Below are positions 1 to 64,000 of a stretch of DNA of 64,000 nucleotides, in pieces. Below the pieces are notes generated by a model that made no database searches, had not been told where the DNA came from, and saw only the letters and a program-made list of their open reading frames with translations. Positions within the stretch are counted from its first letter, which is position 1, and every line of letters starts with the position of its first letter. The DNA is taken from positions 4,092,001 through 4,156,000 of the forward strand of contig OZ374557.1 of assembly GCA_977862235.1 (NCBI GenBank), written 5' to 3'. Source of the stretch: Dudresnaya verticillata. Lineage: Eukaryota. The position numbers and the translations under genes are program-made.

Positions 1-570
1 ATCTTCACGACGACCTACCACCCACAGGCCAATGGCCAGGTGGAAAGGTTCAATCGGACGATTCTCGCCGCCCTACGACACTATGTGGCTGACCACCCTC
101 GCGATTGGGACCTCTTCTCCGACGCGCTAACGTACGCGTACAATACGCAAGCACACATGTCGACGAATATGGCCCCATTCCAACTCGTGTTATCACGTAC
201 GCCTCAGACATTATCGTTAGTAGCTGAGCCGAAGATAGGGGGCATCCCCACGCGAGCACAGTACGCCACGAAGTGGCAGGAGTGCTTACGCGCATTAATG
301 AGGACAACCTCGCTTGAAATGGATAAAGCCCAAGCGCGGTATAAGTGCAACTTCACCGAGCGCTTGCGAAAGTCTCACGAAGATATTGGAGTGAACTCCC
401 AAGTATTCGTCCGAAGGGAATACTTGAAGCGGACGGACCGCAAGCACAAGCTGTCCCCTGTTGCCGACGGTCTATTCAAGGTAACCGCGGCAGACTAGAA
501 GACCGTCACTGTCCGAATGGGTGACCAGCTTGAACGGCTCTCGCGCGACCGTGTGGTGTTAGCACCAAGT
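1..570 (+). pseudogene. Ty3/Gypsy integrase, C-terminal part (runs off the left edge; in-frame stop at 496-498)
   Basis: Translation TTYHPQANGQVERFNRTILAALRHYV...WDLFSDALTYAYNT is the rve core end with the catalytic E. It is followed by LSPVADGLFKV and, after a stop, DRVVLAPSP, which matches DRVTLAPSP in the Gypsy at 32.6-33.2 kb. Confidence 0.9.
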
Positions 571-2250
571 CCAAGCGGATTAACGCCAATGGTTGCCGGC
601 CCGGGTATCGATAACGCCACGAGCGGTCCACAAGGGGTGAACCCCATAAGAAATAACCGCACGACCGCACCAGCGGGACAAACGGACGTCCACACACCGC
701 GGTCGGCCGTAGAGGCACCGGGACATGGAGGCCCGACGATAGTCCAAACGGGTCTCCAGCCGCCAATCGACGGTGCTGAAATAGAACGCCAGACGTCGGC
801 GAGTGCGCCCCCAGCAGCCTCCCATGTGGATGACCGCATCACCGAGCCAGCAGGGGAATGACAACAAAGTTTATCCCCGCGGCAAGGTGTCGATAATGGG
901 TTAACCCAGATAGAGCGGTCGCAAGCGCTGCCCACTCGCAATACGGGGATGACCCCTGATCTCCCCAGTGGAACCAATCCGACGCCTAGAGCTGACGCCG
1001 ACGGACGGGAAGATGGGGAGCGCCCCCTCGCAGTTGGATCGCCGAGGGCGGTACCCATAGCACCAAGAGGGGTAAACCCCAAAAGCGATCGCGGAAACGT
1101 TGCCCCAGGGCGCGAGGCGCACGTCGCTGAAAGCTGTCACGGCTGACCCGGGCGACCAAGTCGAGCCCACAGTGTCGCAAGACTCAGGAACGCACATGCC
1201 GGCGCCCGAGCCAGGTGGAAATGAAGGGATAAGCCCCAGGGAACACGCGGACAATGCGGAAAGCACCTTCAGGGTCGATCGACGCAATACGGGACTGCCC
1301 ACACACACGTCGAATAGCACTCTCGGTCAAAAGGGAGCCAGCCCGAACGCCGTAGGAGCGCGCGAATCTGGAGGGAAAACCGCCGCTGCTGCCTCAGACG
1401 CCTCTCAGGGCGAGGACAGGCGTGCCCGTAAGGGCACAGAGCGCGACGTACCTCCCTCGCGTGTGGCTGTCAGCACCCCGCGTCCTGAAAATCGAACTAC
1501 TAGGACGCGGCGGGGTCATGGCAGTTTGGGAAAATCCCAAATGAATCACCGGGCTCCACCCGTACGACGAACCGAGACGGCCGCGTCTACACTCGTGTCT
1601 GCACCTGCGCCCCCGGGCATACCGAGGGGGCTGGCAGACCTACCACCGTTGAAACCCGCGCGCGACCGCCGACCGCGGCCAGGATTCATCGACCGTCAGG
1701 CCATGGCGCGGTTCACGCGCATGTACAACTCCGCGGAACAACCGCCTGCGCCAGCCCACTCGGCCGGCGCGCAAGTCGTAGGCGCCCAGCCGGACGGAAT
1801 CCTACCCGACGTGCTAGACAGGGGATCACCCCAGAAGCCCTCGAAAGAGTCGGGACGAACTCTCAAGCGCGATAGGCTCGTGGACATCGGGCCTGGAGAC
1901 AGTCCGTCGCTGTCCCCAGCCGCCCCGAACCCGCAAAGCAAGCCGCCGCAACCGAAGGGGAATGCCCCATTATCAAGCGGATTGAAGAGGACCTCCTCCG
2001 TGGCCATCCGAACGAGCCCGAGGGCTCGCTGTCCTTGGTAGGCGCCGCACCGCACACGCGTGCAAGGTGCCGAGTCACAAAGGAGAACTCCCCATCGGAT
2101 GACGAATACTCGGTAAGCTTCCTCACGGGACAGCCAGCCTCCTCCTCCTGCTCGTCGCAGGAAGAGAAAGAGGTGTCTACACCAGTTCCGACGCGCCTCA
2201 CGCTTCCTCGAAATTCGAAGGTGTTAGCACCCACTCGACCACGTCAGCCG
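570..2250 (+). mobile_element. Pro/Ala/Gly-rich degenerate 3' region of the same Gypsy element; no 3' LTR recognised
   Basis: Low-complexity broken ORFs (517-861, 949-1146, 1100-2041) directly follow the integrase; GVNP-type motifs recur. The right boundary is approximate. Confidence 0.45.
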
Positions 2251-2413
2251 ACGAGGCACGGGATGGTCATACCAAGATACGTAGTGTGGTGGGCCCTGCT
2301 TCGCTGCGCCTTGCGAGTATGCAACTTTCGCATGTTCCCGATCTCGGGTACCGCTCGATAGTTGCCCAATACCACAAACATCTTATTCTGCAAGAACGTT
2401 GCCCATCACAATC

Positions 2414-2638
2414 TGCATTGAACGAGTGGGCAGCGGCGGCAGTGCACCTGGCGCATGCCAGCACCTGGCGGTATGCCGCCATACGCAGTCGTAGAGCGAG
2501 GAGCGCATATTCGAGGAACACGACTTTTAATCCGACAGCATACAGGAGAGACCAGCAGCGACAAGGTGCCTCCATTCCCAGTCGTAGAGCGAGGAGCGCA
2601 TATTCGAGGAACACGACTTGTAGTGCCGTAGCGTGCAC
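2414..2638. repeat. Left arm of an inverted duplication, with an internal ~40-bp direct repeat (gtcgtagagcgaggagcgcatattcgaggaacacgactt at ~2488 and ~2581)
   Basis: Its reverse complement matches 3474-3619 closely. Confidence 0.85.
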
Positions 2639-3473
2639 GATTTGCCAGCGGCTGCACCACTTGAGGAGGTGGCCGCCTTAGATGACATATATGTCGAGCC
2701 AGTCTTCAACACGTTCGCGATGTCCCGCGCACTGGTAGTACACCGCGAGCAGGTCGTACTTCTCCCCCAACGGCGTGAATCCCGTGACGTCCTTGGGTGT
2801 GGGCAGCCCGTATGCGCCCATTGCGATATTGACGATGGAGCGGCCCGACGGCCTCCAAGCCTCATCGAGGCGGGCCCGCGCGATCAGGCTCTGATGGGAA
2901 GAAGGACATCGGTGTGGGAGTGGCTTGGGGAGTATGTCCGTTGACCTCTCGCACACAGTGCGGCTGCTTCGCGAGGCAGTAGCTGATTCCTTTCTCGTGC
3001 CTGGGAGCTATCGACGAATATATATTTATAAATAGCTCCTCGGCACTGCCCAGATCGAAAAGCTACTTTGTTATGTTTCACGATACCGCTTCCTGAATAG
3101 CTATGTAGCAAACGAGATTACCTCCAATAAAATATCTACTTTTTAGGTGATTCATTCCGACCAAATGGATGAGGTATGTAGCTCCCGCGGAGTCGCAAAT
3201 CAAAAACATATGAAAATAGATGTTTTATTTCGCGCATCTCAACATCTATTGGCCGATATGTATATTCGTTTCTAGCTTTTCCAGATCTGCTTCTTCGTTT
3301 GCTACTGATGTGAACGTTTTGCCGAGGGTCTGGCCAACCTCATCGTGCCGCCGTCTCCTGCTTCGGGATGCCCTCTACGCCGCCACAGGCCTGTGCGCAA
3401 CACCGGCCGGTCACCAGCCATGTCTCCTTCTAAAGCGGCCACCTTCTGAAGGGGTAAAGCCGCTGGGAACGCC

Positions 3474-3619
3474 TGCACGCTGCGGCACTACAAGTCGTGT
3501 TCCTCGAATATGCGCTGCGCGCTCTACGACTGGGCATGGCGGCAACTTGTATGGCGGCATACCGCCAGGTGCTGGCCTGCGCCAGGTATACTGCCGCCGC
3601 TGCCCACTCGTGCAGTGCA
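3474..3619. repeat. Right arm of the inverted duplication of 2414-2638
   Basis: tgcacgctgcggcactacaagtcgtgttcctcgaatatgcgc...ctgccgccgctgcccactcgtgcagtgca is the reverse complement of segments of 2414-2638. Confidence 0.85.
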
Positions 3620-3955
3620 ATGCAGAAATGTTGTTCGAAGATGCGTCCAATTTACTGGTAGAGGACCACACTGCAGGCTCCCACTGTATTACCACGTTGA
3701 CGCAGGTCGTGCGACTCAGCACCGAGGATGATGCTGAGAGGAGGAAAGTAGTAGTGGAAACTCTGCTGAGTACAGTGAGTAATGAAATCGATGTGCCGGC
3801 AGCGTGAATGGAGAAGCACAACCGGACATTTCGGTGTTGGGAGGGGTTGGAAACTGGAAGGGAACGAAGGCATGTTGCACGGCGTTTCGACTGTCGCGGT
3901 CATCGCAACAGGTATTGATGATCAATGCATATCGTTTACAAGAATTGCACAAAGC

Positions 3956-4573
3956 CTATTCCGAGAGCGGGTCTTCTATATTGCGTTTTATTTCCTCCCC
4001 AAGTGCACGTACAGAACGATGCCAGTCCTGGACATTTCGGCGAGCATTACGAAGCGCCCATATTATCCTTCTTCCGAACTCTTGAATGAGGTAGCGAAGG
4101 AAATTGGATGCCCTTTGTACTTCGACCTCCAGGTCACCGACTACGGTCCGCAGTTGGGCGACTTGTGCACGTAGTCGTATGACCTCAAGCTGCGAGTCGC
4201 CCACGGTTGGGTTAAGGAGCAACGGCATTTCGGGTGTTGGTCAAACTGTTCAGAAGTTTTGTTGAAGCTGGTTCTCAATATCCGAATCCAACTCAATGTC
4301 GTCTCCGCCCAGGACTTGTATCCCAAGACGCCGTTCAATAGTTTGCAGTCTTGTTCTAGCAGCCCTCGCGATGTGCACTGCCTGAACAACAACCCTCGAC
4401 GATCGGTCCATGACGTTTGTTGTCACCTCACTTATTCTCTGTCGAGCGCTTTCGACTCGCGTTCTTAGCGCATCTACCTCCAGTGGAAAAGACTGTACCT
4501 CGGAGAGAAGTGTTTCCGTATCCATGTCTGTCGCCATGCCGGCCCCATGTCCATTGTTTCGCGGAGATGCCAT
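3956..4573 (-). pseudogene. Coiled-coil-like ORF of unknown function interrupted by two in-frame TGA codons
   Basis: ORFs 4250-4573 and 3956-4228 are in the same frame, separated by 8 codons that include two TGA stops. Both halves have heptad-like composition. Confidence 0.4.
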
Positions 4574-5580
4574 GGGTATGGAAATGAGAGCTGCTGCCTA
4601 TCGAACGAAGCGCACTCTTGACTGGCGAAAAATTTGCGTTCATTGCACAGAAAAAGTGCAGGTGTTTCAAGAGGTCTACGACCCAGGTTGAAAAGGTTCC
4701 ATTACTCGCAAAAAGAATCCGTGGAAATGTCAAACAATCGAGCGAAATGGTATGGAGTAGTGGACGGGATGCACAGACTTATAGCTATCACAGAACTCCG
4801 GGAGGAGGATTACGAGACGGGAAAAGCTTTCTCATGGCCTGTTACTGTTCTTAGAGGGAGCCATGAATTGCAGTCACTGCGACAATTAGCTCGTCACCAG
4901 AATGACAAGCACGATTCTTCATTCTACATCGAAACTACTTTCTTCGATACTCTTCGAGGCCTGAGAGAGGAGGCAGATCATGTCACAGTGGGGAATGGCG
5001 GAAAACGTCCGAATGCAACACAGATTTCCGGGTTTTCAGAATCTGTGTTCCGAATCAGTCTGAAAAATGTTAATGGAAAGACGATTTATATATCGCGTTT
5101 GACTTGGGAGAGTGAGCTGAGGAGAATGGTTAAATCTGTTTTGGGATAGCATGCACGGTTGCGGAGTTATGGCGTGCAGTACATAGGGGTGGAATGTCCC
5201 GAAACCTTCGCGAAAGTTTGGAAAGTTTTGGAATTTCTGGATTAAAATTTTGCCAGAAATTGCGCTGCCCCCTGCTGTCCTTCGGGGGGGGGGGCCTGGC
5301 CGCGCACGGGCGCCTGCGCCCATGCTCCGGCACGTTTTCGCCCCGCTCGTCTCACCACCGGCCTGCCCTGGGCTGCGACCAAGGGCGCAGTGTCGCTCCG
5401 CATAACTGGTACTGCTTGGCCGCCAGGGTAAATCTGGGGTAACCCAGTCGTGCGCGGCCATCATTCCACTCTGGGTGCTGGTACCAGTACCATCCCTTCC
5501 CATGCCCATAATTCCACCCCGGGTCCTAGACCAGTGCGGCGCACCTCGCTCACCACGTCTACCGCGCGTGGCATACCAAA

Positions 5581-7845
5581 TTGCGCCTGCGCCTGAAGTT
5601 CACCATGTCCCGCCCGTACCACCCTCCCGACCACTCCGCACCCGCAAGAACAGGCGTCTCTTGCACCCACCACACGCCCGGCACTGCGCCCCCGGCCGCG
5701 GAGTCTCGCGCTTCGCATACCGTCGCAGATGAGCTCAACAGCGAGGGAGACCTCTATCCACCGCTGTATGATGCGTCCTCCGTGGATGTGGTCCGCGAAT
5801 CACAAGAAGAAGACGACGACTAGCCAGATGACGATAGCGATGGACTGCAAATATTTGTTTCCCATTTTGTCCCGTGGCGCGACTCCATGGTCTAGGTCTG
5901 TGCAAACTTGCACGGATAGTCCTTACAAGAGCTGCAGAGTGACTTCTATGCTGCCGCTGCATCAACATCCGCGTCCACACTTAAAGTGTAGGATGCCGTG
6001 GGAATACAGAACGCTACGTCTTGGCTGTTTAATCTGATGGACCGCACTGGTGCTGGCTACGGCATACGGCATGATTTTGTGCGTTACGCCCCGTTTATCT
6101 GAGCAGTTGCGGATGCCGCGGTTGCAGGGCTTGTGTTTGATGAGCTTGTGCCATAGCTAGCAGAGTGTGCTGCAGAAGAAGAGGCGCCAGTAGACTTGCA
6201 GGACTCCAAACAGAAAGGCCCTCACTTTGAGAGGGCTACGTAACTGGAACTTGCGAGAAGCTGACGAGGAAGCGCAGCCAAGCCGTTACAGAGGGCTTAC
6301 GTCGACTACGACCTTTTGCATGCATGGTCAGTGCCAATAGTGATGCTGCATCACTTGTATGTAGAGATGCGGGCTGTGACATTGACAGCTTTCCTGTTGC
6401 TACAATGGTGACTTCTCGGTCAGCAGCCTGGCAGACAATGGGGCTCCCCCGTATGACCTTTATCCACCAGCTGTTGCGCTGCGGTATAAGATCTGACGCA
6501 CATTATTTCTCGCTGTTCAAGACAACTATCACTAACATGACGATGACTGGCTCAACTTACAACAGCAGCTGGGTATCGACCCGGGTGAAAGTCTGGTCAA
6601 TTCGCAAGATGTGTTGGATCTCAGTGATGTGTTTCCTACCTTGGGAAAGCTGTACCTTAGCCAGAGGTATCCTATTTTCTTTCCAGCAGTTGGCAGGAAT
6701 CGTTATTTGGTGAGGTCTGCGGCTGTCGCAGCTGTGTCCACAACAGATATATCTTTCATGATGCGTGACTGCTTCTTTGCAATACGTCTACTGTCTGAGA
6801 GGGGGTAGCCGTTGATGGGTTATCTGATCTTCATAAGGAAGAGAACGCGGAAGCTGGCTCAACATATGGAAATGGTCGGCAAGGGCGTAAAGCAGATATC
6901 CGGCAAGACCCAACCCTATCGCAACATTTGTGTAAGCTTATGCGGCAATTCACAGCGAGACAGAAGCCCCTTTTGTGCTGCTGTGTACAAGTCAGAGAGA
7001 AGTATAATTGCAACAATTGGGTTCATCTTACGGGGTAAGTCGTAGCTGACCACAAACTTCACCTTCAGTTGAGCTTTGGTATCTTGCGTCAACTAATGCC
7101 CTCGTTACATCCACAGCAGACTCAAGTGTCTGAGCTTAGCGCCAGTTCAGATACTGCAGCCGAAACCGACACGTTTGGTCGAGAAACATCAGAGATTCGT
7201 TTGCTTAACTACGTGCGTGACATACGGGCCCATTTCGGAACGATTCATCTCTGCCACTTCTGGCAGTCTCGGCACATGCAAACATTGCCTGCTGTCAATC
7301 GTTGAGGAGGGTAAAAACGAAATGGGTATGAAATTGCTGCTCATCTTGAATACCGAGCGGAATACCCAACTAGTCAACTGGTACGCAGAGTCGGCCCGAG
7401 ATGATGATAGCCAAAGTGGGCGAACATGGATTGAAGAGGCCCTTTCTGCCATTCGGAAATATATAGACACGAACGAGCGCATCCATTAGGTGCAGGATGG
7501 TGAACCCTTCGATGTTGGCCAGTTGAGGGATTCCATCGGGCGATTTGCGGAACTTGGTACCGAGTTGGTACGAGTCATTTGGTCCTTCAATCACGTACGT
7601 GAGCGGTACGCGGTACCGCTGTCAGTGGAGGAGCCCACCAGCCACTGCGTTGGAAATCTAGTGTGCATCACTATGGCAGCGAGGGGCCAAGTACACTAGG
7701 TCCCAGCATCCCTCTTCTTCGTGCAGGCAGCATGGATTGGGGAGACGAATTACAACTCGCTCGGACTGGCGATGGGATGCACAGAGTCGGAGGATGCGGA
7801 GCGACGCCGAGCCAATCTTCTCGCAGTTGTTGCACAAGCTCATGA
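5581..7845 (+). pseudogene. Heavily degraded coding region of unidentified origin
   Basis: A chain of protein-like + strand fragments (5581, 6611, 7175, 7490, 7721) broken by stops and frameshifts. No family motif recognised. Confidence 0.25.
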
Positions 7846-8658
7846 TGGTGTAGTTTTATTCCTTTGGGTTCTGAAGAATGGAAAAGCTGGGTTGCAGTCG
7901 TGGTGCTATGCGGGCAGGCTGGATTTTGTCTGCAATTCAGTCACAGACGCTGTTTTGTTGTTCTTCTTTTTCATGGTCTTTAAGCACTCCTACCCCTACG
8001 AGTCAGGGATTGCAATATTGTCACCATTTCCATCCCGTTTCGGATAGAATCGCGATTGAAGACAAGCAGGAAGTGCATTCATAAAAGAGTTCATCAGTCT
8101 CAGTAAATTTACTCAACCCCGTTTTCTACCCTATCTATTCATTGCTATCAATTTGGCTGCGGGCGTGGGATCGAGCTCGAGGCGCGAACCCGCTCGTGAT
8201 CCCTGTTTCCGCCGATGGCGCAAGTCATTCGACTTTGTCGGGCAACTTGGTCAAGAATCAGACCTCCCGCTCACAGCGGATAGTGACGGCAATGCCGGGT
8301 TGAGAGAACGCGTGGGGTGTAGTTACTGGGGCACGCTGCCGCGCCCCGTGACATACTTGCACACGTGGCACGTGTTGCACACGTGGCACGTGTCGCAGGG
8401 CAGTGGAGGACAATGGGACCAAGAGTCTGTAAGCGCGGTGCGTGGACACGTGTAGGTGTAAGTATTAGCGCGGCGCGGTGGCGTGGGCAAATGTGTCAGG
8501 CGCGCGGCTGCATTCCGACGGCGCTTGTCAGACGCACGAGGGAACGACACGTGTCCTGAGTTCCCGCGCGCCGCAGAGCCACCGTCGTCGCCCACGCAGC
8601 AGGGTTAATACTTAGGTAACCCGTCTAGGACGTCACAGTAAACCCCGGCAAGCCGTTC

Positions 8659-8889
8659 TTGGTAGCTGAATGCCCCTTCCCGCTAGCGCGTGCGTCGTCA
8701 CCGCTGCCGTTCGGCAAAGCGTCGGTACCTCCGTGCTTCCACGTTCACCCCGTCGTTGATGTGTTCCCCTTTATGGCCTTGGTAGCCGAATGCCCCTTCC
8801 CGCTAGCGTGTGCGTCACCATCGCTTCCGTTAGGCAAAGAGTCGGTACCTCCGTCCCTCCACGTTCAACACCGTCGTTGACGTGTTTCC
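8659..8889 (+). repeat. Tandem duplication, period 120 bp, 2 diverged copies
   Basis: ttggtagctgaatgccccttcccgctagcg... at 8659 recurs at 8779. Confidence 0.9.
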
Positions 8890-10294
8890 ATTTCCGTCTT
8901 GTTTCGTTTCCTTGGATTCGACCTACCTACCGCCCAGGGCGTTTAAAGTCGGCCTTGTGGCGTTCTACATGCTTTACCACCCCTACCGTCTCTGACGTGC
9001 TACTCGCTGGGTCTCGAACTGTCCGGGCGTGATTTTCCGTCCTAGACGTTTTGCACCACAGGTACTCGAAGAATGCTTCTGTGAAGATCTTCTTGGGCAG
9101 CGGTAGAAGCTCCATCGCAAATCTTGCGGCCTTCTTGGTCGGAGGCTTGGCTTCCAGGTCTTCATAATCTCCTGTACTGCTCGCTGGATCATCTGAAAGC
9201 GGGAAGGAAGAGAGAACAGAAATAGCAACGTTGATCTTCCTTGAAGTCTTCTTGTCTGCGGCCGAAGCCTTGGTATGACTGCGTGTGTTCGCAGTCATTT
9301 TTCAGACGGGTGGGTTACGATCGTAACAAAGTCTTGAGCTACGAAGTCGGCGCGTGGAACCGGGTAGGAATCCGGATTGTCGTCCGTAGCCGGTCGACAC
9401 GCGCGCGCGGCGTGAGAGTGGTGTACAATCACCGCTCTGCGGGCACGGCGCGCAGGGTCGCGGAACGCGGGGAAAGGGGCGCGAGCGGGGCGAAGCGGGG
9501 CGTGAGCGGGGCGCGAGCGGAGCGAGCGGGTCAGAGAGGTGGGCGAGGTTTATCGAAGCAAGGGAAGAGGGCTACGGCAGACCACCGCGGCTGACGCAAC
9601 GGACGTTCTCGTCAACGCTGCTTACTCTAATACTTCGATCGTGCTCAGAGGAGCGGGGGGTGGTCTGCAGTGGTCAGCGGGGCTTGAAGTAGCCCAGCCA
9701 GTTGCAGTCGGGCGCGCGCGTCGCGCGCGGACGGCGCGGTGGTCGCAGAGGGCAGGAGCACTGTAAGGAATCTTACAGTGCGACTCTGCGACACAGATGG
9801 GTCCAAATCGACACGTTTGGGGCTCGCATAAGGCGACGGCCCCGGCTATACTTTTTTTGTCATAACGTTGTGGAGGGCCAAGTGAGCCGTCCCCTGGTGA
9901 CTCTCCTGCTGCTCGCTGATCACTGTCTGGGGACTGCGCGACGCTGTTCAAGGATATCGCTTGTTTCGTAGACTGAAGTGTCCCGATCGCCTAGGAGTGT
10001 GGACGGTGTCAACAGACGGATCGACGTCACGGACTTGGCACAGCAAGGGGTGGCGACATCGTGCAAAGTCGCTACTGTTTTAGTATCCAGCAGGCTTCCC
10101 AATCATCTTCACATGCTTCCTGTTGCAGTGAGGCAAAATCCCTTCTTGGTCTGTCTTCTGCAGAGGGAGTTTCGTATTTAGGAGCCTTTTGTGGGAACCA
10201 AGGGGGACGGTATCGGCTGAGAAAACTTGGAAGCTGCTTCAATAGGCACTAGGTGCTCTCTGTTGACAGGCTGCAAAGCCTTTACAGACGAGCG

Positions 10295-13200
10295 ATGACG
10301 GTATTGTATCTCGGAGCCTCTTTGCCGGCTCTGGTATCTTGTTCCAGAGCCCTGCCAGCCTCTCTTGCAGAGAGTTTGCTATTGAATATTACTGTATTTC
10401 CAGATCGCTTGTCGATTGCGCATGCATGCGCACTCCTCTCAAGATCACCGCCGCCCACTATCTCGAAGTTGAAGGCGAACCTTGAAGCTCTGGTTTGCAA
10501 TGCTCGGAGAAGTCAGCTTTCAAGCGATGATACTCTGAAGCTTGTGTATGCTGCTTCGTTGCTCTTTTCTGTTGAATCATTGCAGTTGCCTTGTCTCAGC
10601 TTGCTACTGACCGCGTTGGAAGTTTTAGAGGGGGTAAGACCCTCGTCGCAACCCCTAGATGAAACTCCGGCTCGCATTATGTCTTCTGCATATGCTATGG
10701 CGCTTTCGTCGCTGCGGCCCAATATCTCCGCCCTTACGGAGTCTCTGTTCGACGTTTTGACCCACCTCACGCAACCGGTTCCGTCCGCCATTATCGCCCT
10801 TGCGCTTTTGTCCGGGCTCAGTGAGTCGCTGTGCGCCCGGGACAGAGAGCGACTAGTGATATCTGCTACCAAAGTCTCTGTAAAAGGAGGGCTGAGAGTG
10901 ACGGAGCGTGTAACGAAGTTATGTGCCATCCCGTTACGTTGTGCGGACACGGAGCTAGTCGCGAAAGGAGTTCTACCAATACTCGAGAAGGCCCTTTTGC
11001 GAGAACCAGAGATGGCTTTGCCTGCGGCCACCCGATTGTTGTCCGCTCTTTCTTCGATATGTATTGTTTCTTGTGGGACTAATAACCGGCTTTTCACAGC
11101 AGTACTATGCGCAGTGAGGAGCGCTGAAGACATCACTAGGATTCAGGGGACAGAACTAGCTAGTGTGCTAGGTTTGCGTATGCGAGGTCCGGATATCGTT
11201 TCCGACGGCTTGTCTTGTCTTTGCAAGTTTCTTTTCGGTGCGAAGTACTCGTACCAGAGAGCAACTGCACTAGATGCCATTTCTGCGCTCTCCTGTTCTG
11301 CCCTGAAGAAGAATCCTCATTGCATTGCTCCTGTCGTTACGACTTTGGAAAGTGTTCTCTCTTGGACACGCAGAAGGGACTGTAATGCAGAGGGACGATT
11401 TGCTGGGGTAAGATCCGTTACCAGAATAAGTGCAGCTTTGCTGGGTGTTCTGAAAGACACAGAACCTCGTCCTACAGTGTTGGAGGGGTCGTGCGTATTT
11501 CTTACGAACGTCCTAAAGGGCATGACATCGGACCTTGAACGTGAAGTTCTGTTGAGGTTATTGACGGATACGCAGCAGGTTTTTCCGCTGCCAATTTCTT
11601 TCTTTGGCGACGAAGGGATACAGGCTCTCGAAAATCTTCTATACTGCTCATCAAAGCCAAGGCCTGAAGCCCGTTTGCGTGCGTTAACTCTTCTGTGTGA
11701 CTGGACGGATCGCGATGGGAAGGGTAATAACAGGCATCGTGATGCTGTAGGGCAGAATTTGGTAAGCAATTCCAAAATCCCATGCCTGCTTGTGGAGTCA
11801 AGCCGGAACCCGTCAGTGTCTCTGGTTATTTGTATCCTGCGCAGTTGTGGATGGATGATACAGCGTTGTCGACGCGCAGCAGAAATCGCTCTTTCAGTCT
11901 TGTTCAAGCTGTGTTTGGATGATAGAGCGGATGTATCTGAAGCGGCTTTGAAGCAGGTCGCTAGCATTCGGGTTTCTGCGAACGATTCTCTGTCCCGGAT
12001 GCTATTTAGCGTTCTTTGGCGCACGCAATTTGTCGGCGGTACTACTGGGAGGGGGAATTTCCGTTTTTATGATGAAGGTGCTTGCAAGGAGAGACTGGGG
12101 CGCACCCTTCTTGCAACCCTATTGCCATCTGTGCCTTGCACTCTCAGGCCGTTGGTATCTCTTGCGGCGAATCATCCGAGAATTTGTGGGGTTCAGTCAT
12201 TCATGACGTCGCGGACATGGAGCTCAAGGTACTGGCATATAATAGAACGTTCCTTTGGCCTGTACAAGTGTTCGCGCAGCGAACGAGAGAACTGGTTGGA
12301 GAAATGCCTTTGTACTATATTCGGCCCGGAAGGATTTCAGAATGAGGACTCATCCGCTTCCTCCGGTGCTCTAAATACTCTGGCGGCATTACTGGCCTCT
12401 GGAAATTGGTGTTCTGCTCATGTGGTGCAACGCTCGATTCTGTATCTTCGACTATTGGTGCCATCTACATGGCAACTCAGCTTGGAAGCTCCTACAGTAT
12501 CGCATTCAATTGAAGATATGGAAAGCAGATGGAATGGCAATTCATGTGCGTTGTCACCTGAATGGATTCGCAACGGAAGGGCGTGTGGGATCGGACAATC
12601 TTTCTTCAACTTCAGATGTGGACAGGAGGCTCCATCTGCAGTGGGCAGAGCCCGTATGCCAGAAGCTGGTGGCGCTTCAGCGAAGGTGACTCTGTTGAAG
12701 ATGCATCCCCATGATGCGGCGAAGGCTCTGAAAGTTTCAAGGCGGATTTTGGAGGCAGTGGGTGCTTTTTCGAAGGTTACTCCTCAAGGGATGCTCAACG
12801 CAACCGGCTCGATACTCTCACTTTTGAATACTTTCGTAAGATTCGAAAAGCTTGAGCAGCCCTGCCGCCACGCTATCTCCACCGTTTCTCAAACCGGCAG
12901 CCAGCGTCTGGCCCACCTTTTCACTGACATATCGAACTGTCTATACGATTTGGGAAATGATTTGGCACTGGCAGATTGGAGCATCATTGCGAGGATCATA
13001 GGTCATCTTGACGGCATCGTGCCTCCGAATTTGTGTGTCAGGGATTTCTCTCTTATTTCGCCAATAATTAGAGCTGCACTCACGTATGAGTTTTCGCTAC
13101 TAAGCGAGGGAACCAAGCGTTCCGGGAGTGTCAACCAGGGTAGGCGGAATTATGTCTCCGTCGTTAAGGCAGCCGTCCAGATCCTATTGCTGCATTGCAA

Positions 13201-16200
13201 ACCGGAAGCGATTGCATGTGCGGTATCTGCTGCCACGGCTCACGCTGGTCTATGGCTTCTGAAAGTCCTTGAACGCGAAGATGGTGCGTTTGCTGTTGCT
13301 GCGGATGCTCTGTCTGTTCTGGCTGGGAATGTTCTCTGCCCGGGAACTGAACGAATGGCTCAGGTCCTGAGCGGGCTATTGTCAGGAAAGTCGTCAGTTC
13401 GCGATGCTGCCCTTGGTGCTCTTTTCCAAATGCCGTACTTATCCCATGGAATGGAATGCCCACGAGATTCTGCTCTTGGTCGAACACTGTGGCTTTCTCG
13501 CTTTGATCCGGATACCGCGAATTCTGACCTTGCGGATCAGTTGTGGAAAAATTACAACCATTCACTTGATTTTCAAGAGGACATACCTGCAATGCTGGGA
13601 CTACTTGGTCACAAGGAGTTTGATATTCGAATGATGGCTAGCAAGGCCATTGCTACTGCCATGAGTATAGGTGTGGACAATTGCACACGAGATGCGCTTG
13701 TTTCGCAGCTTCTTTCCATGTATATGCAAAGGGTTCCGATGGAGAACGCCCATAGTCGTCAGTTGGGGAGAGGGTCCCGGGCGTCCCAAAACCCCAGGGT
13801 AGACGTCATGAGAAAAGGATCGATTGCTGACCCTGTTGACAGCGGCTGGCCGTTGAGGGAGGGTGTTGCCCTTGCCATTGAGAACATGGCTTGCGTGAAT
13901 GTTTTGAATGTGGGGAATGTCACTCAATGTTTTGCGCTCTTGTCCCGTCATGGCCTGGGAGACACTAATGACTGTGTGCGTGGGAGAATGTCAAGAGCAG
14001 CAAATGCTATTGTCACTGCTGCAGGTGCAGATGGGCCACGTCACCTGCTTCCAATCATTGAGAAGGAGTTACAGGCGACTCTGTCGACCTCTGAGCCTGT
14101 CAGCGATTGTGAGCATGCTGAGAGAACCCGTGAAAATCTCGTCATGTGCTTGGGATTGGTTGCTGAGTACCTTTCTACAGACGACACTCGAGGTGATGCA
14201 ATAACAGACCTTGTGATCCGATGTGCACTAGAGACAAGATCAGAGGTGGTCCGGATTGCCGCTGCGGGCTGTCTTGCATCAATTTTCCGGGCAGGGTTAA
14301 GTTCGAATAGGGAGGAAGAGACCACAGAAAGCCTCCTGGGGATGACTTTGAGTGAATTTGTGGGACAGCATGAGAGGAGAGGAGCAGCATTCGCGTTGGC
14401 GGGTATTTGCAGGGGGTTCGGGTTGAAGTTCCTTAGACGCTGGAACATTGCTGCTGCTATCCAGCAATCACTGAAGGACAAATGCGCGCCTCGGCGACAG
14501 GGTGCGCTGATCTTTATTGAAACATTTGCGGGGGTGTTGGGCAGATCGTTCGAGCCATATACGGCGAAGTGTTTGCCTTTCTTGCTGTCATCTATGGGTG
14601 ACTCAGTAGTGGAAGTGCGGAAAACTGGCTGGGCTGCCGCCCAAGCAACAATGTCTAAGATTTCTTCTCAGGGTGCGAAGATGATTCTCCCCGCTTTACT
14701 TACTGGCTTGCAGGACCGCCAATGGAGAACAAAGGCCGCAAGTGCGGAGGTGCTCGGGGCCATGGCATTTTGTGCTCCGAGACAGTTGTCGCATTGTCTT
14801 CCTCAAATTGTTCCAAAACTTGCGGAGGCGTTGGGTGATGCCCACCCGCGTGTTGTCGATGCCGCAGAATCAGCAGTGAGCAGAATCGCTGCTGTCGTTA
14901 AGTGCCCAGAAGTGCGCAATTTGTCGCCGTTCATGCTGTCCGCACTAAGAGACCCCGCTAGGAACACAAAGGGAGCCATTGAAGCGATGCTCAGCTCTGA
15001 ATTTGTTCACGCCATTGACGCGGCATCCCTAGCGCTGCTTATGCCCGTACTTCACCGTGGTCTCCGGGACCGCTCCCCGGAGCTGAAGAAGAAGTCAGCT
15101 GCCATCGTTGGGTCCATGTGTAATAATGTGGCCAATCACCACGACGTTCTTCCGTATCTGAGCATTCTCATACCGGCGTTGCGCGCTGCGCTGTTAGACG
15201 CGATTCCAGATGTTCGACGTACAGCTGCGAGGGCGTTTGGAGCACTAGCATTGTCTCTAGGTGAATCTAACTTGCCTGGTGTGATGCCTTGGCTTATCAG
15301 TGCTTTACTGGGCAGAGTTGAGATCCTTGTGACGAACACGACCGAAAGACAGACCCGCAGGCTCCTTTCCTCTAGTGCGGAACGATACGGTGCCGCCATG
15401 GGTCTGGCAGAAGTGTCTGCATCACTTTCTGAGAAGCGACTTGATGATATGCTCGAGAAAGTCTTTTCAGCTTCTGACTCATCTCCCGCGGGGAGGGAGG
15501 GTGCCCTACTGCTCATTGGGAGTATGCCGAGCGCGCTGGGCCGAAGGTTTGAAGTCAGGCTGGCTCGAGCTCTTGTCGTGGTTTTGAAGGGGCTTGCTGA
15601 TGACGCGGATAACGTCCGTGAGGCCGCGCTCGACGCAGGGAGGAGCCTTGTTTCCGCATATGCGAGAAGCTCTCTTGAACATATTCTTCCTGAAATCCTT
15701 CGGGCTATGCGACAAAACTTTTGGCGAATACGCCTTGCTGCCACTCGCCTTCTTGGTGATATGCTGCTTGCCGTAGCTGGTACGCATACAGTTTGTTCTC
15801 CGCTAGATCTCAACAACAGAGGAAATTGTGAGATGGGAGTGTCAATAGGAGCGTCGGAACGCACATCAGCGTCAATGGCTGCTCACCCATCCGCTGTTCT
15901 GGCTGAAGAAGAAGATCTCGACTCGCCCGAAACAATTGCCGTTGCAACAACGACTGATGCAATGATGAGACACGTTCAAGCAGAATTTGGGACTGACCGG
16001 TGTAATGAAGTCCTTGCGGCATTGTATATTATCCGGTGCGACGTCAGTGTTAGGGTTCGTCAGGGAGGAATGCCAGTATGGAAAATGATCGTATCCAACA
16101 CGCCGAAAGTCTTACGGGAGATAATGCCGTCTGCTGTTCGTGAGATTATCGATGCTTTAGGCGATGCGGATAGTGAAAGAAGGACGGCTGCTTGCAAAAT

Positions 16201-18496
16201 GCTAGGTGATCTTTCGCAGAAGCTAGGAGAAGTCATATTGCCCGAGATAGTCCCGGCGCTGAAGTCTGGCGTATTAAGCCTGGTCTCGCCGCCTACATCA
16301 CGAAAAGGGGCAGCCGAAGGGCTACGAGAGTTAGTCATAGTGAGTCCAGGCTATCAGCTTAATGCGTATACAGCTGATGTGGTGGACACGGTTTATCACG
16401 GACTATGCGATGATGACGCATCTGTTCGCGCAGTTTGTGCGGATGTGTTCTCGTTGTTGCTCAGATCACTTGGTTCTCTCGCAGTTGACTCAATAGTCCC
16501 CATACTAATTGATGGACTGTCTGATGAGACTGAGGGCGAGAAAACTGCTCCCGTACGTTTCTTGAAAGCGTTGAGGCAGATCATGATCGCAAGTGGGCCT
16601 CGACTTCTGACACTGGTCGTCCCCGGCTTGCTTAAGGAAGGGAATCTGAGCATCGCTGCATCCAGGGCGCTGACAGTAGCGGCTGAAGTAGGAGGGACCA
16701 CGTTCGAACCACATATTGCGGGAGTTACGGAAGCCATTATTCGCAGTATTGAAAGTGGGCATACGGAAGGGTTTGAAGAGTTGCTAGCTGCACTCATGTC
16801 TTGTGGTGATCGGTCTTTGGAGCTGTTGCAAGAAGAATTGTTGTCGAAGCTCGAATGTTGTGTTGATCGGAGGGTTGCCGCGTGTACAGCGTGTGCTATT
16901 TTGTGCAGGGCATCACAGCAGCATGGAGTCCCTCTTGATTCGAAAAGCTTCTTGGAAGCATTTATTTGTCAGCTTGCAGACACTGACGAGCGAGCATCAT
17001 ATGCTGCATGGATGGTTTTGAAGGAGCTTTCAGTTGCAGTTCCAAATCGGGTCCTTAGTACTCATATTCCACTAATACGGCAAGCCTTGCGCTCAGCCTC
17101 AACACCGAAAGCGGGAGGAGACCAACACCGTCGAATACAACCTCTGCATCAACCGAACGCAGCGAGCCCCTTCATCCCGATCTTTACCGATGGCTTGCTC
17201 TTTGGAGAAGCTGAGCAGCGGGAACAGGCGGCTCTAGCTATTGCTGAATTAGTGGAGATCTCCGGCAGGAAGAGCTTTGAAAATTTCGTTGTCAAACTGA
17301 CCGGCCCCCTTATCCGAGTCATGTCGACGCACTTTCCTTGGCAAGTGAAGGGGGCTGCACTGGAGGCACTCGCACAGTTGCTGAACCGAACCCCAGAGAA
17401 GTTGAAGGCTTTTCTGCCGCAGCTCCAGAATATCTTCGTGAGGAGCTTGAGCAGTAGGAGTGCCCTCGTACGGAAGCGAGCGTGCAGTGGTTTAGGAGCC
17501 CTTGTTTCGCAAAAGATTAGATTGGACGGGTTGCTAGACGAGCTCATCTCTCTCAGTGCGAGCTCTGAGTTCTCTGGAACCAGAGCCAGTGCGCTCTACG
17601 CATGTTACACGTTGCTGCGATTCGGAACGCCGCCGTCGGAAAACAACACAACCTCAGTTCTTGCACGCATTGTTGATAGACTGGCTGATGATGATGAGGT
17701 TGGAACCGCAGCGGGGCTTGCTCTCGGGAGGCTGGCGATGTTATCTACAAGCTGTGAACAGTATGAGGCACATATCGACTTCGTTCAAAGCAAACTTGAC
17801 TCGGACAGGCTGGAAGCCCGCTATCAGGTTCAAATCCTGAAATCAATCGGTGCTGTGTTCTTGGCGGGTCTACACATACCTGGCCTTCGGTTCATCCACA
17901 TCGCACGGTCATTCCAAGCGGTGAATAACGAATTCGAAAGCACAAGTGCATCAATCAAAATTGCATGCTGTTCTACTGCGGCGGAATTGGTTGCGCTACT
18001 AAGGAATCGCGTTGCTAAGGAGCAAAACTGCGACCAGCAGACAAGAGCAACAGTGCTACGGATTATGAAATGCACTGGCTTAGATGCTCAATTGGATGTT
18101 CGCTTGGCGGCCTTGGAGGCACTTCGAGGGATTGTCACATTGAACTGTACAGAGTTGACGACATGTGCACGTAGCTTTGTTCTTTGTGCGCGGGACAAAA
18201 ACATTGCGTTGCGACGGGCCGCAGATCAGATTTTCAGGGGCGCTTTCTTCTCCGGACAGGAAGCTATTGAAGTGCATGAAAATATTGTACTAGCCAAGAA
18301 GGGCTTGGATGAGCACAGTCAAAGATTTCTGGACGCTCATATTAGCTACATTCGGGCAGATGTTGTTCTTGAGGACCAAGAGACATCACTTGGTGCAAGA
18401 ATTAATCTTCTTGCCGGAAGGAATCCTGGGGTTGGAGACACTGGGTTGATTGTACAGCAGAGCGATGGGGAAAGCGGTTGTAGGGAAATGCCATGA
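10295..18496 (+). CDS. GCN1: eIF2-alpha kinase activator GCN1 (HEAT-repeat protein), no intron apparent, ~2730 aa
   Basis: Characteristic GCN1 blocks: LGDTNDCVRGRM, ISSQGAKMILPALLTGLQDRQWRTKAASAEVLGAMAFCAPRQLSHCLPQIVPKL, FVHAIDAASLALLMPVLHRGLRDRS, WKMIVSNTPKVLREI, KLTGPLIRV, LKAFLPQLQ. The first ATG is at 10295; an upstream exon cannot be excluded. Confidence 0.95.
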   Translation: MTVLYLGASLPALVSCSRALPASLAESLLLNITVFPDRLSIAHACALLSRSPPPTISKLKANLEALVCNARRSQLSSDDTLKLVYAASLLFSVESLQLPCLSLLLTALEVLEGVRPSSQPLDETPARIMSSAYAMALSSLRPNISALTESLFDVLTHLTQPVPSAIIALALLSGLSESLCARDRERLVISATKVSVKGGLRVTERVTKLCAIPLRCADTELVAKGVLPILEKALLREPEMALPAATRLLSALSSICIVSCGTNNRLFTAVLCAVRSAEDITRIQGTELASVLGLRMRGPDIVSDGLSCLCKFLFGAKYSYQRATALDAISALSCSALKKNPHCIAPVVTTLESVLSWTRRRDCNAEGRFAGVRSVTRISAALLGVLKDTEPRPTVLEGSCVFLTNVLKGMTSDLEREVLLRLLTDTQQVFPLPISFFGDEGIQALENLLYCSSKPRPEARLRALTLLCDWTDRDGKGNNRHRDAVGQNLVSNSKIPCLLVESSRNPSVSLVICILRSCGWMIQRCRRAAEIALSVLFKLCLDDRADVSEAALKQVASIRVSANDSLSRMLFSVLWRTQFVGGTTGRGNFRFYDEGACKERLGRTLLATLLPSVPCTLRPLVSLAANHPRICGVQSFMTSRTWSSRYWHIIERSFGLYKCSRSERENWLEKCLCTIFGPEGFQNEDSSASSGALNTLAALLASGNWCSAHVVQRSILYLRLLVPSTWQLSLEAPTVSHSIEDMESRWNGNSCALSPEWIRNGRACGIGQSFFNFRCGQEAPSAVGRARMPEAGGASAKVTLLKMHPHDAAKALKVSRRILEAVGAFSKVTPQGMLNATGSILSLLNTFVRFEKLEQPCRHAISTVSQTGSQRLAHLFTDISNCLYDLGNDLALADWSIIARIIGHLDGIVPPNLCVRDFSLISPIIRAALTYEFSLLSEGTKRSGSVNQGRRNYVSVVKAAVQILLLHCKPEAIACAVSAATAHAGLWLLKVLEREDGAFAVAADALSVLAGNVLCPGTERMAQVLSGLLSGKSSVRDAALGALFQMPYLSHGMECPRDSALGRTLWLSRFDPDTANSDLADQLWKNYNHSLDFQEDIPAMLGLLGHKEFDIRMMASKAIATAMSIGVDNCTRDALVSQLLSMYMQRVPMENAHSRQLGRGSRASQNPRVDVMRKGSIADPVDSGWPLREGVALAIENMACVNVLNVGNVTQCFALLSRHGLGDTNDCVRGRMSRAANAIVTAAGADGPRHLLPIIEKELQATLSTSEPVSDCEHAERTRENLVMCLGLVAEYLSTDDTRGDAITDLVIRCALETRSEVVRIAAAGCLASIFRAGLSSNREEETTESLLGMTLSEFVGQHERRGAAFALAGICRGFGLKFLRRWNIAAAIQQSLKDKCAPRRQGALIFIETFAGVLGRSFEPYTAKCLPFLLSSMGDSVVEVRKTGWAAAQATMSKISSQGAKMILPALLTGLQDRQWRTKAASAEVLGAMAFCAPRQLSHCLPQIVPKLAEALGDAHPRVVDAAESAVSRIAAVVKCPEVRNLSPFMLSALRDPARNTKGAIEAMLSSEFVHAIDAASLALLMPVLHRGLRDRSPELKKKSAAIVGSMCNNVANHHDVLPYLSILIPALRAALLDAIPDVRRTAARAFGALALSLGESNLPGVMPWLISALLGRVEILVTNTTERQTRRLLSSSAERYGAAMGLAEVSASLSEKRLDDMLEKVFSASDSSPAGREGALLLIGSMPSALGRRFEVRLARALVVVLKGLADDADNVREAALDAGRSLVSAYARSSLEHILPEILRAMRQNFWRIRLAATRLLGDMLLAVAGTHTVCSPLDLNNRGNCEMGVSIGASERTSASMAAHPSAVLAEEEDLDSPETIAVATTTDAMMRHVQAEFGTDRCNEVLAALYIIRCDVSVRVRQGGMPVWKMIVSNTPKVLREIMPSAVREIIDALGDADSERRTAACKMLGDLSQKLGEVILPEIVPALKSGVLSLVSPPTSRKGAAEGLRELVIVSPGYQLNAYTADVVDTVYHGLCDDDASVRAVCADVFSLLLRSLGSLAVDSIVPILIDGLSDETEGEKTAPVRFLKALRQIMIASGPRLLTLVVPGLLKEGNLSIAASRALTVAAEVGGTTFEPHIAGVTEAIIRSIESGHTEGFEELLAALMSCGDRSLELLQEELLSKLECCVDRRVAACTACAILCRASQQHGVPLDSKSFLEAFICQLADTDERASYAAWMVLKELSVAVPNRVLSTHIPLIRQALRSASTPKAGGDQHRRIQPLHQPNAASPFIPIFTDGLLFGEAEQREQAALAIAELVEISGRKSFENFVVKLTGPLIRVMSTHFPWQVKGAALEALAQLLNRTPEKLKAFLPQLQNIFVRSLSSRSALVRKRACSGLGALVSQKIRLDGLLDELISLSASSEFSGTRASALYACYTLLRFGTPPSENNTTSVLARIVDRLADDDEVGTAAGLALGRLAMLSTSCEQYEAHIDFVQSKLDSDRLEARYQVQILKSIGAVFLAGLHIPGLRFIHIARSFQAVNNEFESTSASIKIACCSTAAELVALLRNRVAKEQNCDQQTRATVLRIMKCTGLDAQLDVRLAALEALRGIVTLNCTELTTCARSFVLCARDKNIALRRAADQIFRGAFFSGQEAIEVHENIVLAKKGLDEHSQRFLDAHISYIRADVVLEDQETSLGARINLLAGRNPGVGDTGLIVQQSDGESGCREMP

Positions 18497-18905
18497 TAGC
18501 CTGCACGATTAGGTCTCCCACACGTATACTAGGTAACTGCGTAAGTTCACAAACCCCCATTGTTTAGCCAAGAACGAGCCTTTTACATGAACAAGACCGT
18601 CCGGCTGGGCGCCGTACTAGTTGCGAAGCTCTTTATGATGTTTTTTGGCGGTGTATCATGGCGCCCAGGGTGCGGCGCGTGTCAGTCAATATGTAGTGAC
18701 CCAATTACCGCGCTCTATACTCACCACGTCGCGTATACTCAACTGCTGATTGGTCGCTCTTGGCCAATACATTCACTCTATACTCAAAATATAGAAAACC
18801 TGGCACAGGCATTGGTCCGCGGCCATTTCGTGACAACAGTGACTAATGGTAACGCGTTTCAAATCGGAACGGTCGGAAAACGCGCGGGTGTGCAGCCGCG
18901 ATTGA

Positions 18906-19029
18906 TGTAAGATACTGTAATGCGTACGGATCCCATGAGTACTTAAGGATCGTCCGCCCGGTGTCCTCCCCCTCTAGCCATCAATAATTACCATCTTCCA
19001 TTCCCGTAAAGGACCCACACCATCTCATA
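18906..19029 (+). repeat. Copia 5' LTR (124 bp, TG...TA)
   Basis: Identical to 25889-26012; immediately followed by the PBS. Confidence 0.97.
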
Positions 19030-19037
19030 TGGTAGCA
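19030..19037 (+). promoter_or_regulatory. Primer binding site TGGTAGCA (initiator tRNA-Met type)
   Basis: TGG-starting motif abutting the 5' LTR, complementary to a tRNA 3' end ...UGCUACCA. Confidence 0.75.
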
Positions 19038-19229
19038 TCGACCTGAGGCAAGACTACTTCAGTCTCTCAGTTGCGCTGTACAAAAGCTTTCTAGAGCGTG
19101 CGGATCAACCCTGCTAGAAGACTTTCGCAAGAAGACCGTCGACCTGTCCGATCTTCTCGCTTTCGTGTGCGTGTTGACATTGTCCAACACACGATAATTT
19201 CCCGACCTGACCGACCACAACCCCTCAAC

Positions 19230-20054
19230 ATGACCGATCCCACTCCGCTCCCGACGAGCACTGGATCAAGCCCATCAGTCGCTGAGTCTTTCAGCTCGGA
19301 GGCTGACCTCATTTGGCAACTCTTGGAACGTGACAGCGTCCTTCCGGACCTCGTCCCATTCTGGCCAGGTGAGAACGCCGTTTCTCTCCGCGACAAGATC
19401 ATTCCGCCGCATGACCCATCCGCCGGTCCGATGCCGATTGGTTTTGCCTACTTCATCGTCAAGGATCTACGTACCATGCCACTCGAGCACCGCACAAGTC
19501 GTGTCTCGAAATTCATCTCGAAGGGTTCTCTCAAGGACTACCACGAGACATGGGAGTCGATTCTCCATTCCTTCCTCATCGTCTACTGCAACAGTCAGCG
19601 TACGCACACTCGGCGCAAGACGCGACTGCAATGTATTCACGATACAGTGGATGGCTACGACCTGTATCGCGAATCTGAAGATACCGCGACATCGGAAGAC
19701 AAAGACATTGTCGATCCGATCCCGACCGGGAACTTCAAAGCAAAGTTCGAGGAAGCCCGCCTGCTCGACCATGGCCAGGAACATGGTAGCAAACCTACCC
19801 CGATCGCCACCGATGCGAACGAAAACTCCAATGAGAGGTACAGCAGCTCGGTTACCGATCTGCAGAAGAGCATTCAGGCAATGACGTCTCTCTTTCCTTC
19901 CGAATCGCGTATCACTGGAGAAGAATCCGAGACTTTCAACGTCAAGCTTGCGCCGATCGTCCAGCAAATGGAAGCTCTCCGAATCGCCCGGAGCACCGTT
20001 CGACAGTTTTGTTTTCACTTCTGCAAGGCAAAGCTCGCGAAACAGCTTCGATGA
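19230..20054 (+). CDS. Copia Gag, N-terminal part; frameshifted relative to the downstream gag-pol near 19985-20010
   Basis: ATG at 19230 (MTDPTP). The protein-like reading continues in the -1 frame as PEHRSTVLFSLLQGKARE. Confidence 0.7.
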   Translation: MTDPTPLPTSTGSSPSVAESFSSEADLIWQLLERDSVLPDLVPFWPGENAVSLRDKIIPPHDPSAGPMPIGFAYFIVKDLRTMPLEHRTSRVSKFISKGSLKDYHETWESILHSFLIVYCNSQRTHTRRKTRLQCIHDTVDGYDLYRESEDTATSEDKDIVDPIPTGNFKAKFEEARLLDHGQEHGSKPTPIATDANENSNERYSSSVTDLQKSIQAMTSLFPSESRITGEESETFNVKLAPIVQQMEALRIARSTVRQFCFHFCKAKLAKQLR

Positions 20055-23000
20055 TACCGCTGCACAACACCACTCTGGATTCATTCGTCGAAGAAGTCTC
20101 CAAGACCATACTTTTCGATCCGGACATTCAAGAAAGACGAGTCACCCGTTGGAATAACCTCAAGTACTCCGATCTCCGCTCCAAGGCATCTACTGAAGAA
20201 GAAGCTACACGAGAGTGCATCAAGCACACCAAGAACCATCAGCTCGATCTTCCATTGCACATGCGTTCCGAGCAACTCTTACCCTCCCGTCTTCGAGAGA
20301 TATTCCGATTCATCCCCTGGTGTGAAACACTGTATCACCGCAGTACCCTCATGGAAACGCCAGCGTCTTTTGGGAGCAAACTCATCTCCGCTGCGTCCAA
20401 CTCGGATCTTCGCAGTAAGAACACTAGTAGCAGCTCGAAGGCCATAACGCCTTACCCCGTCTACCAGCCAGCGTCTTCAACCCCACAGCAGCCGGATCAT
20501 GGAAATTCTTTATCCAACGCGTCAACGTTGGCAGCATTCTTCGCCAAAACACCTCCACCTCCGCGTCACCGCAGACCGCAACGTTATCAAAGCTACCGGT
20601 ATCACAGATTTGGCAGCAACTATGACAACCGACGACCGACACGCCCGCCTCAATATCGACAACCCTATTCGTACGGCTCTCGCCAGTCATACAACTCCGG
20701 AAGACCATCGTTTCAGAATCGCGCGCCGCCTTTCCTCCGCCGCGGTAAGAAACTCTGCTATGGTTGTGGCAAAGAAGGTCACTTTCTACGTGACTGCCCC
20801 GAGAAGGCCTACCACAATCAGCGCCTCACCCACCTAGCCAACATTGGACACGCTGCAACCTTCCTCATGGAACATGACGCCGAAGAGTGTTCGGATGACC
20901 ACAGCCAGGTTCTACAGTTTGTGAAAGAAAACGCGAACTCGACAGGTATCGAGCCCGACATCGACGACGCAGAAGATACGAGCCATTTCCATGCGTGGAT
21001 CTGCGATCTCTTAGAGACTTATGACTCTGTCACCTCTACCGCAGGAAACTCGTACCACGTCAAGCTTTCTTTGCCCGAACTGGAAACCGCTATGCGCGAA
21101 CTCGTCTTCCACGCTATAACGCAGAGAAGGAACATGATACTCATCGACACTGGAGCCCCGAAGACAATCTGTAGCATCGAATGGCTTCAGAAAGCCAACT
21201 GGAATCCAGTCAAGATCGTCCAGTTGCCGGACCACATTCACCCGTTTCGCTTCGCTGGTCACCCCGTACGTGCGCTACACGGAGCCTGTCTCATCGCAGT
21301 TGTACGAGATATTGCGGGCAATCCGCATTACCTTCGCACATTTGCATTCGTACTTCCAGAGACGCCCATACCGTTTCTGACAGGATTGCAGGACCACATT
21401 CGACTTGGATTCGACCTTTGTCTCCGTGCCAACAATGGCAGTCACCTCAAAGTCAATTCGTGGAACTCCATTCTGCCCCTTGTGGTGACATCTCATCTCT
21501 GGCTACAGTTCGAAACGTGCAACTCCGATCCGGACCCGAAGTTCGATTGGACTGCCCTCATCCAGAAAGCCATTGATCCCGCAACGACATCTGGTCCGTT
21601 GTATGTCAACACCACAAGCAACGGCCCAACTCAGCTTGGATCCGCACAAGATGGTATCGTCCTCGATTGTAACGGAGACCACGATTCCGCTTCAGAGGAA
21701 ACTTCGCAGGACCTCCACGACCATGCATCGCTGACAAACATCGAGAAGAATTCCTATTTCCCAGTTCCACCATGGGAACAAGACGGATGGACCTCGAACA
21801 CGACGCCAGACCAGATCACAAGGCTGCACAAGGGACTCAAGCACCCAGAGAATTCACAGATTCTCAAGCTGTTCCGACAACAGCACGGCGGAACTAAACT
21901 TCCTAGTGCCTTGGTCCACAAAATTATGGACCACAAGTGCAAGGATTGCGAAGAGCATCCTCAACTCCCACGCACACCGAAGCTCTCTATTCCGCCGGAA
22001 GCCGCCCCCAACATTGTTGTCTCCCTGGACACAATGCCGCACATAATTCGTAACAAGTCTGTGGAAATTCTCGTCATGATCGACAGCGGAGACGCCATGA
22101 TACGTCTTCGATTCCTATCTGACAAGTCCGCATTGACCGCCTTCAACGCGTATTACTCAGCCTGGATAGCATACTTTGATGCGCCACACTTCACCGTCGT
22201 TGACAGAGGATCCAACCTGGTTAACGCACTTATGGCCGACAACCTCCGCCAGGTGCAATCTCAGCTCTGCCCGATTCCGACCGAAGCCCCATGGTGCATT
22301 GGCAACAACGAACGTTCGCACAAGTTCCTCCACCGTGCCATCGACAAGTTGACCAACAATCCAGAATACCAAGTTGGAAGCATGTACGAGCGTCTGCTCG
22401 CTGATGTAGAAATGGCCTGGAACTTCTGCCAGCACAGCAACAACATACTTCCACACTACCAACGATTTGGAAGCATGCCACGAATTCTTGGTGAACTGGA
22501 AACCCCCCATACAATCACGGAACGCGTTGTACTAATGGATATGGCTCGCAAGGCAACCGAACATGCGAGAGCATCCAACCTGATTCGACGTGCGCTCAAC
22601 ACGCATAAGCGTCCTGGTCAAGCACTACGCCTGTTTTCAATTCGTCAACCCGTCTGGTTCCATCGCCGCAAACATGGTTGGCGTACAGGAGAAGTTGCCC
22701 GTATCGATAGACCAACGATATACGTCAATCATCACGGCAAGTTGTTCCCAACACATGAGAATCGCGTGCGACCATACTTCGGAGCTCTATCTCTGCCTCC
22801 TCCAATCTTGCACGACGACCCAGACATTCAAGAGTACCTGGACATCCCTAATGAAGAGAACATGCCTCACCCAGGTCCCGTGACATCATCAGGAGGGGCA
22901 CCCATTTCGGAACTACTCAATGGAGTTTTCGCATGCAGTTCTCAGCCCCAAGGCCGAGATCTCTTCACCGCCTCAATAGCAGATACAAGCATCACTGTCC

Positions 23001-24745
23001 AGCTTACAGGTACTGAATTAGGAGTTGCCGATTCAGACAACGTATTCCTCACGACAACCAAGATGGTCACGAAAGCGACCGCTCTCACGAAGGAACAACA
23101 GGACAAGTTCAGAACAGCCAAGCTCGAAGAAATCAACTTCCTTCTGAAACGCGCTGTGAAACCGGTTCCACACGCCGACGTCCCCACCGAGTGTGAACTT
23201 CAACCGTTGAAATGGATACTGGCGATTAAGACGACGACGCAACCGAAAGCATCTGAACGGTATCGCGCTCGGCTCGTCAGTGCCTCTCATCGCTCGAAGT
23301 ACAGGCATTCAGTTCATGGAAATGCACCGACCGTAGCATTGAGTACTGTTCGAGCACTGTATGCAGTCACACCCATGTGGATCATTGCAGCAGAGCAAGC
23401 ACAAGACCCGATACATCTCTTCACACGCGACGTCACCAAGGCATACTTGCAGAGCAACGAGACTCAAAGACTCATCTTCTACCGACCGCCCAAGGAATTT
23501 GTCGAGTCATTCCCAGACTACAACGACCACGCTTGGAAATCCATCGTTCAGTTATATGTAGATGTTGAAGCAGGTCTCTATTGGAATCGCACCTTCGTCC
23601 CCTGGATTGTCGAGAACATACCCGATCTTCACCAATCGATGTATGACCCCTCATTGCTATACAGCCGCCGTCACAACATGGCTATACTCCTTTGCACCGA
23701 TGACACCAGCGTTGTAATGCCCGAGTCCATGATTCGTCACGAAGAAAAGATCACGGAACGATTTGAGTGTCGCAGCCGACAGCAACTTCCCACGGACTTC
23801 AAGGGTATCGACATAGCCCGCCAAGGAGACAAAATCATCCTCTCGCAGGTCGAGTATCTTCAATCTCATCAACACAACTCTCCAGATAGCACCAAACCCG
23901 AACTACAACGCGAGATGACAGATGAAGAAATATCGGAACATCGTACCGTAGCAGGACAACTCGCATGGATTGCAACTGGCACGGCCCCATTGTCTGCATA
24001 CACTTCAAGCATCGCTTTGCAAGGAACAGCACGTCCGGTTCAGCTCAAGTTGGAGACCATCAAAGCACTGCAAGCCGCCAAGGAAGAACGCGCATCGCAG
24101 CTGACTTATGTCCCTTTGAATCCTGAAACAGTACACATTCGCATGTACAGCGACGGATCATTCCAGAATCTGGCACTCAAGCACTCCCAGATTGGATTCA
24201 TCGTCACCTTAGCAGACCACGAAGACAGATTCAACCTGGTACACTGGCACAGTTCTCGATCTCCACGACGAGCTCATTCCACAGAGGAATCTGAACTTAT
24301 GGCGCTCGACATCGCGTTTCGGTTCATACGCAACTTCCGGAACATCCTCTTCGAACTACTCAAGAAAGAAGTTCCGATTGTCGCATACATCGACAACCAA
24401 ACATTGTGGAGCAACTTGATGAATTCCACAGTCCCAAGTATCCCAGAAGTCATGTACAGGTGCCGGGACTACATACATGCTGGTCTCATTGCGAGTGTTT
24501 GTCTTATACCAGGACCGGATAACCCTGCTGATGCCATGACCAAGTCTCGGCCCAACAACAAGCTGAAGCAAGCGGTTAACACCAATATATGCCACACACC
24601 AGCAAAAAGAGTCTTCATGCTGCAGACAAGCCCTTTCCGACATTCGAAGTACATCCCCACTTCATCTGTCCCAATGCCAGCTGACACCCGTGCTCAAGAG
24701 TCGCCTCCATCACCTGGAGAAATTGCAAGTGTCATATTGCAATAA
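20009..24745 (+). CDS. Copia Gag-Pol: zinc knuckle, aspartic protease, integrase, reverse transcriptase, RNase H
   Basis: Zinc knuckle CYGCGKEGHFLRDC; protease LIDTGA; integrase LHKGLKHP...CKDC with SLDT/VVDRG/NNERSH (DDE); RT YRARLV, RDVTKAYLQS, CTDD; RNase H YSDGS, EESELMAL, YIDN, NPADAMTK. Confidence 0.95.
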   Translation: MFSLLQGKARETASMIPLHNTTLDSFVEEVSKTILFDPDIQERRVTRWNNLKYSDLRSKASTEEEATRECIKHTKNHQLDLPLHMRSEQLLPSRLREIFRFIPWCETLYHRSTLMETPASFGSKLISAASNSDLRSKNTSSSSKAITPYPVYQPASSTPQQPDHGNSLSNASTLAAFFAKTPPPPRHRRPQRYQSYRYHRFGSNYDNRRPTRPPQYRQPYSYGSRQSYNSGRPSFQNRAPPFLRRGKKLCYGCGKEGHFLRDCPEKAYHNQRLTHLANIGHAATFLMEHDAEECSDDHSQVLQFVKENANSTGIEPDIDDAEDTSHFHAWICDLLETYDSVTSTAGNSYHVKLSLPELETAMRELVFHAITQRRNMILIDTGAPKTICSIEWLQKANWNPVKIVQLPDHIHPFRFAGHPVRALHGACLIAVVRDIAGNPHYLRTFAFVLPETPIPFLTGLQDHIRLGFDLCLRANNGSHLKVNSWNSILPLVVTSHLWLQFETCNSDPDPKFDWTALIQKAIDPATTSGPLYVNTTSNGPTQLGSAQDGIVLDCNGDHDSASEETSQDLHDHASLTNIEKNSYFPVPPWEQDGWTSNTTPDQITRLHKGLKHPENSQILKLFRQQHGGTKLPSALVHKIMDHKCKDCEEHPQLPRTPKLSIPPEAAPNIVVSLDTMPHIIRNKSVEILVMIDSGDAMIRLRFLSDKSALTAFNAYYSAWIAYFDAPHFTVVDRGSNLVNALMADNLRQVQSQLCPIPTEAPWCIGNNERSHKFLHRAIDKLTNNPEYQVGSMYERLLADVEMAWNFCQHSNNILPHYQRFGSMPRILGELETPHTITERVVLMDMARKATEHARASNLIRRALNTHKRPGQALRLFSIRQPVWFHRRKHGWRTGEVARIDRPTIYVNHHGKLFPTHENRVRPYFGALSLPPPILHDDPDIQEYLDIPNEENMPHPGPVTSSGGAPISELLNGVFACSSQPQGRDLFTASIADTSITVQLTGTELGVADSDNVFLTTTKMVTKATALTKEQQDKFRTAKLEEINFLLKRAVKPVPHADVPTECELQPLKWILAIKTTTQPKASERYRARLVSASHRSKYRHSVHGNAPTVALSTVRALYAVTPMWIIAAEQAQDPIHLFTRDVTKAYLQSNETQRLIFYRPPKEFVESFPDYNDHAWKSIVQLYVDVEAGLYWNRTFVPWIVENIPDLHQSMYDPSLLYSRRHNMAILLCTDDTSVVMPESMIRHEEKITERFECRSRQQLPTDFKGIDIARQGDKIILSQVEYLQSHQHNSPDSTKPELQREMTDEEISEHRTVAGQLAWIATGTAPLSAYTSSIALQGTARPVQLKLETIKALQAAKEERASQLTYVPLNPETVHIRMYSDGSFQNLALKHSQIGFIVTLADHEDRFNLVHWHSSRSPRRAHSTEESELMALDIAFRFIRNFRNILFELLKKEVPIVAYIDNQTLWSNLMNSTVPSIPEVMYRCRDYIHAGLIASVCLIPGPDNPADAMTKSRPNNKLKQAVNTNICHTPAKRVFMLQTSPFRHSKYIPTSSVPMPADTRAQESPPSPGEIASVILQ

Positions 24746-24769
24746 GACATGCACGTATATGTCGAAGGT

Positions 24770-25627
24770 TTACTCCCTTTTTCGCTTGATACGCTGCTTC
24801 ACCAACCTTCGCACCTCCGCAACTCGTAGGTCAGTCACATCGGAGCCCCCGGTCTGTTTCAGGAGCTCCTCACATAACCGCATCGGAAAACGCGAAGCAC
24901 TATCAGCAACAAGTTTGCGGTCACCATCGACCACAATGCAGTGATCAACAACCAAGTCACGCACCACCCGCACGAGCCAGACACCTTCCGCCCTGCTGGC
25001 CAACCACTGGAACTTGTTCTCGTGAAACTTCAATTTCTCCTCCTTCGGTACCTTCCTTATAGCAAGATCTCCGCCTAAACTGTGTACAAGAGGCGTCAAC
25101 TTCCCGAAATGTTGGACACGTGGAAATTGATTGCCGAGCTCTTCCTTAGCCGCATTTGTCCTTCCACTGCCGCACAAAGCATGAACTGCGTTGAGAACGG
25201 ACGCAAGCACGCAATCACCGTAATTTGCGCACATGAAGACTGCCCCGAAACTCCACACTTGATACTTGCGCTCATTTCCAATCGCACTTCGTGCTCCAGG
25301 TCCGCTGATGTCCACCACGACACCCGGATACTTGCGCAAGAACTGAACAAGTCGCCTGAGTACATCCCCGTCATCCGGATGCAGGCAAGTACTGTTACCT
25401 TCCACCGGCGCACCCGCATTGTGGTTCCCAGTCGTGCCAACCGAGGGCAGCACCAGCGCCAAGTGGTGCAGGCGCAAAGACTTCTCTTGAATTGCATGGA
25501 AGCTCTCGTGTCCGCCAGCACGCGTCGCGCACCCGTACAGAAGACCTTTCTGAAGGACAATGCCGCTCGCGTCGCTTCCGCCGCCGCCCGCTTGCACGCG
25601 CTCGACGTTCCAAGTGCTCGCGCCCAT
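24770..25627 (-). CDS. Antisense extra ORF inside the Copia element; putative papain-fold cysteine peptidase (C39/Josephin-like)
   Basis: ~285-codon ORF between pol and the PPT with GDCVLASVLNAV, GVWLVRV...DHCIVVDG and LVADS (Cys-His-Asp order), ending in the basic tail KQRIKRKRE. Confidence 0.6.
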   Translation of the reverse strand: MGASTWNVERVQAGGGGSDASGIVLQKGLLYGCATRAGGHESFHAIQEKSLRLHHLALVLPSVGTTGNHNAGAPVEGNSTCLHPDDGDVLRRLVQFLRKYPGVVVDISGPGARSAIGNERKYQVWSFGAVFMCANYGDCVLASVLNAVHALCGSGRTNAAKEELGNQFPRVQHFGKLTPLVHSLGGDLAIRKVPKEEKLKFHENKFQWLASRAEGVWLVRVVRDLVVDHCIVVDGDRKLVADSASRFPMRLCEELLKQTGGSDVTDLRVAEVRRLVKQRIKRKRE

Positions 25628-25876
25628 CGCCAAGGGTACAGGAAGACAGTGGCGTCACCGGAGCTAGCCACCACTTGCTGTAGTAGCCCCAAGGCGAAGG
25701 CACTGCGCACGGTTGACAAGCCGGTCCGCGTACAGTTCGCACGACAGGGTGCGTCATATAAGATGCACCGTGCAGTGTACGACACCGCCGACCGTGGCGA
25801 AATGCGCCCGACGATCCGTCCGTTTCGCCCGGCAAAGCCCAGCGCGGCAAAACTCCCGCCTGTTTTCTTAACGTTA

Positions 25877-25888
25877 GAGAAGGGGGAA
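25877..25888 (+). promoter_or_regulatory. Polypurine tract of the Copia element
   Basis: gagaagggggaa directly before the 3' LTR. Confidence 0.9.
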
Positions 25889-26012
25889 TGTAAGATACTG
25901 TAATGCGTACGGATCCCATGAGTACTTAAGGATCGTCCGCCCGGTGTCCTCCCCCTCTAGCCATCAATAATTACCATCTTCCATTCCCGTAAAGGACCCA
26001 CACCATCTCATA
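25889..26012 (+). repeat. Copia 3' LTR (124 bp)
   Basis: Identical to 18906-19029; followed by the TSD ATTGA. Confidence 0.97.
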
Positions 26013-26069
26013 ATTGATCCATTGATCCCACCCGGCCCCCACCCCTCCCGCCATGGCCCCCCGCCATCG

Positions 26070-26761
26070 TGTGGTACAATGAACCGCCAGCGGCTGTAAG
26101 CACGTACACGTGTTTGGCGCCTGTAATGCGCTGGTAATATTGCGCGTGGCATGCGCCCGTAAGGCGCTGCACATGCTGGTGCCCTGTAAGGCCCAAATGC
26201 ATTGCTGGCCACTCTGTATGGCATTGCTGGGAACAGCACGACGCCAATGAGATGGCTAGCCGTGGTTGGCTGATTTACCATGGCCTTACGCGCAGGAGCG
26301 CGTCCGAGTCATAAGCACCTTACGTGCGCAGGGCGGAGTACGACCGCTCACTACCTCATTGTAATTATTAACGCTAACTTCAATAGCTTAGAATAGGAAT
26401 AGCGCCGAAGGCGCTTTCGGCCTTCGCCATATTTATTGCGCCCCTGACTAGCAGGGATCTGCTGAATAGAACCCTACGGTGGGTTTCCGGTCTGTACCCT
26501 TTCTTTGGTCTACACAGGCTCACAGTACTCCCCCTTCCAGGTGCTTTACAAGCTTTAGCCTCGTACGGCTTCGTACTCTACGAGTGTTAGGGTGGCGCCG
26601 CCCCTTTTCCCCTTTATTTCAGGCACGCTAGCCTTTTTCCCTTTTCCCTCAAAGTCTCTACCAACTCCCCATTGAGCTACCCTCGTTAGGGTGTGTGCGC
26701 GCACGGGACAGCTGTCCTTGCCGTTTAGCGGGCTACTGGCTCGTCGCGCCATACTACTACA
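26070..26761 (+). mobile_element. Solo LTR of the Gypsy family below, opposite orientation, TSD CATCG
   Basis: TGTGGTACA...CTACTACA is the reverse complement of 27332-28020. CATCG occurs at 26065-26069 and 26762-26766. Confidence 0.93.
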
Positions 26762-27331
26762 CATCGCCCTGTAGCACAACGGGTCCAGCCCAGGAAGAGC
26801 AAGGAAAACAAAGGACACCTGTCCGGAACCGTCGTGCTCACGGGTAGCTCGGGTGTGGTAGAGGCTTGGTAGAATGGCACTAGGCCACGAAAAAGGAAAA
26901 AGGAAAAAGGGGGACGCAACCCGGTATTCCGCAGGGAACCTGCCGTACGGTGACGAGCCTGTAGTTGGCATCCAGAAAGGGAACGGGAAGCGCCCGGAAT
27001 CCAGAAAGTGGTCAAGACCGAGAAACTCCCCATAGGGTTCAATCAGGGGTGCCCTGCTATTCAGGGGACCAATAAATAGGGCCTTTGCCCGTGCTAATAC
27101 TAGCTAATACAGTGTACTGTACACAAATTACATTGAGCAATTGGAGGCGGATTCATGCCCCTGTGGCGGCGTATAATCGGGAAATACCCTAGCGCCACAC
27201 CAATGGTCGTGCGTCAATTGCGCGTCTGAGGCGCGGATGAGTTCGCGCCAGGCCGTAGTAATATGGCGCGACTAGCCAGTTGGGGTAATAAAGGGAACCG
27301 ACCCAGAACCGATTCTAGTTCGGGAGACCAC

Positions 27332-28020
27332 TGTAGTAGTATGGCGCGACGAGCCAGTAGCCCGCTAAACGGCAAGGACAGCTGTCCCGTGCGCGCACAC
27401 ACCCTAACGAGGGTAGCTCAAAATGGGGAGTTGGTAGAGACTTGAGGGAAAAGGAAAAAGGCAAGCGTGCCTGAAAGAAAGGGAAAAAGGGCGGCGCCAC
27501 CCTAACACTCGTAGAGTACAAAGCCGTACGAGGCTAAAGCTTGTAAAGCACCTGAAAGGGGGAGTACTGTGAGCCCGTGTAGACCAAAGAAAGGGTACAG
27601 ACCCGAAACCCATCGTAGGGTTCTATTCAGCAGGCCCCTGCTAGTCAGGGGCGTAATAAATATGGCGAAGGCCGAAAGCGCCTTCGGCGCTATTCCTATT
27701 CAAGCTATCGTAGTTAGCGTTAATAATTATATTGAGGTAGTGAGCGTTCGTACTCCGCCCTGCGCACGTCAGGTGCTCATGACTCGGGCGAGCTTCTGCG
27801 CCTAAGTCCATGATAAATCAGCCAATTACGGCCAGCCATCTCATTGGCGTCGTGCTATTCCCGGCAATGCCATACAGAGTGGCCAGCAATGCATTGGGAC
27901 TTACAGCGCACAAGCACGTGCAGCGCATTACAGGCGCATGCCACGCGCAGTATTACCCGCGCATTACAGGCGCAGAACACGTGTACGTCCTTACATTCCC
28001 TGGCCACTCATTGTACCACA
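27332..28020 (-). repeat. Gypsy 3' LTR (also followed by a PBS)
   Basis: Similar to 39986-40672 with scattered mismatches. On the minus strand it is preceded by the purine-rich tract agagaggga. Confidence 0.93.
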
Positions 28021-28780
28021 CGGGTCCCTCTCTAAAGCTGAGAGACCCGCGAAGCCAGCAAGGCTGTTTCCATTGGCCCGGTTGGGGCGCGCACACAGAG
28101 TGGACGTCCCAAACGGCCCGTGGAGGGCGACTGTAACCGCCACGAAAACGCCCGTCTTGCGACTGCCGCGTGGCGACAAATCACCGTACGCCCTTCTGGC
28201 GCCGGGTGTCCCGTCTCGGCGGGCATCTTTCACAGCATCCAGTATTGCTTTCGCGCGAAAGCCTCGAACAGCTGGTTATTTCAAGCGCTATTCCGCGGGT
28301 TCCCAGTAGAGCCTTCTGGCCATCTCAGTACCTCGCACCTCAACACCCTTAGAGTCTGCCGCTGCGTGCCTTTGTCTCCATCTGGCCTGGTTTGTAGCGT
28401 TCACAGCGCCGCTGGTGCTTCCTCTGCCTTGGGGTTCGTCGCGTGGTTACGCTGTGCTTGCACTAGGGCGTTCATCCCACCAGCGTAGCCGTCCGTGGAT
28501 TTGCAGCGAGTATCGCCTCTTTGCCCGCGGGGCGCTACGCATCCCGAAGCCTCGTCTTGGCGCAAGCGGATGTTCTCGAGAAGGTTAGGAGAGCCCAACG
28601 GGGCCCAGGTGAACAAGTCGAGCAAGAAAGCCTCGTCGTGGCTCAAGAGCAGCAGTCGTGATGATCGGGATCCAACACATGACATTTGGTGCGGCTGGGT
28701 CGAGTGTAGGTGTACTCGGCGTGGAGATGGATGAGGTAGGCGTGCCTTTGAGTATCAAGAATAGCCGCGATTAGCGCGTG

Positions 28781-30846
28781 CGCAAAGATCTTGCCCACAT
28801 CAAGAATAACGCGGGCGCCGACCGCAGCGAGATCCTACGTCGCGGCGCGCGCCGTGCACAACACCGTACGTAGCATTCCCACGGTCCACACCGTCTTGGT
28901 CTCTTGACTGGGCTCAATCGCGAGCTGCCGACCTTGGAGGCCCCCTTGAAGTGGGATCTGGCGCACCCCCGCTTTCGTCATGAGGTACCCTACACCTCCG
29001 CCTTGTCACGGCTTATCAACTTCCGTATGGATGAGCTCAACACCGTGCACAACGCCGGCACTTACGATCTGGCTATCGTCTGCCACCCCAGGCCCCTGAT
29101 TCGTCCAGGAAGGGACAACTACCCGTATACAATGCAACGGATTGTCCGTTGGGACGAGTCGTCGAACTTCAAGTATGCCTTAGACAATCCGCAAACGGCC
29201 ATGCCGTCAAATTTGGTACGCTTCGAACGTCTTCATTGCCATCGTACTGGCTGTTTCATCGCGGCTCACTGCCTGGAGGTGACGTCCATACGTCTAGAGT
29301 TCTACCGGATTAAGTATCCTCAAGTCCCAGATGACCAAGTGGGCTTGGAAGTTTCATATTAGATGCCCGTTGGCACTCCAGCCATTCTGGCTTATCTCGG
29401 TTTAGAGATGATGGGAGTTCCTTAAGGCGAATCTCAGTTATGGACGATTTTCCGACACGAGTGGATCGTAATGGTGACCCAAGTCTTCATGTACGAGGCC
29501 CGTCGGGGCTTCTTATACTTCATCAGTAAGCCATTGCGGGCTCGTATCCGCTTTATCGGCTCGACTGCCTTGACCGCCAACGCGGAAGACGCCGCGGATC
29601 TGGATTCCATCTTGTCATTCGTGGAGCGGATCCGCTGGAGTCGTGTTACCAAACGGAACCGCTTCTTGCCCGAAAAGACAGGGCACATCACGCCCGTCTA
29701 TGACCGGGGTGATTGGGTGTAGTTCGATCCGGAGAAGTGAACTCCCACGTTTCCAGACTTCATGATGGCGAAGTGCCCTGGTGAGGGCGATACCATCTCA
29801 TTGGACGAGGGTGAGCGACGTTCCGGCTACACCTGCGATTGGGTTAGCGTCAAATGGCGCGATGAGGGTCCTTCGAACCCGGATGAGGTGCCGTCTTTGA
29901 TGACACGGTCGATGGGCAGCCGCAAGGCCCATACGCGCCACCCGTGGCTCATCACTATCGCGCAGATGCGGAAATCCGCAACGTGTTTAACCGTCGTGGT
30001 GTAGCCATCCGCTTGGCAGTTCACTGGAACATACACAGCTTGAACCTGTCCACGTTGGCGGATTGGGTAGAAGAAGTTCTAGCCGAGTACGGGGCGCATT
30101 GGATAGAGACCCCGGGCCCCATCGAGCAAGCCCGTTTGGGTGCTCATCTGCGGTCGCTTCCGCCGTTGGGTGGTGCCAAGGCTGAGGCCAAGACTTCGAA
30201 CTCGGTGGATGAGGTTGGAAAGAAGAGCCGTAAGGGGCTGTGTCATCCGCAGCGTCCAGTTGCTGTAGCCCAAGGATCGATCAGCGTCAATCTGGGTCTT
30301 GATGCCCGTGAAGCCGCTGAGGCTGATACCAGCAAGATCCCTCGCGAGGAAAATTTCGAAGCACCGGTCCCGCCGGCTGGTCAGCCCGGGCTGACTTCGG
30401 TGCCGCCTCTTCAGCTTCCTCCTTTGGCTTCTGCCGATGTGGCTCAAGCCACTGATGACCAAGGCCAGAAGGTCCCGTCGTCCGACACGTCTGCCGCAAC
30501 CCAGCCCATCGGGACTCAAGGGGGAACTACGGAGGTCCCAGCTACGGCCGGCGAGCCGTTAGCGTCAGGCCCGATGACTTCTGAAGTCATCTTGAAGACG
30601 GAGCTACTCTTCAAGGAAGAAGACGAGATATAGCCCATGGAGGGCGAGGGTGAGCGCGATGGTTCGCCCATGGATATCGAGGGACAGGGTTTAGGCCGCG
30701 ATGACGCAGCCAGTGAAGGCTTTGGCGGACGCCGAGGTCGCGGCCCTCGTCGTGGGCGTGGAGCCCGCATCGTGCGTGAAGTGCGTCGAGTCACTACAAC
30801 CCGGAACCTCCTGCCCCTAACCCTCCGCTCGAGGAGAACGAGGTGA
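28781..30846 (+). pseudogene. Decayed antisense extra ORF of the Gypsy element, unknown function
   Basis: Same-frame fragments at 28781, 28904, 29471 and 29762 are separated by a few in-frame stops, then continue at 29944-30846. Homologous to 41381-41780. Confidence 0.65.
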
Positions 30847-32627
30847 TTGACCTCCTGTCCGACTAGCGCGTACTGTAGCGCACTGACCCCCGGCTGAATA
30901 CATTAGAATTTCGAGCGGCTGTCCCGCTAAATAAATTCGTCTCGTATGCTCAACTCCTTTGCCTTTGGAAGGCGTACGCGGAGGCGTTGTGCGACCTGGC
31001 GACCCCGCCCTATCCCGTCGGGGACTTAGCGGAAGTTCATCGCACTGTGCAGTTCCAGCGTAGTGGCAGGAGCCCTTGCGGGCAGGGAGCCTCACCCCAC
31101 GCGACGGTGTCATCACCACGCGCCGTGGGACAACCCCTCATTGGGTGATCAATCCGCCTCCCTGGTTCCACTCGTGGAGTGAGAGGGCGCCAGCAATGCG
31201 GCATAATGCCAGAGAGGTGGCGACGTTGGTCCACACTAGCGTCGGGAACGCTGTACTTGCTGCGTCCTGCGCCTAATTAGCGCGCCCTCGTTGGGTATCT
31301 CATTCCGCCTTCCATGCTATGACGGCCTATCAGCGACTGCGATTTCTCTCTACAGTAGCGAGATGATGCATTGTAGAGGTTTTTGGCGCTAATGCCATCT
31401 ACATCGCCGGCCAGCCATCCCATTGGCGTGCACGCTGAGACGCATGCGTCTCACGCGCCCCTTTCTTCTTCCATCTTGTCGAAGGTTGGACTAAGACGAG
31501 AGGCTCTAATAGCCGCGGGGGGTCTCCGACTCCTGGTGAGACATCTTGAGGGTGCCGGTTTTCCTTCATAGCCCGTCGGCTGGCGGAATATGCTCACGCG
31601 AGCGCGTTTTCAGCCGTAATCAAGGCTCATCGATGGTTAGGCGATGGCCCCGCTGCCGAGCCTTAAGCGGTGTGCTATTAGCCTCCGTTGTCCTAAACCA
31701 GGGTCACCATCAGGGGGTCTTCCCCCTGTCAAGGCGCCGGTAGCGCCAGAGGGTGCTGCTAGGTTGGGCCGTGATAGCCGTGCTTCTTGGCACAGAATCT
31801 CGATTCTCCCTCTTATTAGGACGACCCACTTCCAGGGGTTTCCTCTATTCACATATATATGTTCAACGTATGTACATCTCTTCCATCCAGAATCTTGATT
31901 CTTGATCCATCTATTCCTTTCCACATCTATCCAGAATCTTGATTCTTCTTATTACATCTATCCATTTCCAGAGTCTTGACTCTTCCAGATTCATCTATCC
32001 CTGTCAATATCATCCAGCTCAAGAGCTTAAAAGGGGGAATGGCCATTCCCATTCCACATTGTTATACATAGGCTCATCAGCCGTTTTGTTATTACTATCG
32101 TCGAGCGTAGTGGTCGCCCTACGAAGTAGGTGAGCCCCGATAGGCGCGTGAGCCCCGATAGGCGCTTATTCGCAACAGGTGCCCAGGTCCGCAGGGTTCG
32201 ACTAGCCTCTTCTCGGCGAATTTGCTCTCCTTGAGCGATGTCCTAGCGTAAGACGCTTATTGCGGGGAGCGACCCCTTTGGCTCGATGGTATCTTACCTC
32301 CAGATTGTGAGGAAGATGTTCCTTGGGCTCCTAAGTGTCTTCTGACGCTGGAAGTTGAAACCACCGAATGCGGTAGAGACGTCTACCGGCATCATATGAC
32401 ACGATACGATCGTAAAATCGCTCCCGCGGCGGCGCTTTCTTGAAACGAGAAAACGTCCGCGAGGAAGAGGGGTCGTTCTACGTTGTCGCCGAGGCGTTTG
32501 GCGTGGCGGTTCCAGGATCGCGATCCGAATCGGGAGGGGCCGCAGCCACTGTCTCTTGGGGACACGGTATGGCTGCTCCATAAGTAGGCGGCACCGCGAG
32601 AGTCGGATTATTCTTAATATCGGTAAC

Positions 32628-35600
32628 TCACTGTCTCTCGGGATTATGAGGATCTGTATCCGCATTTGCGCCCTCAATTCGCCCGTTCGGCGCCGTCAAG
32701 CCCTGAACTAAGTTAGGAATCCCATTCGAGGGGCCGCTAGGATCCACACCGGTGGCGATTAGGGTAGAATTGCTTACTTGTGGCGTGAGGTCCACTACTG
32801 AAGGGTGTTGACCCTGCGCGCCTGTTTCTTCATGCGGCGAGGGGGCCAAGGTAACCCGATCCAGAGATGTCGTCTCTCTATCTGCTTTGATGTCTAGAAC
32901 TACAACGTTCTTTCCGCGTTCTAGAACCTTATACGGCCCGAGAGCCTTGGGGAACAACTTCCCTTCGCGGGCCACACCTGAAGCGTCCTTCACCTTCGTT
33001 TCCCTCTCTATGAAAACCCAAGACCCAGGCCTCACTTTCAGGTTAGCCGGTCGAATCCGATTATTGAAATTCGTTTCATAGCGCCGTTGCGCTAACCTCA
33101 TCCGCGGTAAGGCCGTCTCCATCAGCTTCTCTAAGCGTACAGTCAGCTGCTTCTTAACGTTAGTCGCCGGCACGTGGTCGACGTCCAGTGTCTCTTCTTG
33201 TTCCATTAAGATGGATGTCGGGGGGTTAGATAACACCAGATCGAAGGACGCCAGACCCGTAGCACGATGTACAGTAGTGTTATACGCGTACGTTAACGCA
33301 GAGGTAAACTCGTCCCAGTCTTCTGATCTTCGTCGATGAAGTGTCGCAAATCCGCTAGGAGGGTACGATTAAATCGTTCTGTCTGACCGTTCGTCTGTGG
33401 ATGATAGGTTGACGTAAACATATTCCTAATTCGAAGGATGTCGCACACCGCGAGGAAGAACTCGTACGCGAATTGCGAGCCATTGTCCCAAGGACGTAAC
33501 GGGGTGGACCGAATATGAAAACCCAATGCTCACAGAAAGCCTTGTCCACCGTGTAAGCTGTCACTGTCTTCAACGGTATCGCTCGCGTGAGTTTGGAGAA
33601 TCTGTCAGTCATGACTAGGAGGAACTCATTTACTTTGCCTGAACGGGGCAGGGGCCCGAGGATGCCGATCCCTATGAATTCCAAGGGCAACGTTGCCGGG
33701 AATAACTTCATATAGGAAGTATTTTTTCGAAGCTAGACGCGCTCTTGGGCGCACTTGACGCAATTCCTTACTGTCGCGTACACGTCCAGAGACATCTCAG
33801 GCCAATATACCTGTCGTCGAAGGTTATGATACATCCTGGTACCACGAGGGTGGCCGGCCAACTCCGGGTAGTGCGCTAGGTGTAGAACTTTTTCTTTCAG
33901 CGATCTAGGTACGAGTACGTGTAGTGCGTGGTCCACGTACGACTTGTGCACAAGGAGTCCTCTCCTATCCTCGAGATAGCAACCGGGCTTACCCGTCTCG
34001 AGGTTCCGCCGAACCCAGACGCAGAAGTCTTCTGATTTTTACTCTCGGAGCAGCTCCTCCACTATTATAAGGGAGAGACCCTTCTGGTTCGATTCCTTGT
34101 CAGCCACCTGAACTATTAGCTGTTCGTCACTCTAAGGGTCGTCGTCCTCGGGTTCGACTTCTCAAACCTCTAAGGGTTGGGGTTGCGCACCCGTTCGTGG
34201 TTTCCGCGCTAGCGACCGTTCGTCGCGGGCGTCCCTTTGATCGTCTTTGATTACAAAACAGGGAATCTCGAGGTCCGGTTCCCACTGGGTGAAGCCGTAA
34301 GTTGGCAGCCGAGAGACCGCATCAGCGATCTGATTCTTCTTTCCTTTTCTGTATTGTACCTTGAAATCATATTCCAACAGGCGTAGCCTCCAGCGGGCCA
34401 GTCTCCCTGAAGCATCGGTCATGCTCATCATCCATTTTAAAGCTTGGTAATCCGTCTACAGGTAGAAGTGGGACCGTTACAAATATGCACGAAGCATCTG
34501 CGTTGCCCAGACCACTGCTAGGCATTCTTTCTCGCCTACCGAGTAGTTCTTTTCCGCCTTCGTTAGGCCGCGGCTCCAAAACCCGATGGGATGTCGGGTG
34601 CCATCTTCTTCCATCTGCATCAATGCGCACCCGATTTGGTAGTCACAGGCCTCCGTGTCGACGGAGAGAGCCTTACATTCTTGAGGGAGCCGCAGTATCG
34701 GCGAAGCGACTAACGATTTCTTGAGTAGTTCAAACGCTTCTCGCCGACGTTCGTCGAACGTTGGCAACTCGAAGCCCTGATTCTTTTATAGGGGTGTGTT
34801 GAGTGGGGCCGCCACGCGCGTGAAGTTAGGCACGAAGCGCCTGCACACATTACAAATTCCAATAAACGACCGTAACTGGGTCTGAGTCTTCGGATCCTTA
34901 AAACCTTCGACGGCTTGGGTATTCTTGGTTGCCACTTCTGGCAATCCTGGGCGGATCACGTGCCCTAAGTAGTCAACGCTCTTCGTGAAGAAGTTGCACT
35001 TCTTCAGTTTCAGCGAAACTCCTGCTTCTTGCAGTACTTCTAGAATGTCCTTCTCGTATTTGAGGTTTTCGTCGACCGTAGTCGAGAATATAATGATGTC
35101 GTCCAAATAGACTAAACAGATTTTCCACATGAATCCGGAGAGTAGGATATCAACCGTATGTTGAAAGGTCGCGGGAGCGTTACAGAGCCCGAAGGGCATC
35201 CTGAAGAACTGGAAACATCCGGCATGGCAAGTGAAAGCCGTCTTGTGCTTGTCTTGTTCCTTGACTGGAATTTTCCAATACCGAATTACAATCCAAGGTT
35301 GTAAAGTATTGGGCGTTTCCCAGCGAGTCCAGACACTCGTCCATCCGCGGGAGAGGATATGTATCCTTCACTGTGATAGCGTTCAGCTTGCGGTAGTCGA
35401 CGCAGAAACGTAGGGACCCATCGGGTTTCTTGACCAGCACTACGGGGCTTGCAAACGCCGTGCGAGCAGGCTCGATGACGCCTTCTTTAAGCATCTTGTC
35501 TACTTCGTCCTTGTTCGACTTGTCTAGCTTTCGGGCCCGACCGATAGGGTTGCGAGAATACAGGTTTGGAACCTTCTTGCAGTTCAATTCGGTGCTTGTT

Positions 35601-36667
35601 CACCTTGATTGTTCCCAGCTGGCCGTCCCACATACCGGCGAATATTCGGAGCATTTTCCGTACTCGACGACGGTCCGGCTCGGACAGGTGCTCCAGTGCC
35701 AAGTCATCGACTGACATGGGAGACAGCGTAGAGGTCGCGGTTTTAATTCCAGGCTTTGAGCCTTCGCTACCAAGTGCAGCAGCGAGTCCCGCCCCCCTCA
35801 CATCGGGGAATGTGTCCAGTTGAGGACTGGACACGGAGGTGTCAAGATTGAGGTCAGGATCAGATTCCTCGATGGAAATAGCATACACCGGCGTCCGGGT
35901 GGGCGCCGGGACAGCCTTTCCGAGGCCTTGATTCTTCTGAAGCTGCTGCTTGCGCGGCGAGAAGTTCGCAACGTTCATGTGGAAGAGCCGACTCGATTGT
36001 AGATTGACTATACCATTGGTCACAACCACGTGTTGGCGGTCGCATAACCTTGTAAATGATTATATGAAGTGCGTTCCTTGGGCGGAGCAGGTCACGGCGA
36101 CCCATTTCTCACTTCCCGGCGGTACGTTAGTGCGTTCGGCCACGCGTGTTAGTCACGAGGTAGTTAAAGGAGTGACATCCATTGGTTCTGAGGGTGAACC
36201 TTCACGGGGTATGCCGCAACGGCGCCTTAGGATAGGGTGTATCGATCCGTCTCGGAGAACGATGTTCTGTTTCCGAACACGTAAACCCTCGACGTGGGTA
36301 TCGATAAACGTGCATCCCAGGATGGAATCCACTGCAAGCGCTTTGACGACAACAAAAGGCTGTCGAACTGTGTACGAGCCCACGAGTACAACCAGCGAGA
36401 TGGTTCCAAGGGTAGTTAGTCTATGACTTGACGCAGACGTCAAGTTGACGATCGACCTGTTCGTCGAGATGCGCTTCCTTTCTTCCGGAGAAAGAACTTC
36501 CGCCCGGATCGGATTAGGGCCACCCCTGTATCCAATACGGATAGTACTCGAGTGCGTTTGTCCACAGAAGTCCCGATGGACGCAGCAACTTTATAGTTAT
36601 AGCGTGACAGCGAACAGACTGGGTCCTTACAATACTCGTCATACGTACGCCCACGGGGTAAGCCCAT
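32628..36667 (-). pseudogene. Gypsy pol remnants (protease, RT, RNase H, integrase)
   Basis: VLSVLDTG; ASPVVLVKKPDGSLRFCVDYRKLN; MPFGLCNAPATFQ; YLDDII; DTEACDYQIGCAL; GRLARWRLRLLEYDF; LAHYPELAGHP..CVKC; YHPQTNGQTERFNRT. Confidence 0.95.
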
Positions 36668-37043
36668 GGGGCGGGTTAAGATCTTCTTAGGAACAGAAGC
36701 AACATTCTCATGTGAAACCGGTCGATCCGTGGAGAAGCTGTCGAAGCTTGTGCTAGTGAAGCTGCGTTCAGGGAATCGATCGGGGGGTTCCGATGTAGCC
36801 TGAGCGATCGGGTCAACCGAAACCGGTTCCCCCTCTCTAGTTTTTCGCCTTGAGCGCGGGCGACCGTGTCAACGGTGGTGGTGGCGGAAAGGGTCGTGAC
36901 CATGTTCTTGGTGACCTCGGCGCTTGCCTTGGCGCGTCGATGGGGTGATTCAGACCCTGATGAAATTGAACTTGCCTATTTCCGGCGGCGCCCGTCCCCA
37001 TATTTTCACGCGCGCCTGTCGGTGGCCCAATCGCTTGGCCTGT

Positions 37044-39410
37044 CTAGGCCGGTCCATTCGCGAAGTAGGGTAGTCGCCCAACAGTTGCCAAACAGGCTTT
37101 CTGCTCATGAGAGAGCTCTTGGAACTGCCTCCTTTTTAGAGTCTCAAAAGACTGTTCGTCCGTACGCGCCAGGTGAGGGCAATTTGGCTTTTTATGGCCA
37201 ACGCCACAACACTCAAACCAGATGTCATTTGGTTGGTCCTCGACCGTCTGCCATCCAGGACGCTGCGTCCTTGTTGGCTGAGCCCAGGCTGGGAGCCTAT
37301 GATTGTAGTTTTGGATTACTGCATCCACTTCGCCATAACATGGCTGGCCATAGGAGTACTGCCCGGAGGACCAGCTGTCTGATTGGGTTGCCGTTGATGG
37401 TGGCGCTTCTTCATCTATAGCCGCGACGACGGCATCTTTGTTGTCGTCCTCAGAGTCGCTACTCTTTGAGGATTCGGAGCCAGATGCTCCCGACCGCCTC
37501 GACTGGCGAATGAGAAGTGCACGACCAGGTTTGTGTGTCCTACCTTCGCGAGGGTTTTCTTATGCAGCGTCGAGGTCGCTTTCTTCGCTCGGTCACCGCC
37601 CACTAGATCACGATGAGAATCTCCCTGTGCGATGGCGAGCTCGACATAATCTGCCAAACGGGCGGTCCGTGGATCCAGAGAGGTAGTGCTTAACAGCGGC
37701 TTCACCGCGGGGAGAAGATCCCTAATAAAGCGTGTTATTAAGTCTTGCTCTGTGTAGACCCCCGCGACTCGTCACGCCTGGTTTTGCAGCCGACGAGAGA
37801 AGGTGACCTCGTCCTCATTCGGCTCTTGTGCCAGAGTGTCCATATCAGAGGCTATCCTCTCAATGTAAACGTCTTTCGCATACGTGCGAAGAAGGTAATT
37901 GACGGCCTCGGCCCACTCGGTGAATCCACCATTATCGTCTCCTCCAGCGTCGAAATTCGCTTCAAACATATCTTTGGCATCTTTCTCCAGAAATTCTGGG
38001 ATGACCAGGATAGCTGCTCATTCACTAATGTGAGCTTGGTCCAGCTCTCATTTCAGCGTTGCGAGAAATCCCATAATGGATACTGGGTCACTCCCGTGGA
38101 ACCGGCGACTTCTCATCACGGTCTTCACCCGTTTGATTTTCTTCGTCGTAGTCTCCGTGACTTCCGGTCCCCGGTAGGCATCCAGGTTCAACAACCTGTA
38201 CCTCCTGTACGAAAGTACCGGTATGAAGCAAGGTTCCTCGGAATCAATTCCTTTAAACCGGAGCGCCGGGGTCCCTTCCAAGAAGACCAGGAGGGTCTGG
38301 TGAAAGTTCTTGACTGTGGCGCTTCGTCCTCGGACGGACCTGAGGTAGGGTATGCTTCCGGATGGGGGTTCCCGCCATGTCGATGGCTCGAATGCCTATC
38401 GGGGTGAGACCGAGGTTGACTCGGTCGGCTGCAATTACACCGCCGGTGATTTGGACACCGGGCCATTTCCTCATCGTCTTGAGATTCGTGGCCTGACCCG
38501 TGATGTGGTAACATTCTGCGACGGCCTCGCGTGCCTCGAGGCACTGTCGAACGACGCCGCACTATCTCAGGGAGGACTTCCCTTTCGCGGTTGAGTCGCC
38601 GCATTTGTGCTGCTAGAGCGACTCGACGCTTGTCCGCATCGAGCTCTTGTTGAAGGAGATCGATGCGTCTGTCTTGCCCAACAAAACGAGTGTTGTCCAC
38701 GTCCAGCTGGGCGTCTGAAATAGCCAAAGCGGCTTCTTGTCTTGAACGGTGGGCATCCGTTGTAACCTGGTCTAATTACTGGTGGAAAAATCTAATTGGT
38801 CCCCCAAGGAATCAACCTGGGCTTGTAGGGTCTCGACCCGTTCTTCGTCTACTCCTCGAGAGGAGGTTTGTCGACATCGAGAATCGATCTCTTCTTGGAC
38901 CTTTGCCAATAATTGATCGCCCCGGCGGGCTGTTGAGTCGTCGAAATAACGCTTCACCCTCGAGAGGGTCTCGTCGGCTTCACTCTCGACCAACGCACGG
39001 ACGCTCGTGACGAGAGCATTTTCGATGCCCAATTCGACCATCTGGCCTATCTCACGTTCTGAGAAACACCGTTGGTCGGTCGAATTGGCTTTCGTCCTCA
39101 TTAGGACCCCTATATCCGGGGGCATTGATGACTTCGTCACGTCTTCTAGGGCCTGTCCGACCGTACCGTGCTGGCTAGCCCGACTAATGGGTGGCGGCGG
39201 CATAGTACGGTTAGGACCATCATTCGCGCCGTAGTTGGCGGCGCTGGCGGAAGCGGTCCTGACCGTGTTTTCTTCATTCCGGACCTTTCCCTTCTCTGGA
39301 ACAGGTGGTTCCTCATCTCCTGGAGCGCCCGCCATTCGGGGCGGGCGTTCCACTTCTCCTACTAAAGTATTTTGGAAGAGAGGCGACCGCCGCACGGGTT
39401 CTCGTCCCAA
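37044..39410 (-). pseudogene. Gypsy gag remnants, including a coiled-coil N-terminal region and a zinc knuckle
   Basis: FHGSDPVSIMGFL; WAEAVNYLLRTYA; degenerate knuckle WFECCGVGHKKPNC; located between the PBS and the protease. Confidence 0.8.
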
Positions 39411-39973
39411 TTGTCCTCATGGAGGAAAGAATGCCGGAACGGCTTCCAGCACGACTGGTTAATCCCGGTCGGGTGGTATCGCCGTTGGAAGTCGGCATGT
39501 TCAGGTCGGTCTTGACGACCTAAACGAAGGATATCGGTCCTGTGGTTGCCTGACGGGAAAATGTTCCAAGTGGGCAATCTTCTTCAGAACCGTCGTTCTC
39601 GGGGTTACGGGCGATTCTGACCACGCGGTCTTTCCGCAATGCGCGGCCGCACAGCACGTACAAGGACGTATTTTTTGTACAGGTATTACAATAACCTGTT
39701 GAGGTTCTCCCGGAAGGGGCGTCAATCCACGACTAGGATGTGCTCGTTGAACTTAATAAACCGCCACGGCGGTAGGGTTGCTTGCACTAGATTTGACGTG
39801 ACTCCAGCGCTTGATTTGAAGCTTAGGACCGTCGTCACCTGGAAGACTAGGGTTTCAGCGTCAGGTATTCTAACCTTGAGATCTTGCAGGGAGAAAACTG
39901 GATCCTTGAAAATTCCAAAGCGATGAACTGACGTTGAGGTAATAAAGGGAACCGACCCAGAACCGAATCTAGG

Positions 39974-39984
39974 TCGGGAGACCA
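39974..39984 (-). promoter_or_regulatory. Gypsy primer binding site TGGTCTCCCGA
   Basis: TGG-starting motif 1 nt after the 5' LTR. The same motif occurs at 27320-27330. Confidence 0.8.
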
Positions 39985-39985
39985 C

Positions 39986-40672
39986 TGTAGTAGTATGGCG
40001 CGACGAGCCAGTAGCCCGCTAAACGACAAGGACAGCTGTCCCGTGCGTGCACATACCCTAACGAGGGTAGCTCAAAATGGGGAGTTGGTAGAGACTTGAG
40101 GGAAAAGGAAAAAGGCAAGCGTGCCTGAAAGAAAGGCAAAAAGGGCGGCGCCACCCTAACACTCGTAGAGTACAAAGCCGTACGAGGCTAAAGCTTCTAA
40201 AGCACCTGAAAGGGGGAGTACGGTGAGCCCGTGTAGACCAAAGAAAGGGTACAGACCCGAAACCCACCGTAGGGTTCTATTCAGCAGACCCCTGCTAGTC
40301 AGGGCGTAATAAATATGGCGAAGGCCGAAAGCGCCTTCGGCGCTATTCCTATTCTAAGCTATCGCAGTTAGCGTTAATAATTACAATGAGATAGTGAGCG
40401 GTCGTACTCCGCCCTGCGCACGTCAGGTGCTCATGACTCGGGTGCGCTCCTGCGCGTAAAGCCATGATAAATCAGCCAATCACCCAACCATCTCATTGGC
40501 GTCGTGCTGTTCCCAGCAATGCCATACAGAGTGGCCAGCAATGCATTGGGCCTTACAGCGCACCTGCACGTGCAGCGCATTACAGGCGCATGCCACGCGC
40601 AGTATTACCCGCGCATTACAGGCGCAGAACACGTGTACGTGCTTACAGCCCCTGGCGGCTCATTGTACCACA
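39986..40672 (-). repeat. Gypsy 5' LTR
   Basis: TG...CA ends; similar to 27332-28020 and 26070-26761. Confidence 0.95.
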
Positions 40673-41790
40673 GAGGCGCCAATCAAATGTCTCATCCTGG
40701 CGAAGACCAGCAATGACAGCGCTTTACAGGACATTGGCCCGTTAGGACTTGCAGCGTAGTATGCCCTATTGGCGCAACTCTCCATTGTGCCACACGGCTC
40801 CCCTCGTAAGACCGAGAGCCCCGCGAGATCTGAGCCGTTTCCAAATTGCGTTGGCCGTTGTGCCAAATCATGGGGGCCAGCCCCCATAGGGCGGAACGGC
40901 TGCGACGGAGACGCCGTCGGCAGGTTCCACACTCTGAGCCAGCGCTCGCGCGATTTTATATTGGCTCGCGCCCATGCCTGCCTGCCCGGCCAGTGGTCAT
41001 CAGCATCATCTCCCACGCACCCCGCGTCAGCGCTCTCAACGTTTGTCTGGCACACGCCGCGTCTTCCTTCCGCACTCCACATCGGGTGCGCGTCTCCTGC
41101 AATCTCTGCATCCCAACGCACGGCGCGCGTCTTCCGCTCCAACCTGTGTCTCTCGCTCAAGTCAAGACGCTACCGCGAGCCCGAGGTCGCATAAGGCGTA
41201 CATCCTCGCGTCCAGTGCGCGTCTTCCTCCACGGCCGACCATTCAGTCAAGTCAGCGACTTCAACGTGTCGCCACGTCGGCTATTCCTTCGCGTGCAAGT
41301 CGCCAGAAGAATACCTCCGGGCCAGGCCCGTCGCAGGATAGCTGCAGAAGAGCGTCAAGAACCGCGTACTCCTGGGTACCATGCCCGTGAATCCACACTT
41401 CCAGTATGGGCAGCCAGGGTCCTCCGAAAACGTGGCCCCGGTCGCCCTGGTGGCTGGAGGCGTTCCCGCGGACATAGCGGCCAGCCGCGATTGGCAGGTA
41501 GGTACAGACCTGAACCATGTGAGGCCCATGGAAGAGGGCAGTCGGGAGGAGATACGCCGCTTTGGCGGGAAGAGGGCGGAAGCCAAGGCTTGGAATACAC
41601 TGAAACGCATGCGTGTGAGCCAGCTCTCGATAACGACGCTGCGTGTCTCTACCTCGGGACTATTCCCCTTCGACTTAGCGCTCACACGTTGGCGCTGGGA
41701 GGTACCGTGGGTGGAGAACATGGCGAGCTTCATGCGCGATCGGAAGTACGTCCTGGACGAAATTGCCTTGTCCGATAAGTATGGCCTATA
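40673..41790 (-). mobile_element. 3' end remnant of a second, related Gypsy lineage (LTR/PPT junction at ~40794 and truncated antisense ORF at 41381-41780 on +)
   Basis: cattgtgccacacggctcccctcgtaagaccgagagccccgcga resembles the junction at 28010-28055. The ORF shares TDLNHV..SREEIRRFGGKRA and DLALTRWRWEVPW with 28781-28990. Confidence 0.7.
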
Positions 41791-41954
41791 TCTATTCTTT
41801 CGTGGAGGACTGTTCAGGAGTGCGCATTTTTAATTGAAATTCAAGTTGCCGTGGAGGACTGTTTAGCGATTGAGACAAGTCCTCCAGACGAGCAATCGGG
41901 ATTGTACACAAATCCTGAACATTCCTCCAGCCAATCCCGATTGGGATCCAGATT

Positions 41955-42195
41955 CTGAACAGTCCTCCAGGCTTGATCAGTCCTCCAGACTTGATCAGTC
42001 CTCCAGGCCTGAACAGTCCTCCAGTCCTGAACAGTCCTCCAGGCCTGAACAGTCCTCCAGTCCTGAACAGTCCTCCAGGCCTGAACAGTCCTCCAGGCCT
42101 GAACAGTCCTCCAGCCCTGATCAGTCCTCCAGCCCTGATCAGTCCTCCAGCCCTGATCAGTCCCCCAGCCCTGAGCGTCCTCCAGCCCTGAACAG
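41955..42195 (+). repeat. 18-bp minisatellite (ctgaacagtcctccaggc-like), ~13 copies
   Basis: Read directly from the sequence; two inverted units lie upstream at 41801-41818 and ~41850-41866. Confidence 0.95.
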
Positions 42196-42502
42196 TGTAG
42201 CGGAGAGCTGTTGGAAAACGCCTCAGCCTCTGAACTCCGAAGGTTTGGCAGCATGATCAGTCCTATGAACAATCTTGCAACTCGAGCAGTCTTCCGAAGC
42301 ATTGTCCAGCATTCACCGGGGTGTATCGAGCTTGGCGGGAGGTATCGAGGGCATGTCGCGCAACGAGATGTGCACGTCTTGAAAGTTTTCAACCAGGTCT
42401 CACCCAATCCGGATTCCAATCGGGATTCGATCACTGAACGGATCCAATCTATTGATCCGATCTGTGGCGTTTGCGGAAATCGTGAGATCAGTTTGCACTG
42501 GC

Positions 42503-42558
42503 TCAGATGAGACCAGTTGGCACCGGATCAGATGAGAACAGTTGGCACCGGATCAGAT
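42503..42558 (+). repeat. 25-bp tandem duplication cagatgag(a/c)...cagttggcaccggat
   Basis: Two adjacent near-identical copies. Confidence 0.85.
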
Positions 42559-43386
42559 CCGCATGACGGCCGCCGTTGATGCGCAACCGTAATTGCGCTC
42601 CCGCCAAAATGACGGCGCACAATTGTATTTAAGGAGCCCTGGCGTCGCAGTGACCCCGCGACGGCAGGACTCTCACTGAGCGAACGAATCTCCCTCACCC
42701 GAAACGGACGAGGAAGCAAGGTGAGTGCGGATCTCATTGCGTTCCTACAATTCGGTATCGAAGCGGACGACGTTATCCGGTTTCCATTGCGTGCTCACAG
42801 CGCTCGACGTAGGAGAAGTGACTAACCGCTCGAATTTCAACTGTTCCTTTGCGAGACGAAGCGATCGAAGAGCGTGTGCGGCGGGGATCAATCGACGAGC
42901 GGTAACGGTCAGCGAAAGCGCCGTTCGACATTGGATCAATTTCTTTCAATTACTTCCCGAGCGGAGGAATTGACGGTAAGTAGTTGACACATCTATGAGA
43001 TGTTCTTGGAAATTTGCAAGCTCTGCACATTTGCCTGGTCCTGATCGTAACTCGAGAGAGCGAAGTCGGTTTGGTTTCTAACCTGAATGCTTGTATGGAA
43101 TGCTTGTATGGACTTGTTGCGTGACTTAATAGTTGACGACAGAACGGTAAGCTATCCATTGTTGCGGGGGGTGAGAAGCTCTTGCAAAGATAAGACATGT
43201 TTTGGCGAAGATGTGCAAGAGTTGCAAATTTGCAAAAGCGTCTCATTTGATGCGAGGTGTCGAAACTCTGATGATTGCTAACCTTCAATATGAATCAACT
43301 GGTGTGCTCAATGTTTGTGTTGTTAGACCACTTGAATTTGTGAAAGATAGCATAGTCTTGAATCCCTGTTTCAACATTCCGTGGAG

Positions 43387-43950
43387 ATGAAGTTGCCGGA
43401 AACCGAGCACAATGAGGTTGGGAAGGCGAAGGCAAACTTGGCGAAGTTCAACCTGCGTTTGATTCCAGAAGTAGCCGAGCTGGGTTGCGATGCATGCAGG
43501 CATGCTGTGTTCCTCGCGGAACCTGACAACTTGCATCTTCTGAGGCATATAAGGAAGTGCCAGCCCAGCCTCTCCGTAAGTCGTGCACAATGTGTAGAAC
43601 TATGCAAGTCGTGGAGTTGCATTCGCCGAAATGTCACCAGGACATGTGATGACCACGAACATCAAGTCTACATCGGTACTGAAGCAATCAACAGTGGAAG
43701 TCGAGCGCTTGTGCGCAAGATCCCCTTCTTGACCGTCATGGATTGCTTTCCCTGCCCGTCTTGTAGGTTTTTGTCTGTATCCACGGATGGTTTGAGGAAG
43801 CATATGGATACCGAGCATGAAGGTTTGGGGAAGGCGGTGGGACTCGCAAAGTTGAAGCAGTTGAAGACGGTGAAGTGCCAGAAGCTCTTCAAGTCACGTG
43901 CTCCTGGGTATGCGTTTCCGGTGGGCGAAGGGGGAATCCGAGAGAGCTGA
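43387..43950 (+). CDS. DUF3505/OrsD-like zinc-finger region; probably the N-terminus of the downstream helicase protein, separated by a frameshift
   Basis: CDACRHAV...LLRHIRKC, FPCPSCRF...LRKHMDTEH and VKCQKLF resemble the N-termini of fungal telomere-linked RecQ helicases. It overlaps the next ORF in the +1 frame. Confidence 0.65.
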   Translation: MKLPETEHNEVGKAKANLAKFNLRLIPEVAELGCDACRHAVFLAEPDNLHLLRHIRKCQPSLSVSRAQCVELCKSWSCIRRNVTRTCDDHEHQVYIGTEAINSGSRALVRKIPFLTVMDCFPCPSCRFLSVSTDGLRKHMDTEHEGLGKAVGLAKLKQLKTVKCQKLFKSRAPGYAFPVGEGGIRES

Positions 43951-46900
43951 CGCATGCTCCGGCAGTGGAAATGTAGCTCGTCTTCTCCAAGAGCTCAGCC
44001 ATGTTCGGAAGGAGAGCGAGTGTGTGGAGAAGTCCGGGGGAGGTGAGGTTCGTAAGATGGGCGGGTTTGCTAGCGCCACAAGGCCAGATGTGAAGCTCGA
44101 GGAACTCAATCTGAGCATGGAGGAAGCCGTTGAGTTGGCCGGGGCGGCTGTACGCGGGAGTACTATGGATGGAATCGATGAGCAAGAGCTTGGAAAGTGG
44201 ACAACGAAAACGATAATTTCGTTGTTCCACACTGCACGGGAATATTACCGGAGGCCAAACATGGCGATTTCGAAGGTTATGATAGCCGTGCGGGCCCCTC
44301 CAGGAGCTAATCGGACTGAGAAGAACGAGTTTGCGTGGGTGCAGCGACAGTCGGAGAAGAGGTACGCGAGCTTATTGGCTCGTGTTGTGCTGACTCTTCT
44401 TCGCATGACCGTCAGAGCGCCGGGTGACAAGGGGTTGGTTGGAAATGAACAACTTATTGGTGCATGTAGGAGTGTGATGCAGGCATACCGAGGAGAGCAG
44501 GGATGTGACGTTGTTGAAAATTTTCAAGAGGTGCACAATGTGACGACACCCTCTGTCTTGGCAATGTACGGTGTGCTATCGGCGTTGTTCTATGAGAAGG
44601 CGAGTGTGGACCACGGAAGTCGCCACTGTGCTGCCCATGTATTGACGGCCTGTCTGGGTGTCAAGCGTGCAGGGAAGGGGAACACCTACTCCCAAGGGAA
44701 GGATATGTCTCCAATCCTCGCAGCTTTGGCGTATGCTTGTTCTCGCTGTGCCTTCATAGACATTTGTGGGACGGGGGAGAACGGGAGTTGCGATGAGAAG
44801 CTGACCGAGGTTGAGACCAAGCACGCAGCTGGCGGAAGTCTTGGAATACATGTCCTGCAAGCCATTTGCCTTCAGGCTAGAAGATTTAGGACTGAAGAGT
44901 ATGCCCGAAACACTTGGATGGCGTGCGACAATCCCGAGCACGAGGGATTGTACTGCGGATATGTGGAGGGACTTCACATCAGTCCGAAAGATATCGGAGG
45001 GAGCGTGTTGTGGATGCAATCCGAGGCTGTCAAGTTAATGTTCTCGCGGAATGGGATCATGAACGGAGTAAGACCACCGGCGAATTTGCAAGCTCGTCTT
45101 TCCGCGATGGTGGATAACACATCCAAGAAGGATGTGCATTACGGTATTGTTGTCGAAGAGAAGAATGCCGAAACCGTTGAAGAATGCCGAGGGTATGTTG
45201 CAGCTGCAGTGAAGGAGATGGGAAGTCTTGACGAGAAGGGGTTCAACAAACGGGCGAGGGAGATGCTGTCGATGTTGAGGAAGTTCAACGTTCTCGTGAT
45301 AGCTTGCATGCACCTTTCTGGTGGGAATGTATCTCGGGGGACAGAGCTTGGGCACTTGGCTGTTCGCAACACGAGCAATGGTCCGCGGGGAATCCAACTT
45401 CCTGGTGGTCCTCGAATTGCTCTCATCCCGTCCTACGATAAGACGAGGAACATGAAGAGGGGTAGGATGCGCGTCATTAGCAAGCACCCTGATGTGGTGA
45501 CGAGTAACCTGGTGAAGTTGATGATTGTGGTTGGAATGGAGCTTCGTCTGGCATTGTCACGTGTGCTGGGCGGGGGCAACTCAGGTTCTGGTCTCGAAGT
45601 GGATGAAGACGGGAAGTACAACTACTTGATGCCCACGGATAGACATCGCAACGGATGCTTGACGGAGGCAGCCAACATGTGGAGAAGATTTGGTTTGCCG
45701 GAAGAATACAAGGCGGAGACTCATCGACAATGGCTTGGAGGCTATGCCAACGACAAGGCCATGGAAGATGCGAATGTTGGATATGTGGCAGGGATACTGA
45801 ACCATGGCCAATCGGTAGGAGACGAGGAAGCTGGTACAAGGAACGGGAACCTTGGCAGTACAATACAGCTTCAGGGGGCGCACTCGGTACACATTGCCAA
45901 AAGTCTGTATGGAAGGTGTACTCCCAACATTGCTGGTGGAGGCAATGTCGATGACCGCAGTATGAAGCGATTTAAGGCTGCCTCCGACGCTTGGCTGGAG
46001 GATTGTGGCCTAGCCGACCGAAAGGATTGGAATTCTCTGGAGGTGGATCTTGTGATCAGAGAAGAAGAAGAGGTGGGGCCGGAAGAACCGAACGAAAATG
46101 GGAACGGGAGCTGCGCTCTGCGTGAAGGGCTTGATGGTGGTAGGCAACCTGATGTTCGGAGGAAGTTGTTGTTTCCAAAGTGTCCGCAAGACGAACCGTG
46201 CCGGCCAACGAAGAGGACACCAGAACCGGTGGGCGATGGGCGAAATGACGAGCAAGTTGGTTGCGAGGAGGGGGTTTTGATCTCGCTAGACGATGTGGAC
46301 GAAATTCAGCAATTTAGCCTGAGCAGCCAAGACCGGTTGGGGAATGTGGCATGTGGAGACGAAAGTATTGAGGAGTTAACCGGTTCCGCGTATCCAGATA
46401 ATGCTTCACAGCGCAGAGATGTTGAACACTGTGACGAGCCTGTCAGCCATGCGGCCACAGCGCACCGGCTTGACAACACGGGAAACCAAGGATGTGCAAC
46501 AGTTGGAAATTTCCAAGAGCTGCACAACTCTGATGGCGGGGTTTCCGTTGCGTACCCGCATCATGTCCCGCATTGTGACACGGTTGAAAATTTTGAAGAG
46601 TGTCACAAGTCTGGTTTCAACGATGAGCAGATCGCAACCCGGAGTACTGCAGCTTCCGCAGCTTCCGGATCTGAAACGCTCGCAAATCATCGAGAGTGTC
46701 TCAATGTAGAAGCTAGTGGGAAGCAATCGTCCCCGAACGACACCTCGCGATGTGCAGATGTTGAAAATTTTCAAGCTCTGCACAAGAATGAAACGAGCAG
46801 AGGATCCGGAAGGAAGCTCCAAAAGAAGGCGAGCGATGATGTCGAGGCAACCACCAACTCGGGATTGGAAGCGTCTGGGAAAGGCGACGAAGGTGGGAAG

Positions 46901-49510
46901 GCTGGGAAGAAGAGGGTCCGCTTCGCAGGAGAAGTTGAGGCCTACGACGTGGCAGGCAAACGTCAGAAGATGTCGTGTGGCAGTATGGCCCCGAGCGTGC
47001 GGCTTCGCGGAACCAGTTCTGGGACGAGGGCAACAACGCAGCAGTCTGTACGCGAAGGGCCGAGGGGGGAGTTGGTGAGGAATGGAACGGAAGGAGGAGG
47101 TTCGGAAGGGAAAAGGCCATGTCTACGAGGGGAGGGACGGTGTTCGTCAGGGAATGCTGAAAGGAGTGAAGAAAGGAGTGAACTACTAAGAAAATTCGCC
47201 ACTGCTGTGGAAGAAATGGAGAAGCGCAAGGAGGAATTCGAAACAGCAATCAGAAAGAGTGACGAAGAATTTACGCGGGCAAGGCAAGAGCGTGACAACT
47301 CGAGAGAGGGAGGCCGAAACGAATCTAGTGCACGTAGAAGGGGTGGGGATCCGAGAAGCAGCACTGTACTGGCGACAAACGGTGCAGCTGCATGGGATAT
47401 ACAGGAATGCCTTGCTCGTGCTGTTGGGGTTCCAAATGCGGAGTTTCGCTCCGAGAACCAGAGGCAGGCAATGGAACACGTGATCCGCCGGGAAAGCGAT
47501 GCTTTGGTAGTGTTGAGAACTGGGGGTGGCAAAACCGCAGTAATATTTGGACCGGCGTTGTGCGAGGAAGGTGTAACGATATTTATTTGCCCGTTACGGG
47601 CCTTGAGAGAGGAGATCAAGACGCGGTGTGACGCGATTAACCTGTCGGCTATGTCCTTTGATGATGTGGACTCGGTAGAAGATCTTCAAGGGTTTAACCA
47701 GGGCGTGATACTTACAGCTCCTGAGAACGTGTCATCGCGAAGGTACAAGGGGGCTCTTCGGGTGCTGCACAGTGAGGGCAAACTGATGAGGGTTGTTGTT
47801 GATGAGGCCCATCTCGTTGTCGTTGCAGCACACTACCGTGACTGTATGCTACGCATGCGACATGCACGTCCGTGCGGTGTGACGGTGCCTGTCGTTCTGA
47901 TGACGGCAACTTCTCCTCTGCACCTACAGCGCCGGATAATTGCTGCGAGTGGTGCTGATGTGGACGACACGGTGGTTATACGGGGCAGCTTGAGGCGGGA
48001 CAATTTGGGGTTTGCTGTCCAAATGCTGAAGGGTTCCAAGGCGGAGGAAGTATTTGGTCCAGTTGGAGACAGTGTCGTCGAAGGTGTACGGACGGCGATG
48101 TCGAGCCGCGGCGGTGGCAAAGTACTCGTATGTGTGTTGACGAAGTGCGATGCTGAGGAGATCCATGCAGCCCTGCGTGCGAGGCGGGAGCTGTCACGAG
48201 ACCGGAAGATCAGGATCACGCAGCATCACGGAGGTATGAGTGCAGAGGCGCGCGCCACGAGCGTGAACACATGGAGAACGAATGGAGCGGAAATGCTTAG
48301 TGTATGCGTGATGGTGGCAACGGAGGGCTTTGGGACTGGTATTGATGCACCTGATGTGGCCCAGACCATCATTGTTGGAAGCAGCCGGTCTCTTCTCGAG
48401 ATGTACCAAGTTTCTGGTCGTGTGGGCCGAGATGGGGGAAGCGGTGCCGTGTCCATTCTGCACCACCGCGATTTCGAAAATCAGGCGAATGTCCGGGACA
48501 CGGAGGCTGTGACGGCGCTGAAGCGGTTTCAACGATGGGCCGAGGACACGTCAAAGTGTCGGTGGGCGGAACTCGCCCGGTACCTTGGATGTACGGATGG
48601 GCCACTGGAGTGCTGGAGGCGGAGGGAGATGCGGCAAGATTCGACCGTACAGTTATGTGATGTGTGTACGAGGCTTGTTTCAGCGGGTGAAGAAGAGGAG
48701 CCCGTTATCTCATCTCTAGAGACTTTCTCTTCAGGCGAGATACCTGGATCCAGCGGACCGGGCCAATCACGTGACCGTGACATCCGGAGAGCGGATGAAA
48801 ACAGAATAGCCGTTGTTCGCCAGCCAACAGCGACTGTACGCAGGCTCGCTGCTGCCCACCACGGCTTTACCGCCATGCAGGTCTGTGGAGACAATTCAGC
48901 CAGTTCTGATATTGTATGCACTCCAGAGGACAGTGTAGTTGCAGCTGTTGGCACGTCGAGCGGTGTTGGCACGGCCGTAGCGGAGCTTCGAGATCTTGCG
49001 ATGAAGCTGGGTGTAATATGCCCGCCGTGTGCGGGGAGAGCTGATCCTGGCGATGAGCAGGCAATCAAAAGGTGCCAGGAAGGGCGGCATTCCAGGGTGT
49101 GCTATTATTGGCATTGCACGCGTTGCTTGGGGACAGGGCACAGTTCAAATCAATGCACTGTACGGCCCTGGAAACGACGTGGAGGGAAGTTTGTTGGTGG
49201 TTGTTCGGAGTGCTCCATCAGAACGTTTGGATCCGAAAAGACGCATGTTGGGAGTGGCAGTCCGAAAAGGGGCCAGAATGAATACGGCTCAGCAGAGCGC
49301 TGCCCATTCACCAAACCGGTTGAAATGGCCATGATGATGTGGGAGACGAAGCCGAGGAGGGCCGAGATGCTTGCCCACAAGGGGATGCAACGGTTCCGAA
49401 GGTGCAAGACGTCGAAGGCGTTTTGCGAAGAGCTAGTTTGGGACAGACCTGGACGGTGCCCGGGTATTCTTGAATTTTGTAGATACGCCGTGGAAGTACT
49501 GGGTCTGTAG
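43898..49510 (+). CDS. Tyrosine-recombinase-like domain fused to a RecQ-family SF2 helicase with C-terminal Cys/His clusters (telomere-linked-helicase-like)
   Basis: Helicase motifs FRSENQRQA, LRTGGGKT, PLRAL, VVDEAH, MTAT, HHGGM, VATEGFGTGID, YQVSGRVGRDG and an RQC-like CRW...CDVC. Recombinase-like motifs upstream: HLSGGNVSRGTEL, YDKT, ETHRQ, QGAHS..IAKSLYG. The helicase call is firm; the recombinase call is an inference. Confidence 0.85.
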   Translation: MLLGMRFRWAKGESERADACSGSGNVARLLQELSHVRKESECVEKSGGGEVRKMGGFASATRPDVKLEELNLSMEEAVELAGAAVRGSTMDGIDEQELGKWTTKTIISLFHTAREYYRRPNMAISKVMIAVRAPPGANRTEKNEFAWVQRQSEKRYASLLARVVLTLLRMTVRAPGDKGLVGNEQLIGACRSVMQAYRGEQGCDVVENFQEVHNVTTPSVLAMYGVLSALFYEKASVDHGSRHCAAHVLTACLGVKRAGKGNTYSQGKDMSPILAALAYACSRCAFIDICGTGENGSCDEKLTEVETKHAAGGSLGIHVLQAICLQARRFRTEEYARNTWMACDNPEHEGLYCGYVEGLHISPKDIGGSVLWMQSEAVKLMFSRNGIMNGVRPPANLQARLSAMVDNTSKKDVHYGIVVEEKNAETVEECRGYVAAAVKEMGSLDEKGFNKRAREMLSMLRKFNVLVIACMHLSGGNVSRGTELGHLAVRNTSNGPRGIQLPGGPRIALIPSYDKTRNMKRGRMRVISKHPDVVTSNLVKLMIVVGMELRLALSRVLGGGNSGSGLEVDEDGKYNYLMPTDRHRNGCLTEAANMWRRFGLPEEYKAETHRQWLGGYANDKAMEDANVGYVAGILNHGQSVGDEEAGTRNGNLGSTIQLQGAHSVHIAKSLYGRCTPNIAGGGNVDDRSMKRFKAASDAWLEDCGLADRKDWNSLEVDLVIREEEEVGPEEPNENGNGSCALREGLDGGRQPDVRRKLLFPKCPQDEPCRPTKRTPEPVGDGRNDEQVGCEEGVLISLDDVDEIQQFSLSSQDRLGNVACGDESIEELTGSAYPDNASQRRDVEHCDEPVSHAATAHRLDNTGNQGCATVGNFQELHNSDGGVSVAYPHHVPHCDTVENFEECHKSGFNDEQIATRSTAASAASGSETLANHRECLNVEASGKQSSPNDTSRCADVENFQALHKNETSRGSGRKLQKKASDDVEATTNSGLEASGKGDEGGKAGKKRVRFAGEVEAYDVAGKRQKMSCGSMAPSVRLRGTSSGTRATTQQSVREGPRGELVRNGTEGGGSEGKRPCLRGEGRCSSGNAERSEERSELLRKFATAVEEMEKRKEEFETAIRKSDEEFTRARQERDNSREGGRNESSARRRGGDPRSSTVLATNGAAAWDIQECLARAVGVPNAEFRSENQRQAMEHVIRRESDALVVLRTGGGKTAVIFGPALCEEGVTIFICPLRALREEIKTRCDAINLSAMSFDDVDSVEDLQGFNQGVILTAPENVSSRRYKGALRVLHSEGKLMRVVVDEAHLVVVAAHYRDCMLRMRHARPCGVTVPVVLMTATSPLHLQRRIIAASGADVDDTVVIRGSLRRDNLGFAVQMLKGSKAEEVFGPVGDSVVEGVRTAMSSRGGGKVLVCVLTKCDAEEIHAALRARRELSRDRKIRITQHHGGMSAEARATSVNTWRTNGAEMLSVCVMVATEGFGTGIDAPDVAQTIIVGSSRSLLEMYQVSGRVGRDGGSGAVSILHHRDFENQANVRDTEAVTALKRFQRWAEDTSKCRWAELARYLGCTDGPLECWRRREMRQDSTVQLCDVCTRLVSAGEEEEPVISSLETFSSGEIPGSSGPGQSRDRDIRRADENRIAVVRQPTATVRRLAAAHHGFTAMQVCGDNSASSDIVCTPEDSVVAAVGTSSGVGTAVAELRDLAMKLGVICPPCAGRADPGDEQAIKRCQEGRHSRVCYYWHCTRCLGTGHSSNQCTVRPWKRRGGKFVGGCSECSIRTFGSEKTHVGSGSPKRGQNEYGSAERCPFTKPVEMAMMMWETKPRRAEMLAHKGMQRFRRCKTSKAFCEELVWDRPGRCPGILEFCRYAVEVLGL

Positions 49511-49570
49511 TAGAGTAATAGTGCAACGGGCGACATAAAGTGAATTTGAACACACGTATTGTGTATAGAC

Positions 49571-50275
49571 TGTGAGACTTTTGAAAATTTCCGAGAGCTT
49601 CACAGAACGGGCGGTACAGTATGAATGAAACGCGACTGCCTGTGAAGCTCTTGAAAATTTACAACAGTCGCACTGAAACTGTACATCTTGTAGCGGCGTC
49701 CGTTGCTTCCAGACGACTCTTGAAAATTTCCGACATCGTCAGATGCAGACAATTGTGTTTTTGCACGAAGGGTGAGACTCGTAAACATTTCCGAGAGTTT
49801 CCCGCAACCACGGAAGGCGGTTTAGAACAGACGGGTTGTGCAGCTCTTGCAGATTTACAAGAGCTGCACAATGTAAATGTTGTAGGGATTTCGATTGCTT
49901 TTGTGCAACTCTGGAAAACTTCCAACAGCTTCACGTACAGACAATGGTAGTGCTGCACGAAGGATGAGACTCTTGAAAAATCCGGAGGACCACGGAATGC
50001 GGTTGAGAACAGACGGTTTGTGCAGCTCTTGCAAATTTACAAGAGCTGCACAGTAACCCGTATATGTTGTAATGATGTCGATTGTGCAACCCTTGAAAAT
50101 TTCCAACAGCTGCACATAAACACAATGGTAGTGCTGCACGAAGAATGAGACTCTTGAAAAATCCGGTGGACCACGGAATGCGGTTGAGAACAGACGGTTT
50201 GTGCAGCTCTTGCAAATTTACAAGAGCTGCACAGTAACCCGTATATGTTGCAGTGATGTCGATTGCTTTTGTGCA
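49571..50275 (+). repeat. Array of 34-bp palindromic motifs downstream of the helicase gene, partly organised as ~181-bp tandem units
   Basis: Clear motifs start at 49571, 49641, 49837, 49902, 50019, 50083 and 50200, with degenerate ones at ~49710, 49771, 49963 and 50144. Perfect 13-bp arms at 49837, 50019 and 50200. Confidence 0.93.
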
Positions 50276-50906
50276 ACACGTACTATCGGAATGAAATGCT
50301 TCGACTTGTTGTGGTGGGTGGGGTGTATGTGCATCGCAGGGAGTACCGAAGGGAGCGGGAAGTTGTCCTTGACTGTAGGGCAGCGGTAGCGGGTGTGGCG
50401 CGTGCAGAACAATGAAATGCACAGGGAAGAAAATCCTCGACGCGGGGTGGCGGCTTGTGTAGCATGCGGTGCGTTCCGGCGAGTGTAAGCTGCTTGGGCA
50501 CGGCGGTAGTCGGTCTCGAACGCGAGGCCATGGGGCGGGCGGAGGCAACGGACCCACACCATGTTTGGTGGGACAGTTGATGCGGAAGGCGGGAAGAAAT
50601 TCCGACGGTGGTGGTGTTGCAGCTGGAGTTGTGTGAGGTGGAGAGTGTGCCAGCTGCGCCGGTGGAGCGGGCAGCGGAAACCCCGCAACGACCCGGCTGG
50701 CGGGTGTGCGGGTTTTGGAAGTGCGACGGAGAGGCGCGAGCACAGCAGCCACGCGGTGGGCGCGCACGTTGATGTGGGCGAGGGTATGGGAGGGCGGCGG
50801 CAGTGAAGCTGAGGGGAAGGCCCGAGAACCGAGAAATATTGTCACGGGCGCGGCAGTAGGGCAGGGCAGAGGTTTTGTGCCTGCAACGCGGCGGCGACGA
50901 GGATGC

Positions 50907-51256
50907 GAAGGGCGAGGGCAGGGCGAAGAGGTTGCAGAAGCAGTGGTACGGGAGTGAGGGGAGGGCTTGTTGAGACCGCGGAGGGGAGGGCGTTGCCGGA
51001 AGCTTGCGGCGTGATCGAGGGTGTGGCGAGGAGGAAATGGCGCGGGGTGCGCAACGGGTAGGCACGCAACGCCTAGAATTCTGAGGGCGAGGGCAGGGCG
51101 AAGAGGTTGCAGAAGCGATAGTACGGGAGTGAGGGGAGGGCTTGTTGAGAACGCGGAGGGGAGGGCGTTGCCGCAAGGTTGCGGCGTGATCGCGTCGGTG
51201 TGGCGAGGAGGAAATGGCGCGGGGCGCGCAACGGGTAGGTACGCAACGCCTAGAAT
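50907..51256 (+). repeat. G-rich tandem duplication, period ~177 bp, 2 copies
   Basis: agggcgagggcagggcgaagaggttgcagaagc...cgcaacgcctagaat at ~50907 and ~51084. Confidence 0.9.
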
Positions 51257-54200
51257 GCGCCATGCGCACAGTATGACGCGGGAGTGGGAGCATGGTGGCG
51301 TATGTCGAGGTACTAGAGATCCCCGGGTGAGACGGTTAGAAAAACCCAAAATAATTATAGAAATGGGGACGTGCGGGAAAAGTCGAAACTGACACTGACA
51401 GACACTGACAGAGCCATTTCTGTGGTCTTGCGTAGCTTAGTCGGTGGGCACACAGAAAGTAACATTATTTCTGAACTCCCCGGCGAGCGGCATGGTCGCT
51501 TGGCGAATAGAAGAATAACTTCCATTCCGTTGTGACGAAACCGGGGTAGATGTCGACTTTATTTGCTTTAGGACGTAGTTGCTGGATTGCCGAACTCGAA
51601 TGTCTCCACAGCATCAGCGTTCATGTTCCTCACAACGTTTCAGTAGTGGTTGGATGGTTGGCTCTGTTACTCTCATTTAAATTGTGGTCGATTTCGGTGG
51701 TAGTTGATGCTTGTAGCGGTTGTTCCTGCTCCGTTCCATTACTGTAGAAGTACAATATGATGGTTAGAAACTGGACATACAACTGCCATAGTGAATTTAT
51801 ACAAGCCTGCTTCTGGTTCCGCTTCAGCTGTACTCAAACAAAGTACCATAATATCATTCTTATCGCTTTAGTCAAGTCCTCCCCCAGGGGAGCTTTATTT
51901 TTCTGTCCTTCCCTTCGCGGCATCTTTTCCTCGAATGGAGGTTGTTCATTCTTTTCCTCCCCGCTTCGACTGCCATTCTTTAAATAGAGAGCCGTTGAAC
52001 ATCCACTCCATAGCTGAGACCCAGTATTGGCAACTGGATGCAGGTCGCGCCCGCGAAAGGAGGTCGCGGCGCCAGCATGCCCACGCACCCGAGGCATGAA
52101 GCGGCTTGAAGCTGAGACGTTTGCCTATGTTCTGTTCTCTGAAGCCGTTTGTATTTTTAATTTGTATATGTTACGTTGTACTAGTTTGAGAATTCGCTCT
52201 CCAGCACTTCGAACGCGGTAGACAGGGGAAGGCTGAGACGCGTGGGTAGAGAAAAACGGAGATCCACAACAACATCGAGAGCTATAGCAAAAGATTGATG
52301 GCCACTCATTCAACCTGCTTCTATATAATTTTACGTTTGTTGTCTGCCCGGAAGGGGTTTTGTAAACAAGCTACTGCTACTGACTCACGTTAACACCCGG
52401 ATTCTTTAATAAGCGCGCTCTCAATGTGCGAGCAATGAGGTTTAGCTACAGCAAGTTGTTGTTGGTGCACGAATGCCACGGCCTACTCCTGTCCCGACGC
52501 AGTTCCCGCGCTAACAGAATTGAAGATCGCAGACACAGACATCAAAGACTTGACAATTATCTTGTAATGTACGCAACGCGCTTTCCACTACTTATACAGG
52601 ACGTTCGTGACACCGCTTCGCAGTGGACTACGATTTGCTTCTCACTGTACTTAATCCCCAGCTGCGGCGATGACTGAACGATGTCCAGTGTGTAGCGCCC
52701 CTCGACGACCAGTCGCAGGCGCAGACGCGTGAAACCCCGGTCTGTCCCGAAGGTGTATGATGGGGACGCGCCGATGCAAGGACAGTGGGTGGGCAGTTCT
52801 GGGTCTGTGCTGCACCACTGTCACATTGCCAATGTACCACAACAGTAGTAACATGGTTCTCGTCGCTTGACAAGATGCTTCAATAACGAGCAAGCTGCCG
52901 TAGCTGCCGCGCATATTCTCATCTGCCGCTATCGTCGCGGATGCGGCGGACGGCGCTCGCGGAGGGCGTGCAGTGTAGCGCACGCATCCACGACGATATG
53001 CTTTTGTTTGCTCACCAATTTGAGTACCGTGTGTCGATCTCGTTCTCCTCTTCGCCGCGGTGCACATATGGGTGTCCACGTTTCCCCGCGCACGAATCGT
53101 TCCGTATGTGGTTCTTTCTACGCGCATTGTGTGCGGAGCGGGTACGAAGGTACGGCGCGAGCGCAGGAGGCGGGGGTGACAGTGATCATTAGACGGTGGC
53201 GCGTTTGACGACGCAGCGGACAGACATCCGTGTTCAATTTGTGACAGACGGGCAGGGACGCAAGCGGTATGTATCAATTCCGGGCTCGGCGCCGGGTGGG
53301 TTGTACAGCATTCCATAATACGGGGCGCACACGTTCCTCTCCCTTGCGTCATTGGAGGCTAAGCACGTTGCAACGGAGTGCCAGAGTCGTATAACAATAA
53401 GCGCAGGTGGCGTCGTGATAGCGGTTGCAGAACGCGTCCCGTAGCTATCCATCATGATATAGCTTGCAACTTTTGTAACTTACCCAATGTAGTTGTTCTA
53501 AGTCACCCTACTCGCCACAATCTTTAAACGTCGGAAATGTTAGGGCAAAGCCACTATCCTTCAGAGAAAACAAGCTTTTATGGCATTGTAAAACATTGTT
53601 TGAACAAACAGAAGTGGCGTTACCCATTGCATGCAAACTGAAGCAAGACTGACATGCCTTTCGGCGGCAAGTAAAACTGCTATGAGATGCTCTCACCAGT
53701 GAACCTGGATATGTAAACCACCGCGAGATATGTAAACCCCAAATGCCACCTTGGACTCTCCTACAATAGCCACACGCGTGCCCCAAAAGTTGTTGCAAAT
53801 TTCTACCCCGAGTACAACAAGCACCTTCGTAGCCTGATGACACTCTCGCTGTAGCAAGACAGCACGTCCACGAACAGCGTCGTGCAAATCAAGAAATGCA
53901 ACCCGACTGACGGCGTTTCAGGTGGCGCAGCAACGAAGGACACCGCGTTTGTACCCATAGTCTGCTATCATCGAAGTGCCCGGATTGTCCCTTCACGAGT
54001 TGCAAAGCTCCGTGCTAAGCTAGGCCTCCCGGACGCGTCGCGGAGACCTCACGCTGCCAACGGGAATTGAAGCATACCCTCCTCAACCAGCTGCAGAAAG
54101 TAACAAGAGGTAGCAAGGCCACAGCGGTCTAGGCCGCGGCGCATCCTCCCACCGCATTCCAGCACCGCCCAGACGCAGGGCACCAAACTACACTACGAAA

Positions 54201-57082
54201 TAAGACCACAACTAGGGCTGGACCCCGTAACCAGCAGACCATTAAAAGGCCGTACGCACAACCCTGCAAAATTTGCCCTTCTGTACGTAAAAAAATGCTA
54301 CGCCTCTTGCCGGACGTGCACTGCGCATGCTGTACACTTACCGCGGTTCATTCAGCCTGTTCTCGCTGAACAGGCTGCTATATATTTGGTTTCCTTAAAA
54401 GCAGCACGAAGCATACGGAGAAGCGTTTATGTTATCGGCCGCACCTTCGCTTGGGCAGAGGCATCGCAACAGAGACGTGGCCGTGTAGGGGTTTGATAGC
54501 GCTTGGAAGTCCTGCTTTGGAACGCGATGACCCAATTCTCCGTACCGATCACTATCCTCCGTCAACCAAATCTCTGGTTATTGAGCTGTCACTTGCAGTG
54601 CCTTGAGTAATTGAGACTTGGAATTCTATGACAGCTACTGCGAGAAGCGTTTCTGTGAGTTTCGCGGGGATCTGTCAAGCACATTCCTGGGGGCGTGGCC
54701 TGGGGTTTAAGACAACTACAATCCTTAATGCTTACTATCCAATGTTCGCATTAGCCCCCACCTGTGAAACAACTGACATCCCACCAGAAGAAACATGTTC
54801 AAACGCAGCACTGATGACGGTAGCACCGTAAAACCCCACAACAGTTGCACCAAACGACATCTTTCCCTGCGCTTCTGCCAACCCCGAGCATCATCATTTT
54901 CTCCGTAGGTTTATTGTTTGCTGCTCACCTTTATAAGAAGCGTGTTCCATGTACCTTCGAAGGCCGATATTTACCAGGGAGGTGGGCCCGGCTGTGAATA
55001 GAAACAAGGCAATTATCCCAATGGTTTCGAGCCGAAATGGGTTTTAGTACCTGTCTCGATCAAACCGAAACATTCGCTCATCTTCAGCTCAAGACGTTCA
55101 GTTGCGTCTACCTTTTTGCGTTATGCAGTAGTATTGACGGAAAAATTTCTTCCGCCTATGTACCAGAACATCGCAAATCCTATGATGCAAATTGCAGGGC
55201 AACAACGCCGTGAAAGATGTCTGTACAAGCGTTCGACAACTCGTAGCATCCGTCGCTCCCAGCCACGCCCTCTTCCAAGGAGACCGCAAAACGCCTATCC
55301 CATTTTCCACAACCGAGCGACATAGCCGATCTAAACATCCCGTTCGACCTCGCGCTTTACGTAGCCGACTATTTCCACGCTCACTTCCGGGAAGAAGTAG
55401 CCCTGAACGCGAATCTGGGCCCGTTCCTCGAGCGCCTAGACTCCACCATCCTCCGACTGCATGCTCTGCTCGCCTAACTCCTGCGATACCACCCTATCGA
55501 CGCCGGGCACCAGGTCTGCTGCCCCTGTGGATAGTACCCTCTCGTCGCAATGGAGCTACAACCCACGCTAACCTCGCTCACAGTCGCCACACAGATCACC
55601 GAGGCTGACATTCAGGCCGCGCTTGCACCTGCCAAGCGGTTGTACGTTGCGTTGGAGAATTCAGCCGCTACCGCCGCTGTGCTGGATGCCCTGGTCAGAC
55701 TGGGGCTGCTGTCATCAAGCGGAAGGCAGCCGAGGCCGGTAAATCACTGGCTACTGTTGCACCCATGTTTGCCACTGTGCGGGCGTCTCTCGTTCTATCT
55801 GGTTCGTTCCCAGCAACAGACAGACGGGGACAGCGACGCCATGCAGAGCTGCGGGCAGGTTTACCCGTTGCATCAGTCTGCACAGTGCCATTTTGTCAGA
55901 GTTTTGACATATGCCCGATTTGCTGTCAACGGGGGTAAATATGGCCGACGCAACACTTGATGATGCTGTGTTAAGGCTCAGAACTGCTTGTTTGGTGGCA
56001 CAGGCAATTGGGAAGTAATGTAAAGCCGAGGTGAAAGGGTCTTTTATCCGCGCAAGGAAACTTGTATTACGCGTACTTTTGAAATTGAAATAGCGCCCAA
56101 GCTACAGGACAAGACAAGAACACCACGCGGGCTGACCGCAATGCCCAGCGGGCAATGAAATAGGCGTACACACTAGCCTGCAAACATTCCGCCCCAGTAT
56201 AACGTAGCCATGTACTATGGTACAATGCGTAGTCCGTACGCTTGCCGCGAAGCTTGTACACCCTGATCTCACTGAACAGGCTACCATGTGTATTTACCGC
56301 TACAAAATATCTGCAAAGTGTACGGAACAATGTAGTATGCATGACGTTTAGGGGTTTGGGTCGGACGCCGCGTACTCTCCGCGCATCCTCGTCTCCGCTC
56401 TGCCTGGCTTCCTGCTGGCCACGAAACTCGCCTGGGCCATAACATTCTTCACCCTCACGGCCTCCGCAACGCCCGCACACTGCGTTGTCGACATTCCGCA
56501 CGGGCGAAACCCTGTTTCGCACCCCTTTGTCGAGCGCGTGTTTGAGAGCGACTGGGAGAACCCACAGCCGTTCGTTTTGGATGAGGGTGACACTGGCGAC
56601 GATGGGAGCGCCGTAGATGGCGTCTGAGCATTGCTTGCGCGCTGTCGTGTGCTGGACGCGCAGCCTCCGCCTACGACTCGGACTAAGTATACCGCCCCGC
56701 CCTGTGCAGAACGATTTTCGTCTGGTGTAGCTCGTCTCCATGCATGAAACTTGGTGTTTCCGAGCCCCTTACGTTGCATGGAGTGGCACAACAGCACTAG
56801 ACCCGCCAACGTCCTATGAAGTCCTCTGCCAGTGATCATAACGCAAAGCATCCAAATTTCATTGTGCACTCGGCATGATGCAACCGTGGATGTGCAACAG
56901 CTGCACAACATTATCCACCCCGCATCCGCGGGGCTTCGCCATACCTACAGCCAAACCCGTCTCGCTCGCTTCGCCGCTCGAGCCGCCGTCTCGGAGCTCA
57001 CTTCACCGCGCCCGCGTCAAGCCAACGCTGCAAACTTACGTTAACCTACAAGGGATCTAGCTCTTCACCAAAATTTCAACTA

Positions 57083-57506
57083 CTAGCTGCCATCACCCTT
57101 CTCACCGCAGCTCTTCTCCACCGCCTCGCGCCGCATCTGCAGGACCTGTTCAAGTGGTGGTCGTCCAGTGAGCTGCAACTGCCAGCCCACCCACACATTG
57201 TATACGGCATCCGCGGCCGCCCCGATGAGCGGAATCGTCGTCGCACTGTATACCCACACCAGCCCGGCTGCATCGTACGCCTCCCGGAACATGGGCACGC
57301 CCAGTACTACTGTATCACACGCCTCTGATACCGCGGATGCGCCCCATGGTCGTTTCGTAGTCGATCCCGCCGTACTCCTCAGCCTTGTAAGACGGCGACT
57401 CAATGTCCACAAACTTGATCGACACCGGTAGGCCGTGCTTCTCCAACCGGGTTTGGTGGAAGTTTACCTCTTTCAAACACACCGGTAAGTCGCTGTCATG
57501 TAGCAG
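57083..57506 (-). pseudogene. Pseudogene of a DCC1-like (DUF393) thiol-disulfide oxidoreductase
   Basis: Minus strand reads LLHDSDLPVCLKEVNF...IKFVDIESPSY..EEYGGIDYETTMGRI, then after a frameshift VVLGVPMFREAYDAAGLVWVY...AADAVYNVW...LTGRPPLEQVL. The first Cys of DxxCxxC is lost. Confidence 0.8.
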
Positions 57507-59151
57507 GCAGCACTATTAAACACTTGTGAGCTCAAGATCGGCCCTTGTTGAGGAATTCGTGGGCACATTTCTGCGCGCGTCATTGTCCATCACCCCACAC
57601 TTCCGTCTGTACAATGTATCACCGAGACCCTATTCACGACCAAAAAGCACAGCACTTTGACCATGCTGTAGAATACGCGAGTAGCTTCCAAACATCCAAC
57701 AGAATAGTGCGAGACTCTAACAGAATGGGAGCAGACGTCTGTACTGCGGAGCACAAGCTGAGTGTCTCCACTATGTGCGGCCCCTCATTTGCAAACCAGG
57801 GACCGAATCGTTACACACAAACTTTCGTTAGCGGCTGGGAGGTGCGTCTGAGTCTCAGGTGTGCTGATCGCGTTGAATCTGCGAGTAGGCACAGAAAAGC
57901 GGCATTCCGTGCTCTCAACCTACTGGGGCCTCTTCGTAATGCCCTCAGCAGCAGAGGGGCAAGGAAACTGTGGAACTAATTGCAAAGCAGTTGATATGAA
58001 GTGTTTGTTTGCAGCAGTCAGCAATGGTGGGGGGTGCGTAGAAGGGTCAATATGTACGAGTTGCTGACCACGTTCCGTTCCCCGGCGCCGTTGCAACCGA
58101 AAGATGCTACGAATACCACGGTGCAAAAAGTTACACCCATTATCTTCGCCTTCTTGCTTCGTTTGCGCGACTTCGAAGTGGGGCGCGAGGCCTTGAGCGT
58201 CCTTACCGCGCGCTTGCGACCTGTCTCGATCGGCGGTGGAGCGATTTCGGCCAGCACTACATTGGGTGCCGGAGGCTCGGACCCCATAGTATGCAGTAGT
58301 GGATGTATGAGCAGTGTAGTGTGTACCGCCGCCCAATGCCGGCGTGTGCACGGGGAGTCAGCCGGTGTCATCCACAAGCTTGCATTTTACGAACTTTCCC
58401 GCTTGTCTGTGAAAATAAATCACAGTTGTATGTGGAAACGGGAAAAGTAACGAATAGCAGGGTGCCCAGTATGTGATGATTTGGCGCCACAGTTGCCTTC
58501 CACCGACGTCGGCGCAGCCCTTAAAAAAATCGCGCAACGGCAGGGGCATATAGGGGTTTTCCCACCCGAGCGCAATCGCTATCGACCCGCTACCCCTGCA
58601 GCCCCCCGCAGCCCCTGCAACACCGCATCCACCACGCTCGCCCCTAGCGTTCTGCCGTACCACCCTCGCTACCCTCTCCGTCTACTGCGTTTGACGTTGC
58701 CCGCCCGCGTTGCGCTTTCCTCGCGGCACCGCCCTGCTGCCACCCGCCGTCTGTGCAGTTGGAGCCGCCGTTTCCTGTGTCCTGCTGTTTGCTGCGCCCT
58801 GGACCGCGCCTTCCCGTCTACTTCTACACAGCGCTCTTTTGCTGCCGCCGCTACCGCCGTTGGAACCGAAGCGTTGTTCCGCGCTCGGGCTGCCTCGTGG
58901 ACCTCGCCGCCGCCCGCCAACATCTTCGCTCGAGGAGAGTTGCTGCCGCGTTCTGTGGACCCCTGGGGTCGCGCTGCCGCCGCCGCTAACGATCGGCGTC
59001 ATCTCGCATCGATCGCGACGCCGCCATCAGCCCGCGCAATCCGCTCAATCTAGCTAGAAGTCTATTCTCCCGTGGCCGTTGGCTCCGCCTCTCACGTCGA
59101 CGGGGGAGAAGAGCGACTTACAAGTTGCTGAGAAGTTCGCAAATCCGGGAC

Positions 59152-59510
59152 TGTGCAGTCGCTGCAAATTTTGAGGTCTTGCACAACCCGTACCTTCTTG
59201 GCACTGTGCAGTCGTTGGAAATTTTCAAGCGTTGCTCACTGCGTACCCTCTAGGTACTGTGCAGTCGTCGCAAATTTTCAAACGCTGCACAACTCTTGAT
59301 ACTGTGCAGTCGTCGCAAATTTTCAAACGCTGCACAAATCTTGATACCGTGCAACCGTTGGAAATTTTCAAGCGTTGCACACAACGTACCTTCTAGGTAC
59401 TGTGCAGTCGTTCCAAATTTTCAAACGCTGCACAACTCTTGGCACTGTGCAGTCGTTGCAAATTTTCAAGAGGTGCACAACTTTTGATACTGTTTAATCG
59501 CAAATTTGAA
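59152..59510 (+). repeat. Regular array of seven 34-bp palindromic motifs (plus one degenerate) with 19- or 11-bp linkers
   Basis: Starts at 59152, 59205, 59258, 59303, 59348, 59401 and 59446 (periods 53, 53, 45, 45, 53, 45); consensus tgtgcagtcgttg-caaatttt-caaNNgctgcaca. Confidence 0.95.
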
Positions 59511-59537
59511 AAAGGTAGCTCTACTGACAGTGAAGCG

Positions 59538-62500
59538 ATGGTGAGCCCGAAAAGAGGTGCAGCAAAGGCTCGGAGAGGGCGTAATGCGACCAGAGGTCGA
59601 AAGAAGGGTGCCGGTCGTGGAGACAACGGTAGCACGGCTGATATGGAGGTTAATCAGCCAACTGGTGATGTGAATGATGGGGCAAGGCCTCAACCGAGTG
59701 CGGGTAGAGCAGAAGCAGTGCCAAGTGGGCCCCCTGTACACTCAGAGACAGGGAAACCGACTCCTACATCGTCTCCTGTTGTGAAAGGAAGCGGCGTTCC
59801 CTCCAGCCTCACCGGGCAAGGCAGCGAAGGTGGTAGCAAGACGGGTGCCGCTCGATCAGGTCCCGCTACTAAGAGTACTGGCGATGATGTTGCAGCTATC
59901 AACTCCAGCGGCAAGAAAACGGGAACCCCGAGCGAATTGACTCCGTCGGAGCCCGCGAAGGAAGTCTCAGACCCCCCTGTCGACGAAATGGCAGCACGTG
60001 AGACACCGGAAAATCCCACATCTGCACCGGGTGATTCGTCCCTGAAAACGAGGCAAAAGCGGTTGGCTACGGAAGTTGCAACTGCGGAAAAGGATGCTGC
60101 AACTGCGAAAAAGAAGGGCACGGACTGTCAACGAGAGGACCAAAGTGCAAAGGAAGCGACGCCTCCGCCTCACTCTGCTGTCCCCAACGATCCTGCACTA
60201 CCCCCGGCTGCTGGCGTGAACGGTGGAGCCCAGAAGAATACCCCTCAATCGGACGCAATTGGACGCCAGGCGGACACCCCTGCAGAAGTTGAGGATGAGA
60301 GTGATTCGCCTTGTAAGCCAGACGAGAACGCCGATTCCGAAGCCGGAGTGGAATCGGACGAGATCAGTGCTGCACCCTCGTCGCGTCGCAGCACGAGGAT
60401 AAACCATGCACAGGCTCGAAAGGGGAAGGCAAAACGAACCCGTGGGGAGGCTTTGTCACTCGGGGGTACAGGAGGGCGGAAGGAAGGTGTTTCTCGAGGC
60501 GTGCGTCCACGAAAGAGCACTGGAATACGTTCAGCGCCTGTCCCTGTTGACAATCGCACGCCGGTTCGAGGTGGGGGTTATTTGCCAGGGATGACCGGAT
60601 TGCGCCGCCCCGCTCCGCTCTATACCGGAATTGATGTATCGGATGGAATGGTTACATTGCCGAGACCCCGTGATGCAGACGGAAAAGTGAGTGCCCCGAA
60701 GCTACCACATCCGTCTATTCTACTGGAATTTCTGGACACTTGGAGGGTTGTGCAGAAGCCAAACTCGGAGATGACTGCCACATATCACCAGCACATTGGA
60801 CACAGCGTGTACCCAAACGACGGTGATGGTGTTCTGTGGCCTGTGGCAACCCCTGTGTCCAACATCCGCATCGCAACCCATAGCAACATCCGATCGGTAC
60901 AGCAATCGCTTCTGAGAGGCGGTGATGGTATCCCGAGATGGTTTGAGGGCCTGGGCCAATCCACCCTGATGATTAGAGCAGATGCCCTTGGGGTACATAT
61001 TCCCGATATGTACGTGGAGCGTATTCAAATTGCGGAAGAACCGAGCCCCGGGCAGGATTTTACGGGCCCCGTTTATTTGTACCGGTATCGCAAGGGCTGC
61101 CGCCCGATTCTGCCAGAAAAGTGGCTCGATACGAGTGGCTCTGACCCGAAGCTTCCGGCCAACGCTGTACTTGGGATTAACGATGGAAATGTCCGTCTTT
61201 CAGCGGCAGCTCTCCTCGGTGTTCAGAACATGAAATCCCGTGTCTCTGTCATGGTCATACCGCAGCAGCAACTTGAGGGTCTTAGGCGCAACCGCGAAAA
61301 TATCTTGGAAGCGGCGGCGTTCATTGAAGGGGTCATAACGGGAGTTGCCAACGTGCTCAACGAGGCGACAGCGCATATCGGGACCACCACACCTGTTCAG
61401 ATGGCGTTGGCCTGTGCGCTTCTACGTACCGGGACAGTCAGGCAACTGCCGTCAAGAGTTCATATTCCATCAACAGCAAACGAGGAGGAGAGTCGCTTCG
61501 ATGGGCTGCAGCAATCGATTGTAGCGAAAATCGCGGAAGAACGTAATGAGGAGCAAAATGCGCATGGCCCGGGAGCATCAGACGAGGGGATTGGCGCTAC
61601 TACATCGACACGGGATGTGGGCAGGGCAGGTGAAGAAGGCACTGGGTCGTCTAGGATCGACGAGTGTGAAGCTGTTGAAAATTTACGAGACTTGCACATT
61701 GGTAATCCTGCGACCCGTTCTACCAACTCTGCCAGCCAGCCGACAGCAGTCACTGTGAAGACAGGGGAAACGGGCCCGGAAGAGCATGGGGGAGCCTGTT
61801 TACCGCGGCATCCTGGCGGTCTGACTAAGAGTGCTGGACCTTGTGGCCCGATCAGGCCATGGAGGAAAGAGTTTTGTAAGGAGTACAATAGTTGCTTGGG
61901 GACGCTGATAGAACCGAGCCCTCAGACATACCTCCGAGGTGGGACAGTGGCTGGGGAGCGGTATGGTGTTGTGGCCCGTTCGGCAATCGGGGAGTCTGCG
62001 CCGAACAACCAGAAGAAGGGGAAGAGGAAGAGAACCGGAAGTGATGCCACTCCTGAAACGTCACAGCCCCGAAGTCGCCGGAGAGTAGAGCCGGAGGGGA
62101 AAGCTTCAACGCCGAGTGAATCCCTGGGGCGCAATATAGCAGAACACCCGGGACAGGAAATGTCCGGATTGGAAGGGGAAGGGAAGAAGCAAGACCGAGA
62201 ATCTTTCCTGAACCTCGCGAAGGAAGCGACAGACTTTCTGTTTATCTGCGGATGCGTGGAGATCAGACGCAACCGCATCGTGCATGTCTGTCAAGCTTGT
62301 AAGTCGGATAGCGAACTGATACGCGATGACCTGGCCAGCACTTGGGCCTTGGAGGTACTGGACAAGCGAGATGCTTCTGTGAGCAGCGGTGGATCTCCGA
62401 TTGTATACGCGCTTCCGTATGACGCGGAAAAGTACCGTTACATGAAGGTACTGTTCAACAAGAGTTTAACAACCCTTTTCGGGCCCATGACCCAACCGTC

Positions 62501-63083
62501 AGGGAGACGCGTGCTTGTACGTGGAAGTGCCTACAACTACAGCCTGGAGGAGGTATCGCTGTACAACATTACTGAGGGGGAACGCAGGTTGATAATAAGC
62601 GAATTCCACGGCGTGGCAATGCTGGCAGCAGTGAACCGTCTTGATCGATACGAGGCGGAATGCTTGAGCGATAGAACGGAGAAGAAATTGATCGGGGGGT
62701 ACAACGTTGCGAAGACAAGCACCAGCAGAACTAAGTTCCTTGTTGATGAGCAGTCGGAGAAGGTATACACACGGTCTTCAGGATATGGTGGCCTGTCTTC
62801 AGTCTTGAGAGAGGCCGGGATGCTCGGGGCACGTGCTGCAACGGCTGCAACCAAGCTATGCAACGGGCTTCTAGGTCTTCGCTCTGTGAACTGCATACTA
62901 CTCGCAGGTGATTGCAAGGCCAAGCTGCCACGAACAACCTCGGAGACCTTTCAATGGTTTACAGTCAACTCATGGCATCGGAAACCGACTCAGGAGCAGT
63001 TGGAAAACCGTACGTACGACATGAGCAGGCCACACGATTGTATTCGTCGCGTCTTGACGGAGAGGATGGCTTTGAAAAAATGA
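59538..63083 (+). CDS. Large hypothetical protein (~1180 aa): disordered basic N-terminus and two apparently globular regions
   Basis: Uninterrupted 3.5-kb ORF, first ATG at 59538 just after the motif array. No family recognised. One 34-bp motif lies in frame at 61665. Confidence 0.75.
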   Translation: MVSPKRGAAKARRGRNATRGRKKGAGRGDNGSTADMEVNQPTGDVNDGARPQPSAGRAEAVPSGPPVHSETGKPTPTSSPVVKGSGVPSSLTGQGSEGGSKTGAARSGPATKSTGDDVAAINSSGKKTGTPSELTPSEPAKEVSDPPVDEMAARETPENPTSAPGDSSLKTRQKRLATEVATAEKDAATAKKKGTDCQREDQSAKEATPPPHSAVPNDPALPPAAGVNGGAQKNTPQSDAIGRQADTPAEVEDESDSPCKPDENADSEAGVESDEISAAPSSRRSTRINHAQARKGKAKRTRGEALSLGGTGGRKEGVSRGVRPRKSTGIRSAPVPVDNRTPVRGGGYLPGMTGLRRPAPLYTGIDVSDGMVTLPRPRDADGKVSAPKLPHPSILLEFLDTWRVVQKPNSEMTATYHQHIGHSVYPNDGDGVLWPVATPVSNIRIATHSNIRSVQQSLLRGGDGIPRWFEGLGQSTLMIRADALGVHIPDMYVERIQIAEEPSPGQDFTGPVYLYRYRKGCRPILPEKWLDTSGSDPKLPANAVLGINDGNVRLSAAALLGVQNMKSRVSVMVIPQQQLEGLRRNRENILEAAAFIEGVITGVANVLNEATAHIGTTTPVQMALACALLRTGTVRQLPSRVHIPSTANEEESRFDGLQQSIVAKIAEERNEEQNAHGPGASDEGIGATTSTRDVGRAGEEGTGSSRIDECEAVENLRDLHIGNPATRSTNSASQPTAVTVKTGETGPEEHGGACLPRHPGGLTKSAGPCGPIRPWRKEFCKEYNSCLGTLIEPSPQTYLRGGTVAGERYGVVARSAIGESAPNNQKKGKRKRTGSDATPETSQPRSRRRVEPEGKASTPSESLGRNIAEHPGQEMSGLEGEGKKQDRESFLNLAKEATDFLFICGCVEIRRNRIVHVCQACKSDSELIRDDLASTWALEVLDKRDASVSSGGSPIVYALPYDAEKYRYMKVLFNKSLTTLFGPMTQPSGRRVLVRGSAYNYSLEEVSLYNITEGERRLIISEFHGVAMLAAVNRLDRYEAECLSDRTEKKLIGGYNVAKTSTSRTKFLVDEQSEKVYTRSSGYGGLSSVLREAGMLGARAATAATKLCNGLLGLRSVNCILLAGDCKAKLPRTTSETFQWFTVNSWHRKPTQEQLENRTYDMSRPHDCIRRVLTERMALKK

Positions 63084-63152
63084 AACGCAGGAGTGAAGAC
63101 ATGTGCTGCATAATTGCAAACGCAGGAGTGAAGACATGTGCTGCATAATTGC
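63083..63152 (+). repeat. 35-bp tandem duplication aaacgcaggagtgaagacatgtgctgcataattgc
   Basis: Two adjacent identical copies. Confidence 0.9.
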
Positions 63153-64000
63153 AAGGCTCTTCCGGACCTGCAAAAGATACTGCGCGACTTGTTATTCACT
63201 GAGAAGTACGATGTGGACTTGTGGGCGGGGTCTCCGGAAAGCGGGATGCGCACGGAACCAACGGACAGGGCGCGTCTAGGTGGGTCCAAATTTGACTTCG
63301 ACGTGTACCGGGCAATAGAAAGCGCTGCCGGACGATATGAGTTCTTCGAAGATGCATGGGTAAACCTGGGGATACCCAGCAGGATAGCCCGATGCCTGTA
63401 CTCCTTCAAGGTGGCGAATGGTGGGATGGGGGATTCAATTCAGATGAATATAATCAGCATTCGCTCTACGGAAATTGACCCGGAGATGAAACCATGCATG
63501 CTGGAATTACTGGACACGGACATGACCGAGGATGGGCTCGAAGTGGACGTGCCCCTGGCGAACAGTCTCCCTGTTGGCCAGGCCACGAGACCTGGAGACG
63601 CGTCGGCGCAGGAGCTGACGTCACGAAAAGCTGTTAGGCGTCGTAAATCAAGAGACGGTGGTGGTGGAGGTACTGGAGGTGGCGGGTCGGGCGGTGGAAG
63701 GTCGGGCCGCGAAGTGTCGGGCCGTGGTGGATCCCGAAACGCCCCCTGGCGCAAGACCAAAAGCAACACTCTCGGAAGCGTCGTGATGGGGAGGACGAAG
63801 GAGATTCTGGGAATGTCTAAAGAGAAGCAGGAGGAGGCCATTGCCATGGTCGTGACCTGCAGCATGGAGGTTTGCCACGACCGGCCCGAACTCGCGGACC
63901 CAAGTATACCTTTGGAGGAGCGATTGGAGCAGGTCAAGGAATTATTCAGGAGACCAGTAGACGTGGAGAGTATAGCGTCGGACCCACCCAATTCGGACGA
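63132..64000 (+). CDS. Open reading frame running off the right edge, in the same frame as 59538-63083; hypothetical protein
   Basis: Manual translation shows no stop for ~289 codons (HNCKALPDLQKILRDLLF...GGGGSGGG...VESIASDPPNSD). It is absent from the ORF track because it has no stop in the window. Confidence 0.7.

Follow-up and report, generated by a model that had tools for sequence, protein, structure and literature searches.

A predicted papain-fold cysteine peptidase encoded antisense to pol in a Copia retrotransposon of Dudresnaya verticillata

An open reading frame (ORF) of 285 codons, running from ATG to TAA against the genes of the retrotransposon that carries it, raises the questions of whether it is a gene at all, what kind of protein it encodes, and what such a protein could do for the element. 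The ORF lies in a 64,000-nucleotide stretch of contig OZ374557.1 (hereafter the window, numbered from its first letter), in the interval between the RNase H region and the 3' LTR, and its end is separated by 24 bp from the pol stop codon. An intact antisense ORF within an element bounded by identical LTRs had been described in an earlier note on this DNA, and both parts of that description were confirmed (Table 1).

The host element is 7.1 kb in length, with identical 124-bp LTRs and a 5-bp target duplication; the identical run detected at the LTRs was 125 nt, comprising the LTR and one flanking base. Given its domain order of zinc knuckle, protease, integrase, reverse transcriptase (RT) and RNase H, the element at 18906-26012 is a Ty1/Copia LTR retrotransposon. 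The labels for protease, integrase and RNase H are based on motifs that we take to be diagnostic and not on Pfam matches; a weak gag_pre-integrs match was also present in the element's frame (E 0.075), whilst the first ORF returned no Pfam match above the cut-off. The identical LTRs together with the intact target duplication indicate that the insertion is recent, and no second copy of the element was found in the 64-kb window. The gag and pol genes occupy different frames, the cause of which may be a lesion, an assembly error or a programmed shift. At their 3' ends (19029 and 26012) the two LTRs have TA, where CA is usual. The GalEa clade, as characterized in the available part of PMC5445492, has the primer-binding site TGGTAGCAGAGC, a 5-bp target duplication, LTRs of the form TGT...CA and a single ORF; the present element agrees in the length of its duplication and, in one run, at 8 of the first 12 bases of the primer-binding site, but differs in the LTR terminus (TA, not CA) and in using two frames.

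Table 1. Features of the Copia element and its antisense ORF (positions in the window)
Feature	Position	Strand	Remark
5' target-site duplication	18901-18905	+	ATTGA; copy at 26013-26017
5' LTR	18906-19029	+	124 bp; TG start, TA end
Primer-binding site (PBS)	19030-19041	+	first 8 nt identical to the GalEa tRNA-Met PBS (PMC5445492, in part)
First ORF, putative N-terminal gag	19230-20054	+	first ATG 19230; stop 20054
1636-codon stop-to-stop frame	19835-24745	+	overlaps first ORF in a different frame
Zinc knuckle	20756-20797	+	PF00098, E 6.6e-5
Aspartic protease DTG	21146-21154	+	motif position
Integrase	about 21827-22318	+	motif position
RT, RVT_2 type	about 23264-23707	+	PF07727, E 1.3e-7
RNase H	about 24146-24544	+	motif position
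Antisense accessory ORF	24770-25627	-	285 aa, ATG to TAA; between RNase H and 3' LTR
Asp242, predicted third triad residue	24902-24904	-	D in 128/138 rows; end of strand 239-242 (model)
His229, predicted general base	24941-24943	-	H in 133/140 rows; strand 227-234 (model)
Cys139, predicted nucleophile	25211-25213	-	C in 123/128 rows; first residue of helix 139-152 (model)
Arg113, GPGAR motif	25289-25291	-	R in 111/113 rows
TATA-like hexamer, candidate internal promoter	25756-25761	-	134 nt upstream of antisense ATG
Polypurine tract	25876-25888	+	13 nt; directly 5' of 3' LTR
3' LTR	25889-26012	+	identical to 5' LTR
3' target-site duplication	26013-26017	+	ATTGA

The insertion is situated about 410 bp downstream of the stop codon of an intron-free GCN1 gene (2747 codons, 10253-18496, forward strand; PF24987, E 1e-72). 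Just after the 3' LTR is a foldback-like long inverted-repeat element (26068-28035) whose arms are 87-100% complementary, and an extra copy of one arm is present about 12.6 kb away, at 39933-40687. Elsewhere in the window, a reverse-strand frame (32628-33368) seems to resemble a Gypsy-type integrase in that protein's C-terminal part, and a forward ORF of 1878 codons (43874-49510) has DEAD and Helicase_C domains in the last third of its product, behind a long unassigned N-terminal part; we take its appearance to be RecQ-like and possibly that of a mobile gene. A further forward ORF of 1228 codons (59397-63083), preceded by short direct repeats (59150-59481), had no Pfam match.

Simulation of the interval 24746-25888 with a first-order Markov model produced a stop-free frame of at least 285 codons in 8 of 1000 runs. 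The possibility of a chance origin is removed by conservation at the protein level, and the antisense ORF is almost certainly a real gene. A word-based search retrieved a first homologue (29% identity, E 1e-29), a profile of these two sequences retrieved three more, and when 1.84 billion cluster representatives were scanned with HMMER the family grew to 674 clusters at E<=0.001, with 271 at 1e-10 and 39 at 1e-30; the analysis drew on the best 150 of these, and the representative matches listed range from 97 to 613 amino acids. One named member is KAI0560883.1 of the red alga Gracilaria domingensis. The antisense ORF defines a large peptidase-like family of 674 clusters that Pfam does not recognise: neither it nor its first homologue matched any Pfam or PHROGs family, no Pfam family was common to two or more of 150 members, and the C39 and Josephin families were each matched by none of the 150 alignment members at E<=0.1. 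Sequence searches of the PDB returned two chance-level matches and no more for the single protein, and no Josephin at E<=10 for the profile. A profile match to the mitoribosomal protein mL43 (E about 1e-4) was discarded, as it covered two short helical stretches outside the catalytic region and mL43 was also absent from the listed fold results. Leads from the ESM Atlas were DUF261 (0.93, at a low shared-feature count), YopQ and C39 (both 0.87). Pattern-limited scans confirmed no relatives in viral contigs, with either the antisense ORF or pol as query, and none were confirmed in prokaryotic species genomes or phage records. Three homologues (P0003, P0006 and P0108) are located on sequences of 6619, 6732 and 6869 nt, near the size of the 7.1-kb element, which is weakly consistent with collapsed retrotransposon contigs.

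A scan of metagenomes confirmed one locus, L001, among 553 pattern matches. Its homologue is 34% identical to the antisense ORF (E 4e-48), retains the Cys, His and Asp residues, and is encoded on the strand opposite to a Copia RT and RNase H, ending 22 bp away from the stop codon of pol. Upstream of it, at the point where a 3' LTR would be expected to start, this single copy has a purine tract and then TG. The RT of L001 is interrupted and split over frames, and its antisense ORF is whole. The tail-to-tail antisense arrangement was thus present at both of the loci for which DNA context was available, and as their RNase H sequences are just 26% identical, it holds in distant Copia lineages; no nucleotide similarity was detected between the two elements. 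An AT-rich box at about position 1075 of L001 precedes the first antisense ATG by 133 nt. Its spacing resembles that of the TATA-like hexamer in the present element (134 nt), and this agreement, seen in two cases, may be due to chance.

These two loci also bear on whether the family belongs to the elements or to their hosts. With DNA context known from 2 loci among 674 clusters, many members might be host genes or reside in other elements, and in G. domingensis the annotation treats KAI0560883.1, on a 166-kb contig, as a hypothetical gene of the ordinary kind. That the family is a host gene family, picked up occasionally as neutral retroelement cargo with no role in transposition, is nevertheless very improbable, given that at both loci the gene is antisense and tail-to-tail at the same place, in Copia elements that are only distantly related, and that transduced genes are usually sense-oriented and present in few copies (PMC7264820). 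The shared position could instead suggest that the product acts on the element itself, by processing its Gag, Pol or integrase, or by remodelling the particle or pre-integration complex, and a regulatory role in the transposition cycle has been suggested for antisense ORFs of LTR elements (PMC7264820). This alternative appears improbable, since an aspartic protease motif is already present and conserved cleavage sites would be hard to keep in elements whose RNase H sequences have diverged to such an extent. Since that motif has been kept, the new enzyme does not stand in for the aspartic protease. Nor is the ORF env-like, being antisense and without a clear membrane segment; its maximum Kyte-Doolittle mean over 19 residues is 1.48, at residues 127-145, which overlap the catalytic helix.

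The structure of the product was modelled with AlphaFold2 from 150 sequences (pLDDT 90, pTM 0.83). In this model a domain with an unmatched fold (residues 1-110) precedes a papain-fold domain (about residues 111-283), in which Cys139 starts a helix, His229 lies on a strand and Asp242 ends the next strand. The best 50 rows of a wide VIA search were all papain-fold proteins aligned over residues about 111-283, the family labels of some of these rows being those that we presume to apply. Among the matches listed, the C39 domain of PCAT1 was best (Z 9.1, rmsd 3.6, 130 residues aligned), followed by AvrPphB (8.5), staphopains and a viral-tegument-like deubiquitinase (both 8.1) and Josephins (7.7-7.8). 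The top scores are in effect ties that single out no one family on the strength of the model, and Z scores of 8 to 9 are little above the level that the tool calls common; the papain-fold assignment accordingly derives from the uniformity of the VIA list and not from any single score. By gapless extrapolation from the first aligned residue of the VIA ranges, Cys139 falls 1-2 residues from the catalytic Cys of PCAT1, ComA, ATXN3L and staphopain, at what we take to be the positions of those residues. In a Foldseek search, a check of the kind suggested in the earlier note, no PDB match reached E<=0.001 (best 0.024), though nearly all of the top PDB rows were papain-fold enzymes. The viral library BFVD likewise gave no match at E<=0.001 (best 0.005), with weak peptidase-like rows. 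The N-terminal residues 1-110, folded alone (pLDDT 74), had no Foldseek match below E 1.8 and a best VIA Z of 3.2; these results gave no support to a Tudor profile match at E 1.5 or to a chromo/Tudor-like identity for this region.

Conservation within the family points to the same catalytic residues. In an alignment of 154 proteins including the query, with two rows originating from one 90% cluster, the most conserved columns after the initiating Met were Arg113 (98% of the rows with a residue there), Cys139 (96%), His229 (95%) and Asp242 (93%). The earlier note had identified the same Cys, a His 90 codons further on and an Asp 13 codons beyond that, and these positions proved exact; across the family the triad is complete in 96 of the 119 rows that span it. 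The other 23 spanning rows comprise nine real substitutions, five replacements of Asp by Glu or Asn (the Gracilaria protein among them) and nine gaps. Over the core, the rows have a median identity of just 30% with the query (104 rows), so the conservation of the triad and Arg113 is selective, and the best-kept other cysteine of the query, Cys230, is found in 80 of 140 rows, with the remaining cysteines less conserved. Taken with the papain-fold matches of the model, the conserved Cys-His-Asp upholds the proposal of a transposon-encoded papain-fold enzyme, and it is very likely, as far as a structural model can indicate, that the antisense product is an active papain-fold (clan CA) enzyme.

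The nature of the reaction is less clearly indicated. Most clan CA enzymes have a Gln or Asn shortly before the catalytic Cys, and no Gln or Asn majority was found in the alignment at positions 133-138. Arg113 is a candidate oxyanion or substrate contact. A papain-fold enzyme without proteolytic activity, such as a deamidase or an acyl- or peptidyl-transferase, with a host protein or metabolite as its substrate, could account for a near-invariant Arg113 in company with the missing oxyanion Gln/Asn, and the structural neighbours include phytochelatin synthase; yet the best of these neighbours are peptidases, and as nothing points positively to a site for a second substrate this explanation is quite improbable.

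A deubiquitinase had been put forward in the earlier note as one possible function, and it is this part of its proposal that has been weakened. The enzyme would be a deubiquitinase or ubiquitin-like isopeptidase, of Josephin-like or clippase type, that shields element proteins from breakdown or strips ubiquitin or SUMO from chromatin. Josephins, ZUP, viral-tegument-like deubiquitinases and UfSP all occur among the structural neighbours, although C39, AvrPphB and staphopain score equally or higher, and Ser comes directly after Asp242 in 88 of 137 rows, as in what we take to be the Josephin 'DS' motif. At the position following the catalytic His, the family has an aromatic residue in 3 of 133 rows, and Cys, Val or Ala account for 116. 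Since ZUFSP-type deubiquitinases have no aromatic residue there either, this composition only lowers the probability of a deubiquitinase. The spacing from His to Asp is 13 in 113 of 120 rows. Conventional deubiquitinases, by comparison, usually have an aromatic 'gatekeeper' after the catalytic His, and three bacterial Josephins have a His-Asp spacing of 16, according to the available part of bioRxiv 2024.07.24.604956. Precedents in other transposons exist, as Ulp1 and OTU domains are found in Ginger1, Mutator and Helitron elements (PMC2836005, in part) and the VTD domains of Helitrons are active deubiquitinases (PMC9741609, in part). On balance, a deubiquitinase seems unlikely.

The non-aromatic residue after His229, the spacing of 13 in place of 16 and the retention of the element's own aspartic protease motif together favour a sequence-specific endopeptidase directed at a host protein. 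AvrPphB and staphopain have a small residue after the catalytic His and cut non-ubiquitin sequences. We consider the evidence evenly balanced for the reading of the antisense ORF as an accessory gene of Copia elements, not described before, for a cysteine peptidase that is likely to cut a specific host protein; the narrower proposition that the enzyme cuts a host protein in a sequence-specific manner, at a site other than the diglycine of ubiquitin or SUMO, falls somewhat short of such a balance. On the preferred reading, the gene would be transcribed from an internal antisense promoter adjoining the 3' LTR, and its product, an intact and conserved extra of a young Copia element, would be a papain-fold cysteine peptidase with the triad Cys139-His229-Asp242. 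Catalysis would proceed by way of an acyl-enzyme, with the thiolate-His-Asp chemistry usual for such enzymes, and the substrate might be chosen by the loop bearing GPGAR and Arg113 together with the N-terminal domain. The target could be a nuclear or chromatin protein, for example a silencing factor, and its cleavage would favour the activity of the element.

With regard to location, the C-terminus that the earlier note called NLS-like is basic in the query, but this is not a family character, as a basic tail was present in just 17 of 63 parsed homologue tails. Residues 2-11 of one protein of the 154 (P0108) resemble a histone H3 tail, a single case hinting, at the level of sequence, at a link with chromatin. 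These two observations, along with the nuclear product of Grande gene23 and the chromatin-type accessory genes of red-algal transposons, suggest by analogy that the substrate is probably nuclear. It is conceivable, though doubtful, that the family represents a new clan CA lineage of counter-defence effectors, bearing an unmatched N-terminal fold, which has spread in antisense orientation among distant red-algal Copia lineages and cleaves a chromatin or silencing protein; the target may possibly be a histone tail, cut in the manner in which bacterial effector proteases cut immune proteins. If the substrate does belong to host silencing or chromatin, this would be a retrotransposon turning proteolysis against host control, of which no case was found for LTR elements in the literature searched. 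The predicted enzyme fold and conserved triad make the function directly testable with one point mutant.

Amongst known enzymes, peptidase C39 (PCAT1, ComA) provides the best listed structural match and has the same Cys-His-Asp order. In the C39 enzymes a Gln just ahead of the Cys contributes to the oxyanion site and the His is followed by an aromatic residue, whereas the antisense product has no conserved Gln and a non-aromatic residue at these positions, in addition to an extra N-terminal domain, no ABC transporter and no sequence match to C39. The Josephins and bacterial clippases have in common with it a compact papain core and the order of the triad (Z 7.7-7.8), and the Josephins differ in their spacing and aromatic gatekeeper and in having no sequence match.

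Amongst mobile elements, the nearest parallels in position include Grande and RIRE2, both of which are Gypsy elements. Antisense ORFs between pol and the 3' LTR are described, in the available parts of PMC7264820 and PMC11963269, for maize Grande (gene23), rice RIRE2, Retand (TRP28), PvRetro13 and Botrytis Boty, all with the same position and orientation as here, and none is described as a peptidase in those parts, the domains named being TRP28, SMC and similar. An upstream promoter of its own and a nuclear product have been shown for Grande gene23, and antisense extra ORFs are widespread in LTR retrotransposons, their function being an open question (PMC7264820). In contrast to Retand, of the Gypsy lineage, the carrier here is a Copia element, and its product has a predicted enzyme fold and conserved triad. 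The Ulp1, OTU and VTD proteases are likewise cysteine protease domains with intact catalytic residues in mobile elements; according to the available parts of PMC2836005 and PMC9741609, however, they belong to named deubiquitinase families and are fused to the transposase or RepHel of DNA transposons, whereas the antisense ORF stands alone in an LTR retrotransposon and has no Pfam match. It also lacks the Asp-x-His motif of the VTD triad, its order being Cys...His...Asp.

Extra ORFs for a GDSL esterase and a DEDDy exonuclease occur in rotifer LTR elements (PMC5408684, in part), and accessory genes PAG1-3 have been reported in red-algal Plavaka transposons, as have predicted chromatin functions for accessory genes of red-algal DNA transposons (bioRxiv 2025.02.11.637652, in part). 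Accessory genes are thus common to distant mobile elements, PAG1-3 being in red algae, and the present gene adds a case to those of seaweed mobile elements, though the enzymes differ in the parts of these sources available and PAG1, which has no assigned domain, might conceivably belong to the present family. The literature searched, with subscription journals mostly and Repbase outside it, described no LTR element, whether Copia or another, with a gene for a papain-fold peptidase, including in the available parts of PMC13547354, PMC12477816 and PMC3248453. Antisense ORFs at this site and enzyme-coding extra ORFs of LTR elements were, then, already known, and what appears to be new, within the literature searched, is a predicted papain-fold peptidase in a Copia element.

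Follow-up and report, generated by a model that had tools for sequence, protein, structure and literature searches.

Which protein, if any, do the palindromes around a helicase gene of a florideophyte red alga serve? The preliminary description of this stretch (64,000 nucleotides, hereafter the window) had counted about 25 loxP/FRT-like sites around the gene and assigned them to its recombinase-like product. Using a symmetrised weight matrix, we found 24 imperfect 34-bp palindromes at 8 bits or more, all within 42369-61698; the last eight belong to a second gene (59538-63083) rather than to the helicase gene. All 22 site starts listed earlier are real, and two more sites begin at 46670 and 49710. 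The reported absence of copies from the first 42 kb holds, with no match of at least 8 bits in 1-42368, and the chance expectation is 0.08 sites per shuffled window (100 shuffles). A half-site scan gave half or collapsed sites at 43172, at about 49768-49804 and at 56888, and a weak match at 6600 (iterated 30-bp matrix, 9.5 bits on leave-one-out) was counted as chance.

Geometry of the palindromic sites

What had been described as an 8-bp spacer between 13-bp arms is N-AAATTT-N, making the geometry 14-6-14. The central 6 bp are self-complementary and conserved at 94-96%, the level of the best arm positions, with AAATTT in 20 of the 24 sites, and the two outer bases of the former spacer are variable (44%). 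Since the core is self-complementary, a site has no orientation, and the idea that the copy at 42369 is inverted loses its meaning. The likeness to loxP and FRT does not extend to detail: each site has a pair of inverted arms, about 13 bp long, but in place of an asymmetric, free spacer that orients the site there is a symmetric and conserved core. Paired changes had been thought to preserve arm symmetry. When arms were shuffled among the 22 unique sites, 258.5±5.3 of 374 arm positions paired as against 261 observed (p=0.34), and symmetric double departures numbered 12.5 as against 13; the pairing-keeping covariation of sites read as hairpins (integron attC, introner-like) was not found in the window.

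Tandem duplication accounts for many of the copies at 49.6-50.3 kb and 59.2-59.5 kb, so that the sites represent about 11 independent places, not 24. Six lie inside open reading frames (44504, 46493, 46574, 46670, 46751 and 61665), all used in the same frame, which we did not take as evidence because they reflect about three independent events and the other two frames are open in 13 and 24 of the 24 sites. Flanks of different sites are unrelated (2.6/12 matches) and show no inverted duplication. We saw no sign of crossover at the core anywhere in the window: array ends fall off-core, and arm sharing between sites (3 versus 1.2 expected, p=0.12) gives no such signal. An inverted likeness between 50.3-51.5 kb and 58.3-59.2 kb (score 67, shuffle maximum 56) was attributed to composition. 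The exact motif had no match in viral_contigs or metagenome_contigs, and a search of Rfam gave none.

Table 1. Features of the element, in window coordinates
Feature	Position	Strand	Basis
18-bp tandem array, 13.5 copies	41955..42196	.	tandem-repeat analysis
Palindromic site, upstream	42369..42402	.	30.4 bits
25-bp tandem array, 3 copies	42483..42558	.	tandem-repeat analysis
Palindromic site, upstream	42996..43029	.	38.4 bits
Isolated half-site	43172..43191	.	15.4 bits, half-site scan
Palindromic site, ~140 bp 5' of gene start	43212..43245	.	37.5 bits
C2H2 zinc-finger/OrsD (PF12013) N-terminal part of TLH-type gene	43381..43950	+	Pfam E=5e-4, below cut-off
Tyrosine-recombinase-like region (core-binding-like + catalytic, the 'TLH domain')	44174..46033	+	model, conservation
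Palindromic site, read in frame	44504..44537	.	46.2 bits
Four in-frame sites (46493, 46574, 46670, 46751)	46493..46784	.	weight matrix
RecQ-type SF2 helicase core (DEAD + Helicase_C)	47453..48436	+	Pfam 2e-13 and 7e-12
Downstream array in 181-bp tandem unit: 8 full sites (49571, 49641, 49710, 49837, 49902, 50019, 50083, 50200) and degenerate ones	49571..50277	.	weight matrix, repeats
Collapsed site, its middle lost by deletion between short repeats	56888..56907	.	14.3 bits, half-site scan
Array of 7 sites, spacing 45/53 bp, just 5' of ORF2	59152..59479	.	weight matrix
ORF2, 1181 aa	59538..63083	+	open reading frame
Palindromic site read in frame, low-complexity part of ORF2	61665..61698	.	45.1 bits

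A telomere-linked helicase type gene and its surroundings

We assign the gene, which encodes zinc fingers/OrsD, a tyrosine-recombinase-like domain and RecQ in that order, to the telomere-linked helicase (TLH) type. Its N-terminal part matches the N-termini of full-length homologues and, while its own zinc-finger/OrsD match is sub-threshold, OrsD scores above the cut-off in homologues P0004, P0012 and P0046 (a single-sequence model of the OrsD part reached pLDDT 33). This part stands in a different frame from the rest, so the copy has a frame break near 43920-43990 unless a 58-nt GT-AG intron (43908-43965) is spliced. For the helicase part, BLM and RECQL5 are the first matches of the family profile, and a Cys/His-rich C-terminus follows, ending at 49510. 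The conserved domain between fingers and helicase, the candidate TLH domain, is homologous to its counterpart in L015, where the gene lies next to a telomere. HMMER found 97 family proteins that word-index protein searches had missed; a search with one peptide pattern gave no homologue among 31 candidate stretches in viral_contigs or 67 in prokaryote genomes.

In the available text of the TLH papers, published genes share the order of C2H2 fingers, conserved middle domain and RecQ, and frame-broken paralogues occur; the hosts listed there are fungi and a choanoflagellate, whereas ours is a red alga. Upstream of fungal TLH genes there are also short tandem repeats, among which lies an imperfect palindrome, the 23-bp HAR-D of Magnaporthe oryzae (rice blast), which resists truncation (2006; available text of PMC1635262). 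The earlier statement that no such sites had been described for this helicase family was therefore too strong, even though HAR-D comes there without a link to a recombinase. HAR-D lies upstream, whereas the 34-bp window palindrome also occurs within the gene, downstream of it and around a second open reading frame. The word 'recombinase' is absent from both TLH papers compared, PMC1635262 included, and our literature searches turned up none in which the TLH domain is described as a recombinase or palindromes are tied to it, a point on which subscription papers and bioRxiv supplements could bear.

The 18-bp array is likely the left edge of the element, as the DNA further left is repeated LTR/TE sequence, and it resembles the helicase-associated repeats (HARs) that precede TLH genes in fungi; homologous loci L008, L011 and L012 likewise have short tandem repeats with palindromes scattered among them. 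The site at 44504 falls in a low-confidence loop (block pLDDT 52) of the N-terminal helical domain, a place of variable insertions among homologues, and the four sites from 46493 occupy a low-complexity linker directly after the recombinase domain. ORF2 had no Pfam match, no usable match in the Atlas and no relative in the 18 homologous loci or 97 proteins, and, since it bears palindromic sites too, probably belongs to the same element as cargo or partner. Pfam gave one weak Tf2 SH3 match among 28 other open reading frames, and the 64-kb window holds no telomere-type array.

Fold and catalytic residues of the recombinase-like domain

The earlier view that the adjacent protein is recombinase-like is borne out by a predicted tyrosine-recombinase fold and conserved catalytic residues. 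The model of the region reached pLDDT 82, and of its best 18 VIA-align rows 17 bear the title of a tyrosine recombinase or a type IB topoisomerase. It aligns with XerA at Z 9.2 (rmsd 3.5, 168 aligned) and, as residues 12-575, with Cre at Z 8.1 (rmsd 5.0, 269 aligned), values of 8-9 being a moderate match for a predicted fold; TelK follows at rank 36 (Z 4.6). Ndc10 and MrpR, recombinase-fold proteins used as DNA binders, are also in the list. Foldseek gave no match at E<=1e-3 in PDB or BFVD, PHROGs matched an integrase in none of 39 family members, and Pfam gave no Crypton-, DIRS- or Starship-type recombinase family at E<=0.1.

All five catalytic codons are present in the window (R 45335, K 45440, R 45725, H 45881, Y 45908), and the residues are conserved in 106/111, 109/111, 87/92, 83/85 and 84/85 aligned segments, respectively. 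A histidine three residues before the second arginine (HxxR) occurs in only 2 of 92 segments, the window copy having Glu, and from the alignment this histidine appears to be missing from the family domain, unlike in canonical Int, Cre, Flp and Xer. Type IB topoisomerases religate well without it.

Homologous loci and their own palindromes

Among 18 homologous loci, five (four of them independent) have 9-17 palindromes, one has two and twelve have none. The counts are 15 and 14 in L008 and L013, which are 99% alike, 17 in L011, 9 in L012 and 12 in L017 (shuffle mean 0.0). Each array-bearing family has its own palindrome sequence: the window matrix matched none of the 18 loci, and no locus-family matrix matches the window. 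All palindrome families nevertheless share a self-complementary 6-bp core and arms of 9-14 bp, a size comparable to the 11-6-11 geometry of dif (available text of PMC8371274). The intron after LNSPDP is orthologous in L008, L011 and L012, and each has a different palindrome there, of its own element's family; the linker after the recombinase domain likewise has a site in the window, L011 (7027) and L012 (4333). A site sequence that changes with the element at matching places is as expected for a cognate protein, and element-specific arrays in distant homologues tie the palindromes to the TLH-type gene family. In sister elements L016 and L017 the arms are kept, with core CTCGAG in 2/2 sites versus GTCGAC/ATCGAT-type in 12/12.

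Arm covariation is absent from four of five families, exceeding chance only in L017 (p=0.001, related copies), which indicates independent half-sites on duplex DNA rather than hairpins. At fungal-type loci 26 of 35 in-gene sites lie between splice-like signals (21-34% for random positions), and on this pattern the palindromes appear to sit where they are tolerated.

Of the twelve loci without arrays, L003-L005 and L018 are short or incomplete. In L006 and L007 the full catalytic set and kilobases of flank are present, yet no array, and the same is true of L014/L015 and of the closer, degenerate L001 (catalytic set and flank), L015 extending to a TTAGGG telomere; the domain can thus persist without arrays. 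Site and enzyme track imperfectly, given that L017 also carries two L008-type sites and that L012 and L017 sites are alike although they fall in two sub-clades of a quick tree, which kept 90 of 112 rows and served solely for placing the loci. Palindrome 'families' in L007 and L018 were rejected as plain tandem repeats.

What the sites may do

From the confinement of the sites to the element, the fold, the residues and the arrays in relatives, we infer a binder, cutting by the domain and a route of copying as follows. With roughly even confidence, we read the sites as putative cognate targets that the element's recombinase would bind and nick, a step that likely sets off copying with the help of the helicase. 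The 24 palindromes would mark a selfish TLH-type element in a red alga. One recombinase domain would bind each arm, and its tyrosine would nick at the edge of the symmetric core, remaining bound to the 3' end. Because the HxxR histidine is missing and numerous sites lie within the gene itself, such a nick may seldom end in a clean Cre-type crossover; more often it would be handed to the RecQ helicase (3'-5') fused to the enzyme and to host recombination or break-induced replication, so that copies of the unit would arise at other chromosome ends or as tandem arrays. Flp H305L offers a parallel in covalent nicks that trigger break-induced replication (available text of 10.1101/2023.12.22.573028). 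The binder could instead be the N-terminal zinc fingers or ORF2. The original pairing of a recombinase-like protein with a site array thus survives in its fold, its residues and the arrays of relatives, and fails in the loxP detail, the compensatory changes and the sign of crossover.

A rather unlikely but serious contender is that a dimeric element protein (zinc-finger/OrsD, ORF2 or a non-cutting recombinase domain) merely docks at the sites to regulate, silence, tether or load the helicase. Iterons and baculovirus hr palindromes are comparable docking sites. Site clusters just 5' of both genes and 3' of the helicase gene would suit such docking, as would independent half-sites, the lack of crossover scars in the window, catalytically complete relatives without arrays and the binders Ndc10 and MrpR in the fold list, and shape readout might conserve an A-tract core. 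Docking accounts less well for a symmetric 6-bp core kept in five families with unrelated arms, for the variable base beside the core in two of the five, for strongly conserved catalytic residues and for the core swap between L016 and L017.

Full Cre/lox-type recombination, as first proposed, in which two sites synapse and exchange both strands to give excision, inversion, circles and re-integration, we consider improbable, and less likely than nicking. Counted from the cleavage points, loxP is itself 14-6-14, and with symmetric cores any two sites would react in either orientation, as in loxPsym. Cre and Xer are the closest folds of the predicted model, and core identity is retained in 20 of 24 sites. 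Like Cre/loxP, Flp/FRT and Xer/dif, the locus combines a predicted two-domain fold and R-K-R-H-Y with two inverted arms and a 6-bp core. Unlike them, it has a symmetric core, dozens of degenerate sites instead of two exact ones, sites inside the gene and an enzyme fused to zinc fingers and RecQ. Free recombination among six sites in coding DNA would shred genes; there is no flank exchange or core junction in the window, the arms are degenerate, and 90 of 92 segments have no HxxR histidine. Crypton, DIRS and Starship are eukaryotic mobile elements with a tyrosine recombinase, as is predicted here, but the RecQ fusion and internal site arrays set the window apart.

Telomere resolvases also lack the HxxR histidine. 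An enzyme of this kind would cut at two points 6 bp apart, one on either side of the symmetry axis, and fold the ends to hairpins, capping or breaking chromosome ends, which would fit a symmetric core in a telomere-linked family; ResT cleaves with this stagger around the axis and unwinds DNA 3'-5' (available text of PMC5388405). We regard this as very improbable, given the weak TelK match (Z 4.6, versus 8-9 for Xer/Cre), imperfect dispersed sites, no inverted flank duplicates such as replicated hairpins would leave, and ordinary telomere repeats at fungal TLH ends (L015). Least probable is a self-spreading or neutral mini-repeat (an introner-like hairpin or local gene conversion) without a protein partner, for which many copies are indeed tandem duplicates and introns hold most fungal-type copies, but which is at odds with copies in exons, in frame, and in spacers, with unrelated flanks, arms without covariation, none in the adjoining 42 kb of host and TE DNA and different sequences at orthologous positions.

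Significance

TLH genes at fungal chromosome ends have gone unexplained for more than two decades ('specific functions remain elusive'). A candidate substrate that varies by element allows a direct test of how the family spreads, in that it offers four or five putative enzyme-site pairs to compare for cross-reaction. It is possible, though we hold it only tentatively, that TLH genes drive an unrecognised cross-kingdom class of mobile elements, in which a recombinase-RecQ fusion acts on element-specific, orientation-free palindromes as orthogonal pairs, copying and reshuffling chromosome-end DNA; if so, this would be a natural loxPsym-like system. If the sites are bound and no more, the arrays would still mark out the element together with its regulator. 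If they are cut, TLH regions would be elements that propagate themselves by a new recombinase-helicase mechanism, in red algae and fungi alike, and from which native eukaryotic recombinases with orthogonal sites could be drawn.

The palindromic site in the window

Two methods, a scan allowing mismatches and a symmetrised weight matrix, recovered the repeated palindrome noted in the preliminary description. The matrix scan placed 24 sites of at least 8 bits in the window, all within 42369-61698, against a chance expectation of 0.08 per shuffled window, and gave none at that threshold in the first 42 kb, where none had been noticed before. The consensus is TGTG-MR-N4-TTG-N-AAATTT-N-CAA-N4-TG-CACA. 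Counted outward from the centre, conservation is 94-96% at positions 1-3, only 44% at position 4, 82-96% at positions 5-7, 54-62% at 8-11 and 70-96% at 12-17. Because of this profile, high at positions 1-3 and low at 4, the site is better described as a self-complementary 6-bp core flanked by two 14-bp arms than by the 13-8-13 geometry first proposed; each arm has one inner and one outer conserved block. The paired arm changes suggested earlier did not hold up, as the arms show no covariation (261 of 374 paired versus 258.5 when shuffled, p=0.34). Two site clusters are tandem expansions, one of a 181-bp unit and one of 45/53-bp units.

The putative recombinase-helicase gene

The window gene has the layout seen in genes for telomere-linked helicases (TLH genes) (10.1101/2024.02.27.582403), a family that is already known. 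Its zinc-finger/OrsD region and helicase ORF form a single protein in homologues and are out of frame with each other in the window; a 58-nt GT-AG intron would restore the frame but delete a conserved F-x-V, and we favour a small indel. For the middle region, 97 relatives were found, many of them full-length OrsD-domain-RecQ proteins of 1500-2300 aa, and the 10 that were looked up are all unnamed. Its structure model (pLDDT 82, 39-row alignment) returned no Foldseek matches at E<=1e-3; with VIA-align, tyrosine recombinases or type IB topoisomerases occupied 17 of the 18 top rows, the matches to Cre, IntI and XerH spanning both domains of the model. Conservation of the catalytic R, K, R, H and Y among aligned relatives is 95-99%, and the HxxR histidine is present in just 2 of 92 aligned segments.

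Element-specific palindromes in homologous loci

One metagenome scan yielded 18 homologous loci (L001-L018) out of 266 pattern matches. A blind search for families of mutually similar palindromes found arrays in five, with refined counts of 15 in L008, 14 in L013, 17 in L011, 9 in L012 and 12 in L017 (shuffle mean 0.0); since L008 and L013 are 99% alike, these represent four independent elements. The palindrome sequence is particular to each element, its arms being 9-11 bp long and its 6-bp core symmetric (ACATGT in L008/L013, GTCGAC in L011, GTYRAC in L012, GTCGAC/ATCGAT in L017); in L016, L017-type arms flank the core CTCGAG at two sites. The window matrix matched nothing across all 18 loci, and cross-matches of the locus matrices were limited to L012/L016/L017, two of L008 on L017 and one on L001. 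In L011, L012 and the window, the linker that follows the recombinase-like domain contains in-frame sites. At the start of L008, L011 and L012, as in the window, lie short tandem repeats with palindromes scattered among them, a layout resembling HAR-C/HAR-D at the TLH genes of M. oryzae (PMC1635262). Arrays were absent from twelve loci under three search settings; four of these are fragmentary or short, whereas L006, L007, L014 and L015 are long and catalytically complete, which counts against the generality of the arrays. On a quick tree the array-bearing loci group in a single fungal-type clade, within which an array-less subclade is nested; the clade of the window lies at a large distance from it.

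In intron-bearing fungal-type loci, 26 of 35 hand-chosen in-gene sites lie between splice-like signals, versus 21-34% of random positions, under a loose, sequence-only splice pattern. In the orthologous intron after LNSPDP, L008, L011 and L012 each carry a palindrome of their own family, L017 carries one of L008 type, and L006/L007 carry none.

Host and neighbouring DNA

The best named matches of the GCN1 gene are Agarophyton chilense and Gracilaria domingensis (64% identity), a comparison that assigns the host to the florideophyte red algae. ORF2, the second gene, and the ORF that follows it may be one broken gene. GC skew reverses between 52 and 59 kb, and the mirrored G-rich and C-rich tracts may mark the ends of the element or reflect an inversion.

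Features of the window and of the homologous loci (locus coordinates are each locus's own)
Feature	Position	Remarks
GCN1 gene	10253-18496 +	single exon, 2747 aa
Copia-type ORF	20009-24745 +	RVT_2, zinc knuckle
Three LTR-like repeats	26068-28022 and 39933-40672	~700 bp, 92-95% identity, one inverted; associated decayed Gypsy-like interior, weak Tf2 SH3 match
163-aa ORF	41342-41833	no Pfam matches; end is inverted copy of 18-bp repeat arrayed at 41955-42196; two weak paralogues in window (28676-29065, 25336-25476)
Zinc-finger/OrsD ORF	43381-43950	precedes helicase ORF
ORF with RecQ-type helicase core	43874-49510	
Recombinase-like domain	44174-46033	
Downstream site array	49571-50277	
G-rich 175-bp tandem pair	50895-51256	after downstream array
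C-rich tract	58480-59100	before ORF2 array; mirrors G-rich pair
Site array before ORF2	59152-59479	
ORF2	59538-63083 +	
Exact 35-bp tandem duplication	63083-63152	at ORF2 stop
Further ORF	63132-64000	continues past window end
L008, ten short GT/GC-AG intron-like units	2912-3494, 6233-6440	palindrome in each, mini-exons between; branch-site-like CTAA often part of right arm
L017, intron within recombinase domain	3312-3368	contains L017's own site; missing from L008, L011, L012; insertion there in L016
L011, gene end	7329-7370	~40 bp past last site; no helicase part in 4 kb downstream
L018, 16-bp tandem repeat	1-132	at contig end, telomere-like
L018, captured recombinase-domain piece	2177-2654	480 bp, beside 206-bp inverted-repeat element
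L001, recombinase-domain pieces	6743-7335	scrambled second copies, downstream of decayed gene

Interpretation of the sites

Because the sites are confined to the element, differ per element at orthologous places and act as independent half-sites, they would be bound by a sequence-specific dimeric protein that the element encodes. Counted from its cleavage points, loxP has an arm-6-arm geometry, as do the sites here. The dif site shares it (PMC8371274), and on these grounds the recombinase-like domain would fit best as the binder, in keeping with that part of the original proposal of recombinase sites. A role in binding only is a serious rival. A simple reaction of the Cre type is a poorer fit, given that six window sites lie within coding DNA, no junction within a site core is seen in the window and arm sharing between sites is not above chance. 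Hairpin formation has a precedent in ResT, with its 6-bp stagger and unwinding (PMC5388405), and is argued against by the protein fold and the site flanks.

With the recombinase-like domain as binder, its missing HxxR histidine may, by analogy with Flp H305L, whose covalent nicks lead to break-induced replication (10.1101/2023.12.22.573028), cause it to leave covalent nicks. Such a nick, together with the fused RecQ, suggests copying of the element onto other chromosome ends. This is the weakest step, because type IB topoisomerases religate though they too have no such histidine. In F. oxysporum, TLH genes are described as forming tandem arrays (10.1101/2024.02.27.582403), a pattern that matches the proposed copying.

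The preliminary description knew of no report of such sites for this helicase family; a palindrome beside a TLH gene was in fact recorded in 2006, albeit without explanation. Among papers outside closed access, our literature search found none that gives the TLH domain a recombinase fold or links the palindromes to it. New here are a red-algal member of the family and site arrays, specific to each element, that change in step with the recombinase-helicase gene across distant eukaryotes, and the long-open TLH question thereby gains a candidate substrate and a cross-specificity test.

Follow-up and report, generated by a model that had tools for sequence, protein, structure and literature searches.

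A TLH-type fusion of zinc fingers, a predicted tyrosine recombinase, and a RecQ helicase as the candidate mobilizing enzyme of a palindrome-rich DNA element in Dudresnaya verticillata

A stretch of 64,000 nucleotides from Dudresnaya verticillata (hereafter the window, in whose numbering all coordinates are given) carries a gene of the telomere-linked helicase (TLH) type, in which zinc fingers, a predicted tyrosine recombinase, and a RecQ helicase are joined. On balance, the gene appears to encode the mobilizing enzyme of a DNA element, with its recombinase likely binding 34-bp palindromes found around and within the gene. Judging from the predicted structures, the recombinase domain is almost certainly present, and the family is predicted, with good confidence, to be catalytically active. 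The putative element, which is probably at least 19 kb long, is reasonably likely to be mobile; recognition of the candidate sites by the recombinase is somewhat favored, and the proposed coupling of the helicase to the cut is tentative. This is likely a kind of mobile DNA, driven by a recombinase-helicase gene, of which no earlier description was found.

Architecture of the gene and neighboring open reading frames

The gene and the open reading frames (ORFs) behind it comprise the following features.

43387 to 43950, plus strand: ORF-a, 187 amino acids (aa), an OrsD/DUF3505-like N-terminal domain with two C2H2-type zinc fingers (from Pfam and homologue N termini)
43874 to 49510, plus strand: ORF-b, 1878 codons without a stop, covering recombinase, linker, RecQ, and Cys/His-rich tail (from the ORF list)
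43925 to 43946, plus strand: break between ORF-a and ORF-b, with a one-base frameshift favored (from the homologue HMM)
44186 to 44902, plus strand: predicted core-binding (DNA-clamp) domain (from the 658-aa model)
44924 to 44956, plus strand: conserved C-x4-H-x4-C motif where the catalytic half begins
45263 to 46021, plus strand: predicted tyrosine-recombinase catalytic domain, with the candidate residues R45335, K45440, R45725, H45881, and Y45908 inside it (from model and conservation)
46031 to 47400, plus strand: unconserved linker with three in-frame palindromes (from homologue comparison)
47453 to 48436, plus strand: RecQ-type SF2 helicase core (Pfam DEAD, E = 2e-13; Helicase_C, E = 7e-12)
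48557 to 48667, plus strand: RecQ-type zinc-binding cysteines, C-R..C..C-D-x-C
49019 to 49500, plus strand: Cys/His-rich C terminus with a C-x2-C-x4-H-x4-C knuckle, kept in homologues
59538 to 63083, plus strand: ORF2, 1181 aa, linked to the palindrome island solely through shared palindromes
63132 to 64000, plus strand: ORF3, running open into the window end, with no Pfam or PHROG family

The domain order fits the single fusion gene (43387 to 49510) that the preliminary description had proposed, but the coding sequence is split, with ORF-a in another frame than ORF-b. The DUF3505-type N terminus named there survives as an OrsD-like zinc-finger part in this separate frame: ORF-a matches the N termini of homologues, as well as C2H2 models, whereas its match to OrsD (E = 4e-4) is below the Pfam cutoff. 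Among 30 homologues scanned, 12 carry OrsD/C2H2 motifs over the cutoff. When the ORF-a/ORF-b junction was compared with the homologue HMM, a reading with a one-base frameshift scored 121 bits versus 101 bits for removal of a 58-nt candidate intron (43908 to 43965), for which GT..CTGAC..CAG signals are present. From the sequence, the break is most likely a one-base frameshift, reflecting decay or an assembly error, and the intron is disfavored; the frameshifted copy in the window may be inactive. Neither the frameshift nor the palindromes described below had figured in the preliminary description.

Beyond the recombinase region, no homologue matches the linker, from about residue 720 to about residues 1140 to 1190 of ORF-b. 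The RecQ motif set reported earlier was confirmed by the Pfam matches, by the motifs TGGGKT, DEAH, MTAT, and QVSGRVGR, and by the zinc site, which in the homologue P0002 is recognized as RecQ_Zn_bind (E = 4e-4). Among solved structures, the family profile is most closely related to RECQ5, BLM, RECQ1, RecQ, and WRN; the motif-II loop and motif VI of ORF-b depart from the canonical RecQ consensus. The view that this is not a housekeeping RecQ is borne out by paralogues of the relatives that are under purifying selection (dN/dS of 0.03 to 0.06 over 190 catalytic codons in four paralogous loci) and by the private repeats that surround the gene.

No DDE or HUH transposase was detected by Pfam among the ORFs of the island. 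ORF2 has no Pfam or PHROG match, its Atlas matches do not exceed 0.77, and no counterpart was found in viral contigs or in 15 loci of relatives. The window also holds an uninterrupted 8.2-kb GCN1-like frame, which would suit an intron-poor alga but is no proof of one.

A predicted tyrosine recombinase precedes the helicase

An HMMER search over representatives yielded 98 homologues, and a word-indexed search with the middle region returned none; no relatives of the gene were found in the viral contigs or prokaryote genomes searched. At the sequence level, the recombinase region matches none of the recombinase families in Pfam or PHROG, and the Pfam Crypton, Starship, and protelomerase families have no match among 17 family proteins at E values up to 10. 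The R-K-R-H-Y residues proposed earlier all lie at the expected bases of the 1878-codon frame, and the complete set is kept in 63 of the 68 homologues that span all five positions. When 85 of the 98 phmmer matches were aligned locally to the window region (13 were omitted as too short or noncovering), the individual columns proved to be conserved in 80/82 (R), 80/80 (K), 67/73 (R), 69/71 (H), and 68/70 (Y) sequences. Such conservation, seen at the sequence level, is more than chance. The C-x4-H-x4-C motif is similarly kept in the local alignment (C, 74/78; H, 76/81; C, 75/80) and is a possible metal site. The H-to-Y spacing in the window protein is 9, as it is in XerD, lambda Int, and Cre. The His of the H-x-x-R motif is absent, being replaced by Glu in the window and by Ser in 30 of 68 homologues, with His in just 1 of 68; protelomerases and topoisomerase IB lack this His as well.

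As the preliminary description had anticipated, the predicted structures rank the tyrosine-recombinase superfamily first; the match includes the N-terminal clamp. The catalytic-domain model (pLDDT of 81.5, with the helix bearing the tyrosine below 50) was compared by VIA with 48,161 chains: rows 1 to 24 all belong to the recombinase/topoisomerase-IB superfamily, and the first unrelated row has a Z of 3.6. The best match is Xer 4a8e (Z = 9.1, root mean square deviation [rmsd] of 3.7, 150 aligned residues), and Xer matches of the predicted structures span Z values of 9.1 to 9.5; a best Z of 9 barely exceeds the range that the tool rates common. Topoisomerase IB rows follow at 6.7 to 7.7, and TelA/TelK reach 3.3 to 3.5, far under Xer and Cre. 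The 658-aa model (pLDDT of 83.4) aligns with Cre 21-327 over 268 residues (rmsd of 5.0), with XerH 10-346 over 285 residues (rmsd of 5.0), and with IntI 14-304 over 253 residues (rmsd of 4.2). Both domains of the DNA-bound Cre, XerH, and IntI are aligned from model residues 44 to 91 on, whereas topoisomerases align only from residue 283. By extrapolation of the ends of the VIA ranges, and not by an inspected superposition, Tyr254 of the model falls on Cre 324, lambda 342, human topoisomerase I 723, and variola 274, which we take to be the catalytic tyrosines.

Foldseek placed Cre in the top rows for the catalytic-domain model, but the best match, with an E value of 0.037 and a TM score of about 0.3, is not significant. 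The 658-aa model had no Foldseek match in the PDB; in BFVD, its best match was an uncharacterized Feldmannia virus protein (E = 1.2e-3), followed by a phage integrase (E = 0.04), both of which are leads only. Together with the failure of sequence searches to match any recombinase family, these results are what would be expected if the R-K-R-H-Y residues had fallen into this order by chance within an unrelated helical domain. That reading is very improbable, given that exactly these residues are near invariant at about 25% identity and that two independent models rank only the recombinase/topoisomerase-IB superfamily first.

The topoisomerase IB rows, and the same five-residue set in topoisomerase IB, also lend something to the idea that the host has domesticated the enzyme. 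RecQ would then be joined to a junction resolvase or to a swivel resembling topoisomerase IB, and the fusion would serve telomere or repeat maintenance and have no mobility of its own. Schizosaccharomyces pombe TLH genes are indeed induced on telomerase loss and aid recovery (10.1101/2024.02.27.582403), whereas Magnaporthe oryzae chromosome ends without TLH are stable (PMC1635262). A domesticated enzyme is nonetheless improbable: the core-binding domain aligns to recombinases, not topoisomerases, the paralogues are divergent and the sites private and fast changing, the window copy is frameshifted, and a tandem copy at the related locus L001 has decayed.

Palindromes of 34 bp lie around and within the gene

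With up to 10 mismatches allowed, a loxP-shaped palindrome of 34 bp occurs 22 times, always within 42369 to 61698, with none in the other 42 kb of the window and none in 20 shuffles; six 7-kb control pieces of positions 1 to 42000 contain no palindrome family. The copies are distributed as follows, together with the left-edge repeats of the island.

41955 to 42558, no strand: tandem repeats of 18 bp (13.5 copies) and 25 bp (3 copies) on the left margin of the palindrome island, a candidate element end
42369 to 43245, no strand: three palindromes upstream of the gene (42369, 42996, and 43212)
44504 to 44537, no strand: one in-frame palindrome in a loop of variable length
46493 to 46784, no strand: three in-frame palindromes (46493, 46574, and 46751)
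49571 to 50233, no strand: seven palindromes right after the stop codon, some in a 181-bp tandem repeat
59152 to 59479, no strand: seven palindromes in 45/53-bp tandem units, directly upstream of ORF2
61665 to 61698, no strand: one in-frame palindrome within ORF2

The loop that holds the 44504 palindrome is 51 aa long, versus a median of 39 in 65 homologues. No dyad lies between 50.3 and 59.1 kb, so that a single continuous element is conjectural.

Each palindrome has a 13-8-13 layout, in agreement with the description of recombinase sites as two inverted repeats of 11 to 13 bp around 6 to 8 bp (PMC3212892). The half-sites in the window vary independently (P = 0.52), as those of a protein site, rather than of a hairpin, would. 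Hairpin (attC-like) palindromes in the window were rejected, there being no arm covariation and no bias of G-T over A-C (18 versus 16). In two of the fungal dyad families, the sense strand shows a tendency toward A-C (uncorrected P = 0.03 for each). The palindrome pattern has no viral match, and the region from 40 to 64 kb has no Rfam match. The nearly symmetric dyad centers lend recombination no direction, which is a point against the favored reading.

This symmetry bears on a protelomerase-like activity, in which a 6-base staggered cut of a symmetric site would leave sealed hairpin ends. Once these were opened by host replication together with the helicase, the element would be amplified or ends would be capped. 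The central hexamer is self-complementary in 19/22, 19/23, 7/9, 12/17, and 11/16 copies of five families, and in one family the outer hexamer pair is complementary in 22/23 copies versus 13.1 in within-locus shuffles (P = 2e-4). The missing His of H-x-x-R and the telomere linkage of the fungal members point the same way. However, TelA and TelK match the model far less well than Xer does, four of the five dyad families have no whole-arm covariation, the central hexamer of the window copies has asymmetric flanking bases, and hairpin ends within the gene would break it. Tandem telomere-type arrays are also absent from the 64-kb window, which stops 14.5 kb past the gene. A protelomerase-like role is accordingly a poor candidate.

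Distant relatives carry palindromes of their own

In 8 of 15 loci of distant relatives, the gene is accompanied by its own, different palindromes, often in introns. Four further dyad families, of 23, 9, 17, and 16 copies, occur in relatives that are 22 to 33% like the search protein; among 9 loci, 7 have a dyad in an orthologous intron, and these dyads come from three different families. The dyad-positive loci all lie within one related fungal-like group. No clear dyad family was found in L001, L002, L010, L013, L014, or L015, the first two of which are the loci nearest to the window protein, and L005 has just 2 + 1 copies.

In L003, L008, L011, and L005, two dyad families lie side by side; this, and the dyads that flank ORF2 nine kilobases from the gene, suggest that another protein may be the binder. 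The recombinase would then mobilize the element at other ends, whereas the zinc-finger part or ORF2 would bind the palindromes, controlling expression or countering silencing. Family-specific motifs of plant VANDAL elements serve in this manner, against silencing or in expression control. The placement of the sites in promoters, introns, tolerant loops, and the 3' flanks of two genes, and their expansion as tandem repeats, would suit such a role. Conversely, they have the length and dyad layout of recombinase sites, the model contains a Cre-like two-domain clamp, ORF2 is unmatched in the 15 loci, and C2H2 fingers do not need dyads. Binding by another protein is thus rather unlikely, albeit the most serious of the alternatives.

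A quick tree (84 rows, SH-aLRT only, midpoint root, most rows without a taxon) placed the window protein in a 38-row clade that includes neither the sole named fungal protein nor the intron-bearing loci. The preliminary description had seen a fungal architecture in an apparently algal genome; the TLH-type layout is indeed common to the long homologues, but transfer was overstated, and a recent transfer from fungi is unsupported by this tree.

Proposed mechanism

Under the favored reading, that of a recombinase acting on the palindromes, each 13-8-13 dyad would be gripped by two subunits. The tyrosine would cut at the terminal clusters and keep the DNA as a 3'-phosphotyrosine, and strand exchange between sites would free the element as a circle or reinsert it; the same exchange could breed the tandem site arrays. 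The fused RecQ may load at the cut and unwind 3' to 5' from the tyrosine-held end, driving strand transfer or branch migration into imperfect target sites. Because free recombination within the gene would wreck it, the sites there are probably for binding only, in loading or autoregulation.

The function of the TLH domain has so far been unassigned (10.1101/2024.02.27.582403). With a predicted recombinase fold, conserved catalytic residues, and a candidate DNA site, it becomes testable with one domain and one oligonucleotide. Should the favored reading hold, subtelomeric helicase repeats would be elements that mobilize themselves and not helpers of host telomeres. The group would reach well beyond fungi, and nature would have provided in it a set of eukaryotic recombinases, each paired with a site of different specificity and fused to a motor. 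A bolder and speculative proposal, which we regard as unlikely but worth stating, is that TLH-type genes are the transposases of an unrecognized, eukaryote-wide superfamily of DNA elements with a polarity that mirrors that of Helitrons. The recombinase would nick element-specific dyads and stay on the 3' end while RecQ peels the strand 3' to 5' for circularization or transfer; each lineage would have its own coevolving dyads in introns, loops, and flanks, and the fungal telomere-linked copies would be a telomere-targeting branch.

Comparison with known systems

The Crypton likeness suggested earlier extends to the tyrosine recombinase, but membership is not supported: GCR1_C, DUF3504, and NDC10 of Pfam match neither ORF-b nor any of 17 family proteins (E up to 10), and the R-H-R-Y signature lacks its His. 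Cryptons are likewise eukaryotic DNA elements with a tyrosine recombinase, no obvious terminal inverted repeats, and a circle model (Kojima and Jurka 2011, PMC3212892), a paper in which the word "helicase" is absent; the window protein differs in its fused RecQ and the many internal dyads. Cryptons are further characterized by terminal direct repeats of 4 to 6 bp and by multiple copies. Starship/Enterprise elements (PMC8092012) are comparable in being large, in having the recombinase gene close to one edge, and in the unknown genes that follow it. The window protein, in contrast, has zinc fingers before the recombinase and a helicase fused behind, and DUF3435, the Starship captain domain, has no match in ORF-b or the 17 family proteins.

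Cre/loxP, Flp/FRT, and XerCD/dif share the two-domain clamp fold, as modeled here, and the 34-bp 13-8-13 dyad geometry, whereas the window protein has a helical insertion in the catalytic half and a fused motor. Those systems use two sites; the window has about 20 degenerate sites with near-symmetric centers. The protelomerases TelK and TelA have symmetric site centers and R-K-R-H-Y without the first His, in which the window protein resembles them, but the structural match is weak and a Pfam match is absent.

The closest likeness is to the TLH proteins (S. pombe Tlh, M. oryzae TLH1, Fusarium oxysporum TLHcr, and those of Ustilago maydis and Monosiga), with which the gene shares a C2H2/OrsD N terminus, a conserved middle block before the RecQ core, zinc motifs at the C terminus, tandem repeats in the flanks, and broken copies. 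Within the TLH regions of M. oryzae, HAR-D contains a conserved, imperfect palindrome of 23 bp (PMC1635262). Compared by description alone, the catalytic domain agrees in size and position with the TLH domain, which spans about 250 aa and precedes the helicase. The recombinase fold predicted here for the middle block is unstated in the TLH literature examined, and no link between TLH and recombinases was found in the literature searched; the window gene also differs in its long uninterrupted frame and in its clade, apart from the named fungal protein.

Finally, the pairing of a transposase with a helicase recalls Helitron RepHel, AcademH, and KolobokH; a RecQ helicase is known in Academ transposons (PMC3627910), and helicase pairing is also described in PMC10799480. 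These elements use HUH or DDE chemistry, whereas the window gene would use a 3'-phosphotyrosine. With the 5' linkage and 5'-to-3' motor of Helitrons, a 3'-phosphotyrosine combined with a 3'-to-5' motor would be the mirror image.

Layout of the recombinase-helicase gene and its neighborhood

The five residues that the preliminary description placed in tyrosine-recombinase order (R45335, K45440, R45725, H45881, Y45908; R-K-R-H-Y) and its RecQ motifs were found at the bases assigned to them, inside a single frame, ORF-b. The proposed fusion of a DUF3505-type N terminus with RecQ held in part: Pfam recovers the helicase, but the OrsD match is weak and lies in a different frame, ORF-a, that overlaps ORF-b. 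Against a profile of 24 homologous N termini, the break between the two scores 121 bits if read as a one-base frameshift versus 101 bits as a 58-nt intron; this gene copy is therefore probably frameshifted or mis-assembled.

Features of the window (window coordinates)
10295-18496, + strand: GCN1-like HEAT-repeat gene, one uninterrupted 8.2-kb frame, left of the recombinase-helicase gene
18905-26012: LTR element of the copia type; its 125-bp LTRs are identical, and its gag and pol frames overlap
24773-25654: extra antisense frame in the copia-type element, 294 codons, ahead of the right LTR; no known family matched
27279-40690 (minus strand) and 26068-26761: decayed gypsy-type element and adjacent inverted LTR copy; LTRs about 760 bp, 91-100% alike
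41342-41833, + strand: frame of 163 codons without a known-family match, ending just ahead of an 18-bp tandem array
43387-43950, + strand: ORF-a, Pfam OrsD/DUF3505 (E 4e-4) plus C2H2 fingers
43874-49510, + strand: ORF-b, 1878 codons, Pfam DEAD (E 2e-13) and Helicase_C (E 7e-12)
50895-51256: GC-rich duplication, 175 bp, past the palindrome cluster
59538-63083, + strand: ORF2; Atlas leads all sub-threshold (0.75-0.77), including DUF3723 and ParB_N clusters
63083-63154: exact duplication, 35 bp, at the end of ORF2

The GCN1-like frame fits a host gene in an intron-poor genome. Telomere-type arrays are absent from the 64-kb window.

A conserved region with a recombinase-like predicted fold

Region 44057-46030 has no Pfam match, and a HMMER search of 1.84 billion representatives yielded 98 relatives, mostly at 21-45% identity. 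The long relatives share the whole layout, namely, OrsD/C2H2, an unannotated middle, DEAD plus Helicase_C, and a Cys-rich tail; both helicase domains occur in 27 of the 30 scanned, the remaining 3 being shorter fragments. The nearest Atlas clusters comprise unnamed ascomycete proteins and one OrsD cluster, and the sole relative bearing a name is a Leucocoprinus protein. The named fungal protein model P0099, encoded in the interior of a 561-kb contig, continues into SPT5 KOW domains and is probably a merged gene prediction.

The five positions are among the most conserved columns of a local alignment covering 85 of the 98 relatives. R-K-R-H-Y is kept in 63 of the 68 relatives spanning all five positions, and just one of the 68 has the H-x-x-R histidine; that the five residues arose by chance is very improbable.

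Two alignment-guided structure models, one of the entire region and one of its catalytic part, reached mean pLDDT values of 83.4 and 81.5, with the tyrosine helix modeled at low confidence. The suggested comparison with recombinase structures gave a divided result. Foldseek returned nothing significant for the long model, matching unrelated helical proteins; for the catalytic model, Cre takes up almost every one of the first 20 ranks, but not significantly (E 0.037, TM about 0.3). In a VIA-align comparison of the catalytic model with 48,161 chains, however, rows 1 to 24 are all recombinases and type IB topoisomerases: Xer (Z 9.1, which is modest by VIA-align's own note; rmsd 3.7 over 150), Cre (7.6), IntI (7.4), topoisomerase IB (6.9), and Flp (5.5). 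QRICH1, vaccinia topoisomerase, and Ndc10 follow, and the first unrelated row has Z 3.6. Aligned with DNA-bound Cre, XerH, and IntI, the long model covers both of their domains (253-285 residues, rmsd 4.2-5.0), whereas topoisomerases align with it only from residue 283; the enzyme is unlikely to be a domesticated swivel. Protelomerases reach only Z 3.3-3.5 against the catalytic model, and a hairpin-forming resolvase is similarly improbable. Separately, the long model has a full-length BFVD match to an uncharacterized Feldmannia species virus protein (B5LWN9; 587 columns, E 1.2e-3, TM 0.36).

Because predicted fold, residue order, and conservation agree, the tyrosine-recombinase assignment stands. 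Membership in the Cryptons does not: Pfam recombinase families match none of 17 test proteins, and PHROG recombinase families match none of 9.

A private palindrome in the window

A 34-bp imperfect palindrome (dyad) occurs in 22 copies within 42369-61698; both 1-42368 and 20 shuffles lack it. Three copies lie upstream of the gene, four in frame inside it, seven past its stop, seven before ORF2, and one in frame in ORF2; the stretch 50.3-59.1 kb has none. The four in-gene copies occupy the variable loop and the linker, and all five coding copies share one reading frame. Since the outer four bases, positions 11-13, and the central AAATTT (19/22) are conserved while positions 14 and 21 vary, the dyad is readable as 13-8-13 or 14-6-14. 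That another protein of the element, rather than the recombinase, binds the dyads is an unlikely alternative but one of some weight.

Palindromes around relatives

Fifteen loci of relatives (L001-L015) were taken from metagenome contigs, L006/L009 and L014/L015 being near-identical pairs. A dispersed dyad family, with 6-15 copies versus at most 2 in shuffles, is present in eight (L003, L004, L006, L007, L008, L009, L011, and L012). L005 has few copies, L013-L015 have tandem or low-complexity matches only, and no dyad family was detected in L001, L002, or L010. Upstream tandem or direct-repeat arrays occur in L010 (6868-7233), L013 (201-1410), and L012 (1812-3130), in the first two without a dyad family. 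Behind the first gene in L001 lies a second, decayed version of the recombinase region (6740-7335, 77-84% alike).

Four dyad families were delineated in the relatives, with sequences unrelated to one another and to the window dyad. Their copies occupy short GT-AG introns, upstream positions, the linker that joins recombinase and helicase, and, in some cases, exons; a single orthologous intron harbors dyads at 7 of the 9 loci, drawn from three different families. Only in L003 (3313-3370), L008 (550-605), and L011 (3170-3226) are the codons for the catalytic R and K separated by an intron, which carries the dyad of that lineage; this lineage-specific intron suggests that intron gain is tied to site gain. 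Paralogues L003, L005, L008, and L011 are 72-93% alike, with catalytic-exon dN/dS of 0.03-0.06. Of the five dyad families, one shows more whole-arm covariation than its shuffles, and in 22 of its 23 copies the two outermost bases of the central hexamer are complementary. In L006, runs of tiny exon-intron units (2900-3500 and 6230-6440) carry one palindrome per intron, the right arm resembling a branch point.

All dyad-positive relative loci form one fungal-like group near P0099 and the window protein belongs to another clade; thus, dyads accompany the gene at opposite ends of the tree. In the short flanks covered, no dyads were seen at the loci closest to the window protein. L014 and L015 (GC 66-67%, R-K-R-H-Y motifs intact, very long branch) represent a third lineage.

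Possible mechanism and relation to known systems

The putative element combines this layout, residue conservation, and predicted fold with private dyads and is likely mobile. The predicted recombinase clamp would bind dyads pairwise, and cutting would leave a 3'-phosphotyrosine, the established chemistry of the tyrosine-recombinase superfamily. Strand exchange between the terminal dyad clusters could then move the element, the inner dyads probably being binding-only sites. RecQ, described as a 3'-to-5' motor in one report (10.1101/2024.02.27.582403), may act from the DNA end held by the tyrosine.

Among the full-text papers searched, none connects a tyrosine recombinase to telomere-linked helicases, although subscription journals, Repbase, or Dfam may contain an earlier description. 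That the gene represents a new superfamily whose chemistry mirrors that of Helitrons is a tentative reading, on the doubtful side. Together with its relatives, the window contributes a cross-lineage pattern of site turnover and, by itself, a family member from a nonfungal clade with a candidate site shaped like loxP.
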